In this document: positions 1 through 64,000 of the stretch, one piece after another | How positions within the stretch are numbered: position 1 is the stretch's first letter | Layout of the letters: every line of letters starts with the position of its first letter | DNA from: Perna viridis | Lineage: Eukaryota | Direction of reading: 5' to 3' | Length of the DNA: 64,000 bases | NCBI GenBank assembly: GCA_037379345.1 | Contig: CM074512.1 | Coordinates: 4,712,001 to 4,776,000 of the forward strand | Program-made: the position numbers and the translations under genes | Notes under the pieces: generated by a model | The model's input: the letters and a program-made list of their open reading frames with translations, nothing else | Told to the model about the DNA's origin: nothing | Databases searched by the model: none

Positions 1-686
1 ATGGTAGTTAAGGCAACTCGTGAAATAGAGCTTTGTTACAGCATGAAAAGCCTAAAGGCAAAATCAGATACAATGTTCATGTAACTCACACAGGATGGGT
101 ACAAGTCCTAGCTGAAATTAGGGTAAAGGAGACAACCATTTGATTTGAAGGGGTTTCCATTCATCAGAGACTATAACACACACAGATAAGAAACTTGTTA
201 ATTAGCCAGTTTATCAATTAATTATCATGTAACAGAGAACATGATTCCCTGGCTTTCCCACTTATTGAAGTTATTCATTAAACTACTTTTCCCCATTTTC
301 ATGAAATAATCAGAAATAATTGTAGCAGATACCCAGAAGACATAAAAATGAAAAACTGAAAATTTCGTTTAATTATCTTGTTATACAAAAAAGGCAGTGA
401 TAGGTTAAAGTGAAAATTATGAATTTAAATTTGAATTATTTTCATTCTAAAAATCAGGGGGTAGGTAACTTGTTTTCAAATTTCTTTTTTTGTTACTTAT
501 GGTAATTTGAAAGAAAAATGTGGTATGAACATGAAGTTAAGATATTGAGAATGGGAAACTGAAAGTTTTATTTTAATACTTGCAATACTTTTTTAGTTAT
601 AATCATTTCAAGTCAAGTTGTTATTGTTGAATTAGTACATGTAAGTACTAGATCTCATGCCCTGCTGCATGATAATAAGAGATTAC

Positions 687-2118
687 AGTTAGTTTAGTTT
701 ACAACAATTTTATTTTTTAACTCTACAAAAGTGATAGAACACAAGTTTTACCAACTTATGAAATCTTCTCCCAACAATAATATACAATGCATATGTAAAA
801 ACATTAGAACATTGAGGGCATGCATAAAATCTTTATGAATATTAAAAAAGACAACTTTGAATTAGATTTTACAAGACAATGAAAAAAAAAGAAAAACAAC
901 AGTGCAATGAAAAATAATAATAAAAAAAAAAAGAACACCAATACAATGAAAAAATAATTAAACACCAAAGTTTCAGAAATATATGTACAAAACTGAAGAG
1001 AAACATAAAGTGGATAGGTGGATACACTGTTCTTGTGTGACACTGATTTTACCTCCATAATAATATTAGGTCAGAAATCTTTTTGACCTTTAATAACCAT
1101 GAAGACACTATAAAAAATAAGTATATTTTCTTCGTACGTTAGACCAGTACAATATGGACTCGGTGTAAATCGTAGTTAAGGAAAGACGCAGAGCATCGTA
1201 GCTAGGTCAAACAGATATTTAATTTACGTAGGCCATAATTAAAATATTGGGTAATGTCTAGTTCATGCAAGGTGTTTTTGCTTCGCATTGCACATTTGAA
1301 TCTTGATATTGAATTCACATATCGCACGTCTTCACTTAAATTGTTCCATTCCCTTATAGAAGATGGTATGAATGACTCACTAGTAAATGATAATCTACAG
1401 AAGGGTAATATTATATCAGATCCATTTTGTATCGGATAGACTGTTATACTCTGAACAAGAGGGGGTGAGTTCACTGAGATAGCCTGGAGCATTGCCATTT
1501 TCTATATTGTAAAAATTTGTAATTTTCTCTTTTTTCGCCTTTCAGACAATTTTTCCCAACTTGTTTCTTTGTATAAATAGCTACATTTTGTAAATACTGG
1601 AAGACCTGTTACTATCCTCGCAGCTTCTAATTGCAATTTTTCCAGTTTGTTAGAGTATGTGATACCACAATTATCCCAGACATCACTGGCATATTCTAAG
1701 ATGGGGCGTACACTGTATAAAGACAAGATATAACTTATCAAGATTTTTTCTACTTAACCTAAATTTTAATTTTCATTGTACACACAAGTGTTTGGATACA
1801 CTTAGAATAAGGTTATCAATGTGAGTGTTCCATATACCATTATCAGAGAATGTTACTCCAAGATGCTTATGAGTAGCTGTATTTTGTATTTGCATCCCAT
1901 CGAATGAAACAGTAAATGGCTCCTGTAATTCATTATTAGAAAAAAGCATGATTTCAGTTTTATCTGGGTTAAACGACATAAGCCATTTAGAGGAACAATC
2001 ATTAAATTCTCTTAAATCGTCATTAATTACATTTTTTATGTCTTCAAGATTGGAATTAGAGTAACCCAAAGACTATCATCTGCAAACAATCTAGTTAGAG
2101 AAGATAATTTGTCCCTGA
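687..2118 (-). mobile_element. 5'-truncated, decayed CR1/L2-group non-LTR retrotransposon (RT C-terminus, 3'UTR, (AAACT)n tail)
   Basis: Minus-strand frames give RLFADD, KWLMSFNPDKTE, HKHLGVTFS and RPILEYASDVWD...LEKLQLEAARIVTG, with frameshifts. The 3'UTR ends TAAAATTGTTGTAAACTAAACTAA. Confidence 0.85.
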
Positions 2119-2137
2119 TATTTATATATATATATAT

Positions 2138-3390
2138 CCTTAACCCGCCTTTTCTCTGATGATACATCTTTGGGTTACTCTAGTAATAGTACTGCAAATA
2201 TCAAAACAGTAATAGGAAAGGATCTGGAGGAACTTGCAGACTGGTCAAATAAGTGGTTAATGAACTTTAACCCAGATTAAACCGAAATAATGTTTTTCTC
2301 AAACATTAAAACACCAGATGACCTTTTCCCTAAATGATAATATTATACCGATAACACACAGCCACAGACATCTTGGAATAACTTTTTCACAAGATGGTAA
2401 ATGGAATAACCAAATAGATTCTATTGTTAAAAGTGTGAATAGGCATTTAAACATTTTAAGAATGTTAAAATATAAGCTAAATAGGGATACTCTTTCCAAA
2501 CTCTATACAGTATACATCCGCCCACTTTTTGAATATGGTTGTGAAGTTTGGGATAACTGGAATACTAAATGCATACAGACTTGAAAAACTACAACTTGAG
2601 GCTGCTAGAATTGTTACAGGGTTACTGATATTTACAAAAACAGAATTTTTGTACCCTGAAACATGCTGGGAGCCACTCTTTGAAAGAAGAAAGCGAAGAA
2701 AACTACATTTATTTTACAACATTGTCAATTATAAAGCACCCAACTATCTCAATAACCCCGATGTAACTTCGTATTCCTAACATTGTCGGTTAAAGAGCAC
2801 TTCAGTGCTCATGTTATTTTGTTATTTGTACATATATGCTGACTTTAAATAAAATTTACTTTACTTTTCCTTGAGAATTGGCAAGGATTTAATACAGTCA
2901 TTCTGTAGGCTGTCATTAACATCTGAATCTTTCATTCCTCATTCCTTCTGTTATTGAAGCATGGAACAAACTTGACCCATCTGTTCATGATCTAGGCTCT
3001 CTTTCCAAATTCAAGGCAGCAATAAAAGATAAATCCACAAAAATAACTACACCTTCATATTATTCTTACGGCCCACGAAAATTTAACATAATACTCTCGC
3101 AACTCTGTTGTTCGGCTTCATTTCTAAATGGAGATCTTGCTAAAACTAACATAATGTCTAGCCCAGCATGTAATTGTGGTGCTAAAAATTAGGATGTAAA
3201 TCATTTTTTCTTTGTCTATCCTTTCTACAATGATATCCGAAACGACCTTATTCATAAACTGAATTGGCTACCCATAGAAATAGAAAGTAATATTCTCTTA
3301 AGTGGGCATCAAGATCTTACAAACGAAATGAATGTAGCAATTGTAGAAGAAGTTTTAACATTTATCAAGAAATCGAAACGTTTCCAGTAA
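2138..3390 (+). mobile_element. Second decayed CR1/L2-group LINE of a related family
   Basis: LTRLFSDDTSLGY, HRHLGITFSQDGKWN, IRPLFEYGCEVWD, LEKLQLEAARIVTG, a C-terminal CNCG..HFF motif and a stop at about 3390; contains stops and frameshifts. Confidence 0.85.
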
Positions 3391-3772
3391 GTTTTAGAGT
3401 TAGGAGACTTTTCCAGAAGCGTATTATCTAAATTACTTTCAAATTTTTCCTTTGCAATCTTCTTTATATTATTAACCATATTACGTTGACGTTTACATTT
3501 TTGGATGTCTTAATCCTGTTTATGCTTCAAGACAATCGATCACAAATTCTGATTTCTTTTTTGATAGTGCAGTTAAACCAAGGTTTATCTTTATCACGTA
3601 GGAGAATTGTTTTTGTTGGTATTAATTCCCTGGCCAAATTAGTAAATGTATTCGTAAATTCAACACATATGGCATCGATAGTTAGTTTCAAATCTCTTGT
3701 TTATTTAGGTGTGTGGTATCAATTGAGAACTTTATTTGTCAACATGCTCCCTTTTTAATGCCAAAATATTGT

Positions 3773-4681
3773 CAGTGTCTTAGCTAAGGCAAAATGAAGG
3801 GGCACAGCACCCTGCCCCTATTGAATTCTCCTTAGTGCCCATTGACAATTATCTGAATGTCCCGTTTAGATTACACTCTTGTTAATAAATTATCCCAAGC
3901 CAATTAAGAATTGTCACCTTCATGAACTAAATCATATCATAATTAAACCTCAGGTAATTATCAGTGGTCAATCAGCTGATCATGGTTATCAGATGGTGAT
4001 TGACAAGTAGATATCCCAATTGGACACATTACCATTTTATGGACAGCCAAACATTGGTTAATAAATAATAATAAATAAATAATGTAAACAAACGCATGTT
4101 CCACATGTTATGTTTGTTTATACAAAAATGTCAGTTACCTCCCTTATAATTTCAATATTAAAAAAAATTCTATATCTTCAACAATACAGGGCATTATCCA
4201 AAAGTTGAGATTGCAATAGTTATAGGTAATAATATTCCTCTTAAATAAGTAGGATTTTGATATTTAATTGGAGCAATATAGGAGGGGAACTTTGAACTTC
4301 TGTAATTTGTTAATTGATTAACCACATTTATTTCTTCACATGTACATGTTTTCACTAAGCACTTGATCAACTGAGAAAGGTGTTTTAATACAATAAGGGT
4401 GTCATGCATATATTAATACAGTAAAACTTATTCAGTTTGCAAAATATGACACCACACTGTCCATTTATACATTGTCCTACCTTTATTTTCAGAAGTTGGC
4501 AGGTATGCAATAAGAATACAAACATACAAGAAAGGAAAACAACTGAAGTAAAATATTTGTTACTTAATGAAAATATAACGCTAAGATCAATGTCCATTTT
4601 TGATTGAAAAAAACATGCTACATGTTAAAGTGCCCTCATCCCTGTGCCCCTCTATTTTCTCAAAACCTAGCTAGAGCACTG
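3773..4681. mobile_element. MITE-like non-autonomous DNA transposon with CAGTG termini and a 5-bp TSD (ATTGT)
   Basis: Left end CAGTGTCTTAGCTA..AGGGGCACAG; right end, reverse-complemented, CAGTGCTCTAGCTA..AGGGGCACAG; ATTGT at 3768-3772 and 4682-4686. Confidence 0.65.
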
Positions 4682-5623
4682 ATTGTTAAAAAGTGGGAGT
4701 ATTTGTGATTGTTAAAAAGTGGGAGTATTTGTTTAATTTTGAATAACTATTGCAAAAATAGTATATTTTTATTTTCATTATTTCAAAAATCACAGACCCA
4801 AGTAAAAACAAATTGTTCAAGGTCCATAACTTTTTAGACGCTGACATGCAAACCTTCAAGAGACCATTCAAATGTGTTTGAGTTATTGGGAGTTCAAGAA
4901 ATTGATGACTGAAGATTTAAGTATTTTTTTTTTCGTTGCGGGTCAGAGTTCATCTTTACCTAAATGACCCTTTGATTAATGACGGCTTCAGTTCTTACAC
5001 CTTTTACTACCCAAGCCGACAAAATTGCTAACAAGTTCCAGTTTGTGAGGTTAATTCTCTAAAGATTTATTAACAAATTGTTCCAGAAATCGAAGTTCGA
5101 AATAATCCAAGGTTACATGTATTTATACTGATTATATAGGAGTAAGTTTTGGTACTTTGATTAGAGAAATCATGGATGTCTGAGTTAGAGCAAGTGAAGT
5201 TTAACTGTACATGTACATTGTATTACATCTTAAAATGTGCCTTCTTCAGAAAATATGTGTTTCTGGAATACACTAAATATTCACAATTTTAACTAATATA
5301 TTACATTTCCTAACTTTCTAATTTTGTGACGGGTGAATCACCATGTAAAAACTATATGATAATGAGGGGTAGTTTACCAAACTTCTAGGACTTGTTCCCA
5401 ACTTGTTCAAAGTGGGTTATTCTAGAGAGCATGTTTGTGGCCTGAGAAGAAGGGAACATTTATTTTTATTGGCAATTTTGGCATCATAGTTCATCCAATG
5501 AAAATTAAAGTAACTTTGATAGATCACATATTTACATGCCTGACAAACTTGGTTTCAGCATCTTCCAAATAGGAAGTTTATAAACCAAACATTATACATG
5601 TATGAGATAATTTTTTTTTTCAG

Positions 5624-5664
5624 ATGTAAAGTACCAAGGACAGAGAACAAAATACTACACTTCT
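5624..5664 (+). CDS. Candidate upstream exon of SLC30A6 (xAT-VKYQGQRTKYYTS)
   Basis: T10-CAG acceptor and TCT|GTAAGT donor. The 41 nt are open in the frame that ends in phase 0, matching the phase-0 start at 11296. No homology support. Confidence 0.45.
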
Positions 5665-5694
5665 GTAAGTTTTTCTTAAATTCAAATGCTGTCA

Positions 5695-6218
5695 GCCGTG
5701 CAGGTCCGGGTGTCAAAAGAATAGGCCTGCAGCAGCGCTAAGCTTGTGGTAAAAGGCGACTAAATAGTGCTCAGAACCGTAGCCGGGGGCTAGGGCACTC
5801 TGCCCACAGAGCAACTGGGTTGTGTGCCCCAGGTGGTGGAATGGGGTACCCCTGGTGTGTTGCATGCTGAGGTTGTCAGGCTATAATACGTAAAACCTGA
5901 CCGCAAACCATAGTGATGCACCATGTTGCGAAAGATGCCACGTTCCTCGCCCGTTAAAGAACCCTGCTGTGGTATTCGATAGGAGTAGGAACCTTTGCGC
6001 TCTGCCATAGAAGGCTAAATTGCCAGACCCTACCCATCCCCCTTTTACTAGTGGCGATCAAAATTTGTCGACCCTGTTATCCATTTGTCCCATCCTTTTT
6101 TTTTTCATTTCATCATCATTTCATGTTCATTTTATCATCCATTTCATGTTCATTGTCTGAATATAGCTGAAATATTGCTGCTCGGACGTTAAACCCCAAC
6201 AATCAATCAATCAATCAG
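5695..6218 (+). mobile_element. 5'-truncated SINE (Meta/Deu-domain-like) with (CAAT)n tail and 13-bp TSD
   Basis: TSD TCAAATGCTGTCA at 5682-5694 and 6219-6231; GC-rich body; TAAAAGGCGACTAAA and CGTTAAAGAACCC..TTCGATAGGAGTAGG motifs; tail GGACGTTAAACCCCAACAATCAATCAATCAATC. Confidence 0.8.
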
Positions 6219-6245
6219 TCAAATGCTGTCATGGCAATGACATTA

Positions 6246-7607
6246 TTTTTAGCTCACCGAATGGAAGGTCACATGAGCTATTGCCATCATATGACATCCA
6301 TTTTCATTTGGGGTGTTCAAGGAAGTTGGCATTTTTCAATCAGATTTCAGATATCTCTTACATTTTTATATGACAGCAAAAACTTTGCAATCATATAATA
6401 AAAAATTATGGTGCATTGTCATCATCTTCTGGGTACACTTCGTTTCCCTGCAATAACATTACCTGTGGTTAACCAATTGTTCTGAAATTTTTATATGATT
6501 TTACTAACCACTGAAGGAGGTTCCTGTTTAATTTGGACTTAGTGGCCTCTACTGTTTTAGAAAAAGGGGACAAAATGGTGAAAATAAGTGTTTTATTAAA
6601 ACCCATGCAGAATGATTGGTTTTTTCTTTATTTTCATTGTTTTTTATTGTGATCTTTGTTTATTTCTGGTCAACAAATGTATCAGCAGATTTTATGTGTT
6701 ATGGACCGTTCATAAGTTATAATTATATTTAGTTGGACAATGCCAAAAAATTCAACTTTTTTATTTTTGGTCCGATTTTGAAATTTTTTATTGATTCATC
6801 ATAACTAATCCCTGTCATCAGTTTTCAATCAGATTTCAGATATCTCTTACAGTTTTCGAATTATAAGGGTCAAGGGGGCTAAACCTGAAAAAATGGACTT
6901 TTTAATTTTTGGTCCGATACCCAAAAAAAATTTATATTGGATTTCTCATAAATATCCCTGCCTGCACTTTGCAATAGATTTCAGATATCTCCCACGGTTT
7001 TCTAGTTATAAGGGGTCTAAGGGGCCACACCTGAAAAATAGCCTTTTTATCTCACCTGGCCGAAGGCCTAGTGAGATTTTGCCATCACTTGGTGTCTGTC
7101 GTCGTTGTGGACAAATTTTTAAAAATCTTCTCCTATGAAATTACTAAACAGGCAATGGTAAAATTGTCAAAACGATTCCTCAACTGATATAGGAGTTATG
7201 GCCCTTCTAATATGTATCTTCTAATACAAATGTAGATCATTTAATGAAAATAGGCATATTAGTTTTTTAGTGTAAAGTGCTCAAAATGACTGTTGTGATT
7301 TTTAATCCATTAATAGATATGGCTGCCTATACTAAAAATGGAACTTTGGGGTCGGAAGACAGTTTTTTGAAAAAAATTCAAAAATTGTTGCCTTTAGCAA
7401 AATTCTGGTTCAGGTCATGAAAATGCTATTAAAAGCATTTCTTGCATTTGACAATTTAGTTGATTTTAACTTAGCCTGTCCCAGATGAATTGTTAGTCCT
7501 TATGCTTAAGTGTGTCAAAAACTAATATTGTGTCCACATGTGCCACAACTGTTCAGGGTTCGACCACTTTGGGCGTATCATGCTGTGCTTGACAAAGCTT
7601 TTTATTG
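6246..7607 (+). mobile_element. Nested non-autonomous Helentron-like (HINE) elements
   Basis: TTTTAGCTCACC starts at about 6247 and TTTTATCTCACCTGGCCGAAGG at about 7046. The body and 3' end (GGGTTCGACCAC...CGTATCATGCTG) are homologous to the reverse complement of 42881-43917. Confidence 0.6.
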
Positions 7608-10255
7608 AGTTATAAGGGGGTCTTTTCTATTTTTGGTCCAATTTTGAGAAAAAAAATTATTTGATTCCTAATGAAAATCCCTGACTAAATACAAGAGTTT
7701 TAAGAAGCTTAGCTAATTTACTTTTATCATTTACTGTTTTTGAGATAATGAGGTAAAAAGTGATTATGAATGCACCCTGAAGCAGAACTTTGTACTTAAA
7801 TTGAAATTTCAAAATATTGTGCAATATAGTATATAGTGCTGCTCTCGGTGAAGCTTTTAATTGAGGGTTGTGACGTCAATTGAAGCAAGATTAAGCAAAA
7901 TTTTGTTTGTCTTTTAATACACTTTGAATATGTGACGTGTATTTCATAGTGATTGCTGAAATGAGTTGACAACTGTGGCTAAATATTATGCATTGTGGTC
8001 TTCAAGCAGTTACTTCAATTATATACTAAACATGGCTGCAGAGAAGGGTAACAATATTCAGAGTTACAAAATATTTTGTCTTAAATAACAGGTGTTCAAA
8101 TTAGTATTAGTCTTTGATTCAGGACCGTCAATTTCTGAACAAGGCCCTTTGAATTTCTTTTAGGGGTTTTGATTCTTCAGAATCATAATACTTCTTGTTA
8201 CCGGTTTATATCAGGAACTTCCCTACTATTTCAAAAATCTCTTTCAAGAGCAGTAATTATGTTTCAGGCAATTATTCAGCTCAATAATATTCATAATATT
8301 CTATCATTGCTGCAAATGAAATTAAGATCTTTAAATTTAAATGAAGTTTTGGGGACATCTTTTTTTACCTTCAAAAATTTGAATGTGTTTAGCATGTTGT
8401 TTAATCCATGTATCAGTCAAAATCTTCATCCTTTCATCAATATTTTATAATTGCTAATCAAGAAGTTAAGAGCAGTAGTTTAATCCAGTAAAATTGGCTG
8501 GAAAATTCCAATTGATAATCAAAGTACTCAAGTACTGAATCAATTTGTATCGTTTGAGATGACTCAAGTAATCGTCAAATTGCAAAAATTTGGGATAAAA
8601 GGAAGGACCAAATTCAAATGTATCTTAACACAAGCTTAATGCATGTATTATTATAAATGTTTAATATTGAACTGTTTGTTTTATTTTTAAAAATTCGCCA
8701 TTTCTGATTACAAAACACACATACAATGTACATTTATACCAAGATGCATTATGCATCTTAGCAGTGTGCCAGTTTGTGTAATATTCAGGTTTACATGGAA
8801 CACCTTGTAAATGAATACAAAACTTTAGGACATAGTGCATAATTGAACTACAAACTACTAGTTAGCCATTTCCAGTTTTTTAATTTTCAGGTCAAAATTC
8901 ATTTATCGACCTCCAGGTTGAAACTCTTTTAAAGCATTAAAACTTAATCCACAATCTTTGAAATAAATCATATCTTTAGATACAGGTTCCTCTCAACTAG
9001 ATATACTTCTCAGTCGATAAGCTTTAAAGCTCAAGTGCTACAAGTTATCCCATAGACATGATATGTGTCATGTAAAAAGCACTTAGTTTCTGGGCACTTA
9101 GTTTCACAGCTAGACTCATACATTAACATAAATTATAATATCTAATAATATAACATAATTTCACCAATGGTGTCTGGTGCAGGAAACATAAGCCATGCAC
9201 TTTTAAGTCCTGGACTACCTACAGCTCTATTGTAATAACATACAAATGGTCTAAATAGCCAAGTAGAATGATTTTTTTGCAAAAAAAAAAACAATAACAC
9301 AAGACCCAAAAATGACACATTTCTGAGAAATGCATTTTCAAAATTCTTATGCCATCATCTATGTGACATTTCATTTTTATTTGTCATCTGCTGGCTTCTG
9401 ATGTCACAAGGCGGTAACCATAATAAAAATACATGATACTGTGGGTGATATGTCAGGATGGTTTCGAGGGTTATGCTACCTCTTTGTAAAAAAAAAATGG
9501 TCATACAATGAGAGCAAGTAATAGCCTGAAACCCCTTTCTTCATACAAGTTTCTTGATCAGAACCACTGCCCCTTTTATCCACCAGAGCCTTCTTGAAAT
9601 GTCTGAAGACAGCTCTTCCAATTAGTACTCAGCATTCCTCTTTATATTTCAATTCTATGATTGATGACTATTTATGATCTCACCGGGATTTCATTTCTAG
9701 CTAAAATCAAGTGGTTTATTAAGCGTATATAAAAATAAATGGGCATCTTGAATTGACAGGTTTAATGAAGTAATACATGGAAATAAACAGGTACAATACT
9801 GATTTTTAAGTTTGAATTCAGCTATTTTTAAATGGATTGTTGTTAATATAAGCCAGATTAATCAGCATATTTATTTGACAGTAGAAGTTGTTATTGTGTT
9901 TGTTTATTGTCTGTTACCTTCAAAGTGGACCTAATTATATGCATTTGAACCATAGTGGAGAATGCCAATGTGACTATTTTCCTGTGGTATTGTAAGATAT
10001 TTGCAGATGCTATCAGGTTTTATAAATCTAAGTGCTCAGGTGACTGCTATATCAATTCTGACCTTTGATCGAAATTGATAAAAAGCATATAGTTGTACAT
10101 CTAGGAAATAGTTTTCTAAAGCAGAATTTTTTAAATGTAATTACAATTTAATTTTTGGACTGGTTTAAAAAATTGTTAAATGGGTTAAATGGAACAATGT
10201 AAATGTTTGTGAAGTTGGATAATGTTCAATTATTGATATATAGATCATATCCTAC

Positions 10256-11043
10256 CTGTACAGTAATCAGTCTGTGTTATATGCCTTAATGTATAGGCAA
10301 GTATGTACAGTAATCACTCTGTGTTTTACTCCTTACATGTATTGGCAAGTATGTACAGTTATCACTCTGTGTTATACTCCTTACATGTATAGGCAAGTGT
10401 GTACAGTAATCACTCTGTTATACTCCTTACATGTATAGGCAAGTATGTACAGTAATCACTCTGTGTTATACACCTTACATGTATAGTGTAGTATATACAG
10501 TAATTCACTCTGTTATACTCCTTAAATGTATAGGTAAGTATATACAGTAATCACTCTGTGTTATAATCCTAACATGTATGGGTGAGTATATACAGTGATC
10601 ACTATGTTTTATGCTCTTTAAATGTATAGTCTAGTATATACTGTAATCACTCTGTGTTATACTCCTTACATGTATGAGCAAGTATGTACAGTAATCACTC
10701 TGTGTTATACTCTTTACATGTACATGTATAGTCTAGTATATACAGTAATCACTCCATGTTATACTCCTTACATGTATAGATGAGTATATACAGTAATCAC
10801 TGTGTTGTACTCCTTACATGTATATTCTATTATGTACAATAATCACTGTGTTATACTCCGTACATGTATAGTCTAGTATATACAGTGATCATTCTGTGTT
10901 ATACTCCTTACATGTAAGGTGAGTATAAACAGTAATCACTCTGTGTTATATTCCTTACATGTATAGGTTAGTACGTACAGTAATCACTTTGTGTTATACT
11001 CCTTACATGGGTAGGTGAGTATATACAGTAATCACTCTGTGTT
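10256..11043. repeat. Minisatellite, ~48-bp unit, ~16 copies
   Basis: Unit ACAGTAATCACTCTGTGTTATACTCCTTACATGTATAGGCAAGTATGT. Confidence 0.95.
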
Positions 11044-11295
11044 GATTGAAATAAGATACATGAATTTTGTACTTGTTGCTACCTACAGTGTTGGATTTTT
11101 TTTTTGAATTTCTCTTTTTTTTAAAATGCAGTATTTAGAGTGTGTTGGTTCTGTTAGGTGTGTAATTCTACTTGTAGTTCATATATCTTATTGAGCAATC
11201 ACAATGAAATCACATCTTATTTTTACCATCAATTATATGTGATTTATGTCTGGTATAAAGATGACTTCTTACTAAAATTGGTTTATCTTTTGTAG

Positions 11296-11379
11296 GGAAC
11301 AATTTACCCTCTAGCCACTCAGCGATCATTACTTACTACTTTCCTTAAAGAAATTTCAAGCATCACAAGATTACAACAG
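11296..11379 (+). CDS. SLC30A6: SLC30A6 exon (GTIYPLATQRSLLTTFLKEISSITRLQQ)
   Basis: tgtag|GGA ... CAG|gtaaag; resembles the ZnT6 N-terminus GTIH...QRS. Confidence 0.85.
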
Positions 11380-14300
11380 GTAAAGTTCACTAGTCACTAT
11401 GTAATTTGAATTCATTTTACGCCATCTACATTTTTATATCATCCGCCCTAAAAATTGCAATTCTTTATTATCATGAATTAAGTTTTGTTATTTTTGGACA
11501 GATAAGAGCAAACAAATTTGGGGTACCTACTTTTAAAATTGTGTCAAGTATGTACATGTACATGTGTAGATCATTGCTTTTTGGAAGACTACGGGGTCAA
11601 ATCACCAATTTCTAAATGTATCTCAAAAATTATAAGAGAAACTGGAAAATAAGCACTACAAAAGTCGCCATTTGATCACAGTTGTATGACTACTCCTTAT
11701 TGGAGATATTGCCCCTGGAAGGTCAAAACAAACAATTTACATGTATATGTTTTTGTTCTTAAAACTTGAAAACTGTAATTGATAGATAAAAACTTTTTGA
11801 AATAAAATGATAAAAAATTGTTAAAATGATCCTTTTTAGTAGGCCTACGAAAGTCTTCAAGTTCCAGGTTGTGTGACAACTCCTTAGTAGGGTTATTGCC
11901 CTTGAAAAACAAAAAATGACAATTTTTTAATGTTTAGCTTATAACTTGCATAACAAAATAGGTAGAAATAAACTTTTAATAGTTGAAATGATCCTTATAA
12001 TAAAGGCCTACTAAAGTTGCCAAAAGTTCTAGTTATATGAAGAACCTTTATTAGATATTGACCTTATACCCCCTTTTACCAGGTGAGTGATCAGCCTCTA
12101 GTTTTGTGTGGCTCAGGTGGCTAAATTTTGGCTGCAGCCCAAATGGCCATTGAAACCCTATCATGAAACTCATTTTTGGCATGAATCTTTGCTAACATTT
12201 AACCATTGCAGGAATGGTGTAATGAGGGACCCACATAAATGATTTACTTTCGTTTTTTTTTTATTTTTAATTTCTTGATTTATCCTCAAGTATGAAACAA
12301 AAGTTGTTTACAAATAAGGTTTGTATTGATATTTCTTTGTTCACTACAAAGAAAATAATAACATCAACTGAATTCTGGATAACTGTGAATTAATCCCTGA
12401 GGAAATTTACATAGGCAAGAATAATAATCTCATGATATAGTAAACATTGTCCTTGATAGTGTATCCTAGGATTTGTGTAAATTTTAGGAGAAAAATCAGA
12501 ATGAACAATGACTGCCAACTCAGTCATTGTCTTTAAGAATTTTTCTGGTATTTTAAGTTTTCAATTTGACATAGAAGTAAGTGGAGCATAATATATTGCT
12601 CGCTTATCAAAATTGGATTTTTTTAGGTATGGAATTCTAGAACACCAAAAAGTTTGAATTTATATAATGTGCAAATTGTTTTTAATACAACTGTATTGAT
12701 AAGTTCAATGAACTTCAAACTAACTATAAATTTCTTTCATAAAAGATGTAATGACATTTGTTGCCAATATTGTCATCTTCACAAAAAGGGTGGACCAAAT
12801 ACAAGACTAAGTGCACCATGCATCAAAGCATCCCTTTTCATTGCTGTTAAAAAATATTTCTTCCTTGTCACCTTAAGAACTTTACATACGGTTTTTATTC
12901 TCTATTTTCAGAGTAAGAAGATATTGATTTTCCTGGTGTTTAACATCATCAGTACATTTACATTGTTAGTATGGTGTCACTCAACAAACAGTATGGGTAA
13001 GTTATGGCACTAAATATTGATTTAAATAGTCAATATATATGTGTATGTTAAGAAATGGTTGTCAAATACTGATTTTTTATGTCCATGATGTTTTATCATT
13101 TGACTTCAATTATCTGAAGTTTTACTTTAAACTAATAATATAGGGTGTTAACATAAATAACTGTGAATATTGGCCTAAACAGATATCAAATTTCATGAAC
13201 ATGTGTGCAATATAGCATTGTTAGCACTAGTGCAAAGTTTTCTTTGGACACTGTTTATATGCAATGAACATGTATAATTGTTTTCTATTATTTCATTTTA
13301 TTCTTTTACCTGAAACATGATCAATAAATTTAGATTTTGTCCTGTAAACTATCAGATGATGTTCGTGTACTTCCTCAGTCAAAGATTGTAACTCTGCCCT
13401 GTAAACTATCAGATGATGTTCCTGTACTTCCTCAGTCGAAGATTGTAAATCTGCCCTGTAAACTGTCAGATGATGTTCCTGTACTTCCTCAGTCGAAGAT
13501 TGTAAATCTGCCCTGTAAACTGTCAGATGATGTTCCTGTACTTCCTCAGTCGAAGATTGTAACTCTGCCCTGTAAACTGTCAGATGATGTTCCTGTATTT
13601 CCTCAGTCGAAGATTGTAACTCTGCCCGTAAACTGTCAGATGATTTTCCTGTACTTCTTCAGTCGAAGATTGTAACTCTGCCCTGTAAACTGTCAGATGA
13701 TGTTCCTGTACTTCCTCAGTCGAAGATTGTAACTCTGCCCTGTAAACTCTCAGATGATGTTCCTGTACTTCCTCAGTCGAAGATTGTAACTCTGCCCTGT
13801 AAACTCTCAGATGATGTTCCTGTACTTCTCAGTCGAAGATTGTAACTCTGCCCTGTAAACTGTCAGATGATGTTCCTGTACTTCCTCAGTCAAAGATTGT
13901 AACTCTGCCCTGTAAACTATCAGATGATGTTCCTGTACTTCCTCAGTCAAAGATTTTAACTCCGCCCTGTAAACCATCAGATGAATCAATTTGCAGAATG
14001 TTCCTATACTTCCTCAGTCAGTTACAAACACTATGATAGAACATTGGAAGTTAAATGTACAGTTATTCAATCCTCATGGAAATAAATTGTTTCAAGTTCG
14101 ACAAAGTCTGATACCAGCCACTTGTACATCATGGTTAAGTCCCTTTTTGTACAGTTTATGGTTGCTTACATTTTCTGCTGATCTATAAAACCTTTACTTT
14201 GCTTTTATCAACTATTTAATTGACTTCAGTTCATTCTTTTTCTCGGGTTGGACTAATTCTGCTCTGCTCAAAAGATAGGCGATTCAACAGCCTGTTCCCA

Positions 14301-17300
14301 CATTTTATTTTATTTACAAAATGACAATATTGTATGCAAATATAAAAATCAACATTTGTTAAGAGTAAAGTAAAGTTCCCAGAATATATAAAAAGGTGAG
14401 AAACATAGAGTAAAATATTAGTGAATATTGCACTTTTTTTATTACTATATATAATAAAACTTTTTTTTGTTCTTTTTCAGCACTCACAGCTTATACATAT
14501 TTAACACTTTTTGATATATTCAGGTAACTATTTACAAATGTATATATAATGTTGATATCTCTCTACGCTAGTTAAGCTTGGGTTATTTGAGTCACAATGT
14601 AGCTACACACCAGCTCAATGAGTGGTAGTACATTGGAATCATTGTGTCTGTCCCTCCATCCAATTAGCAATTATCTCAGCTCTCAGTAGATAGATTAAAT
14701 ACATATTTGATATGTGGCTTTATACAGATGGGGCATATGTTGTAAGATATTTTGGTTGCTGTCTGATATCAACTTCCTGTACAAGTGGTGGTATGCCTAG
14801 CATGACAATATGTGCAACTTCAGGTTAAGATTTCTTGTCTGTCTAGTTCTATTTTAACAGATAGCACTTCCAAAAATCAGAATGTGGGACTTCTATATTC
14901 CAGGTATTTTGTTTTACATTGCAAGAAGATGTTGCTTGTTTTAAATTGGCCATCTTTTAATTTGTATTTTACATGAAATTTATTAATATTTTATTTGTAT
15001 TTTTCAGTCTAATGATTTGTCTGCTGAGTTTATGGGTTAAGATGCAAAAACCAACTCCAGTTTATTCTTTTGGGTGAGTTAAACCAGTTATGAAGGTAGT
15101 ATGTCCTCTCTTGTTCTATTTGGGTGAGTTAAACCAGTTGTGAAGGTAGTATGTCCTGTCTTGTTCTATTTGGGTGAGTTAAACCAGTTATGAAGGTAGT
15201 ATGACATCTCTTGTTCTATTTAGGTGAGTTAAACCAGTTATGAAGGTAGTATCTCCTCTCATTTTGGGTGAGTTAAACCAGTTATGGAGATAGTATGTCC
15301 TCTCTTGTTCAATTTGACATCATGATTCATATCCTATGGCACATCTTGGAAGGTAGTTATATCCTTCTCATCTTGGAAGGTAGTTATATCCTTCTCATCT
15401 TAGAAGGTAGTTATATCCTTCTCATCTTAGAAGGTAGTTATATCCTTCACATCTTATAAGGTAGTTATATCCTTCACATCTTGGAAGGTAGTTATATCCT
15501 TCTTTTGATTGATATTTTATTTTGCCTAATTTGGAGTATTCACACACTTGTGCTTTCCACAACTTTACATGTAAGAATATTATAAATTATATTGATGTGA
15601 TTAGAATATTTACAACATCCTCATTAGCTTTGCCTGTTATAGAAAATGGCATCTATCAGAACTCCCACCTCAGAAAAAATTTAAAATATTGTTTTCTTAT
15701 AATAAGAATACATGCATAGCATTTGTTTTTCAGGTACGAGAGATTTGAGGTGTTAGGAGTATTTGCTAGTACAATGTTAGCACAGCTTGGTTCTTTATTT
15801 ATATTAAAAGAAAGGTAAGTGATGGTTTATAGATGTGTATTTGGTTTAGCATAGAAAAAAAGAAAACTTATCTTTTGCTGAATTTCTATAGGAAAAAAAC
15901 GTGGTCCTATAGTGGCACTGTTATTGTCTGTGCAATCAACATCCATGTTATTGTTGTTGTCTATGGACTCTTGGTTTTTTATGCAATAATATGAAACTTG
16001 GTTGGTTACTGTGAAAGTATTTTTATTCATTGGTACCAGTTTGCATGGTTTAGGGAAAAATTATCCGTTCGTAGACTCTTAAATTCGTGGATTTGTCAAC
16101 TCCCATGAAAACCACGGAAATTGGTACCCCACAAACAATAATACTTTCACAATAATCTTGATAAAATTAAACAACAAGGTGTCTAACACACAAAGGGAAA
16201 GTTGGTACTGGTCTTGTTGGTTATGGTCCTAATAATTTTGGATCTCTATGATATTGTTCCATGATGTTCTATACCACAAAGGTCAGACTTGTATTGATTT
16301 TAGGTAGTAAGGACCTGAAGCATTTAGGAATTAGGGGCTGAAAGGAGCGATAAACAAGCATTTTTCTTGATTTTAAACAACAGCATGAGTAAAAGGGTAT
16401 GTTACTCAATGATATTGTACCATAAGGTCCAATACTACCAGATGGCAAGTTCATGATGATTAGGGGTTTTTAACAACCATGAATACCAATACTGGTCTCT
16501 CAGTGTTTTAATGGGTTTGTAGCGGAGCCCAGCCTTCCAGATAACTGACCAAAGAACTTGGTCTGAGTATGTCCTACTAGCAACTGGGCTGCTGTGTTGG
16601 CAAGTTCTGCACACATTTACTTACATGTATATATTACAATATCTAATATCCATGTTGATTTTACCTAGTTTATTTTCAAGACCAGATTTTATATAAACCT
16701 AACATAACCTTTAATCCATGTGTAAAAAGACACATTGTCACCACTTTGATATGAAATGTACCTATTATTTTGAATTTTTGGTACCTTATTTTCTAAACAG
16801 AACTCTATGAAAAAACATCTGTTTTCTTATATTTTTCTTTGATTGCAAGATACCCCCAAAATTTTATTGAAGTTTTTAAATGGCAAAAAATGGGGTTTTT
16901 TTGTTATTGCAGATATTGTTTCATGGTTTTTCTACCTTGTCACTTGGAATGACAAAATACTATGTCATACCTTCACATTTAATTATCAGGTGTTTGTCTC
17001 CATTGTTATTTCCTGACACATATCAAGCTCAATTTTCATCATAAGCTTTACTACTCCAGTTATGCTTGTTTATATAATTCCTTTTTCATTTTCACAATTA
17101 ATGTACATTTTTTATTTTAATTGCCCAACAAGGTAGCAGGTAATCATTTAATCTCTCCATACATGCCCTATTTTTTTCACATATTTATCTGGTATTTTAA
17201 CATATCGAGATGTAGTATAAGGAAAAATTACAAACAGTATAATTTGTTATACATTATGCTTTTTCAGTGTAGAGAGGATGTTTATACAACCTGATATACA

Positions 17301-20300
17301 TACGTAAGTATCTTAAATATAAAACACACAATTTAATGCTTTAAAATAATTCAACATATTGTTGCGTGGATAGCGCCTCCATTTCACTGGTTTCCTTCAA
17401 GCTTTAGTGAATTGTTAGTAACTGTAAAAGCTTAGATGGTATCGATTTTTCATAGAAACTGTCAAGGGGGACTACTTTTTTGGGATGGAAACTTAATGAA
17501 AACTTTTTAGGCATGACTTAGGCATGTTGCCCGGGTAGCGTCTCAATTTTTTTATGGATTTAATTCATACTTTGGTGAATGATTAGAGCCTCTTGTTCTT
17601 TCCCAGGTCCCATTTAATCCATAATTATTTCTTTAGTTATTTTTATGATACTGTGATAAATGGTATCTGCATAAAAATCAGTTGTCATGGTGCCCAGTAA
17701 AACATCTTACATGTATTAACATACATGACATTTGAAAGGATGTGATATTTGATAGTGTATACATGTCTGGTATTCAAAGATTTATATTATATACTAGTAA
17801 AGTATTATTGTTCTTGGGGTACCAAATTTTGTGATTTTCATGGGTTTGGAAAGCACAAAATTTAGTTCTTAACAAAAAGAAAATGTTCCATTCATTTGTA
17901 CGATAGAGTTGTCAAATCCACATATTCAAGAATCAACAAACTGATCATTTTCTCCTAAACCATGAACATTGGTACCCACGAATTAATGTACGTTTTGCTA
18001 GGGTTGTTGTTCATCCTTCAGAGGAGGACAGGTGATAAACCTCCAACTAGTTGGTTATTTATTTTCACTTAAGGATAAATATTCATACTAATTCTGCACT
18101 TTCCCACATTTTTTTTCTCATCCTCCAAATCCTGTCCCTCAGTTCATTTCTCTTCCTCCAAATCCACTTTCAAGCCACTTCTGTAATAATACTAAAATAA
18201 AATGCAAATACAACATAAAATTCTTTGTTTCAGTGGAAGGTTAATGATAGCAACAATTTCTGCTTTTTTTGCCCATTTTACTCTGACATATTGTATCAAT
18301 AACCAAGCAATGAACCATGTTGTTGAAGCATCTAGTTCCAGTTGGTTACAGGAACACATGACAGACATGTCAGAGAGGTAAGAGTCTAGTTCTCAGTGGT
18401 TTCATGAACACATGACAGACATATCAGAGAGGTAAGAGTCTTGTTCTTAGTGATTACAGGAACACATGACAGACATGTCAGAGAGGTAAGAGTCAAGTTC
18501 TCAGTGGTTACAGGAACACATGACAGACATGTCAGAGAGGTAAGAGTCTAGTTCTTAGTGATTACAGGAACACATGACAGACATGTCAGAGAGGTAAGAG
18601 TCAAGTTCTCAGTGGTTACAGGAACACATGACAGACATGTCAGAGAGGTAAGAGTCTAGTTCTTAGTGATTACAGGAACACATGACAGACATGTCAGAGA
18701 GGTAAGAGTCAAGTTCTCAGTGGTTACAGGAACACATGACAGACATGTCAGAGGGGTAAGAGTCTAGTTTTTAGTGATTACAGGAACTTACATAAAATCG
18801 GAGATGTTATGTTTGAATCCATCATCACAGTCATTGTCTTTGGACAAATACAAAAAAAGGAAGAACCAGCCAGTTGTTTTAAGACTGCATAAGATTTGTA
18901 GTCATATATTGGTATCATGTTATGGTCTTAGTAGATATTAAGTTAGATATATTTAAGGCTGTAACATCAGGTGCTATACTCCCAAAGGAAGTCTTTGATT
19001 GATTTTAGGGGTTGTGATGGGAACCATTTAAGAATTTGGACCTGAAGCAAGCATTTTCATGATTTCTGGAAATAGCTTGAGTGAAAGTAAATGATCTCTT
19101 ATAATGTAACACAAGATACCATGTCACCTTAGGTAAGCTAAGATTGATAGTAGAAATTTTCACAAGAATTAGGGACCTAAGGACTCAATTACAAGCATTT
19201 TTCTGATGATAATAACTTGAGTGTAAGAGTATGTATCCCTTTGAAATTGTAACACAAGGAGCTTTACTCCCAAAGGAAGGGTGGGATTGATTGTGGCTTG
19301 AACCATCCAGAAATTAGGGACAAAAAAGGGCCACTTGGATTTAAGTATGCCAAACATTTAATTGAATCCAATTTCAGGCTTGAATGGTCTCTCAGTACTT
19401 GCCCAGATTGTTAAGGATTCAACCTCTACAGTTGTATCAAGCTGTGCCTTGAGTAGCATGTTATTGATTATAGTCTTATTGAATAAAAATAGTGTCAACA
19501 CCTGCACATGCAGTACATGTGACTGTCAGGGAGCTATTTATTTCCAGATGGTTACAGCAATTTAGATAATGTAAGGTCCTTGTTTTATCAAATAGATATA
19601 TATATGAATTTCTGTGTAATTATATAACAAAATTAAAAAAAAGAATATGACAACTGTCAAAATCGTTGAGAAATAATTCTAGTAATGGCCAAATTTTACA
19701 ATAATGTGCTGTTATCAATATTTTTCTCGAACCTGTAAATCTTACTGGTCAGATTTCAATTGAAATTGGATATATATAGACTGTATACAAATATGACTTT
19801 TATTCCACAAAAATATACATATAATAGGATTTACATCATCAAATAAAAAGTACTATTATAACATGTCTTTATATACTACATCAAATACCGTAAAGGGGGT
19901 AATTTTTGCAGGGTGCTAATTTTTTTATGTTTTAGTGGTAATTTTAAAAACACCAAAAATAAAATTTGTAAAATATTTACTCTTTGATTTAGTACTCAGT
20001 ACACACAGTATCTACCAAAATATTTTGTAATCCTTTTGCCTCAAAATTGCCTTCTGTTTTTAGCTCACTTGGCCATAGGCCAGGTGAGTTATAGCCATCA
20101 CTTGGCGTCCGTTGTTGTCGTTAACAATTTTTTAACTCTTCTCCTCTGACTCTACTTGACCAATTTGAACCAAACTTGGTATGAATGTTCCTATAAATTG
20201 TAAAACATGGCCACTATTAGTAAAAATAGAATATAGGGATCTGAGAGTAGTTTTTCGCATACATCTCCAAAACCGTTAGGTTTAGCCAAATTCTGATGAG

Positions 20301-23300
20301 GTAAAAGTGTATAGCATGATGAGATCTATCTGTGGTCAAATTTTCATTTTAACCTGTTCAGCCATGTTGGAGTTATTACCCTTTTTTGACATTTTTTTGC
20401 TATTTTTAATGTTATTTCTTTCAAAAATGTTCTCCTCTCACCCTGTTTTACCAATTGGAACTAAACTTGGTATGAATGTTCCTTTGGGTATCCTACATAG
20501 AAATGGTATGGAGATTTTTGATCCGTTGAAAAACATGGCCGCTGTTACTAAAAATAGAACATAGGGGTCAGACATTAGTTTATCACATATATCTCCAAAA
20601 CCATTAAGTTAGCCAAATTCTTTCAATTTCTGAAATGATCCTTATTATAAGGCCTTCAAAAGTCTTACGGTGACTCTTTGTTAGAATTATTGCACTTGAA
20701 AGATGAAAAATGATTTTTTTTCTTACAGTTTTCAGCCAGTATCTTGAAAACTAATAGAGAGAAAGAAACTTTCAATCACTGAAATGATCCTTATGATAAG
20801 TCCTACCAAAGTCTTCTGAGTCATAATTGTTGGACAACTCCTTGTTAAATTTATTTCTTGTTGAAGACAAATTTTAACCAGGTGAGCGATTCAGGCTCCT
20901 GGGAGCCTCTTGTTTTTGTGGGCATTCCAGTTTTGTTTTGTTTTTTTTTTTTGTTGTTGACTTTGTTTTCTTTTTAGTGTTTGCCACATATTGCCAGGAC
21001 TAAGTAAGCTGTTGTTACCAAGGATCAATCCAATGGCTCTCATTGGGTTCTCTGGAGGAATTGCACTGGTTATTACATACATATTGATAGACACAAAGTA
21101 TGTTTTGATATTATCAGCTTATAAAAAGATGTAAGATAGTGAATGCATTAGAGTATATAGGTACATAATGGAGGACAATTCTATGTTCAATAAACCCCCT
21201 GCAAACTAAGTTTCAGGGTATATAAGATTATCCTGTCTGGCTGTCCATTTGTCTCTCAATATTTCTTGTAAGTACAATTTCTCCTAAACCAGGCAGAAGT
21301 TTTGATGACTTTATAGGAAGGATGGGCATCATATGCAGATAGATATGCATGAAAGATAATCAAAATTCAGGGTTTTACATTAGCGGAACTCCTCTTAACT
21401 GTTAAAGGGGTTTTGATGACTATTAATAGGAAGGTTCGGCATCATATGGAGATATGCAATGAGGAATTATTGTGGGCAGACAAAAGAGGAAAAGAAAACT
21501 ATGACATGTTGAACAAATCAGTTTTCATGGTGCAGATGGCTACACCATAACGATCCACAAGTTCATGATAACCATGAGACTTCTATAGTGATCTTGTAGC
21601 AACATGAAATTGTTCCAGAAGCCTAGCACAATACAAAAAGTCTATGACAAGTCAATTCAGTGGTTTTACATTCTACATTTAACTCCATTGAAGTGGTCTT
21701 TTTTTTTTTTTTTTTTTTTTGAACTCTCTCACAGTATTTCTAAATATCATCGCTGATGCAGATACCCTATATTTTTTTTTCAGTTTGTCAATCCATCTAT
21801 CAATCCATCAACAATTTGTCTGTCCTTCTGTCAATTCATTTGTCAATCTTTCAACAATTTGTCCATCAATCTGTCAATAATTTTTCTATCCATCTGTTAA
21901 TCCATCATCAATTTGTCCATCCAAATGTCAATCCGACAACAATTTGTCCATCCATCTTTCAATCTGTTGACAATTTTCCTGAGTGCAAAATATCATAAGT
22001 TATTGCTGAACAGTAACAGTGTCACTTTATTAATTACCATATGAATTTATACATCTTTAGTTTTTAGTCAAGTTTTGATAATTAGTTTGTAGAACTTTCT
22101 ATTCTCATAAAAAAATACAATTTTAGAACTAAATTTTTTTTACATTAATTGACAACCATTTTGGCAGAAAGTATGTTTTTTACAAAAAGATAAAAAGATA
22201 TGAATTATAAGTTGAACTTAAGTTCAAAGTGGTAAATGATATTTTATATACTCTTCGAGACAGGACCCTTTCTGACTTTTGATGAACTCTGTAAAGATAG
22301 TACCAAGTTGTCTCTCATGATGTGTTCAATTAATTGAACTGTTCACTCATATTTTTTTTTCAATATCTTAATAAGACAAGGCAGAACTCCTAGAAGTCTT
22401 TTGTATACATTGGTTGTCAATGCTATACTCCAGAATTTTGACATCTTGGTTGTCTTCTTATTTATGAGGAGGGTGGTAATATCATAGCTGGTGATTTTGT
22501 AAGGTTCAATTCTTCCTTTGAGTTCTTAGCTACCACTCATTTCATAGAAAAAAGAACAGATATGGTGAAACGTAATGAATACATCATTGTATGAAAATAG
22601 TAAATACAGAGATCACCAAAAGGTCTTCAATAAGTGTAAATACACTTTCAAGTAAGCTCTGAAAGGCCCTGACAACAATAGTAATAAAATCCATGGTAAC
22701 AGAATGATGACACTCATTCAAAATAAAAAGTAAAATAACAACGCAGACACATTACTGACTAAAATTAGCATTAGGGTGAAATCATTAATTTCTAACCAAG
22801 TATCATGCTGCAAGCACAGCAGACAACTTGGAAATAGTGGACAAACATCTGAAGTGGACAAAATTAGATTAAGGCAACAAAACACCAAAAACATGCTTCA
22901 TTCATAAATTATTTGTTGAAAATTTTGAATTTGATCTTGAACTTGATATCAAAAAGCAATGAATCAAGCAATAATAAACAACACAGGGCAAAAAATTACA
23001 TAACTGAAATGAATATTTTGGTGAATGTACTAACAGGATAACACAACATTTCCTGATTATAGAGAAAATTGAGTTCAAAATGTCTTTGATCAGTGATGTT
23101 CATTTCAGGGAGAAGTGACTGATGTTTAAGAATGTCCTAGTTGGATTCAAAGGTGTCCAGATTGATGCAAAGCTGCTCTGTCTTCATTACTCTCCTTTCC
23201 TTGTCAATTGTCTCCAAGCATCTGTCTGTTTGCCTTCTTTCTGCTTTATCCTCTGTTGATTGTGAGAGAGGGTTTAATAGGTATAGTTTGATCAAGACCA

Positions 23301-26300
23301 GTCCCAGAAATAGGTTGAAGATTTCTTTTGTCAACACTCTTCTAAAGAATTGTTTTCAACATTCTAGCCTGAAGTATTATAACTTTAAAATGAAGAAATG
23401 AACTGATTGTCTCCAAAAGATCTTTAGAACTTTTCAGGATCCACATTGAACTAATACCACTACAGGAGTAACAAGTGTTGTGGTACGACTGCAGACCCTC
23501 TTTCACAGCTGTTAGTATAGAAGTTAAAAGTTTTGAAAGAGGTTTGGTGGTACATTTTGCAGATCCAGCTATGTAATGTTGTTTGTATGGATTAGACGGT
23601 AAATCACAATCATCGTCCGTGGTAGAGAGACCAAAAGAGGATGGCACAGATTTATGGCTTTTCACAACCTCTTCTTTGAAGAGTATGGTAGCAGTATACA
23701 TGTAGGTCTTATCACTGCTATTATTTTCTGTTTCTGCCTCTGATAATAAATATTGGATGTAAAACGCTTTGCAGACAAAAACAATGTTGTTTTGAGCTTT
23801 GTCTGCTGGTACCACAACATACTTGTCATGTATAGTAGACGATGTTTCTGCTACATCAGGGTCTTTGAAAACTGATGTAGAATTGGTACTCATTGACCTA
23901 CTTAAAACTTTCATTCGTTTCAAAATTAAGTAAAGACCTCACAGCCTTCAACCACTCCGACAGCGAATCAATGTCTTCTTGTTCTATAATTCCAATTTAT
24001 GGAGCGAGATTCACAGTACTTGGGACCTTTAGAAAGGATATTACACAGAGATTCGTTTTCAATGATGGATAAATCTCCTGTAATGATGTGACTGAAGGAC
24101 CATATTTCAATGGAGAGTTTTTGCAAGAACAGTCAGGTGGTTTAGCTTTGAAGTCCTCAATCTCAAGGTTCTGCAATAGCCTTTTATAATTGAAAATTTT
24201 GGATGCAATGGGTGAAGTAAAGGAATGTAAAATGATTGGTATGGAATTGTCTTTGAAATAAGGGGGGGATTTGTTGGTAGCGTTTTTGTGATGGAGGATG
24301 TTAGCCAAATTAATTGCATCTATACCTTTGTTGACAAACAGTAGTGTAAGAACTGATCGTTTTTCTTCATCTTGACTTTTCACACAAACTGGTTTAAAGA
24401 GTCCATGGAAACCAATATCCAAAATGATGGCAACAAGTCTGTATAATGATGAGGTAGGGTCAGAAACAGGAGTGTCAAGACTTGTTTTGTAAAGGGAGTG
24501 TAGTAGAATGTGAGGTATAGAATAGAGTTTTGTTCGAATGTGATGAAGTCCAAGAGGTTTTTGTATGAAAGGAAGGAGACCATCTATGGAGACATCATGT
24601 AACTTAGGTGAAGTATAGTGGCGATGGCCATGACTCCTTTTCCATCTTGGAAATTTTGTCCAAAAAATTCATCACATTTATCCTATTGTTATATTGGTTT
24701 GAAAGGTCTCCTATACTTTTGATGTTGTCAGTGCATCCGTAGGGTATTGCACTACCTAGTCTGCGTATCCAGTTCTCCTCTCTTTCCAAACGATAGTTTT
24801 TACTAAGAACGGGACTGTTCGTAGGATGGTCACTTTTTTCTAAAATACAACCTTTCATAGAGAGGATTGAATGATCTTTTGATTAAAATGTTGATAAACT
24901 GTTGGGAATTTAGTGGTATTTATTCCCGAATGAAGACCGCACGTTCTTTTGTTTAAACTAAGTCATTCAAATGGCAATAGAGAAAGAATATCCTTTGAAA
25001 AGTTGTCATGTTCATAAGCAGGGATTTAGCCAGAATTTTTTTTAACAAAAACAATACAATAAAACATATCATCACAAGTTGTTTCTTAGCTACTATTAAA
25101 CATCAGTCTCAAAATACCTACTATTAAATGTCTGCACCAACACTTGTAAATTATTTAAAATGAAACAATTCCAAAAAAGATGTTTACAAAATGCTGGAAT
25201 TTTTTATCGACAACATATTTGTCCAGTGTGGTGGACGCATTTTTCAACAAAGGGTCGGCATTCCAATGGGAACAAATTGTGCTCCTCTACTTGCTGACCT
25301 ATTCCTTCACTCGTATGAGGCTGACTTTATTGCTTATCTGATCCAAAAGAAAGAATATCATTTAACTAGATCCTTTAATCTCAGTTTCCACTATATAGAT
25401 GATGTATTATCTTTAAACAATCCTAATTTTTGGGATTTGATACATCACATCTACTCCAAAGAACTTGAGGTAAAGGATACTAAAGACACTGTGAAGTCAG
25501 CCTCATATTTTGACCTACACCAAGAAGTCGATGGTAAAGGAAAACTATTGACCAAAGTTTACGACAAACGTGATGACTTTTCATTCAGAATTGTCAATTT
25601 TCCTTTCATCTGTGGCAACATCCCTTCAGCACCTGCATATAGAGTATTCATATCACAACTCATATGTTATGCCAGAGCTTGCCAAAACTACGCAGACTTT
25701 TTGTATTGTGCTAGAATTCTAACAAATAGGCTTCAGGAACAGGGTTATGTTGCTACAAGATTGAAGTCATCACTACAGAAGTTTTATTGCGTCATCATGA
25801 ACTCATGGATCGTTATGGTATATCCATCTGCACCATGAAAACTGATTTGTTCAGCATGTCATAGTTTTCCTTTCCTCTTTCGTCTACCCCGGACTTGACT
25901 TTTTATGAGCAACTTGGCGAGAGTTTCTAGAAAAGCAGAGAAAGCTTACCCTACTGGTGCACCTGGTCCATGCTCCCAGTTTTTAGTGAGTCTGAGTTGC
26001 TCATTTGCTTTTGTTGCTTTGTGTGTATGATTTTAGTTACTTTGTACTCTCTTTTTGTGTATGTCTGTTTTCCATGTCTTTGTCCCTGGATTACATTCTT
26101 TTGATTACCGCTATAACCTTTGTTTCCTTGATTACTCTTTAGAAATAATCTCAAATAAATCATAAAAGAAAAAGATTTTAAAATGTGTGAATATTGAATA
26201 TTGCTAATATTATTATTATTATTTTTTTTTAGACATTTTAACAAAAATAGTTAATGAGCCATATTGATTATTTTGTTATAGGATAATTAATTGGAAAAAG

Positions 26301-29300
26301 GGACCAACTAAAATTTGATCACAAGAATGCCAAAACAAAACAAGTGTGCTGAACTTGTTCTATGCACAAGACAAGCCCAAGCATTCTTGGCAAAAGGATT
26401 CACATTTTGATTATTCATTATGGTCAACTGATTTATTTAATATAATTTTCAATAATTTACTGTTATTTTCAAATGATTTTTTTCCTTTTCAGCAGATTGA
26501 TATTCCAAATCATCTGTCACATTAATGTCTGAACTTTAATATCGATAGCCATTAAAGTAAATACATTATTATTTTTTCTATTGGTAGATTGTATCATTCA
26601 GCAGATACCTGGGCTGCAGTATCAATAGCCATTATGACTTGTGGAACTATGTTCCCATTGAGTTCCTATACAGGCAAAATACTTTTACAGGTTAGTATTC
26701 ACTCATGGATGTCACTAAAAGAAAGGAGGAATCTGTGATGAAAGGAAAGTGCATGTCTCTCATATTTCGGATGTGTATGAGTGTTTGTTGCATACAGACA
26801 ATATTAACCAGTGTAACAAAGTCATATATTTATTGGTAATATATAGCTGATTAATTTCTACATATAAATTCTAAGCTAAGTGCTCTACAGGCTCTGTATA
26901 TTCAGTGATAATATATAAAATTTTTGTCTCATTTTTCTTGGCTACTGTTAAAGACAGGTTGCTGATATATTGTATAAGCTTCCTACAAGGGTGTTGTATT
27001 GTGGGTAGGTTTTCATTCTTGTGCGACATCTACTTCCTGTTTAATGAAAAACAAAACCATGAACATTTCTTATATAGTGATGGAAAGCAAGTTTTCACCA
27101 GTGAGCCATCTCTCACATATGTATTGTTTTGACCTTAAATGCATGGAATATTTGCCTAAGTGAAATCACAAGCAATATTTTTGGTTTATATAGTTTTATA
27201 TTCCATTAAAAATGTCATGAATTATTGATTCACAAGGCAGGCAAATTAGTATTTTGTCTTACTTAGTCTAACACACAACTTCATCTTTTAAAAAGGCTAC
27301 AACAAATGTGAATATATTTTTTTTGGATCAAAGAGCACTTATCTATAAAAGAGTTAAGAAGAATGTTTAAGCCCCCACTCAAATTTATATTATACACCTA
27401 TGTACCTATACAATTATTTGCCCAAGGAGTATTTATTCCTATATGTATACCTATTGTCAATAATATTTGAAAACCTGTTCTGTCCATGTGGATTCAAATA
27501 GCAAAGCTTAGAAATGTACCGGTTCTCTTTTTTTAGGCAATCAATAACCTCTGGAAGCCATTGAGAATTATCTTAACATCCCCTTAAAAACTTCAGAAGA
27601 CAATAAAATTTAAGATATTGTAAACCAATATATTTTTTAGCATTCTTATTTCAGGTTTCAGGATATCAGTTCAACTTTGCTACTATTTATTTTTGCAGCT
27701 AACACTCTGTTTAACATGTATTTCATAACTAAGGAACTTTATTTACAGCAATTTTATTTCATGATGTTTTCAAAATTAGTAGAAATAAGTTGGTTTACAA
27801 TAATGAAATAATCCTAAAGACTTAAGTACTAATGTGGGTAAAGTTATAAAACTTTTGGTCATATGATTACTAGCATGATAAGTTGTCTTGATGCATTTGT
27901 ATCTTATGGGAAGCAATGCTGGCTACTTGCAATCCTATCTTGACAGCCATAACCAATGAAATGATGTTTTAGTGAAACTTAAATTTTCCAGGTTTACCAG
28001 GCCCAATAGCCCAGTACTTACTGCTTTTACATTCTTCACAAGAAACTAAAGTGATAACTTGATTTTCAGACTACACCGTCTCATTTACTGAGTCAGTTAG
28101 ACAAAGTTCTACGTGAAGCATCTACATTAGATGGTGTATTGGAATTCAGACATGAACATTTCTGGACCTTGTCATTTGGCATACTTGTAAGTACTGACAC
28201 ATTTGGCATACTTGTAAGTACTGACACATTTGTGTTATTTGATGGTCAAATTTGTTGATAAAACTAAGTGTTTTATTATAGGATATGGAGAAGTATAGAC
28301 CAAAAGAGCAACCATTTTAAATAGATAGATACTTTGACCATTGTCTGTGCAATATTTTGCAGATTCTTTTCAAGTTTGTATATGTTGTTTCATGTGACAG
28401 AAATGAGGGTCAAGTTTGATTTTAGCAAATATCATTTATGTTTGATTCCGAATAGCAGTCGTTTTTGTTACGACTGTTGTGGTGTTTTAGTTTTACATAA
28501 GATATCAAACTTTGTGCAGTTATCAAGTATCATAAATTCAGTTAAGTAGTAATTTCAGTTTGCTGGGATTATTCACTCAAAAAATGACAACCATTCTATG
28601 TTGTTTTTACCCCCAATATTTTTAGATGAGTTGAAGTTAATTTTCTTTGAATATTTAGGAAATGTGTGAGTTAGTTCTTCTGGATATTAGGCAGCAACTG
28701 TTAGATTTTTTATGGGCTATGGATTTTTTTTCTGAGACAAACTTTTTTTTAACCATGAGCAGAAATAACTTGTAATTTTTTCCAGGGCCAATCAAAAAAA
28801 AATTTTTTTCACCATCTGTTGAAAATAATCTTTTTTTTTGTCATTTCACTATTGCCTAGCATCTTTAACATAGCCACTATGCTTTATTTTTTTTTGTCAA
28901 TTTTTTAAAACAAACTTTTTTTCTCTCTAATGATATGTCAAACTATTTTTTACCACATTTTCCAAAAAAAATTCCATAGCCCCCTTCCCAGGAAATTAAA
29001 TGGTTGCTGCCTTATGGCATCAATTTTCAATTTCAGTCTATACCACCACCACCCCCCCAAAACAAAACAAAACAACTATGATAAATTAGAGTTATCTTTC
29101 TTGGAATGTATAAGGGAACATTTTTGGTGACTCATTAACCACTTCCAATGTTTCCAATATTTTACATGTTAAAAGTAATTTTCAAAAATATCACTGTGCA
29201 TTCCCTGGACAAATGACGCCCTAAAATTGTACACCAATGCAAATCAAGGAAGTATTGCTCAGTTAACTATATTTTAATATAGCCTAGTAGCCTAGTTGGC

Positions 29301-30240
29301 CAAGTGGTCTACAGCGTTGGATTTAGTGCAGGCGGTGTTGTCAGAGAAGAGAAGGGGTTCAAATCCTGCAAATTTGCAACCTTGCATCAATTCTGAAGTT
29401 GGAATTTAGCTTAGACTTGATCATAGGTTGAGTTGCCACATCCCTTTAGACTTCTTACTTATATGTGCACATATACAATTGTAAGGCACACCAATATTCC
29501 TCTCTTACATGGGAAATATTGCAACATTTTTTTGTAGGTTTAGAACCATCATAAGAAACATTTTAAAAAAATCACATATTAATGTTCATGAAAAAGGTGT
29601 ATAAAATTATCATATGTTTAACTTAACATGTTTTCTGTAGGATTCCTTAAATGGAAGGCATATGTTTACAGATGGTATTTGGAAGAACATGTTTTATGTT
29701 TTTTTTGTGGATAAGATCACTAGTTTCCATGCTGTTCCTGAGCTTTTGTTTACATACAAATTAAACAAGAATGCTATGATTTGTGAACACTCACTTATAT
29801 TTTTTCTAAAAAAGTCTAGCTATCGATAATAAAAATTCAGTTTAATTGTACTGTATATTTACTGATGAATTTTGTAGGCCGGATCAGTTCAAGTTCGTGT
29901 ACGTCGTGACGCTGATGAACAAATGGTATTGGCACATGTATACAGTCGCCTGTCCAATATGGTTAGCACACTGACAATTCAGATATTTAAAGATGATTGG
30001 ACAAGAGCATCAGGATTTAGTGTTCTTGGCAATCCAGCTTTTACATCTACTTTTTCTGGTGGGCAACGTGGTCCATCACCTATTCTTGATCCTGGATCCC
30101 AAGGTCACAGGTTTGAAGGTCATGGTCATAGTCATGGGCATGGACATAGTCATGGACATGGACATAGTCATGGAATGTCAGAATTTAAGACTTCTACTCC
30201 TTTAAAAGGGGGAGTAAGTTACTTTCCTCCAAAGTCTTAA
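11296..30240 (+). CDS. SLC30A6: Zinc transporter 6 (CDF family), spliced CDS join(11296-11379,12912-12996,14481-14523,15008-15073,15734-15814,17268-17303,18234-18377,20978-21097,26588-26690,28070-28186,29878-30240); 5' end incomplete
   Basis: All 11 exons have AG/GT boundaries with compatible phases (1242 nt in total). Translation: GTIYPL...VWCHSTNSMALTAYTYLTLFDIFSLMICLLSLWVKMQKPTPVYSFGYERFEVLGVFASTMLAQLGSLFILKESVERMFIQPDIHTGRL...SSSWLQEHMTDMSES...LLQTTPSHLLSQLDKVLREASTLDGVLEFRHEHFWTLSFGILAGSVQVRVRRDADEQMVLAHV...LTIQIFKDDW. This is collinear with vertebrate ZnT6 as I recall it. Confidence 0.95.
11470..12103 (+). mobile_element. HINE-like element remnant (3' portion)
   Basis: Ends TTTTACCAGGTGAGTGATCAGCCTCTAGTT; internal repeats resemble 20620-20880. 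Confidence 0.5.
12912..12996 (+). CDS. SLC30A6: SLC30A6 exon (TM1, SKKILIFLVFNIISTFTLLVWCHSTNSM)
   Basis: ttttcag| ... G|gtaagt; WCxSTNS motif. Confidence 0.93.
13337..13984. repeat. Minisatellite, 57-bp unit, ~11 copies (intronic)
   Basis: Unit CTGCCCTGTAAACTGTCAGATGATGTTCCTGTACTTCCTCAGTCGAAGATTGTAACT, highly homogeneous. Confidence 0.95.
14481..14523 (+). CDS. SLC30A6: SLC30A6 exon (TM2, ALTAYTYLTLFDIFS)
   Basis: tttttcag| ... AG|gtaact. Confidence 0.93.
15008..15073 (+). CDS. SLC30A6: SLC30A6 exon (LMICLLSLWVKMQKPTPVYSFG)
   Basis: ttttcag| ... GG|gtgagt; CDF signature YSFG. Confidence 0.93.
15061..15316 (+). repeat. 50-bp tandem repeat x5 that includes the exon end and splice donor
   Basis: Unit TGG|GTGAGTTAAACCAGTTATGAAGGTAGTATGTCCTCTCTTGTTCTATT. 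Confidence 0.95.
15342..15503. repeat. 27-bp tandem repeat x6
   Basis: Unit CATCTTGGAAGGTAGTTATATCCTTCT. Confidence 0.95.
15734..15814 (+). CDS. SLC30A6: SLC30A6 exon (YERFEVLGVFASTMLAQLGSLFILKES)
   Basis: ttttcag| ... AG|gtaagt. Confidence 0.95.
16009..16152. mobile_element. Small TA-flanked MITE; a related copy lies inverted at ~17793-17995
   Basis: TA-CTGTGAAAGTATT ... AATACTTTCACAA-TA terminal inverted repeat; internal GGTACC motifs shared with the second copy. Confidence 0.6.
17268..17303 (+). CDS. SLC30A6: SLC30A6 exon (VERMFIQPDIHT)
   Basis: ttttcag| ... AC|gtaagt; 36 nt. Confidence 0.9.
18234..18377 (+). CDS. SLC30A6: SLC30A6 exon (GRLMIAT...EASSSSWLQEHMTDMSES)
   Basis: gtttcag| ... 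AG|gtaaga; ZnT6-specific SWLQEH motif. Confidence 0.93.
18331..18788 (+). repeat. 54-bp tandem repeat x8.5 comprising the last 47 nt of an exon plus the donor GTAAGAG
   Basis: Unit TCTAGTTCYYAGTGRTTACAGGAACACATGACAGACATGTCAGAGAG|GTAAGAG; alternating A/B variants. Confidence 0.97.
20058..20913 (+). mobile_element. Complete non-autonomous Helentron-like element (HINE)
   Basis: 5' TTTTAGCTCACTTGGCC..AGGTGAG, GTC/GTT microsatellite, internal tandem repeats, 3' subTIR AGGTGAGC followed by hairpin AGGCTCC-TG-GGAGCCT; sits in T-rich flanks. Confidence 0.75.
20978..21097 (+). CDS. SLC30A6: SLC30A6 exon (VCHILPGLSKLLLPRINPMALIGFSGGIALVITYILIDT)
   Basis: tttttag| ... AA|gtatgt. Confidence 0.92.
21475..21625 (-). 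mobile_element. Naiad-type PLE fragment (RT C-terminus)
   Basis: Reverse complement matches 25730-25885 (CATGAACTTGTGGATCGTTATGGTG..CATCTGCACCATGAAAAC). Confidence 0.7.
21780..21975. repeat. Degenerate TCCATC/TGTCAATC low-complexity repeat
   Basis: Recurrent TCCATC, TGTCAA and ACAATTTG units. Confidence 0.7.
23060..23390 (+). pseudogene. hAT transposase relic (C-terminal dimerisation domain, ZNF862-like)
   Basis: LSSVDCERGFNRYSLIKTSPRNRLKISFVNTLL matches the hATC motif SSxxCERxFS...KTxxRNRL. Confidence 0.7.
23400..24955 (-). mobile_element. Naiad-type Penelope-like element, 5' part: GIY-YIG endonuclease C-half, CxC linker, RT N-terminus
   Basis: In order on the minus strand: ILEK...RLEREENWIRRLGSAIPYGCTD (EN), KPPDCSC (CxC), HDKYVVVPADKAQNNIVFVCK, YIAGSAKCTTKPLSKLLT...MWILK (RT); frameshifted. 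Confidence 0.85.
25180..26140 (+). mobile_element. Naiad-type PLE, 3' part: RT motifs B-E, thumb and 3' non-coding region
   Basis: QQRVGIPMGTNCAPLLADLFL, FHYIDDV, YDKRDDFSFRIVNFPF; no endonuclease follows the RT. Confidence 0.9.
26588..26690 (+). CDS. SLC30A6: SLC30A6 exon (LYHSADTWAAVSIAIMTCGTMFPLSSYTGKILLQ)
   Basis: ggtag| ... CAG|gttagt. Confidence 0.92.
28070..28186 (+). CDS. SLC30A6: SLC30A6 exon (TTPSHLLSQLDKVLREASTLDGVLEFRHEHFWTLSFGIL)
   Basis: ttttcag| ... CTT|gtaagt; a second identical donor follows 28213. Confidence 0.95.
28173..28232 (+). repeat. 27-bp perfect tandem duplication spanning a splice donor
   Basis: CATTTGGCATACTT|GTAAGTACTGACA twice, plus CATTTG. Confidence 0.97.
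29281..29450 (+). mobile_element. tRNA-derived SINE-like element
   Basis: A box TGGCCAAGTGG and B box GGTTCAAATCC; the body CAAATTTGCAACCT..TTAGACTTGAT is shared with 37458-37545 and 37818-37905. Confidence 0.65.
29878..30240 (+). CDS. SLC30A6: SLC30A6 probable last coding exon with His-rich tail
   Basis: ttgtag|GCC; AGSVQVRVRRDADEQMVLAHV...FKDDW...GHGHSHGHGHSHGHGHSHG...TAA; AATAAA at 30276-30281. Confidence 0.9.
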   Translation, partial: AGSVQVRVRRDADEQMVLAHVYSRLSNMVSTLTIQIFKDDWTRASGFSVLGNPAFTSTFSGGQRGPSPILDPGSQGHRFEGHGHSHGHGHSHGHGHSHGMSEFKTSTPLKGGVSYFPPKS

Positions 30241-31679
30241 TGCTATAATCTCAAAATTTGATGTCTTTATTTTACAATAAATTTATCTTTGCATATGGTG
30301 TTTATTCCATAACATGACATTAGGTCTTAAGTTGTTAAAAATATATTTTGTGGATGTACAATGCAATGGTGCTTTCTTCCTCTTTTGTAGACATTTAGTT
30401 TCTATACAGTGGCTTGAGTATGAGTGTATGGATCTGTCTCCATACCACAATAGTCAGACTTAGATTGAATTTGGGGCTATGACCCTGAATATTTGGGAAT
30501 GTTTAATGAATCAAATTCTCTGGTTTCCCCACAATAACGTGAGTACAAGTGTGTTTACATCGTCTCTATAAAACTACACTGCAATGCACCATATTTAATT
30601 AAAGTTTGAATTTGGATTCTTTGGAACTGTATTAAGACCAACTAGTACATACAAGGTATATGGATGGTGAATAAACCATATCCAAATTCGGGCACACACT
30701 CGCTTTTTTGCCATTTTGAAACCTGAGTTAACCTGAGCTGGATGAACATAAAGAGAATATTTTGAAGTTAGCTGTTAAATGGATTTATTGCTACATTGTT
30801 CTAGGAATAAAAATTCCATTAAAATATGCTTAAATTTCAAGAAATCTGTTAATATTTTAAGACAGCAGTATTTTTACTACTGGTATACGACTGCAAAATA
30901 TTTTGGTAATACAATTGTATATTGCTGCTGTTGTGGTATTGGCTGTACAAATTGTCCCATAGACACCTATGCGTCCTGTAAAAGCAGTACATTTCTAAAT
31001 TCCCAGTTCCAGATAGTACATTAAGTCTTAGAATATGATTACAATACAATACAATAAGGTTTTTTGAAGGAAATACTAGTCATGCACTTTTAAGTCCCTC
31101 GATACAGCTACAGCCCAGTATCACATATATTCCTAGATGTATCTACTTATGCATGACCAAATAGTCAAAAAGAATTATATAACACTGGACCTCAGACTGA
31201 CACCTTCCTTGGAAAATTGCTATGCAACCATCAAAGCATGGTTCTTTTTTTTATTTGTCACCGTACTAAAATCAACATGTTGGTCATTATACAATTTCTT
31301 TCAATATAGCTGTCGGTCTTTAGTTTTCTTTTTTCTTTTTTTTACGTTCAGAGGGGTATGGGATAAGAATGTCTTCTGTGGCCATAAAATAATAGAATGT
31401 ACCCTGTCGGCATACATAACAGTTAGACGCAAAGAAAGGTTGTATATTTATACCACCGCCAAAAAATTGTTGTATTATGTCGTCGCCGTCTATTTACGAT
31501 AACTTGAGTAAAACTTATCTGATCTTTTTGAAGTTTTAACACGTTGTACTTAGGGCATAACGGATGCCGGACCTTTTCGGGTTTTTTTTTGTTTTTTGTT
31601 TTTTTGTTTTGTTTTGTTTTTTTTTTTTTGCCCCACCCCTTATGGAAATAAGGAGCTACAAAGGAGAAAATGATGATCG

Positions 31680-32250
31680 TTAACGATGATACGTCATCTA
31701 AATAGCGGAAACTGAGATTAAAGGGCCTAACTAAACGATGTTCTTTCTTTAGGATCAGATCAGCTATAAAATCAGCCTCATAAGGGTGAAGGAATAAGTC
31801 AGCAAGTAAAGGAGCACAATTTGTTTTCATTGGAATGCCGACCGTTTGTTGAAAAAAAAAAACGCGTCTACCACACTGGACAAATATGTTGTCGATCAAA
31901 AATTCGAAATTTAAAAAACATCGTCGGTATATTTGGAAGATTTTGAATTATTTTTTTACAAAGTATGAGGAACCTCTACCAAGAACTACATATTTGTATC
32001 TTGGTGTATAATAAAGAGGGTCTCCAGTCTTTTTTTGTAGTTACAACGATGTATAATGTTTTTGAGTCGGGATTCTAACAGAGAATGGGGAATAGAGGTA
32101 TGAAGAGTTGAAAAGTCATAGGTTTTAATGCTATTCTGATAATAGTCTTGAATTAAGGGTTTCCAGAAGATCTTTCGCATTTTCCAGAATCCACATTGAA
32201 TTAATACCACAACGGCAGTAACTAGTGTTATGGTAGGACTGGAGACCCTC
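31680..32250 (-). mobile_element. Naiad-type PLE fragment (RT core incl. motif A)
   Basis: MWIL..., SIKTYDFSTLHTSIPH, IDNIFVQCG, QQTVGIPMKTNCAPLLADLFL, FRYLDDV. Confidence 0.85.
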
Positions 32251-33487
32251 TTTATTAATCAGCATATTTAGTTTGGAGTAAAAGTTGTTTATTTGTACTG
32301 TTTATTGGCGTAAATAACATGGAATTAAACTTGATATAATGGAAATAACTGTAAAGGTGACCCAAATGTTTTCATTGAACCGATATGTCAATGGAATTAT
32401 TTTCCTGTGGCGGTGTAAGAGACAGTTGCGAATGCTAACAGGCTGGGCGACTGCTATATTATCTAAATTGATAATCAAAACGCGGATGGCGCTGAACCTT
32501 GAAAGTCGTAGGATATTTATGTTGTTTTTTTTAACTTTTAAAGTCGCTAATGGCAATTTGTTCTTTCTGTATTTCCAAAAAGAGTAATTATTTAGAACGG
32601 GATCGACGCTTTCACCACTGCTAAAACCACACATTCATACAATACGTGACGATTCAAAATTTGGGTAAAATTTCTTACTATTATTTTTTATTTCGTTTAG
32701 TTTCATTTCATAATGTGTATTAAAACCCCTAAATTCGTATTTCAATCTCATTTCTTTGATTAGAAGAGCCATAATTCTGACAAAATGTGTTTATTTCTGT
32801 CTAAACAGGTAAGGGTATGTAAGGTTAACAAGCTATTTTCAGGTTTAAACGTAGTCAAACACGTGGAATCTATATATAGATATCAAAGGCACTGATAAAA
32901 TATAGTTCAAACTTCTATACATGTATTTGAATTTTACTTTGACAATTAATTATGGAAAATATAATTTCAATCGTAAACTGTAAGAACGGCTGTTTTTATA
33001 CGAAATAATTAATATGATACATGTTAACATTCACCGGTCAGACCTCTTTCGTGGTGGAGGTACTTTTAAGACGGTTATCAAACGGATGTTATTTTGATTG
33101 CCAGCAGATGGTTATAAGAATAAAAAATAACATGACTACCGAGTGAAAATGAATAATACACAATGTGGCAAATCTTAACCGTGTAGTATTTACATGTATA
33201 TTTTTGAATAGTGATCCCGTTTCAAATAAGTCAACGACTCCAAAATTAATTAGTCATGGTTCGATGTTTATGGTTCTCTAACCTTTAAAAAATATTTAGA
33301 CTTGTGATTTTAGGTCTTGTTTTCACATTTGCTTAAATTAAGTATTAAAAACCAAATCTCGTTTTTATTCAAGAAAAGAATGGAGTCTTTTGGTTGTTCG
33401 ATTTGTTGAAACTTACTTTGCATGGTTTTCGAATTTTGTCTCAGTGGTAGGGATCGACAGTTTATACTTTTCTCCTCAACACTATTT

Positions 33488-33523
33488 GTCCCTGACGAAG
33501 GCCGTAAGGCCGAAAATTTGGGC
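33488..33523 (+). ncRNA. Candidate minimal type I hammerhead ribozyme motif
   Basis: GTCC-CTGACGA-A-GGCC-GTAA-GGCC-GAAA-ATTT-GGGC: both core boxes present, 4-bp stem II capped by a GNRA loop, short stem I, palindromic stem III remnant. Confidence 0.5.
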
Positions 33524-34195
33524 TCATCTTCTTTAGTTTTTCACGTTTTATTTATAATTTATTTGTATGTAGTTCCTTTCTACCTTTTAAACGTGGCTAT
33601 TCTTCTCTTAATCATTATTCTTAAATTTAAAAAGTCAACAAAAAATTGGTTTTTTTTAGTTGTTTTCAGTTTCAGCATAGTTTATTTTTTTATTACAAAT
33701 ATAAAATCATATCAGTATCTGTTGTATATAGTAGAAACGTGTCCAGAATTTATCAGATAATTACAAAATTTGAAAATTATTTCAGAATTTTCACTGTTGA
33801 TGGTCTAAACGAGTTTATTGAAGGGGGACAATTTAGGAAATTTTTATTAGAATTAAGGATGAAGTTATACATGTTGGATCTCTTATTAATTGTAATACGA
33901 ACAGATATCGAAGAAATGGATCTTGTCTTCAATATAATTAAGGCTACATTTGTCACAAGTTCTACTCACTAACGGATTGGAAGGCTAAGTATACCTTTCT
34001 GTTTTTAACTAATCCGAAAGTTATTTGACTTCTAATTTTAACACCCTTTACAGCATTAATTTATTTTTCAAAACAGAAAATATCTGTTAGTTTGAGATAT
34101 ACTCTCAGGTTTTGTCAACCACCAATAAGTTTAAGTCTGGCTTAATACCAAATATCAAGAAGGTACAAAATTAGTTAATATGTCAAATGCATACG

Positions 34196-34678
34196 CATAT
34201 AGGGTATACCATATAGGTCTAGAGGTGTGATATAGGGTATACGATATAAGTCTAGGGGTGTGATATAGGGTATATGATATAGGTCTAGGGGTGTGATATA
34301 GGGTATGCGATATAGGTCTAGAGGTGCGATATAGGTCTAGAGGTGTGATATAGGGTATGCGATATAGGTCTAGAGGTGTGATATATGGTATACAATATAG
34401 GTCTAGATGTGTGATATAGGGTATATGATAGGTCTAGAGGTGTGATATAGGGTATGCGATATAGGTCTAGAGGTGTGATATATGGTATATGATATAGGTC
34501 TAGAGGTGTGATATATGGTATGCGATATAGGTCTAGGGTGTGATATAGGGTATGCGATATAGGGTGTGCGATATAGGTCTAGAGGTGTGATATAGGGTAT
34601 GCGATATAGGTCTAGAGGTGTGATATAGGGTAGATGATATAGGTCTAGAGGTGTGATATAGGGTAGATCATATAGGGT
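34196..34678. repeat. Minisatellite, ~33-bp unit, ~14 copies
   Basis: Unit GATATAGGTCTAGAGGTGTGATATAGGGTATGC, built from two GATATAGG subunits. Confidence 0.93.
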
Positions 34679-35344
34679 TTAAACAAACACTTATAATGCA
34701 CATACAAAAAAGTTATATTTTGATCTAAATATTTGATGTATATATGTATCAAATAGCATGTAATACAGACAGTAATATTCATTATATATCAGGGCCCTGA
34801 TAATGTATATGACATATATAGTCAACTGTAACGAGCCCCTGTGTCTGAATCGGAAACTGGGTAATGTTCAATGCTAACCGACCATTTCATCTTTTAGTGT
34901 AAACTTCCCGTTCTCGTACAAGCAAAAAACTCGCATAGAACACGTGTGTATGATATTTAAGAGGTACACTTTGAAGCTAGAACTATGAAGTATGACGATA
35001 AACACGGTATCGATCAGCGGCTTAATGTGGAGTAGTAATATGCAAGTCATATGCGAATGTAAAGTACTGAAATTAAGAGTGCAAGAAGTCGCTAACAATA
35101 TTAGCGACTTAAAAAGAGTGCAGTGGATTGAAATGAAATGGTACGGTAATGGTTGATTATATGATATAAAATAATAGAGTTTCTCGGAGCGCAGCATGTT
35201 GAACTTTGTTTACTTTGGTGCAAGTTTGGACACCATATTAGCTTTTCCTGTGTGTATTTTTTTTTTTTTTTTTTTTATTTAGTGTGTTTAAGGGAAAGGT
35301 CCTCTGCATTTCTAGAAAATTCTGCCGAGTTGCCCATATTTAAG

Positions 35345-36030
35345 TAAAGTTCAGGGTAGACGAAAGAGGAAAGGTTAAACTGAAGCGTTGAGCAAATAAG
35401 TTTTCATGGTGCGGATGGATACACTGTAAGACCCTAGAGTTCATGATGACGACCATAAAACTTCTGTAGTGATGACTTCAAATTTGTAACATCACAACCC
35501 TATTCCAAAAGCCTAATTGTAAGAAGTCTAACGCGATACAATGAGTCTGCGTAGTTACAGCAAGCCCTGGCATAACGTATGAGTTGTGATATTAAAACTC
35601 CATACGCAGGTGCTTAAGGGATGTTGTCACAGATGAAAGGAAAGTTTACAATACGGAATGAAAAGTCATTGCGTTTGTTGTATAGTTTGGACCCTAGTTA
35701 TCCTTTACCATCGATCTCTAAGTGTAGGTCAAGATATGAGGCTGACTTCGTAGATTATGTAATATCCTTTGTTTCAAGTTCTTTGGAGTAGTTGCGATGT
35801 ATAAAATCCCCGAAAGAAGAATTATTTAAAGACAATACGTTATCTTTATAGCAGAAACCGAGATCAAAGGATCTAGCTTAACGATGTTCCTTGTTTTGGA
35901 TCAGATTAGCTATAAAAAGCTCAGAAGAGTGAAAGAATATGTCAGCGAGTAGCGGAGCTCAATTTGTTCCCATTCAAATGCCAGCCGTCTGTTGAAAAAC
36001 GCGTCCACCACACCGGACAAATATGTTAAT
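35345..36030 (-). mobile_element. Naiad-type PLE fragment (RT C-half), old
   Basis: Reverse complement aligns to 25215-25895 (AACATATTTGTCCGGTGTGGTGGACGCGTTTTTCAACAG; GAAGTCAGCCTCATATCTTGACCTACAC). Confidence 0.8.
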
Positions 36031-36589
36031 GTACCATCAACGCAGATTGGATGATGCGCATTTTCAAAATGTACCAACAATGCAGAGTATCAAAATGTAC
36101 CATCTTAGCAGATTGGATAATGTGCATTAAAATGAACCTTCAATGCAGATTGAATAATGTTCATTATTTTGTTTCGAGTTATTCGCATTAAAATCTTAAG
36201 TTTACTTATATGGAATTCGCTTTGCATGCGCATTTTATGAACGCGTGATCGAGGCATAGAATTATGCATGGTATTCTGACCGAGCGAAGAGTATGCATGC
36301 ATCACCGAATTTTAAAACTCAGTAGAAAATTTAAATTAATTTTTAACATCGGCATCAACCATCGTATTACCGGGTTTTGGGCCATAGACTTATTTGAGAT
36401 ACTAAGCATTCAAATCTGAAGTACCGTGGAATTAAATTATTAGTGTCTTTTTTATATTTCCATAATTCTGAAAAAAAACGGATCAACGCGGTTTTACCCC
36501 TTTCTACCGTTCATAGAGAAAAATGGCTTATTAACTGGTCATCTACACCATTACACCAGAAGAACCAAAAATCTTAGCAAAAAACCAAC

Positions 36590-37350
36590 ACAGCCGGAAC
36601 CCAACATGGTCGTGATATTTGCAGATATTCTACCAAGTCAGAACCGATAATAGTTGAAATCCATAACTTCAGAACCCAATACAGTCGTGGTATTTGCAGA
36701 TATTCTACGCTGTCAGAACCGATAATAGTTGAAATCCATAACTTCAGAACCAAATATAGTCGTGGTATAGACAGAAAGTTCACACCGTCAATACCCACCA
36801 TAGTCGTGATGTAAGCAGAAAATCAACATCGTTCTAACCAAAATTAGTTGTTTTGTTAGCAGAACCCAACATAGTCATGAGGTAAGCAGGGAATTCATAC
36901 CGTCAAAACCCAACATAACCGTGATTTCAGCATATAGGGAGCCCAAACATATAGTCGTGAATAAAGCAGTGAAACCTTACTGTTTAAATCCATTATAGCT
37001 GTGGTGTCAGTAGGAACTCATACCGTCAGAAACCAGGATAGCTGTGGTGTCAGTAGGAACTCATACTGTCAGAAACCAGGATAGCTGTGGTGTCAGTATG
37101 GAACTGATACCGTTAGAAACCAGGATAGCTGTGGTGTCAGTATGGAATTCATACTGTCAGAACCGAAGATATGTGTGGTGTCAGTAGGGAACTCGTACCG
37201 TCAGAACCCAAGATAGCTGCGGTGTCAGTAGGGAACTCATACTGTCAAAACTAAAGATAGGTGTAGTGTCAGTAGGGATGTCATACCGTCAGAACTCAAG
37301 ATAGTTGTGGTGTCAGTTGGGAACAGATATCATCAGAACCCGACGTAGTC
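36590..37350. repeat. Degenerate minisatellite, ~44-bp unit
   Basis: Unit CAGAA(A)CCAGGATAGCTGTGGTGTCAGTAGGAACTCATACYGT; more diverged at the 5' end. Confidence 0.85.
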
Positions 37351-37914
37351 ATGACAGTAACAACCGTTATATTTCAATGGCTAGATCATGCATCAGCACA
37401 AAGTTCAAGATAAATAAATATAATCTGAACCTGAATGACGCAAAGAATGACGGTAGAAAGGGTTCGAATCCCGCTGAGTGAGCGACCAAATTTGCAACCT
37501 CGCATCGATTCCAGAGTTTTGGTGTACCTTAGACTTGATTATATATGTATATGCATCCTTGTATCAATATTTTGTGTTGTTCTAAGCTGTGCATACTATA
37601 TGTCTATATATTAATGCACTAGCAAGTAAGATGGTAGAGTCCCCACACTAGACATATATGTATATTACTTGGTGTGGCTGTATCTGTATTTCGATGTAGA
37701 TACCATCAGAGGTTGTCATATCGTAAACACTATCCAGTTATACATCCACGCTTTAGATTTATATACGAGAAAGTATCATTCGGTTAATGAAAGCTACATT
37801 GATGTCAGAGCAAAGAAAGGGTCTGAATCCTACCGAGGAAACGACCAAATTTGCAGCCTCGCATCAATTCTAGAGTTGGGTGTACCTTAGACTTGATTAT
37901 ATAAGTATATGAAT

Positions 37915-38170
37915 CCCGATTCATGGTAAAGGCAACTTATATATACGACAAACGCAATGACTTGCAGTAAGTATGCAGACTCCTTATACCGCGCTAGACT
38001 TCATACAATTAGGCTTCTGAAACTAGGTTATTTTGCTACAAGATTGAAGTCATCACTACAAATATTTTATGTTCATTGCTGTGTGTGTGTCTGTTTTGCA
38101 TGTCTGGTATTTGTCCCTGGATTACATTCCTTTGATTTCCGATAGAATCTTGGTTCCCTTGATTACTCTT
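37915..38170 (+). mobile_element. Internally deleted Naiad-type PLE 3' fragment
   Basis: TACGACAAACG, GCTACAAGATTGAAGTCATCACTACA, TGTCCCTGGATTACATT and GGTTCCCTTGATTACTCTT are all shared with 25180-26140. Confidence 0.75.
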
Positions 38171-38309
38171 CATTACTCTTGCATCAATATTCTATAATGA
38201 TCCTAGGTGTGCACGATGTATGTCTACAATGCATATTGTAATGCACAAGCAAGTAAGATGGTAGAGTTCCCACATCCCATTAGATTTCTTATGTGTATGT
38301 ATGAAAAAT

Positions 38310-38450
38310 TCCCAACGATGTTAAAACTGTCAAATTTGGAAGCAAATTTTTAAGTGTTCCCTACGCGGGATATAAACTCGTACTGCTGTGACATCTGTCA
38401 ACACCGCCTGTTCTAAGTCCATCGCCCTAAACCACTTGGCCAGCTAGGCT
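38310..38450 (-). mobile_element. tRNA-derived SINE-like copy
   Basis: Reverse complement AGCCTAGCTGGCCAAGTGGTTTAGGGCG..CAGGCGGTGTTGACAGATGTCACAGCAGTACGAGTT. Confidence 0.6.
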
Positions 38451-38776
38451 ATATAAGATATAGCTTTTGTTCCCCATAGGATATAAACGATGTACGGTAG
38501 TACAGGACAGATCATTCAGATGACAGATGATCAAATTAACGACACATGTCACAACAATCAATAAATATACTTACATCTCAGAATGTGACGATCGACTCTA
38601 TTCTCTACTTTGCTACATCGAATCATAATTGATATAGGGAAAATAACGTAAGGGTAAAAAGGTGTGAAAAAAAAGTAACAACATCTAGATAAGCTGCCCT
38701 GTACTATCATACATTGTGTACTTAGTATTTCTTACGAGGAAGAATGACCCGGCCAGGGAATGTTATATTTTATTTG

Positions 38777-38870
38777 GCCTAGCTGGCCGAGTGGTCTATT
38801 GCACTGGTCTTCGTGCAGGCGGTGTGTGCCATAGATGTCAAAGCGGTACGAGTTCGAGTTTGACAGTTTA
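38777..38870 (+). mobile_element. tRNA-derived SINE-like copy (internally deleted)
   Basis: GGCCTAGCTGGCCGAGTGGTCT..CAGGCGGTG..GTACGAGTTCGAG-TTTGACAGTTT. Confidence 0.6.
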
Positions 38871-40549
38871 AATATATAAAAAGTTTTTTTTTAACTTGGT
38901 CACGTTTTATGGTACACAAAGTCAACGTGGTATTCTCGTTTTGTTTTGGTCAACAGGAAAATGTTATACATAAAATACGTCCGGACATATCAGATAAAAC
39001 ACCGTAATAGTGCTCAATGTTAACCCATGCAGGTAAAATATGCGATTACATTTGTAGCTTAAAGAAAAAAAGTCCAAATTAACCTATAGCTGACCAGGTA
39101 AACAAATGGACAAACATAAAGTCATAGTAAGGTTAGGTTATATAGGTACTTTCTCTTTGTCAGGTTAAATCACTAGTTACATCAAACAACTGATGTAAGC
39201 ATGTATGTAGTAGATGTTCTTTATTGTTGTTAGATGACCACTGAGACCCGAAGGCCTTCCTGTATATTTAGCTTTATACTGGACTTGTTTATTTTGTGAA
39301 AGATGTAGTTTTGTTTAAACATACATATTTTTCATATTTTTATTACAGAAATGACTTTACAAGATAAATGGACATCGAGTTGTATGGTTTCGGGGAGGGG
39401 GGGTACATTATTACTCCAAAGATTTCCTGGAAAAAAGAACTTCGCAAAGCACGGAAAGCTCAATACTCGCCAAATATGTTGATTTAACAGTTGAATAGAC
39501 TAATTCGTAAGAAATATAGTTATGATATTGTTGTCAAATCGTTAAAGATAGCAATTGATTCGCCCATAATAGGGTCTTTACATAAAAAGCTAACACATTC
39601 TATTTAAAAGCAGTTTTCGACACATGGGTTGTGTCCTTATTGAACGACTTGTGGTGTATCGGAGTTTTCAACCCTGCGTGGAAAGAATTTGGATTGACAT
39701 TATACATTCGACGAGGACGTAACTTTTTGTATGTTTAAACTGGCCTGGAGCTGGTATGTCAGTTAACTGCTAGTAGTCCTTACTTTGTGCGCGTTTATGT
39801 AACGTATTATCAGTTTATTTCTGTTTTAACGAGGGACGGTTCGGGTCTTTTTGAACTGATATTTAAGTGTGTTTTAGGTGGGGTTTATAGGGATAGCTAT
39901 TTTGCTGTACCTGTGTATAATGTTGTTTTGGGACCACCTGCCCAATGGTGTGAGGGTTTCCTTGTCTTCATTGAAGAACCATGGTTGGCCTTGAACTAAC
40001 ATTATTGATCGGGGTGGGGGGAGGTGTTGTCTCTTTGACATATTCACCATATCCATTATCCAAGTTATTAGCACCTACAGTGTACCTGCAAGCTTTTTTT
40101 ACACTGAACAAGATTGCTACTTTATTTTTGTTGTGGGTAAACATTCCATATTAATTTATAAATGCATGTAAAAATGTAATATGAAAAAAGTCACAGGGCA
40201 GGAGCACTACGCAATACAAAGCCGCGTTACTAATTTGCATAAAAGGTTGGGGTTTAGCACTGAGTAAAGGCGAATATACAATCTGCGCACTAACACTTCA
40301 TTTTGATCATGCTTATTGTGAAAACTTTCGGTGATTGCCGAATATTACCGGATCAATCACAAAAATTCTATGATTAGCGTGCGAGTGTAGAATTCTCCTA
40401 AAAATTGCCCCCCCCCCCCCATCCTTTTTTCTTTTATTGAAAACGAAAGTCTTAATTTGCGTTTTTTTTAATTTAAAATACGTGGATTTGATTTTGCTAT
40501 TCTGAATGTGCAATGATAGAAGATACGTATCAGTCTATATACTATGGCG

Positions 40550-41460
40550 TATGTTTTTTCAACAAAGGGTCGGCATTCCAATGGGAACAAATTGTGCTCC
40601 TTTACTTGCTGACCTATTCCTTCACTCTTAAGAGGCTGACTTTATAGCTGATCTGATCAGAAAGAAAGAATATCGTTTGGCTAGATCCTTTAATCTCAGT
40701 TTCCGCTATATAGATGACGTATTATCTTTAAACAATCCTAATTTCGGGGCCTTGATACATCGCATCTACCCAAAAGAACTTCAGATAAAGGATACTACAG
40801 ACACTGTGAAGTCAGCCTCATATCTTGACCTACTTAGAAATCGATGGTAAAGGAAAACTATTGACCAAACTTTACGACAAACGTGATGACTTTTCATTCA
40901 GAATTGTCAATTTTCCTTTCATCTGTGGCAACATCCCTTCGGCTCCTGCGTATGGAGTGTTCATATCACAACTCATACGTTATGCCAGAGCTTGCCGAAA
41001 CTACGCAGACTTTTTGTATTGTGCTAGAACTCTAACAAATAGGCTTCTGGAATGGGGTTGTGTTGCTACAAGATTGAAGTCATCACTACAAAAGTTTCAT
41101 GGTCGTCATCATGAACTCGTGGATCGTTATGGTGTATCCATCAGCACCATGAAAACTGATTTATTCAACGGGTCATAGTTTTCCTTTCCTCGTTTGTCTA
41201 CCCCGGACTTTACTTTTTATGAGCAATTCGGCGGGTTTTTCTAGAACAGCAGAGGACGCTTACCCTACCGGTGCACCTGGTCCATGCTCCTATTTTTTAA
41301 TGGAATTTGAGTTGCTCATTTACTTTTGTTACTTTGTATGTGTGATTTTAGTTACTTTATATTCTTTGTTGTGTATGTCTGTTTTCCATGTCTGGTCTTT
41401 GTCCCTGGATTACATTTTTTTGATTACCGCTATAACCTTGGTTCCCTTGATTATTCTTTT
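40550..41460 (+). mobile_element. Naiad-type PLE 3' part, close relative of 25180-26140
   Basis: Near-collinear nucleotide identity to the intronic copy; GIPMGTNCAP, FRYIDDV, YDKRDDF; the RT frame ends at 41178. Confidence 0.9.
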
Positions 41461-42880
41461 GAAATATAAAAATAGATGAAGTGTATCGAATATACATCAG
41501 GGATCCAGGATTTCAGGTGTTAATAGAGCACGAGGTAAGAAAATTTTGTCGGTTAGAGTTTGTAAAAAGTCAAGATTTCGGACTTTTATCACAATGTACA
41601 CGTACATATCATCTTTTAATTCTAAGAATAGACTGTTAAGTATAAAAATATTCAATATCTTATTGGTTTTGATTGAATGATAATAAAAAATACTTTCAAC
41701 CTAAGAACTATGATAATTTCGTCTATTGTCTCCCTTGAGGGTCATTTTGCTATAAGAAAAAAAACTCTGTCACTAATAATAAACTTCAAAACTTCAAAAC
41801 ATCTTTTTAAACTTTAAAAGAAAAATAATCACTTTGCAATAATTAAGTATACTACGTGAAATTTGCCGGATTTTTGAATTCTTTGGAAGATTTAAATTGT
41901 TTATGCACTTACAGTTTAAAATGATTGTAGTAAAGTAGTATTCATTTCTACATCACCTTTACTGAATGCGCTTTTAATCTTCATTATTCAAAGTACAATT
42001 TGTTGCATGAAGTTATGTAGAAGTAAATTCTGGCGGATTTCAAAATAGTTAGGCACATATGTTTAAGGGTTACAAATATTTTCTCTGTAAACTGTCCACA
42101 CGGGTTTGATACATTAGAAATGGTAAATAGTATCACTGTTGTAAACAGTTCTAATTGTTATTTGAATAGACAAAAAAATGTTTAATGAATAAAATTTATG
42201 AAACAAAAAGTTGCATGTACTTGTTACATATAAGGCAGATCTTTGATTCCAATAATACAAGACGAATAAAATTGCATGGTAACTATTTTTAAAATACGTT
42301 GGAAAATACAAAAATATAAATTTTTCAAGATTCTTTCCAGCGCTGAAATTTCGTATTTCAAATAGGGCAGTTTTCTTTTAGTTGTATTGATAGCGAGGAA
42401 GATATTTTGACAAAAGATACAAATTTGTTGTCAAAATAACTCCTTGTAGTATCCAGTTGACAACTTGAGCATGACAAATTAAGTATAATGTGTAGCCTTT
42501 TTCTATTCCCTTTCCTAATACAAACCTGTATAATTTTTCTCACAGTAAAAATAAAGAATTGATTCATGTTGACATTTACTTTTATTCAAATTCTTTTTAT
42601 TCAGAGAGCTTCATTAGGATTTGATCCCATGGGTCTCTACTAGGGCTAAGCCTTCACATACTGGGACCTATAATGCAACCAAATATACCTCGTCCCATTT
42701 TGTATAAAAAAAGAGTAAGATATAGTACAAAACACATCGGAAATAAAATAATGAACCAAATTCAAAGTTCTTTTATTCCATTGGTCCATATTGGTACAGG
42801 GATGATATTTTATGCATACGATCACTTCCCAGAATATTAGGAATTTCCATATATTCCTCTGTCGTTTAGAAAATTTTGAT

Positions 42881-43917
42881 AAAAACTTCGCCAGGCGCAG
42901 CATGATACGACCGCAGTGGTCGAACCCTTAATAGTTGGGACACAATACTAGTTTCTGAAACACGTTAGCATAAGGACTTACAATTTATATGGACTCAACA
43001 CTTAGTTAGGACACTCTATTGCACACAATTTTAAAATTAATTTAAAAAAAATTAAAGCAGATAAAATATAAAAGGTCGATTTTTGGGATCTGGCCCCTTT
43101 GATCCATAATACGGGGAGTATTGTTTATGAGGCATCCAATAAAATCTTATTTTTAGATCGGACCAAAATTCAAAAAAGTTTTCAAAAAATTTTACCCCTT
43201 ATAACTCGAAAACCGTGATATATGTCGAAAATCTGCTAGAAAAATTGAGGCAGGGATTTTTGTAAAAATGTATTAGGGATCAAATAATAAATTTTGAAAT
43301 TGGACCAAAAATTAGAATAAGTATTTTTTTTTCGGGTGTGGCCCCTTTACTCCCTTATGACAAAAAGTAAAAGAAGACTATTTTTCGGATGTGTCCTCTT
43401 TGGCTCCTATAAACTTGAAAACCCTTGAAGAGATATCTGAAATTTGATTAATAAATGCAGGCAGGCATTTTATGAGGAATCCAAATAGATAAAAATTTTA
43501 AAATCGGATAAAAAATTTAAAAAAAAAGTTGATTTCATGGACGCTGCCACACTTTGACCCCTATAACATGAAAATGGTCCAAAACACATAAAATCTGCTG
43601 AAACATTTGTTTACCAGAATGAAATAACACAACAAAAAGAATAATTAAAATCAGAAAGAAACGAACATTCTACATGGGTTTTAATAAAAAAAAAAAAAAA
43701 AAAACAATTTTTACCCTTTTTGGCTCCTTTATCTTAATAGAAAGGTGCCACAAAGTCCAAATTAATTAGGAACATTTCATTAGTGGTTAGTGGAATCATA
43801 TTGAAATTTCAGAACAATTGGTCAACCACAACTAAAAAAGTATCAGACGGAAACGAAGTGTCCCGAGACGACGTCGACGACGACTGCACCAACAAATTAT
43901 TTGCGGTCGTATAAAAA
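42881..43917 (-). mobile_element. Complete non-autonomous Helentron-like element (second family)
   Basis: On the minus strand: 5' TTTTTATACGACCGCAAA, (GTC)n tract, internal tandem repeats, 3' subTIR TGCGGTCGTAT plus a GC-rich terminal segment; related 3' ends at 7545-7607 and ~46897-46950. Confidence 0.7.
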
Positions 43918-44029
43918 GGCCCCCCTTACTTAGTGCATTCTTGGACTGAAATGGGATTTTAGGCTTATTCAAAGACTTATCAATTACCAAAATATTGTGA
44001 ATTGACATAATTTCCTCTGTCGTAGAGAA

Positions 44030-44390
44030 CAATGAGTGGTGAGGGGGATCCCTTTTTTAAAATTTTATCAACTATAAAGGAAGATATGGAAATTCCCAAT
44101 ATTTTGGGAATTAATTGTCCTCAAGTAGGCATAAAATTTCATCCCAGTCGCAAGATGGACTAACGGACCTTGGTCCTAGCCATCGACTTCAAAGTTGGTA
44201 CATAAGTGGTAAAGAGCCCCCCTTTTTTTAAATTTTCTTGACGACAGAGGAAGATATGGAAATTTCTAGTATTTTGGGAAGTAATATTTTGGGAATTGAT
44301 AGTCTTTAAGTATCTCTAAAATCTCTACCCAGTTCCAAGATGGACTAATGGATCTCGGTCCCAGCTACCGACTTCGAAGTTGGTAAAGAA
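44030..44390. repeat. Tandem duplication of a ~175-bp unit
   Basis: AGGAAGATATGGAAATT..ATTTTGGGAA..CAAGATGGACTAA..GACTTC.AAGTTGGTA occurs twice. Confidence 0.8.
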
Positions 44391-47300
44391 ATGACAATTT
44401 TTTTTTAAATAATTTTTGTGGTTATTTTAATCGGACTCAGAATTACTTCTCTTAGGTTTTCCGAAAAAGACTGAAATCGTATTGATTTTTGAGTATTTTT
44501 TTTTTTGTTTAGATTTTTTCCATTCATATTTCTGATTGGCTTTCTGAAATATTTCTGATAAAGCCGCACGGTCAACTTTATTTTAAAAATTTACTTTAAG
44601 ATACAGATTTTATTCGAAAATTACTGCGCGGGTAAGGATAATTAGCAAACCTCAATTTTCGAATACATGTATATATTTAATTAGGATAATGCTGTAACAC
44701 TGTTACATGTAGTTTGACTTTGTTTACTATCGATAAACAACTTGAATACTCAGTGCATTTTTAAAATAGTATTTTATTTCACCATATAAAGACCATGTAG
44801 TTGAATGAATGAACTTTTCATAGAAAAAAACTCAGTACCATTGAAATGGTAACTAATAATTGTTTATAAAACCCTTAAGTTGAGAACACAAGCGTGAATC
44901 ACTCTTTAACTTACAAATGTCCACAAGTATTTGTGGATTATTGTAAGATATTTACATTATCTAATAAAATTCTTTGTCAGATATGCGTTTGTTATCTTAA
45001 ATGGACCATCAAACAAATGACTTAACAAGTTAACGCTTTTTATATAGATATCTAATTTAATTGCGTACTTCAAAACAAGATCTCGCTGTGGTCTGACCCA
45101 GTTTGATTCTTCACGTACATTGTGTAAAAAAACTCGGAAAATTAAAAAAAAATAACGGAAAAATGTTTGTGATTTTTTCACTACCGCACAAATGATTAAA
45201 ACGTCACTTGCATACATCTAATACAATATAAAGCTCTAATACAATTTACATATATACTGTATACTTCTATGAATATCAATATGAAGTTCTAATTTGGCAA
45301 ATTTTTGTATACTGTCCGAAAGTATGGAAGGTTTGATTTAAAAAATACTAAAAATAATTCTGAACAATTTGATCACATATTTGGATATTTGATTTTAAAC
45401 AGAACTTTGTTAATACACTTAATTTGTATTACGGCGAGTAACCAAAAAGGGGAAATCAAACTTAATAGTCAGTGGTAGACCTACGCGACGGTGTCGAATC
45501 CCCCTTTTTGTTGGAGAATTTTGTTAATTCCGTGCAAATTTGGGCAATAATGACCATATAGCCTGGAAACCCCCCCCCTCTTTTCGGGAAACTATCTAGA
45601 ATCCCCATATTAAAAAAAATTCTGGACACGGTCCCGCCATTGATAGTACTGTTCAAAACAAAAGATATAACAATATTTAGAAAAACTACTTATTTTTATT
45701 CCTATTACACGTTTTTATTGTATGAATAACTTAATTCAAAGTTTGAACGCACCTCTTTTGAATATTATTGACGGCAAGATTCACTTTAATCCCAAATGGT
45801 CGGTTAAGGTCATGAAACGACGACGAAGATAACACTAAAACATACAGGACCATTTTATTTTCAGTGATATAAATAAATCTAACATGTATCACAACTCAAC
45901 GATTTCACTACGAATAACAGATTGTTCCAAAGATTGCCGGGTGATCTTATTGAGTGTATACATATTACCGATTGAGTTTCAAATGTGAGGTCAATTTAAA
46001 TGTTGGTAAATCACTATTGTCCATCTACAATTATTATAAATAAAGGAATTCAAACCTAAAAATAACACATGTGATGTTCAATCAAAGTAAAAAGAAGCAT
46101 AATAAATAAACATACAGATGGTTTAGAACCATATCAGAAAACATGATCATGTATTCTGAGGAGGAGAGACTTCCAATTTTATGTCACATTTGGAAAATAC
46201 ATAAATAGTTAAAATAAAAGGTAAACCTTGGTGGAAATATTAAACGTGGGTAGTGAAGCATTCGTGTATAAATGAATGCAATGCTTGTGTAAAATGCATG
46301 CCTTAACCTATACTGAAATATGCCTGCTTACTTTCCTGGCAGTTTTAAAATGCCCGATATTTTGGAAACCACTCATTTGACAGTTAATTTTCGGAAGACG
46401 CCAAATTTTGTCATGGAAACTGATATATGTTTTCATTATGTTACCATAGATACAGATTTTTATCATAGAATATCTTTTCTTTTTCACTGATCTCCATAAT
46501 GTAAGAATTTGAAAAATATATACTTTTTCAGTGAAAAAAAATGTTTGATTTGCTTGTTTGAATGTCGATGTATGGCCTAAGAAGGGGCCCGCTCCAGTGA
46601 TTCAAAACATACGATTTGCGGTGGTATAATGGTTTTATATACTCGTCTTCGTAGTCGTCCATTGACATTTGCTGTCCGGACAATAACTTGACTGTAACCG
46701 AAAAAAAAATCTTTGAAATTGTACAACAATATGTCTCTCCCCAAAGGAACGCTTTTGATTTTTTGGGTTGTGACTGGAACCATTCATGAATAAGAGGCCA
46801 CCTCGGTTCTGGTAAAATTCTTATTTTGTGTCAAATATTAAATTGCAATCAAAGGTCAGAGCTATATCAAACTTGAATGGTGTATCCATAGTTATTCCAA
46901 CTGTTCAGGGTTCAACATATGCGGTCGTAATAATCTTCGCCCTGTGGATCATTTTATTATTATTTTTTTTAAATAGTGTAATAAACCCAAATCTTTAAGT
47001 ATAAGGCCCTGCCACTCTCCGCTCCCTCTTGGAATCGTTTAAGGAACTTGCAGGGATAGAAATGTTTTATTATTCGAAAAGCTCTCGTGGTTCTACTTGA
47101 AATCAATCTTTTATCCCGCCTCTTGTAAGCATTTACAGTCTTCATTATCAATTAAAAGAAACGGTCAGTTAAAACTATAATTCATTATCATAAGCAATTA
47201 CCGCTATATTATGTTATTTGAGGACATTCCAACGGTCACATTCAAGGTAGTTTTATTTGCTCTGAAACAAAACCTTTATTTTTTTCAATCGATTTCTAAT

Positions 47301-50300
47301 TATCTATTAAAGTTCATGGCTAGGTCGAGTTGAAACAGGCGAATGAATACTCAGTTATCAATAGTGCGCTTAAAAATATATATATTATTGTTGTTTTGAA
47401 GCTCACTATTTAAAACATTTATAAATTATGATTGCTGTTGATAAACATTTACATACATTAACTTTCTCATATAAATTCTACTCGTATGTGTATATAAAGT
47501 AACAAAATGAAGTTTTTTTTTCTATTATTAAGAGTTAATTCCCATAATTTCTTTATTTTGAGAAATTAATTTCTTAAGGTTCTTGAATTTTTCGAATCCA
47601 AAACAGAATCTGTTCTGTGAACATTATGTGAGAGGCTGTCTTCTCTCTCGTAAAAGCGGGAAGATAGGACATTTCCAATGAATACTCTAGATCTGTATGC
47701 AAATAAGGCATGATCCAAATGCAGACGAAACAGCATTTATCTTCATTATTCCATGGCTTAAATCGATAACAGTTGTAGCTGCACGACACAATAGAATATA
47801 TTAGGTCGTCGAGGACACCGGTCATACCAAGTGCAACCTGAAATTTGAGGCCTGTTTTTAATGGTTCAGAATTTTTAAAAGTAATTTTGAATGACGGCCA
47901 CAAAAGATAAAACTGAGTAATTCAAATATCATTTTATTTCATCTACGAATGATGATTTAAATGTGGTCAGTGTCGGGTCACACTGCGGTCAGTGCCGGCT
48001 GACCGTAAATAAACCCTTCAACTTTATTTTTTATCGGGTCAATGCAGCGAATTTATTTTGCAGTTCCTATTAAGAGCTGACTGATGAGTCCAACTGTAAG
48101 AACACGTGACCTCTTGTTGCCCCCGTGTCGGTGGCATATAGTTGTGCACTTTGATTGGCAAATGCAACCACTCTCTTAAGCTATTAAAACAATTTCTTTG
48201 TTTCTAGTGAGACGTACCTCCTTACTTTCCTCTAACAGATGTTTCATTATTTTCCTAGAGATTTCATTAAGCATGTATGGGTGGTTTATGGCAGAATTTA
48301 TGGTTGTGAATCAAAGAACCTGATTGATACTGATATGTAAGTAGGTATTTTAAACATCTGACCTGCCTTTGACCTTCAAACGGCTTGAAATAATATACAA
48401 CATGCCCAGAAAGCAGGTAATAGAATTAAAACATCTGTAATCGATAAAATGTTGGGTTATAAGTGCAGTGGGAGGCTCGCGCAGAAATCCGTAAGTTACA
48501 GTTCTGACGTAATTATTGTAGTTATAGAATTTATTTTAAGGCGTTTTATCTTAACATTAGTATTTTTTTAAGTTTTTGGTTTTGTTTTGTTTCTCAATGT
48601 TATTCCAACTTGTTTTTGTTCTGTGCTTTTGTTGTTTTGCTTGTGTCCCCCATTTTTTACTTTATTTGAGGTTTTATTTTGATCTTTTTAGATAATATTA
48701 TTTTGACCTGGAATTCTCCCAATACGATTTATATTTGCATTAAAAAAAGCGTGAATCATAATAGATACTTTCATATTAGATACTTTTCCTAATGTCTTAA
48801 TTTACATGGTTAGTAACAGTTGTCTGTATATTTGACAACACCAACAGAAACAAAAGGCCGTCATATAAAATTATAATTTAATTTTGAATTAGGTTTTATT
48901 GCACAGGTATTTAGTAATTTTGTTACCCAAAACTTTAAAATGGAAAGTCGTCTATATTGCTGGCAATCTAACCTAAAATGAAAAATGCACACAAACAAAC
49001 ATTCGAACCATCAGTGACAGTATATACCTCACTATCCAAACCTTACGTTGAACTTTTATTTTTTTAATATGGTTTTACCTAATATGTCGTATGCGAGGAG
49101 AAACATTCATTAATATATCAAGTTAGCTATAGTTTAAAAATATTTGTCATAAAAACATCCCCACTAAATTATATTCAATGAACAAATAATATATGGAAGA
49201 AAAAAAATATGGTATTAGCTACAAAATTTTCGTTCATCTAATATTTCGACAGCTTTGCATCGAATATAGTGTTCCTTTTTACAAACAAAAGACGAATTCT
49301 GGATAAACAAGTTTTATTTCAATTTATATCCTTTATGTACTTTGAATTTTAATAATCTAAAAGTGCACTCACTGCAGATAATTAGTGTTCCTTGTGGAAA
49401 TAATCTTGGAACAATATTGTACCAGCTGGATTTATGGTGCACCCAATTATTAAAACCAACATTGTTCCCCACCATTGTACCATATTTATTGTGCACCTAA
49501 GCCTTAAACCAACAATGTACCAAGTTTATACTACACCCATTCCTTAGACAACTTATTTTGCATTGATTCATTTTGTGATATTTAGAAGTAAAGTTAGGTG
49601 GGAACAGGAGGTGATTGCGAAAGTGTGAAACTAATGCCCACGCCCTGTTCTTTCTAGATATCTTATTGTATTAACCGAGTAGTTAGTTGATCTAATTCTT
49701 ACGGACTGTTTATATTGGTAGGTTTATTGTTGAAAAGGCACGTTGTTTTCTCTCTTCTCAAAAAAAAATGTTCGTTCAAAAAATGAGGAATTCTGTGAGA
49801 AGAAAAAGATAACCTCTGGAATCGAACGGTCTCTATTTATCAATCCATGTACTAAAAGTCTTCATACATTCAACATTCTGCTTTGCATTTGAAAACAAAC
49901 GAAATAATTGCTGTATAAGCCATAGTCTTAACGAGTTCCAGAGCCTCGATCTACCAGCTGCTTCCATCTGGTCAGTTGATAACAGTTTTATATACAAACT
50001 GTTATTGATTTCCTCTGCTATTATAACCACTGATTTCTTTCGATTCTTACATGTTTCAATAAAAATAAACCAGAATCACATAAAACTTGTAATAGCTCTA
50101 TGTTTTTTCCATTTGGTTCCAGTATTTGTTTCTCCAAGTGTCTAATCTCGGGTCCGATGGAGGCGAGCTCGCCTCGAGTGCAGGAATGTTAGGTTCGATC
50201 TCACTGCCCTAGCCCCCCCCCCCCCGGGGCCAAGCGCAAGCACGCGTCAGATAGGAGATATAGTAGAGACTCGGCGTCAGATTAATGTGGCCGTACCTAG

Positions 50301-53294
50301 GTTTGCTTGTTTGGCCATTACAAAGCAAAGTTGATTTGAATGTCGTAAAAAGCAATTTTGCCATAGAAGGTAAAAAGTAATCAAGGGAACTCCAAGATTT
50401 TAATATGACCATCAATAAATCCTTTAGATTTTATATTTCAACGCAACCATGTACATCCAATATGCATACATTTCAAGTTTATTTTAAGGTAACCTTGGTA
50501 TGTATTGTATCATTATTATTGTTATCTGTGAAATTACCCCCTCTCTACCCAATCCAAGCTGAAAAATTTACTAACATCGGTTCAGATAAAACATGTAATG
50601 TTAAATCAACAGTCAATGCATGGAAATGAAAAGAATATATTACAAAACGCTCCTGTTTAATATCTGTTTCTATTAGAAAATAGGATTAAGGAAGCGTTTA
50701 CGAAATCTTCCAGATATTATAAATAATTAGATAAGTAATGACAATGATAAAATTCAGTTACAATTTGGTAGTGTAGGTCAATCTTTTTACAATGCTTTTT
50801 TACATGTGTTTTATTTAATGAATTTATAGATAGTGATTTGGTCGAGTCCTTGGGATATTTCTTTATATAAATTGTGAAAATGTATGATGTGTAGTATGCA
50901 GGAGGTAAGAAAAAAACATAATCGGTGTTCTAAGAAAATAACAGGAAAAAATTATAATTGTTTATACTGATATTAAGATTTTTAAGTGTCAAGTATTAGT
51001 TATGTACAATACATTTTACATAAAAGTTAATCAATATCAAGCGATGTATAATTTTTACAGCTTATCGATAAACTCGAGCATAAAGAGCATACACTGAACA
51101 TGCCCACCTTAACACTCATAATTTCACGACAAGATAATATTTTAATAAATTCTCACCTCTTATTCAATTGTATGAATATTCAATGACTGATAGAATAATG
51201 ATTTTTAAGATCTTTATTAACAATACTAAAATGTTGAATCACCTAACTGAAAAAAAAAACAGCCACTGTGAGGGGGACCTTGAAATTAAGATTCAAGGTA
51301 TAATATGAAAAACATTGCAATTCAGTTGTCTATATAACTTAAAGACTTAATGCGGAAGTATATATCATTATTGAAGTCGGACGAAACCGCCATTGAATAT
51401 TAAAATTTGATAATTATTTAGCCACTTAGTTTTAATATATTAATTAAAAGTAATAATTTCCGGACATTCTGTTAATCATAAAATCAGTTTTACAAAAATG
51501 ATTAACATTTAAATCTTTGAATTTGCTTTGAGGTCCAAAGTTTCAGACTATTTTTGCAGCACTTGATGAGAAGTGTATCATTGCACATTTTTGTCAAACT
51601 TGGCCACATTCTAAAGTACTTAGACATTGTTCGATAATAATACATGGCATTCTGCCCCATACCACCATATATAATAAAATAAACAGAAAACAGTGCAATT
51701 TTACAAAGTCTATGTTTTCAAAACTGAAATTAGGTTAAAAAAATCTTTACCTAAAATGTAGATTCAGATTAATTTTAAAATGAAAATGCAGAAAATAAAA
51801 TACCTTCAATTTAAATCACACTCAAGTGCCAATCTAGTCCGAATCCAATGAAATTTGATTTAATTCACAATACAGCGCGCACAGAAGAGAAATAAGGAAT
51901 ATAGTAAAGAATAGATATTTCTCTCCTCGTGCATTGTTTAGTATTGTTCATGAGAATCTATCTAACTACGTCTAAATTTTTTATGACAAATTCTTTGAAT
52001 CTTGCCCATTTTAAAATCTCAACAAATAAAAACAAAACAAAACAAAATGGTCTAAGTTTGAAATTTCGCTCCAGTTCATTTATGGCATCAAAGTATCAAA
52101 AGCATTCGCACATAGCAGAAACCTTTTCAGTGACCTCAGAGTGTCGTTATTTCTTATATTTAACACAGGCATTTGGGACCAGGATTTTTTTTTTTAAATT
52201 TTCCTCAAAAATACCATTAAATCATTTTGTTTCCATATTTGAGTTATTATGCGTTGAGGAAAATTTAAAAAAAAATCCTCGTCCCAAGTGCCTGTGATAT
52301 TTAAACGCTGATCTTAACGTGTAATCAAGTTTTGTTGGCAAACTCAAAACTCTCAGAAAAATAATGTAGGGACCAGAAAACAAGCGATTGATCTTGTTGG
52401 CATGCAAAATAAAAATAACTCGTTGTACGAAAACATTTCTCAACAGTCTTTGATGCTCGTTGGATTTTCCCCCTTAAGTTGCATAAGTGATGAATTGCCC
52501 AGCAGCACTGAAACTTGTTCTGAATATGCACTGGTCACCACCCATGAACAAATAGGTTGTATCAAGTCGAGCCGCCCGTGCGAGTCGAGTATTATATAAT
52601 AAAAAAAAAACCCTCAGTTAGTCAATTCTATCATCTCGGTCCAATATATTGGACGATCTCTGTCAAGACACTACTTTATTTTATATTTCAGACATGCGTG
52701 GTGTACAAATCACAACATGTAACAAATCATATTAAAGCAATGTGCACAGTCTTCAGAAAGAGAAAAAAAAATTACATAATAAAAAACTTTGTTACCTTTT
52801 TATGAAATGTGCAAGGTCTTGGTACAATTCTGTATGACAAGTCATTCTAGTAGTTTAGATCAATTGATTTTCGTTGTGCTGTATGGATACTGTATATAAT
52901 AGCTATAGGTCTATTTCTGGTTCAGTTCTAAAATCTCTCGCTTAATTCTCGATGCTGACAAAAATTTATTCCATGTTCTATTTCTACAAAGCCGGCATAT
53001 TCGTTGATCCAAACGAATTCCGGACCATATATCTCCTGGTTTCAATAGGGATCTCCAAGCTTTAGCATCTTAATTTAGAAATAAACAGATTATCTGTTTG
53101 CTTTAAGCCTGGAAGGTAATTTTCTTTTTCAAATGTATTTTTAAATTATGAGTAGAAGTCGGTACGACTTAAGATATAAATACAAGACAGCCAACGCTGT
53201 ACAAACTATCTTTCGATTGCATTGAAAGCAGTGACTTTCATTTTTTTCTAATGGTATTTGGTCATCTAAATTGAAAGATAATCCAATATATAAT

Positions 53295-53900
53295 ATATAT
53301 CTTGACCTACACTTAGAGATCGATGGAAAAAGAACTATATACGACAAACACGACGACCTTCCATTCCCTATTGTCAACTTCCCTTTCATCTATGGAAGCA
53401 ACCCTTCAGTTCATGGGAATCGAGTTTTCATTCCACAACTCATACGTCATAGCAGAGCTTGCCGTACCACACGGACTTTTTGTACCGTGATAGACTTCTT
53501 TCGATTAGGCTTCTGGAACAGGGTCATGTGGCTATACAAGATTGAAGTCATCACTAGAGAAGTTTTATGTTCGTAACCGCGAACTCGTGGATCGTTATGG
53601 TGTATGCATGTGCACCTTGAGAACCGATTTTTTTTTTAACGTTTTCCTTCCCTCTTACGTCTGTCTATGTGCAATTCGGTGGGTGTTTCTAGAAAAGTAG
53701 AGGACGCTTATGCTACCAGTGCACCTGGTTCGTGCACCCAGTTTTTAGTCGAGTCCGGATTCATTTACTTTTGTTTCTATGTACTGATATTATGGTTATG
53801 TCAAGTTCTTATTGTGTGTGTCTGTTTTCTCTGTCTGGTCTTTATCCTTGGAATAAATTCTTTTGATTTCCATTCGAAATTTGGTTCCCTTGATTATTCT
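53295..53900 (+). mobile_element. Naiad-type PLE 3' fragment, old
   Basis: YLDLHLEIDGK..YDKHDDLPFPIVNFPFI, followed by the same 3' non-coding block. Confidence 0.85.
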
Positions 53901-55569
53901 TATAAAAAATCGATATTGAGAATTTTAACTGAACTTAGCATATGACTGAAGATTATTTAGCAAAAGGTTGTTCCAAAATCCATTCTAGTTTGGATACTGA
54001 TAAGGAAATCGACCTCATTATACATAAATCATATACTTAGGCGTGGCGGACTGTCATAATTCTCGAAGTTGTAAATGTATTTTTTCATTTTTTTCTTCTT
54101 CTTTTCCGAAACCCCAAACTTCAGATGTATATAACATTATTTTGAACTTATTAATGAGTAAAAAACTTTAAACTGCCGTTACTATTTATAATATAATACA
54201 TTTACGTATTTTGTGTCAGGATTTTATGAAATTTTAGTAACGCATGGTGTTTCGATCTACGCCACGTTTAACAGAACATGCTCGGCATATGTGCTAAGAT
54301 TTTACATCTTGGTCAAAGAACAGGCACATGGAAAAGGATTTATTACCACTCTTTTTCTTTTCTAAAACTTATACTATGCATTACTTCGTTCAATTTTATG
54401 TGTTATTCCTTTATTCAATGACCTATATTATATGCATATGCAGGCATGGGGGTAGGAAATGCCTAAAAATGATAGTAAAATACATGCAAGTGGGGGTCGA
54501 TGGTACGAAATACTTAAAAGGGCTTAAATCTGAAATTCAAAATGTATGGGTCTGCAGTACCTCACCTCAGTCACAAGTGTTGTAGGATTTATGTTATTAC
54601 GAAATGTACTTCGCAAGTGCAAATTATTGGTTTAAAAGACAGCTCATTAAACATAATCTGTTGAGCATCTACATTTTATTTTTCAGAAAATAAATGTATC
54701 ATGTGCATGTAGCGGTATGAGTGACATTACATCGTTAACACGATTTCTAAGGGTTTTTATTAGCACTGTGCATTAGTTTATACCCAACATATGCACACTG
54801 CATTTAATATAAAAAATGTCAGAAGCTTAGATGAGTACTTTTCAGTAATTAATTTGGCACTTTTATTGTAGAAGTATTTGCAAAATGTTTCTCGTTATCT
54901 TATCAGTAAACTGCACTTTTTTCAACATGTTTGGTTGATGTAGATGTACGTAGCTCCCACGCACAGTTCATCTTGAGTTCAGTTAAAATCGGTTAGCCAA
55001 TCAGAGGATAAATCATATAATGTTATTGAATTCATTTTTTACTACAAAGAAGTAAATCACATAACCATTAAATCGTCAAGGCCGCATGGAAAAATCGCTA
55101 ATTGAAGAACAGCTCACGATCATATTATTGCTACATACGACATCTATAAATTCTATAATAATATATTCCAGAGGAAGATATTTTCTTTCCTATATCTATC
55201 TGTATATACACACCATGATTATATAATCGACACGAAGAAATACACTGTATGGTACAACCAGCTGACAGATGAGAGTAATGTTTCGTTCATTTATTATCGG
55301 TAATCTCTGGTGTGGCTATAAATATACTCGACCTGACCTTTGACTGACCACTGCCTCGGTCATGCTAAAGTTGAATAATCAATCTACTCTACATTAGTAG
55401 ACGCATTTGATTTATAAAAAAGATCATCTAAGTTATTTAAATATTTGTTATTTATCAATATAATTCGTACTGAACCTTCCATATTATAAATACTTTGTTT
55501 GCGTAGGTTTTCTTGATTACACCATAATTCATTCGAAAACGAGGCTTGCTTAATTCTGACATGCAACTG

Positions 55570-55870
55570 TTTTGTTCTTACGCAACATAGATTCAGAACT
55601 GACCAATTGGGGCGTGTTTTATTTTCGTTTAAGGCTGAAATGAAATAACGGACATGCCCCATAGTACAAGTGGACATTCTGATTGGTCGGTTAATATTGG
55701 ATTACGTGAATTATTGAAATAGTAAGAAATAAAGTATCCAACGTCAACTCGGGTCAGGGACTAAAGCCAATTGGAATATGTTAGAATATATTAGGCAATT
55801 GACAAATATACGTAACAGATCTCAAGGACATGATTCAATACACAAAACAGCAAATGCGTAACAGTTAAAC
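55570..55870 (+). promoter_or_regulatory. Putative proximal promoter of the giant-like gene: CCAAT boxes and PAR/C-EBP-like sites
   Basis: GACCAATTGG (55601), CTGATTGGTC (55679), AGCCAATTGG (55766); TTACGCAA (55578), TTACGTGA (55702), ATACGTAAC (55808), TGCGTAAC (55855). Confidence 0.45.
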
Positions 55871-55918
55871 TATTTTTTTCGGAGTAAACTGATTGTGCAC
55901 AACTTGATGTTTGTAAAG

Positions 55919-56064
55919 GTAAGAATAAGTTTAGAGTATCGTCAATATCGACCAGCTGACACATGTTTATTGGTGTTATGTGTGTATTATTGATAGATAA
56001 ATATCCATGTCGTATAACAGTGTGTATTTAAATGGCTGAAATATTTCCTTCTTTTTGTTTCTAG
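55919..56064 (+). other. Probable 5'UTR intron of the giant-like gene
   Basis: AAG|gtaaga donor at 55919 and pyrimidine tract-ctag acceptor ending at 56064, 45 nt before the ATG; alternative acceptor ctgtag at 56083. Confidence 0.55.
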
Positions 56065-56109
56065 ATTTAAAGTTAACCTGTAGGGTTTCGAGATAAAGAT
56101 TTTTGATGT

Positions 56110-57135
56110 ATGGATATGGCTGATGATGGTTCCAAGGATAAAGGAGAAATGCACTACACTGCCCCAACCCTTACTAATAAAGAGGAATGGCAATCAATAA
56201 GTCAGACAACGAATGGTTACTCATCGGAAGACCGTAGCAATTCACCAATAGACTTCTCATTTAAACGCAAAAATGGTGACAACGAAATATCTGGTTCCGA
56301 ATCAGCTCCTTCGCCTGCGTCTACGAATGATACAGGAATACACCTCGACGATAGGAAAATATCAAATTCTGATACAGAAGAAAAAGTATCGTTCAATGGA
56401 ATACCACCTGAACGGATCAAGTCTGAACCTGATATAAACTGGTCTATGAGCCATAATATGGCTAACATGCTGTCAGCCTTTCAGGCAGGGTTAATACCAA
56501 ATCCTATGCTCGGACCTCTACCATCAATGGCAGCGCTCTTAAGTCCACGATTCTCACAGAACAAATCATCATCCGCCCGTCCATTTAAGTCATACCCTAA
56601 GGACCAATTGATAATGGGAGGATTCGGGGGTCACTCTCCCTCTGATTCAAACGGGTTACAGAATCTCAGCATTAATGGTGAGGAATTCATGAATATTTAC
56701 CGTCAGCATATGTTAATGGGCACAGGGGACAGGGAGAAGACAGCTTCACCATCTCAAACTCAATCAAAATCTCCACCAATCATATCCACCTCACCGAGCT
56801 CAACCTATAGTGCAAATGGGTCGCGACCATCATTCAGTCCAAATAGTACACGATCGCCAGCGCAGAATTCTGGAATTTCATCAACCAGAAATTATGTTCC
56901 AGGTAGAAAACGCCCTCGTTCTTTACCCGACGAGCAGAAGGATGAATCTTATTGGGAGAGGAGACGAAAAAATAACGAAGCCGCCAAACGGTCCCGAGAT
57001 CTACGAAGAGCTAAAGAGGATGAAATTGCAATACGTGCAGCATTGTTAGAACAAGAAAATTTAAAGTTACGGGTAGAAGTAGCAGCTCTGAAAACAGAGA
57101 CCGCGAAGTTACGTTGTATGTTGTATAACAGTTGA
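56110..57135 (+). CDS. gt: bZIP transcription factor, giant-like (PAR/E4BP4-related), 341 aa, single coding exon
   Basis: C-terminal b[55 protein letters not shown]. Upstream are the RPFKSYPKD motif characteristic of Giant orthologues, a PIDFS (PxDLS-like) motif and IKSE. The long ORF is intact. Confidence 0.9.
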
Positions 57136-60100
57136 TTCTCAGGTTATTGATATAGTAGGATTTATGATTCATGCGGGTATATTTTTTATTTCTTTTTACT
57201 AGTGTGTGTACTACTATAATTAGCAGCGTTACAAAAGGCAGCCTTATCTATGTCCATCGAAATCAACATTGACTAGTTACAGAAGATTTTCATGGTAATT
57301 TGAACAAATTTTCCATCTCGGTAAACAGGTATTTTCTGGCAAATTGTTAAGTGTTTGACTCAATTATTAACTTGGTCATATTCCCCAAATTAAGTCTGAT
57401 TTGTGTGGTTTTAGATTGGTTTTAGTCAGCAAAAGCAGTGAGATCAAAAAGGCAAAGAAGGTAATGGAAATCTTCTGCCATAAATATTACGTGTCTTGAC
57501 GCCGTGTAACTGTAACTTGTTATTGTATATATGATGACCTATTCGTAACTCAGGGAGATTATTATTATTATTATTATTATTGTAGGTATTTTTTGTATCA
57601 ATGTGTTATTTTTTTTTTTCATAGTTTTGAACTATTTTACATATTTAAAATTGTTGAGCAACTTCATCCATGTTTCTGAGGAATTAGTATCAATTCTTGA
57701 TAGCTAACGACATAAATTCAATGTGCAAATGTTCCTCATAACTTGCTATAACTGGTAACAGAAATGTTAGTTTACTCCTGTTCAATGGTTTTATACTGGT
57801 TTGTACATCACCCTCCAACAGCTTGCGGCACAAATGATTTTTCATACATGTGACGCCATCTGACATCAATGATAGACCCTTTGTAAAAGTTTGCTCACTC
57901 AATGTTCTATTTTGTTTTGTTATTTTCACCAAATTACCTCTTTCATTGGACTACCTCGCTTATTTTTATTTTGTTGAAAGTATTTATGAAATCAAATGCA
58001 TGCTTTTGTACATATTATTCACGTTTAAACAATGTCGTTGGACAATCTTGTACTTGTTTCATATCCAGAATGATATAGTATTGATAACCCCATCATAATT
58101 TACATTTAATGTGATATTGTATTATTCTAACATACATGAACAAATTCATTCACGTTTGTTGAAAAATATAATGAAAAGAAGGCAGTCATTTATTGAGCCA
58201 TTAGTTAGGTAGCTATTATTATTCTGAAATAGCTTTTTGCATATTATACTTTCAAAACCGTTGAATAAACTAGTCCTAGTTTAGGAATTAAAAATGGAAG
58301 TAATTTATGTTTCCGTATTTCAAAAGTGTCCAGTATGATAGTTTCTCGTGTGCTTTAGTGCTATATACAGTTTAAGTGTCTATATAAATGTATAAACATT
58401 CTACCTCTTATCACAATATATGTCATTTTTCATTTTATTGGTGCATTACCATTTATCCAGTTGTTGGAAGAATATTTTGGTAAATTTTAAATAAAATGTT
58501 TTACAAAAAAGCGAATGAGTCATTGATATTAGGTCCAGAGTTCATGACCCCATGCTGCTAATATGCCGGGTCAGTTGGATGTTTGTGCTTTATTGTTGAG
58601 CACTGCAATCAGATAAGGGCTGAAGTCATTACTTACAAAGGCGATTAGCCAACTGCATCCATCAGTTATATTGATTTATCTGCTGATTGTTGTAGCATTC
58701 GATAAGAAATAGCCACGTCAAGGTTACGCTGACCTACTGCATACAATCTAAAATTCAGTTTTATTCCTTTAGTATTTATGACAGGGTCCTCTCAAATGTG
58801 AAACTTGTAACAAATTTATACTAATGGAAAAAGAAACTGTGCATGTATCTTTTCAAGAAGGAAAGTTTTTCTTTCAATATTTTAACACATGAATGTCTTA
58901 TTCTTCTTTCCAAAGCATTTCAATTCAAATTTTCATGATTGGGAATAGAAAACAACTTTTTTATATATAAAAAAAGAAAGGGGGGGTGGGGGGGAGTCAT
59001 AAATCTGATCTTTAAAAAACGTACATTTTTAAATATCGTATTTGGATTATGATTTCCGGCGAAAACATTTGATCCTCATTCTGTGGAGTTTAAAGTTTTT
59101 GGGGTAAAAAAGATTTTTTGAATCTCGGAAATTGGAATTAACAAATTTTCAATTCATTGCCTAAAAATGATCTTCATCATTACCATGACAATTGTTTTAA
59201 AAATATTCAAGCGAATATCTGCAATTTTAAGTATTTTATGCGTATTTTACTTGTTTACCTTCCCCAAAATCATTGTGTTGATTTAAATGGAAGTATTTTA
59301 TGGTGATACCTGTGTTTTTTCATTAGATTTCATTTTTCAAGTGATTGCTGAGCAGTAAATAGTAATATATTCGATTTTATTTGAAAAAAAAAATGAGTTG
59401 AAGCGAGGCACCCCAAATCTGGGATCACTCTTTTCGTGGTTATATACTAGTGGGGCTGCATATTTGAAAGTGGGATCTAGCCCCTGTGCTCCGCCCTGAG
59501 TTCATCGTGCATCTTATTTATTCGTCATATACTACCGGACTAACCTTTCCCTCGTCTGGGTAAATGTATGTAACTGCAACTCTGTTTAATCACTTTATTA
59601 CACGACACTCTGTCATAAACTCTACTACACACATTGTCAATATTGACTTGACACTTCAACATATACGTAACATAGTGCTAATCAATCGACCAGTGGGAGG
59701 AATGCAGTACCGAGTAGACACATGCATGTGTATGACTGATAAAGAACTTTTTCCCCGGGAAAAATCGATCAAATTACATTGCCTTTGGTGTTGATCAATG
59801 AGAAGGATATCGGTTTCCAACATATTGCTAAATGGTCATTTAAGCGTTGGTTTTCGAGTACTGTGAACTGATCACATTATTAATCTCCCAATGATAAAAA
59901 AAGAAACGTACTTTTATCGACTAAGGCCACATCAACCACGGTATTTTCCAAAATGTACGTCCATCAGACGAAAATGCGATTTGAAAGTTTCAAATATGGC
60001 ACAAAAAAAAAAAAACAATAAAAAAAACTGACAATACTGTAACGATCTGACAAAAGTGTTGAACTTTCAATTCGATCCGCAAGAATTATTCAGCATGCTC

Positions 60101-61417
60101 TCACCTGTTTTATGATCTGCTCGCTATGTAGTTAGGAGACAATATGTAGTTGTGCATGATATAATAAAAAATAAAACAAAAACAAGACAAAAAAACAAAC
60201 AAAAAAAAACAAACAAAAACAAAAAACAAAAAAAATAACCCCTCAAATTTTGCGGCAGATTCAGCGCTAAAAAGCTATAAAACCGGATTTAACCGACTAT
60301 TTCTATCGGAAATGTCCAGTCAGGACCATTCGGTGGTTTCATTTTGTATAATCATGAAGACCTTTATGATGTTATTTTGAGTGACAGTATAGAATTGTTA
60401 ATGCGTATCTCGCGCAGGAGTCTGACCATTGTGTCTGTGGGTCCATAGTAGTTGGCTCTACATGGACGTATAATGGATTATAACTTATGTTCAATGTTGC
60501 GGGGCACACGCGAACAAGCTTTATGATTTTAAGTATTGTCCTGCTGTGTCACAAATTAAAAACGTGTAATCTTCTGGTCAGCTGGTCTTTGTCATGAGGC
60601 AAGTCTTAATCAGTTCTTTACGGATGATTTTTTCCCAATTTAACCATGGAAATTATACTGCGTTATAAAGATAAAGAGTATAAGTGTTGGGTTTTCATAT
60701 AGAAAGAAATTGCTAAACTGTGTCTTAATTTTCTGTACAATTTTCTCTCTTTCTGTTTATTTTTTCCTTAATTTAAAAGGAAAATCAAATATAAAAATAA
60801 ATGAAATTAAAATCTGATTTTACCATAAAACGCAATAAAATAGAATCATAGAACAATAATTATGGCATTAAAAATTCTGGAATATTGGCGTGTTAACATA
60901 TTGTCCTCATTTAAGTTATACGCCAAAATGTGTCAAGTTATCAATTTTGAAAGAAACATGACACTTACTCCTAAAGATTTGTCGAACAACTTCGGTTACT
61001 GTTGCAAGAAAACTATCGTTTGCTATCTACAGATTCCATTGATAATATAATTCCACTCTTTTTGGTGTAGTTTAGCAAGTAGTTGACAACAGGACACTAA
61101 ATTAAGATTCTTGACTTTGCCATTTTAAGTTTATTTTCGTATTGTAATGATTCGATGTAATCATTCCCCTTTTGCAGTCAAAGAAATGTAACCGAAAATG
61201 ACTTGATGCATCATTTGAATCAATCGATGCTTTAATATGACGTGGTAAAATCCGTCTTTTATACAGGGACAACCAACATATACGTGGGCTGACACCTGTA
61301 TTATGTAGCAGGTGTACTATTGTCGGGAACAAAATGGCCATTGGTTATACTAAGAATTGCATTCTTCAAGACATGACATGACGCGAAACCATGTATAAAG
61401 CTACAAGAGTTTCCACA

Positions 61418-62570
61418 GATATATGACCAATGTAAGAGATGTGACCAATATTTGATATACGACCAATATATGGTATGTCTAATTTAGTTTACAACAATTT
61501 TATTTGTTAACTTTACAAAAGGCATAGGACACGATTTTAACCAACTTATGAAGTCTTCTCCCAACAATAATATTAAATACATAAATTAAAATATTGAGGG
61601 CATGCATTAAATCATTATTAATATTAAAAAGATATTTTCAGGACAATTAAAAAAAGAAAAACAACAGTACAATGAAAAAATGACTTATTTTATAGACTAT
61701 AACTAATGTTTTATGACCGATGTTAGGGATATGACCAACGTTGGATGTTTTATGACCGATGTTAGATATATGTCCAACGTTAGATGTGTATTACCGATGT
61801 TAGTGATATGGCCAACGTTGGATGTGTATGACCGATGTTAGTGATATCACCAACGTTGGATGTGTATGACCAATGTTAGTGATATGTCCAACGATGGAGA
61901 TATGACTAATATTTGATATGCAAGTATGACCAATGTTAGAGTTTTGACCAATGTTAGAGATACGAACAGTGTTGGATATACGTCTACTGTTATAGATATG
62001 TCTAGAAATATGACCGATGTTGGAGTTTTGACCAACGTTGGAGATATGACCAATGTAAGAGATATGACCAAAGTTTGATATATGGCTAATGTTGGAGATA
62101 TGACCAATGTAAGAGATATGACCAAAGTTAAAGATATGACCAGTGTTATATATATGAACAATGTTAGATATTTTACCCATATCAAATTTATGACCAATGT
62201 TGGATATATGACCAATATTTGAGATATGATGAATGTTGAGTGTATAACTGATATTAGAGATATGACCAATGTTAGAGATATGACCAAAGTTAAAGATATG
62301 ACCAGTGTTATACATATGAACAATGTTAGATATTTTACCCATATCAAATTTATGACCAATGTTGAAGGTTTGACCAATGTTGGATATATGACCAATATTT
62401 GAGATATGATGAATGTTGGATGTATGACTGATATTAGAGATATGACCAATGTTAGAGATATGACCAATGTTAGAGATATGACCAATATTATAGGTATGAA
62501 CAATGTTAGATGAATTACCCATATCAAATTTATGACCAAGGTAGGATATATGAACAATGTTTTGATATTC
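61418..62570. repeat. 18-bp minisatellite with higher-order duplication, interrupted by a LINE fragment
   Basis: Unit GATATGACCAATGTTAGA; ~160-180-bp blocks repeated at ~62100-62460. Confidence 0.93.
61483..61682 (-). mobile_element. LINE 3'UTR fragment, same family as 687-2118
   Basis: TTAGTTTACAACAATTTT..CCAACTTATGAARTCTTCTCCCAACAATAATAT..ATTGAGGGCATGCAT matches 692-915. Confidence 0.85.
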
Positions 62571-63029
62571 TGTCTAACATCGACTTTAAGCCGTGGCTGT
62601 ACTATTTGTTAGAGTTCAGGAACACGAATGGTTCCAGTTCGTAAGTCTAATGACCTGTTAGCAAAGACAAATTAATAACATATATCATCTACTACGACTT
62701 CTACGATGATGGTAATTTTAATTGGATTATTTTCGGAGATGGTACACGGTTCTCCAATCTTCGTTGATGCACGCGTGTTCATCCAATTCGGAATTTTGGA
62801 AAATCTGGAACGAAAAGGTCAAAATTAAATTGGGGAAAGGTAAAATAGTTATGTAAACAAAAGTTTACACTGAAAAAAAATAAAATAAGCAATCATTTTA
62901 ATTAACTTATACATGTAACAAATACTTGTTCTATTTAGGATCTTTACCAATGGGATCTCCATTTTATCATTGTTTTACCACGGGCTGACCATTTATGTCG
63001 CATTATTTCATCCCGAGCGATAGCGAGTC

Positions 63030-63750
63030 AGTCAGTACTAATAGTACCTTTTGTCGAAAAGGACCCGATCAGTACTAGCAATACTTATGGTCTAAAATGG
63101 ACTCCAACAAGTACTAGCAGTACCTATGGTTAAAAATGGACCCCGACAAGTATTAGTAGTACCTATGGTCTAAAAATGGATCCGATCAGTACTGGTAATA
63201 CCTATGGTTTAGAATGGACCTGATCAGTACTGGTAATACCAACGGTTTAGAAAGGACTCCGATCAGTTCTGTTTATACATTTGGTTATAGAATGAACCCG
63301 ATAAGTACAAATAATACATATGGTCTAAAATGGACCCCGATTAGTAATAGTAGTACCTATGGTCTAAAATGAACATCGATCAGTACTAGTAGTACCTATG
63401 GTCTAAATGGATCCGATCAGCACTAGTAATACCTATGGTATAGAATGGACCTGATCAGTACTAGTAATACTTATGGTCTAGAATGGACATCGATCAGTAC
63501 TAGTAATACCTATAGTCTAAAAAGGACTCTAAAAGTACTAGTAGTACCTATATTCTAAAATGGACCCGATCAGTACTAGAAATAACTATGGTCTAAAATG
63601 GAACCTATAAGTATTAGTAAAACCTATGGTTAAAAATGGATCCGATCAGTGCTAGAAATGCATGTGGTCTAAAATGGACACGGATTAGTAATAGTAGTAC
63701 CTATTGTCTATAAGGACCCGGTCAGGAATAGTAAGCCCTATAAAGTAGAA
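63030..63750. repeat. Minisatellite, ~39-bp unit, ~18 diverged copies
   Basis: Unit GATCAGTACTAGTAATACCTATGGTCTAAAATGGACCCC. Confidence 0.93.
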
Positions 63751-64000
63751 CTTACTACTTGTTTTTGAAAAATAAGTGGAGTTCCGTGAGAGGAGCGTCA
63801 TTTACTTTAAAAATTAATATAATTCCACCTATTCTTAATGACAGATCGAGAACTTTATATTTTCATTAATACAAAATGAAATGTCCACTATAAAATAGCA
63901 TACTTTAGGTTTTTTGTGGATGAAGGTTGGGTTTCGTTGTTATTTTTCTTATTTTCCACCAAACATAAGCACAGTGGTAGAAAGATATCGTAAGGTATTT

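What the first reader, a model, noticed from the sequence alone, without database searches (positions are those of the whole stretch)
15061..28232. Three 5' splice sites of one gene are each tandemly amplified (donor-anchored repeats)
Seen: 3 of the 10 internal donors of the reconstructed SLC30A6 CDS lie inside tandem repeats whose first unit is the real exon end plus donor: 50 bp x5 (15061-15316), 54 bp x8.5 (18331-18788) and 27 bp x2 (28173-28232). The three units are unrelated in sequence, so these are independent events. All three extend into the intron, and no acceptor carries an equivalent clean array. Inference: either a mutational process is focused on exon/donor junctions, or selection tolerates or uses arrays of competing U1 sites. 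At the two phase-2 introns the first donor itself supplies an in-frame stop (GG|G-TGA, AG|G-TAA), so any distal donor yields a premature-stop transcript. Copy number could therefore act as a VNTR-tuned splicing/NMD rheostat.
Basis: partly seen in the sequence, partly recalled or inferred. Interest (0 to 1): 0.8.

Follow-up and report, generated by a model that had tools for sequence, protein, structure and literature searches.

The report
Repeated splice donors in ZnT6 gene
Three introns of a mollusc zinc-transporter gene begin with tandem copies of the exon end plus its splice signal, a kind of repeat already known from lancelets ('mirages') and a few human genes; the new points are that one gene carries three and that one of these junctions was amplified independently in two other species.

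Summary
The window holds a ZnT6/SLC30A6-like gene of a mollusc; it is not human. Homology fixes eleven coding exons and ten donors. Three donors (15073|15074, 18377|18378, 28186|28187) are the first unit of tandem arrays: 50 bp x5, 54 bp x8.5 and 27 bp x2.2. The units are unrelated and all 12 downstream pseudo-donors are intact. Random placement gives P about 2e-4, post hoc.

This kind of repeat is known: 'mirage' minisatellites in amphioxus (Adh3, globins, TnC, PGBD5) and human F7, IFI6, CBS, LMNB2 and PDGFA. In those genes the first donor, or the first two or three, is used.

The three introns are ancient, and the arrays are absent from the nearest relative available. Two arrays show 6-nt microhomology at the unit junction. 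The in-frame stop is generic: five of six phase-2 donors have it. Site 3's second donor adds 27 nt in frame. Acceptor-side duplications exist in relatives.

The unexpected result is that the exon-f donor (site 2) also carries independent arrays in two of seven other species (136 bp x16; 19-28 bp x5), against 0 of 49 other donors (P=0.014).

Best reading: slippage-born, tolerated junction minisatellites. The NMD-rheostat idea is untested.

The parts
11296..11379 (+). Coding exon '1p' (begins GTIYPLATQRS...). It starts at an acceptor, so the ATG lies in a further upstream exon that was not located. Donor CAG|GTAAAG, phase 0, no array.
   Evidence: tblastn with the Littorina and other N-termini and tblastx against L005; sequence; phases.
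12912..12996 (+). Exon a; donor TGG|GTAAGT, phase 1, no array.
14481..14523 (+). Exon b; donor CAG|GTAACT, phase 2, stop immediately after the donor, no array.
15008..15073 (+). Exon c (TM2 region, ends ...KPTPVYSF-G); its donor TGG|GTGAGT at 15074 is the authentic donor of site 1, phase 2.
15061..15316 (+). Site 1 array: 50 bp x about 5. Unit 1 is the last ~13 nt of exon c plus the donor. Pseudo-donors at 15124, 15174, 15224 (TAG|GTGAGT, closer to consensus than the real one) and 15268. The array ends with TGTTCAATTTG, just short of another donor.
   Evidence: TRF; sequence; unit dissection.
15342..15503 (+). 27 bp x6 sub-array derived from the 3' half of the site 1 unit (shares GAAGGTAGT...). 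Each unit has a weak donor-like AAG|GTAGTT.
   Evidence: TRF; it gives the highest inter-unit alignment score, with the site 1 unit.
15734..15814 (+). Exon d; donor AAG|GTAAGT, phase 2, immediate stop, no array.
17268..17303 (+). Exon e; donor TAC|GTAAGT, phase 2, immediate stop, no array.
18234..18377 (+). Exon f (ends ...SSSSWLQEHMTDMSE); its donor GAG|GTAAGA at 18378 is the authentic donor of site 2, phase 2.
18331..18787 (+). Site 2 array: 54 bp x8.5. The unit is 47 nt of exon end plus 7 nt of intron. There are seven pseudo-donors (18432 to 18756). Units 3-8 alternate two subtypes (108-bp higher-order repeat). All copies share a change absent from the exon (SQW against SSW), so they descend from one copy that had already diverged.
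   Evidence: TRF; register listing.
20978..21097 (+). Exon g; donor AAA|GTATGT, phase 2, no immediate stop, no array. A (GTTTT)n/T-rich microsatellite sits in its acceptor tract (20930-20974).
26588..26690 (+). Exon h; donor CAG|GTTAGT, phase 0, no array.
28070..28186 (+). Exon i (ends ...HFWTLSFGIL); its donor CTT|GTAAGT at 28187 is the authentic donor of site 3, phase 0.
28173..28232 (+). Site 3 array: 27 bp x2.2, 100% identical. The unit is 14 nt of exon plus 13 nt of intron, flanked by the 6-nt direct repeat CATTTG (a slippage signature). Using the second donor at 28214 would add 27 nt in frame (9 codons, no stop).
29878..30240 (+). Last exon j, with the conserved C-terminal domain and a His-rich tail encoded by a hexanucleotide repeat (30118-30174), then the stop.

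Best explanation
These are junction-spanning minisatellites, called 'mirages' in amphioxus. A short tandem duplication whose 5' breakpoint fell in the exon end and whose 3' breakpoint fell a few to ~40 nt into the intron copied the exon end plus the 5' splice site. Replication slippage or another microhomology-mediated event is the likely start, followed by unequal exchange that expanded the array. This happened three separate times in one ZnT6-like gene of a mollusc whose genome is very rich in minisatellites. The gene still works because only the first copy is attached to the rest of the exon, and the spliceosome uses the most upstream of a series of equivalent donors. The other copies are then just the start of an old intron. 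Any leak to a downstream donor gives an immediate stop at sites 1 and 2, probably removed by NMD, and a 9-residue in-frame insertion at site 3. Shown here: the arrays, their anchoring on real donors, their independence, the age of the introns, the youth of the arrays and the microhomology. Inferred from precedent and not tested here: use of the first donor, NMD of leak products and copy-number instability.
For: The arrays and their exon anchoring. The units are unrelated and not dispersed. The introns at all three sites are shared with Littorina, Owenia and four unnamed assemblies, so the arrays are secondary to old introns. The closest relative available (L005/L004/L001) has the same ten exons a-j but no array at any of the three donors. 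Microhomology: CATTTG flanks the site 3 unit, and AGTTGG occurs both in the exon and at intron +4..+9 of the independent 136-bp array in L009. Expansion by unequal exchange: the A/B higher-order structure at site 2 and the derived 27-mer sub-array at site 1. High background: arrays cover 9% of the window. Precedent: amphioxus mirages at both boundaries that do not disturb splicing and vary in copy number between haplotypes (PMC3087553, PMC3902484); human F7 IVS7, where identical pseudo-donors stay silent because the most upstream site is selected, and IFI6/CBS, where the first two or three donors are used (PMC1557585).
Against: Neutral birth plus tolerance does not predict an excess at donors. 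Three anchored arrays among ten donors is nominally P about 2e-4 within the window, and 3/10 against 2/56 in other species gives P=0.02. The exon-f donor is hit independently in 3 of 8 species while 0 of 49 other donors in the non-window species are hit (P=0.014). Even weighting by exon length this stays near P=0.03-0.04 (my own estimate), which hints at a junction-specific bias. All 12 pseudo-donors in the window and all 15 in L009 are intact, although the tests for avoidance of variation are weak (P=0.03, 0.36, 0.10). No RNA data exist here to show which donors are used.
Confidence: 0.6

Rival explanations
1. Junction hotspot. A mutational process makes particular exon/5' splice-site junctions, above all the exon-f donor of ZnT6, unusually prone to tandem duplication. 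Candidate causes are local direct repeats in conserved coding sequence (serine-codon repeats, ACATGACAG/ACATGTCAG), purine-rich or G-run sequence at the donor, or transcription- or splicing-coupled DNA damage. The arrays would still be functionally neutral.
For: The exon-f donor is array-anchored independently in the window (54 bp x8.5), in L009 (136 bp x16, absent from its near relative L005) and in Owenia (19-28 bp x5), with different breakpoints. That is 2/7 against 0/49 other donors outside the window, P=0.014. There is a nominal excess within the window. The exon-f end contains an internal 9-mer direct repeat and an 8-nt palindrome, and folds slightly better than shuffles (z=-2.0 as DNA, z=-2.8 for the array as RNA). 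The Owenia array is rich in G-runs.
Against: The sample is small and the pattern was noticed after the fact. Exon f is the longest internal exon, so it offers the largest target for exon-side breakpoints. Four species with very similar exon-f ends have no array. Sites 1 and 3 show no recurrence (0 of 5 and 0 of 8). No known mechanism ties duplication to 5' splice sites.
Confidence: 0.2
2. Functional decoy-donor array. The repeated 5' splice sites bind U1 and divert a copy-number-dependent fraction of transcripts to premature-stop isoforms, or enhance use of the first donor, so the array acts as a heritable tuner of ZnT6 output.
For: All pseudo-donors are intact, and one at site 1 is closer to consensus than the real donor. 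The GT hexamer is invariant in all 27 copies across three arrays, with weak depletion of variable columns. Distal-donor use at sites 1 and 2 gives an immediate stop. The same junction recurs across lineages. In humans, tandem-repeat length is widely associated with splicing variation (PMC10078293), and IFI6 and CBS do use their first two or three repeated donors (PMC1557585).
Against: The immediate stop is generic to phase-2 GT[AG]AGT donors: five of six in this gene, three of them without arrays. The arrays are not conserved in the nearest relative. In Owenia the pseudo-donors have decayed. Site 3 gives an in-frame insertion, not a stop. In F7 the identical pseudo-sites are silent and do not compete (PMC1557585), and amphioxus mirages do not give aberrant mRNAs (PMC3087553, PMC3902484). 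Intact pseudo-donors are also what young arrays would show.
Confidence: 0.1
3. Assembly artefact: the arrays, or their copy numbers, come from mis-assembly of a heterozygous, repeat-rich genome.
For: Site 3 is a perfect 27-bp duplication that could also be a heterozygous indel. Lancelet PGBD5 assemblies disagree on copy number (PMC3902484). No reads are available here.
Against: Sites 1 and 2 have diverged units with ordered substructure (85% and 92% match, A/B alternation, shared derived changes), which collapse or expansion errors do not produce. The same kind of array is found in independent assemblies of other species. In lancelet, re-sequencing confirmed such repeats (PMC3902484).
Confidence: 0.03
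4. Intron gain or exonisation in progress: the introns were created by tandem duplication of an AGGT-containing exon segment, or the copies are becoming new exons.
For: This model exists for other genes (PMC3265369, PMC4974935) and was proposed for mirages (PMC3087553). Site 2 pseudo-units have acquired a YAG motif (TCTCAG/TCTTAG) 12 nt after each pseudo-donor.
Against: All three intron positions and phases are shared across molluscs and an annelid. The introns are 0.66-2.6 kb and the arrays fill only their first 46-430 nt. The unit lengths of 50 and 54 with stops in frame would not give a usable exon.
Confidence: 0.02

Closest known systems
Amphioxus 'mirage' minisatellites (Adh3, globins BflGb6/BflGb9, troponin C, PGBD5; Canestro et al. 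2002 as cited in PMC3087553 and PMC3902484)
   Same: They are tandem repeats whose boundary unit is a real exon end plus splice site. Unit sizes run from 10 to about 160 bp. One gene can hold several (PGBD5 has a 60-bp and a 108-bp array, each abutting a 5' splice site). Copies keep the AG/GT signals. The boundary unit is excluded from homogenisation, as at window site 2.
   Different: In the library searched they are reported only from cephalochordates, whereas here they are in a mollusc, other mollusc-like assemblies and an annelid. Here three donors in one gene are involved, and the same orthologous junction recurs in different lineages, which has not been described for mirages. Normal splicing and copy-number instability were shown for mirages but could not be tested here.
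Human F7 intron 7 37-bp VNTR (PMC1557585)
   Same: The first monomer spans the exon-intron boundary (4 nt exon + 33 nt intron), and 4-8 identical pseudo-donors follow the real one. This is the mechanistic model for why such arrays are tolerated: the most upstream donor is selected and the functional pseudo-sites stay silent.
   Different: It is a vertebrate gene with a single array. Window site 2 and the L009 array are mostly exon-derived (47 of 54 and ~127 of 136 nt), not mostly intronic. No splicing assays exist for the present gene.
Human IFI6 (6-16) and CBS intron 13 minisatellites (as summarised in PMC1557585)
   Same: Repeated donors follow an exon end, and the first two or three donors are actually used, giving alternative products. 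That is the outcome to expect if window site 3's in-frame second donor is used.
   Different: Those repeats give in-frame or known isoforms. At window sites 1 and 2 any distal donor gives an immediate stop.
Intron gain by tandem duplication of an AGGT-containing segment (PMC3265369, PMC4974935)
   Same: A tandem duplication copies a splice signal at an exon boundary.
   Different: That process creates a new intron between the copies. Here the introns are ancient and the arrays are later additions at their 5' ends.
Tandem repeats associated with splicing variation in humans (spl-TRs, PMC10078293)
   Different: Most spl-TRs act through RNA-binding-protein motifs or spacing, not through reiterated donors. 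No association data exist for this gene.

Membership tests
ZnT6 / SLC30A6 (cation diffusion facilitator, Pfam Cation_efflux) | Sequence similarity to named ZnT6 proteins along the whole coding region | tested here: met
   An exon-j query hits 196 proteins, 79 of them at E<=1e-10. Sources name them 'zinc transporter 6(-like)' in Mya, Littorina, insects, fish and urchins. tblastn of these proteins maps ten window exons in order.
ZnT6 / SLC30A6 (cation diffusion facilitator, Pfam Cation_efflux) | Pfam Cation_efflux domain | tested here: inconclusive
   Single window exons are too short to score. Full-length relatives score above the cut-off, e.g. 121.9, 90.2 and 38.8 bits. The joined window CDS was deliberately not searched.
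Junction-spanning ('mirage') minisatellite | Head-to-tail tandem repeat of 10-200 bp units | tested here: met
   TRF periods 50, 54 and 27 with 5.2, 8.5 and 2.2 copies.
Junction-spanning ('mirage') minisatellite | The boundary unit is the genuine exon end plus its splice site | tested here: met
   Homology ends at 15073, 18377 and 28186 and resumes in the next exon. The unit registers are shown.
Junction-spanning ('mirage') minisatellite | Repeat copies carry the splice signal | tested here: met
   12 of 12 pseudo-donors keep GT and the +3..+6 positions.
Junction-spanning ('mirage') minisatellite | Regular splicing is not disturbed (only the authentic site, or the first few sites, are used) | not testable with these tools
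   No transcript data for this species. The word search found no same-species sequences.
Junction-spanning ('mirage') minisatellite | Copy-number instability between haplotypes or individuals | not testable with these tools
   Only one assembly of this locus is available.
Intron created by tandem duplication | The intron is absent from relatives that lack the duplication | tested here: not met
   The same intron positions and phases occur in Littorina, Owenia and unnamed assemblies without arrays.
Copy-number-tuned splicing/NMD regulator | Distal donors are used, the products are NMD-sensitive, and output scales with copy number | not testable with these tools
   Only the reading-frame consequences could be computed, and the stop is generic to phase-2 donors.
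Copy-number-tuned splicing/NMD regulator | The array is maintained by selection across related species | tested here: not met
   All three arrays are absent from the closest relative available. The arrays at the exon-f donor in other species have different units and breakpoints.

The most novel reading that the evidence does not exclude
Amplification of exon-end-plus-donor units is not random. Particular junctions, here the exon-f donor of ZnT6, are amplified again and again in independent lophotrochozoan lineages (54 bp x8.5, 136 bp x16, 19-28 bp x5). The cause would be either a splice-junction-linked mutational mechanism or a benefit from arrays of decoy U1 sites, such as copy-number-dependent tuning of productive splicing against NMD.
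Probability: 0.2. Interest if true: 0.75.

Novelty: new member of a known kind. Interest (0 to 1): 0.42.

Why it matters
Junction-spanning minisatellites place many identical, functional-looking 5' splice sites in a row, so they are natural experiments on how the spliceosome chooses a donor. Until now they have been treated as a lancelet curiosity plus a handful of human cases. Finding three in one mollusc gene, a 16-copy example in another mollusc-like genome and a decayed one in an annelid suggests they are widespread in repeat-rich invertebrate genomes. There they will also mislead gene predictors by offering spurious exons and wrong donors. The recurrence at one orthologous junction, if it holds up, would make a long-standing question directly testable: are such arrays merely tolerated, or generated or kept preferentially at splice sites? 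If it does not hold up, this is an ordinary by-product of a high tandem-duplication rate.

Tried and rejected
- Pfam on single exons gave nothing useful, so family assignment rests on full-length relatives and on the names sources give.
- The word search with the last exon found no same-species or same-genus protein; the best match was 73-76% identical over the conserved part. Polymorphism, sister-species comparison and transcript evidence were therefore out of reach.
- The Mya arenaria locus is not on record.
- The original mirage paper (PMC117041) is not held. It is cited only through PMC3087553 and PMC3902484.
- A search for such repeats in molluscs found no paper. One literature query failed on syntax.
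- Dispersed-repeat or transposon origin was rejected: the units have no copies outside their own arrays in the window.
- Displaced exon-fragment copies elsewhere in the window: none.
- A hairpin or RNA structure that could drive slippage or mask pseudo-donors: site 1 has none, site 2 has a small hairpin that does not cover the donor, and at site 3 only the two copies pair with each other. This is not decisive.
- Selection on pseudo-donors, tested by counting variable alignment columns, was weak or absent.
- Intron gain by duplication was rejected because the introns are conserved.
- Other multi-exon genes in the window for an internal control: none recognisable. There are only transposon fragments and a single-exon bZIP gene.

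Full report
WHAT THE WINDOW IS. The window is AT-rich (about 32% G+C), has no N, and is crowded with minisatellites. Arrays with period of at least 15 cover about 9% of it. Single exons were too short to score in Pfam. I therefore sent one conserved exon piece by reference (window:29878-30027) to the representative search. It returned 196 relatives. Those with names are 'zinc transporter 6(-like)' from the bivalve Mya arenaria, the gastropod Littorina saxatilis, the annelid Owenia fusiformis, insects, fish and sea urchins. Full-length relatives carry Pfam Cation_efflux. The closest named protein is from Mya, so the window is from a mollusc, probably a bivalve. I take neither the window nor any fetched locus to be human. 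The unnamed loci match molluscs best, or in two cases are ambiguous invertebrates. I never joined them into a spliced sequence for a search or a fold. Only lengths and phases were added up.

THE GENE MODEL. Local tblastn of Mya, Owenia and other ZnT6 proteins against the window maps ten exons, a to j, between 12.9 and 30.2 kb. An eleventh coding exon at 11296-11379 matches the Littorina and vertebrate N-termini. It begins at an acceptor, so the ATG lies in a further exon that I did not find. With exact splice sites the model has ten donors and closes in frame over 1242 nt, or 414 codons. Six consecutive introns, b to g, are in phase 2.

THE OBSERVATION.
- Exon c ends at 15073. Its donor TGG|GTGAGT, together with the last ~13 nt of the exon, is unit 1 of a 50-bp array with four more intact donors. 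One of them, TAG|GTGAGT, is closer to consensus than the real donor. A 27-bp x6 sub-array derived from the 3' half of the unit follows.
- Exon f ends at 18377. The 54-bp unit is 47 nt of exon plus GTAAGAG, and seven more GTAAGA donors follow. Units 3-8 alternate two subtypes. All copies share a change that the exon lacks, so the array grew from one copy that had already diverged.
- Exon i ends at 28186. A perfect 27-bp duplication (14 nt exon, 13 nt intron) is flanked by the 6-nt direct repeat CATTTG.
The three units are unrelated and have no other copies in the window. No exon fragment occurs elsewhere in the window. No acceptor lies in an array.

CHANCE. Placing the gene's five arrays at random gives P=0.03 for three covering a donor, and P=2e-4 for three starting in the last 50 nt of an exon. 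From the window-wide density of array starts, P is about 1.8e-4 for ten donors. These are post-hoc figures for a window picked because it looked odd. By my own rough estimate, a genome with this many minisatellites should contain a few such genes by chance.

- The in-frame stop supplied by the first donor is not a property of the array sites. Five of the six phase-2 donors (b, c, d, e, f) read G|TAA or G|TGA, three of them without arrays. It follows from GT[AG]AGT in phase 2.
- At site 3, which is phase 0, the second donor would add 27 nt in frame with no stop.

THIS KIND OF REPEAT IS ALREADY KNOWN. Borensztajn et al. (PMC1557585) list human genes with a minisatellite whose first monomer spans an exon-intron boundary: F7, IFI6 (6-16), CBS, LMNB2 and PDGFA. 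For F7 they show that the identical downstream donors are functional but silent, because the most upstream one is selected. IFI6 and CBS use the first two or three donors. In amphioxus such repeats are named 'mirages'. They occur in Adh3, globins, troponin C and PGBD5, at both 5' and 3' boundaries. They differ in copy number between haplotypes and do not disturb splicing (PMC3087553, PMC3902484). Lancelet PGBD5 has two arrays in one gene, each abutting a 5' splice site. I found no report from molluscs or annelids in the library.

COMPARISON WITH RELATIVES. No same-genus sequence exists in the collections. I fetched orthologous loci from Littorina (L002), Owenia (L003) and six unnamed assemblies, walking along contigs where needed.
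- The intron positions and phases at all three sites are shared across these species. The introns are therefore old and the arrays are later additions, which rules out intron gain by duplication.
- The closest relative (L005/L004/L001) has the same ten exons a-j but no array at any of the three donors. The window's arrays are lineage-specific.
- Acceptor-side events exist. Owenia has an 89 bp x2 duplication of the intron end, an intact acceptor and the first ~33 nt of exon h. L001 has a 162 bp x2.9 intronic array of decayed copies of the acceptor plus exon-i start, in which the AG has changed to AA. Donor-only anchoring is therefore not a rule.

THE UNEXPECTED RESULT. The donor of exon f (site 2) is array-anchored in two further species.
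- In L009/L007 the real exon f, with its acceptor, is followed by 15 more copies. The period is 136 and the array spans about 2.2 kb. Each copy holds the last ~127 nt of the exon plus 9 nt of intron, and each has a perfect or near-perfect AAG|GTAAGT donor. The unit junction lies on a 6-nt direct repeat, AGTTGG, present both in the exon and at intron +4..+9. Its near relative L005, about 96% identical in exon f, has no array, so this amplification is recent and independent of the window's.
- In Owenia the same donor is followed by about five degenerate 19-28-bp units whose donors have decayed.
A uniform scan of all loci gives, outside the window, 2 of 7 exon-f donors anchored against 0 of 49 other donors (Fisher P=0.014). 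The window's 3 of 10 against 2 of 56 elsewhere gives P=0.02. Exon f is the longest internal exon and so the largest target. With that weighting I estimate P at about 0.03-0.04. This is suggestive but not established.

MECHANISM. My best reading has three steps.
- Birth by slippage or microhomology-mediated tandem duplication. This is shown by the CATTTG and AGTTGG repeats.
- Growth by unequal exchange. This is shown by the higher-order structure and the derived sub-array.
- Tolerance, because only the first copy is joined to the rest of the exon and the first donor is chosen. This is inferred from F7 and from mirages.
Leak products would be stopped at once at sites 1 and 2. Tests for selection on the decoy donors are weak. 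The GT hexamer is invariant in all copies, but depletion of variable columns is P=0.03 in L009, where the whole 3' half of the unit is invariant, and P=0.36 and 0.10 in the window. Folding shows nothing that would mask the pseudo-donors.

VERDICT. What is new is modest: the first such arrays I can find described outside chordates, three of them in one gene, and a hint that one junction is a recurrent target. Interest is 0.42. The novelty class is 'new member of a known kind'.

Noticed in passing
L009:13947-16123 (minus strand; same contig as L007:1-375): In an unnamed mollusc-like assembly (ENA ERZ25073814) the real exon f of the ZnT6 ortholog is followed by 15 tandem copies (period 136) of its last ~127 nt plus an intact AAG|GTAAGT donor. 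The unit junction lies on a 6-nt AGTTGG direct repeat. The array is absent from the near relative L005.
   Followed up: yes
L003:11107-11211 (Owenia fusiformis): The donor homologous to window site 2 is followed by about five degenerate 19-28-bp G-run-rich units. The first unit is the real donor and the later ones have lost GTGAGT.
   Followed up: yes
L003:12228-12408 (Owenia fusiformis): An 89 bp x2.0 tandem duplication of the intron end, an intact acceptor (tttctcag) and the first ~33 nt of exon h. This is an acceptor-anchored counterpart of the finding.
   Followed up: partly
L001:3923-4392: A 162 bp x2.9 intronic array, about 4 kb upstream of exon i, whose units are decayed copies of the acceptor plus exon-i start (AG changed to AA) joined to a donor-like flank. 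The same interspersed element follows both the array and the real exon i.
   Followed up: partly
L005:4238-4422: A 37 bp x5 array starts about 25 nt after the exon-a donor in the closest relative. It is donor-proximal but does not include the donor.
   Followed up: partly
window 18385-18787: All site 2 pseudo-units carry a derived TCTCAG or TCTTAG (an acceptor-like YAG after pyrimidines) 12 nt downstream of each pseudo-donor, where the exon has TCCAGT. Each unit therefore holds both a donor and an acceptor-like motif.
   Followed up: no
window 13341-13984 and 10259-11043: There are two further large minisatellites in or near the gene. One is 57 bp x11 in intron a-b, open in frames on both strands. 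The other is 48 bp x16, ending about 250 bp upstream of the exon at 11296. Neither resembles an exon or junction.
   Followed up: partly
window 30118-30174 (also L006:10345-10490): The last exon encodes a His-rich tail (HGHSHG repeats) through a hexanucleotide/18-mer coding repeat. Similar CATGGACATAGT-type repeats occur in the same place in related assemblies. This could be a metal-binding tail; I do not recall one in vertebrate ZnT6 (from memory).
   Followed up: partly
window 14523-21097: Six consecutive introns (after exons b to g) are all in phase 2. Owenia lacks the d/e intron (exons d and e are fused, L003:10603-10719).
   Followed up: no
window 20930-20974: A (GTTTT)n/T-run microsatellite forms the polypyrimidine tract directly upstream of the exon-g acceptor.
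   Followed up: no
window 56107-57132 (+): A 342-codon open frame with a C-terminal bZIP_2 domain (Pfam E=2e-15), apparently a single-exon bZIP transcription factor gene downstream of ZnT6.
   Followed up: partly
window 25164-25835 (+), 31426-31947 (-), 40506-41175 (+), 53235-53573 (+); also 1776-3387: There are four decayed copies of one reverse-transcriptase-like element family (shared motif NCAPLLADLFLHSYEADFIA; weak Pfam RVT_1), one of them inside intron g-h. Other retroelement-like open frames lie near the window start.
   Followed up: partly
window, upstream of 11296: The exon that carries the start codon was not found. The exon at 11296 begins at an acceptor with no ATG in front, although in vertebrate proteins the Met directly precedes the homologous GTI motif.
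   Followed up: partly

Follow-up and report, generated by a model that had tools for sequence, protein, structure and literature searches.

The 3' region of a Naiad-type Penelope-like element (PLE) of Perna viridis encodes a real, undescribed and conserved RNA pseudoknot, termed motif I, in which helices P1, P3 and P4 covary across element families. No description of this RNA was found in a full-text literature search, most subscription papers lying outside its reach, and the accessible parts of PMC10085705 and bioRxiv 2026.07.22.740005 do not cover it. The finding bears on an open question, namely, the role of PLE ribozymes and the reason for tandem or inverted PLE insertions, which can now be addressed because both the position of the cut and a requirement for dimers are predicted.

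A covarying pseudoknot in the Naiad 3' region

In the window, the whole 64-kb stretch of DNA that was analyzed, motif I is present at 41219-41319 (the focal copy, supported by sequence, covariation and a covariance model), 25905-26004 and 53667-53764, all on the + strand, and the sequence at these coordinates bears out the three copies proposed by a sequence-only reading of the same DNA. Each of the three is found in the 3' part of a retroelement copy truncated at its 5' end, 40 nt behind the RT stop. A covariance model (R2), the training set of which includes a copy of the same family as the window copies, gives exactly three matches in the window, at 71.7, 58.8 and 50.8 bits. The focal motif lies within a 5'-truncated Naiad copy (40555-41459, + strand) that comprises the C-terminal part of the RT, the 3' UTR/pLTR and the fixed 3' end common to most copies, and that is 94% identical to a near-full-length copy in genomic stretch L338. 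The RT stop codon (41176-41178, +) is followed by a gap of 40 nt before the motif, as had been proposed. The second motif copy sits within a Naiad copy at 25177-26140 (+) and the third, which is more decayed, within one at 53297-53901; a fourth Naiad copy, at 35291-36027 (-), breaks off inside the motif and retains only its first ~47 nt. The stretch 23399-26140 resembles a twin-primed insertion, with the upstream 1.6 kb of Naiad sequence (23399-24956, -) inverted relative to the 3' part (25177-26140, +). Elsewhere in the window, a long open frame at 56107-57135 (+) ends in a bZIP domain (Pfam bZIP_2, E 2e-15) and probably represents the terminal exon of a transcription factor of the host. Minisatellites with periods of 48, 57, 54, 33, 44 and 18 nt are found at 10259-11086, 13227-14055, 18272-18865, 34164-34709, 37012-37363 and 61860-62632; the 18-nt and 57-nt arrays yield long repetitive open frames.

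The host element is a Naiad, as first proposed, and the assignment is made by domain and pLTR features: an N-terminal GIY-YIG domain, CxC and DKA motifs, and a C-terminal RT. GIY-YIG is detected above the Pfam cut-off (E 7.7e-06) in the 5'-most ORF piece of L338, DCSCK, ADKAQ and RYIDD occur in that order in the ORF pieces, and RVT_1 is matched with E 7e-04, which is below Pfam's cut-off. Five long genomic stretches were used for the element anatomy. Upstream pLTRs are seen in L335 and L338, and L335 is a pLTR-ORF-pLTR copy that carries the complete motif in each pLTR, at a distance of about 3.0 kb from one another. Terminal repeats (tails) of 35-36 nt are present in L337 and in read joints, and the 3' end of the element is sharply fixed, 138-140 nt downstream of the motif. 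The accessible part of PMC8557442, the paper defining Naiads, lists GIY-YIG, CxC, DKA, a C-terminal RT, a tandem pLTR arrangement and a 30-40 nt tail as Naiad features; it also states that canonical hammerheads are absent and that a ribozyme is perhaps not needed. In the 723 Mb genome, a 20-mer from the element 3' end has 19,062 matches compared with 0 for the control, corresponding to at least 19,062 copies, and both tandem and inverted Naiad copies occur. A further stretch, L051, contains a tandem array of motif-core pieces (GCTTAC...CACCTG about every 57 nt), which is possibly a satellite derived from a Naiad pLTR.

The order of elements is the same in all families: the P1 5' strand, CGGGUG, palindrome 1, RRCAG, the P3 5' strand, GCUYAC, YC, palindrome 2, CACCYG, the P3 3' strand, P4 and the P1 3' strand. 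In the focal copy, the P1 5' strand (41219-41231) pairs with 41307-41319 at 13/13 positions, three of them wobbles, and 8/9 counted pairs show compensatory change. The P2 5' strand CGGGUG (41232-41237), which has a G-to-T change at its last base in the focal copy, pairs with CACCUG at 41274-41279, and sequence and alignment place the P3 3' strand directly after it (41274-41284 for the two together). P3 pairs 41253-41257 with 41280-41284, crosses P2 and shows compensatory change in 5/5 pairs, and the P4 hairpin (41286-41306), with a variable U-rich loop, does so in 3/5. The remaining conserved strands, RRCAG (41248-41252) and GCUYAC (41258-41263), are unpaired apart from the AG of the former, which RNAalifold pairs with the CU of the latter. 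All four stems of the sequence-only reading (the closing stem, CGGGTG/CACCTG, the GCTCC/GGAGT hairpin and GGAC/GTCC) are present. The closed multi-stem fold drawn from them stands in its stems and fails in its nesting, because GGAC/GTCC crosses CGGGTG/CACCTG to give a pseudoknot, and that description also overlooked two zero-loop palindromes, at 41238-41247 and 41266-41273.

Covariation was assessed in an alignment of 24 family representatives, which were chosen by eye with visibly truncated or deleted copies excluded. In this alignment, 85.7% of 812 cells are paired, compared with 74.2% in shuffled and 37-45% in slid alignments, and two-sided compensatory change is seen in 24/34 pairs, so that the fold as a whole covaries across families. 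None of the 500 shuffles attains any of the five measures, a result that is not a p-value since the shuffle breaks kinship. P2 is paired in 99.3% of cells and is almost invariant; the invariance of P2 and of the core bases, which is in part a product of the search patterns, puts them beyond a test by covariation. P3 crosses P2 and all 5 P3 pairs covary, and motif I is therefore a pseudoknot. Cells with G-U outnumber those with A-C by 103 to 35, or 62 to 35 when two near-invariant columns are removed, and this excess points to the sense RNA. The case is built on comparison rather than on folding energy because the window copies fold barely better than shuffles: they are decayed, with z = -1.47, -1.69 and -0.64 compared with -2.62 for a better-preserved genomic copy. 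Folding energy on its own is weak evidence for motif I.

An alternative pairing, of GGGUG (41232-41237) with YACYC (41261-41265), fits all families by eye, the variable positions being pyrimidines that face G; this pairing is outside the reach of covariation. If formed, it would bury the predicted cut site described below and could represent an off state.

Two loop-less palindromes and a predicted homodimer

Palindrome 1, of 10 nt, is directly 3' of CGGGUG (41238-41247; family form TTTCTAGAAA, with one change in the focal copy), and palindrome 2, of 6-8 nt, is directly 5' of CACCYG (41266-41273; TACCGGTG). Compensatory change is seen in 5/5 symmetric pairs of palindrome 1; its central pair, of which six types occur, is intact in 21/24 rows, and the neighboring pair (25-28) is intact in 24/24. 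In the published motif I consensus sequences, read by eye, palindrome 1 is self-complementary at 5/5 pairs in 12/12, with a center of TA in four, AT in four, CG in three and GC in one, and a second palindrome adjoins CACCYG in 12/12. By eye, palindrome 2 is ACCGGT here, while other families have TCCGGA, CCTAGG, CCATGG, TGGCCA, TGGTACCA, TTTCGAAA, TGTCGACA or CCTGGG. The chance of such a palindrome per random sequence is about 0.008 for palindrome 1 and about 0.10 for palindrome 2. An unbiased genomic sample of 36 parsable copies contains 26 with palindrome 1 intact, 32 with palindrome 2 intact and 22 with both. The counts are lower, 66 for palindrome 1 and 80 for palindrome 2, in 126 copies of this genome that were selected by pattern, in part because two of the patterns picked changed palindromes.

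Across 11 copies, palindrome 1 is worth 0 to -1.2 kcal/mol as a hairpin versus -9.0 to -18.9 kcal/mol as a self-duplex, and the self-duplex of palindrome 2 is worth -6.5 to -10.7 kcal/mol. The adjacent central bases cannot pair within one strand, yet they stay complementary, and from this we infer an RNA homodimer. On these grounds, motif I probably forms a homodimer through two intermolecular helices. A monomeric structured element, acting as an RT-positioning signal like telomerase RNA or as a nuclease-blocking fold, would reduce the palindromes to tiny hairpins. The predicted monomer of the preserved copy (z -2.62) does contain P1, P2 and P4, and the fixed 3' end at 138-140 nt from the motif fits a positioning role. 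However, a hairpin needs no complementary central bases, which are kept here at the frequencies given above, the palindrome hairpin energies are about zero, and the distance to the 3' end differs between families, which together make a monomer unlikely. Telomerase RNA has a fixed geometry between its pseudoknot and template start. With a motif-to-3'-end distance of 140 nt here and of about 60-330 nt, by eye, in the published consensus sequences, the analogy to telomerase RNA made in the sequence-only reading is not borne out.

Palindromes are also typical sites of dimeric DNA-binding proteins, and those of motif I might act in DNA, as endonuclease binding or nicking sites or as cDNA fold-backs, with the rest of the motif being inherited transposon sequence. 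In keeping with this, a PLE endonuclease can cut its own pLTR, according to the part of PMC11167929 available to us. Against it, the palindrome sequences are unconstrained between families, G-U is favored over A-C on the sense strand, for which double-stranded DNA or cDNA would not select, and the long-range stems covary too. A role confined to DNA is very improbable.

Distribution of motif I and a second motif in the same slot

String searches of the PMC8557442 supplement place motif I near the 3' end of at least 12 of the 54 Naiad consensus sequences published there, the count being a minimum because a line break may split a search word. The carriers, with names taken from the next header and table order in that supplement, are 1_Chem, 2_Chem, CGi, Sglo, Olur, Tgra, Pmar, 1_Skow, 2_Skow, 1_Pfla, 2_Pfla and Cmel, giving a host range of Cnidaria (hydrozoans), Mollusca (bivalves), Hemichordata and one fish. 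The attribution of the motif to the 3' region of Naiad-type elements is thus correct as to the place, but the motif marks one group of Naiads only; among the supplement matches examined, it is absent from the Chlamys passages. Conserved-core patterns retrieved further motif I families in the same genome, as well as at least 119 metagenome stretches, and GCTYAC is located 68-119 nt behind a Naiad-like RT end in 11/19 loci examined. At least three Clytia Naiads share, upstream of motif I or in its absence, another conserved hairpin motif that is rich in GC (GGCCACTCGG ... CCGAACCGGG).

The core pattern also matched 120 bacterial and 4 viral sequences, in which pairing is at chance level, ruling out these matches as prokaryote or phage relatives of motif I. 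As a chance control, P3 pairs in 5/117 bacterial matches versus 29/32 metagenome matches, and the long palindrome, palindrome 1, is intact in 1/117 versus 24/32; palindrome 2 is intact in 12 of the 117. The one true match, in a 407-nt scaffold of a bacterial assembly (L245), is by eye identical to the published 3' end of Naiad_Pmar, and the scaffold is taken as eukaryotic contamination.

In sister Naiads, the slot of motif I is occupied by a different RNA, motif II, which was found in five (Mgal, Bpla, Mphi, Scon and Mmer) of six further bivalve Naiad 3' ends; the last 600 nt of the sixth, Mcor, contain neither motif. Motif II includes the elements GAGGU, YAA and a loop GU(A/U)CCAAG, and by eye it maps onto the twister table in the accessible text of PMC8501958 as a permutation opened at P5. 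Its P2 varies as CC/GG, UC/GA, GC/GC and GC/GU and its T2 as AC/GU and CC/GG, changes that are compensatory. The place of P1 is taken by a palindrome of 8-12 nt without a loop, and behind it comes a second stretch that is nearly palindromic. By inspection of its sequence, motif II appears twister-like, an assignment that is unproven: the best Rfam match is twister-P1 at 11.9 bits (E 5.9, gathering threshold 67.2), a scan of 16 motif II loci gave no twister match, and a loose twister pattern is uninformative (2,244 matches versus 2,547 in the control). A literature search for twisters in Penelope-like elements gave none, its scope not extending to the supplement of PMC11662667, a possible source of tested bivalve twisters.

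Motif II has a family in this genome as well, with 883 exact matches to a 16-mer from P4 versus 1 for the control. The RT lies 100-162 nt upstream (L433, L416), and the core could be parsed in 6/20 loci. This second abundant Naiad-like family, with motif II behind the RT stop, is represented by L416, L423, L427, L430 and L433, at about 1430-1530 in each. In L417-L419, the P4/L4 part of motif II is repeated in short tandem arrays with a spacing of about 35 nt.

Candidate ribozyme activity and likeness to known RNAs

To our knowledge, the natural self-cleaving RNAs described so far fall into only about a dozen classes. Penelope hammerheads reside in pLTRs, have a palindromic helix III and act as dimers, as described in the available parts of PMC4209133 and PMC6765202, and 17/54 consensus sequences of PMC8557442 carry motif I or II in the hammerhead slot, both with palindromes. 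The suggestion that motif I substitutes for the hammerhead survives as its best reading, on the basis of the shared slot, the palindromes and the covariation, and we see about an even chance that the dimer is an undescribed self-cleaving ribozyme in place of the dimeric Penelope hammerhead. Each of the two palindromes would pair with its own counterpart, either between the repeats of a single tandem transcript or between separate transcripts, and the two resulting helices would replace the usual closing stem of the catalytic loop. The strands RRCAG / GCUY-AC of this loop would then adopt the twister-sister L1 loop fold, and the cut would fall between Y and A (window 41261/41262), although this exact site is rather doubtful. 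Cleavage would free a unit-length RNA, perhaps aided by the protein of the element. The broader proposition, that motif I is a new self-cleaving class and an obligate homodimer and that Naiads have repeatedly swapped ribozymes (hammerhead-like, twister, motif I) in one slot, each made into a palindrome-gated dimer, is possible but falls somewhat short of an even chance. If true, it would provide a new scaffold, above all an obligate dimer, of interest to RNA biochemists, and possibly a concentration- or tandem-sensing switch.

Hammerhead-core flags are found in 1/17 consensus sequences with either motif versus 16/37 others (p = 0.01, with kinship ignored). For motif I alone, the figures are 1/12 versus 16/42 (p = 0.08), a weak exclusion, and Naiad-1_Chem has both motif I and a hammerhead flag. 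In the ~19% of RNA run X21 that was read, the element is covered on both strands and there is no pile-up of read starts or ends; most of its reads on the element continue into unrelated sequence, indicating that they come from passenger copies. A junction 2 nt from the predicted cut (L334:6440) is among the commonest 5' junctions but is no commoner than those at 6418, 6425 and 6433. A threefold rise in depth across the motif had raised a truncation hot spot as a candidate, which was rejected because the 5' ends of 94 copies anchored at the 3' end decay smoothly: about 20 fall in the motif and 17 and 14 in two 100-nt windows upstream, with no hot spot and none at the predicted cut. According to the accessible part of PMC11167929, the active Poseidon hammerhead likewise leaves no such cleavage footprint, its cutting required protein, and it is dispensable for insertion in vitro. 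Given this parallel, the missing footprints weigh little either way, and they leave room for a dimer that is not catalytic.

Retroviral and Ty1 genomic RNAs dimerize through palindromes, and motif I could be a comparable dimer-linkage and protein-loading module in which the invariant bases form a surface for protein or tertiary contacts. Two templates would be joined by the palindromes, and a dimeric RT-endonuclease would prime both DNA strands or jump between templates, giving tandem or inverted insertions. The covariation and palindrome evidence also fits such a module, as do the tandem and inverted copies in this genome and the lack of a cleavage footprint in the RNA reads and 5' truncations, and the Poseidon protein is a predicted dimer that cuts and extends both strands (PMC11167929, in the part accessible). 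As in the retroviral and Ty1 case, self-complementary stretches would pair two genomic RNAs; the Naiad palindromes differ in that their element has no capsid and in that they lie in its 3' repeat, as parts of a pseudoknot with invariant core bases. However, other PLEs have a hammerhead at this position and sister Naiads a twister-like core with palindromes, a pattern suggesting that the palindromes gate a ribozyme. The core bases also do not change between families whose RT proteins share only about 53-67% identity in the C-terminal part. We regard a non-catalytic module as a real but lesser possibility, and the comparisons that follow concern the self-cleaving reading.

As the sequence-only reading had stated, the canonical hammerhead is lacking: CTGANGA is found on neither strand of L334:6341-6640, and Rfam gives no relevant match for the whole window at E<=5 or for a clean copy at E<=10. 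With no CUGANGA...GAAA core and no Rfam match, a hammerhead identity of motif I is rejected. The predicted scissile bond comes from a likeness to the twister-sister and twister-sister-like ("lantern") ribozymes, a class with metal-dependent cleavage at C-A. In the accessible part of PMC11620745, the residue names give loop strands of G7 C8 U9 C10 A11 A12 and G36 C37 N38 A39 G40, in which C8 pairs with G40 and U9 with A39 and cleavage falls between C10 and A11. Motif I has CAG and GCUYAC as its invariant unpaired bases. Motif I shares the 5 x 6 strand pair, with GCU(Y)A facing AG in the same pairing register (PMC11620745, PMC6154101, both as accessible), and partly matches L1, exactly at six bases and by tolerance at one, the C/U at the cut site. 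In the available text of the same two papers, twister sister tolerates C-to-U at this position, and the LINE-1 ribozyme does so in part. Moreover, Naiad-2_Chem by eye has GCCAG, which is the OR4K15 strand as read from the residue names in that part of PMC11620745. The cut strand of motif I, in contrast, ends in C, and there is no P4 loop. The counterparts of G36 and C37, which contact the scissile phosphate in twister-sister ribozymes as far as the sources seen describe, are mostly purines, being A in 19/24 rows for G36 and G or A in 24/24 for C37. Furthermore, twister-sister L1, as those sources describe it, lies between two Watson-Crick stems without a pseudoknot, whereas the flanks in motif I are the pseudoknot strand P3 and the junction with the palindromes. 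As in motif II, the two palindromes stand where the strands of the closing stem would be expected. We treat the likeness as a lead for a cut at 41261/41262 and not as membership in the class.

Motif I resembles twister, which is known from retrotransposons, in having, like T1, a strand within the P2 multiloop whose partner is the 3' side of the junction beneath P2 (accessible parts of PMC8501958 and PMC6154101). A twister identity is rejected since there is no UAA loop, no CCAAG / GUCCCAAGC-like L4 loop and no GAGGG strand. With HDV-like ribozymes, motif I shares two crossing helices in a retrotransposon UTR, and it differs in that its 5' end is not free (bioRxiv 2022.09.22.508989, in the part available). 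This class, a nested double pseudoknot of P1, P1.1, P2, P3 and P4, is rejected because the P3 3' strand directly follows CACCUG, leaving no P1.1, intervening P4 or J4/2 catalytic C. Pistol, with a 6-bp pseudoknot from the P1 hairpin loop and a G-U cut between P3 and P2, is rejected as well, as the 6-bp helix of motif I starts outside a hairpin loop and the strand order is different. The closest parallel in arrangement is the PLE hammerhead, in the portions of the hammerhead papers accessible to us, with which motif I shares the pLTR site, occurrence twice per tandem insertion, a palindrome in a stem's place and a predicted dimer; it differs in having no CUGANGA core, a pseudoknotted fold and two palindromes, of 10 and 6-8 nt, rather than one of 2-4 nt. 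By these comparisons, motif I belongs to none of the ribozyme families considered and is predicted to work like the dimeric PLE hammerhead.
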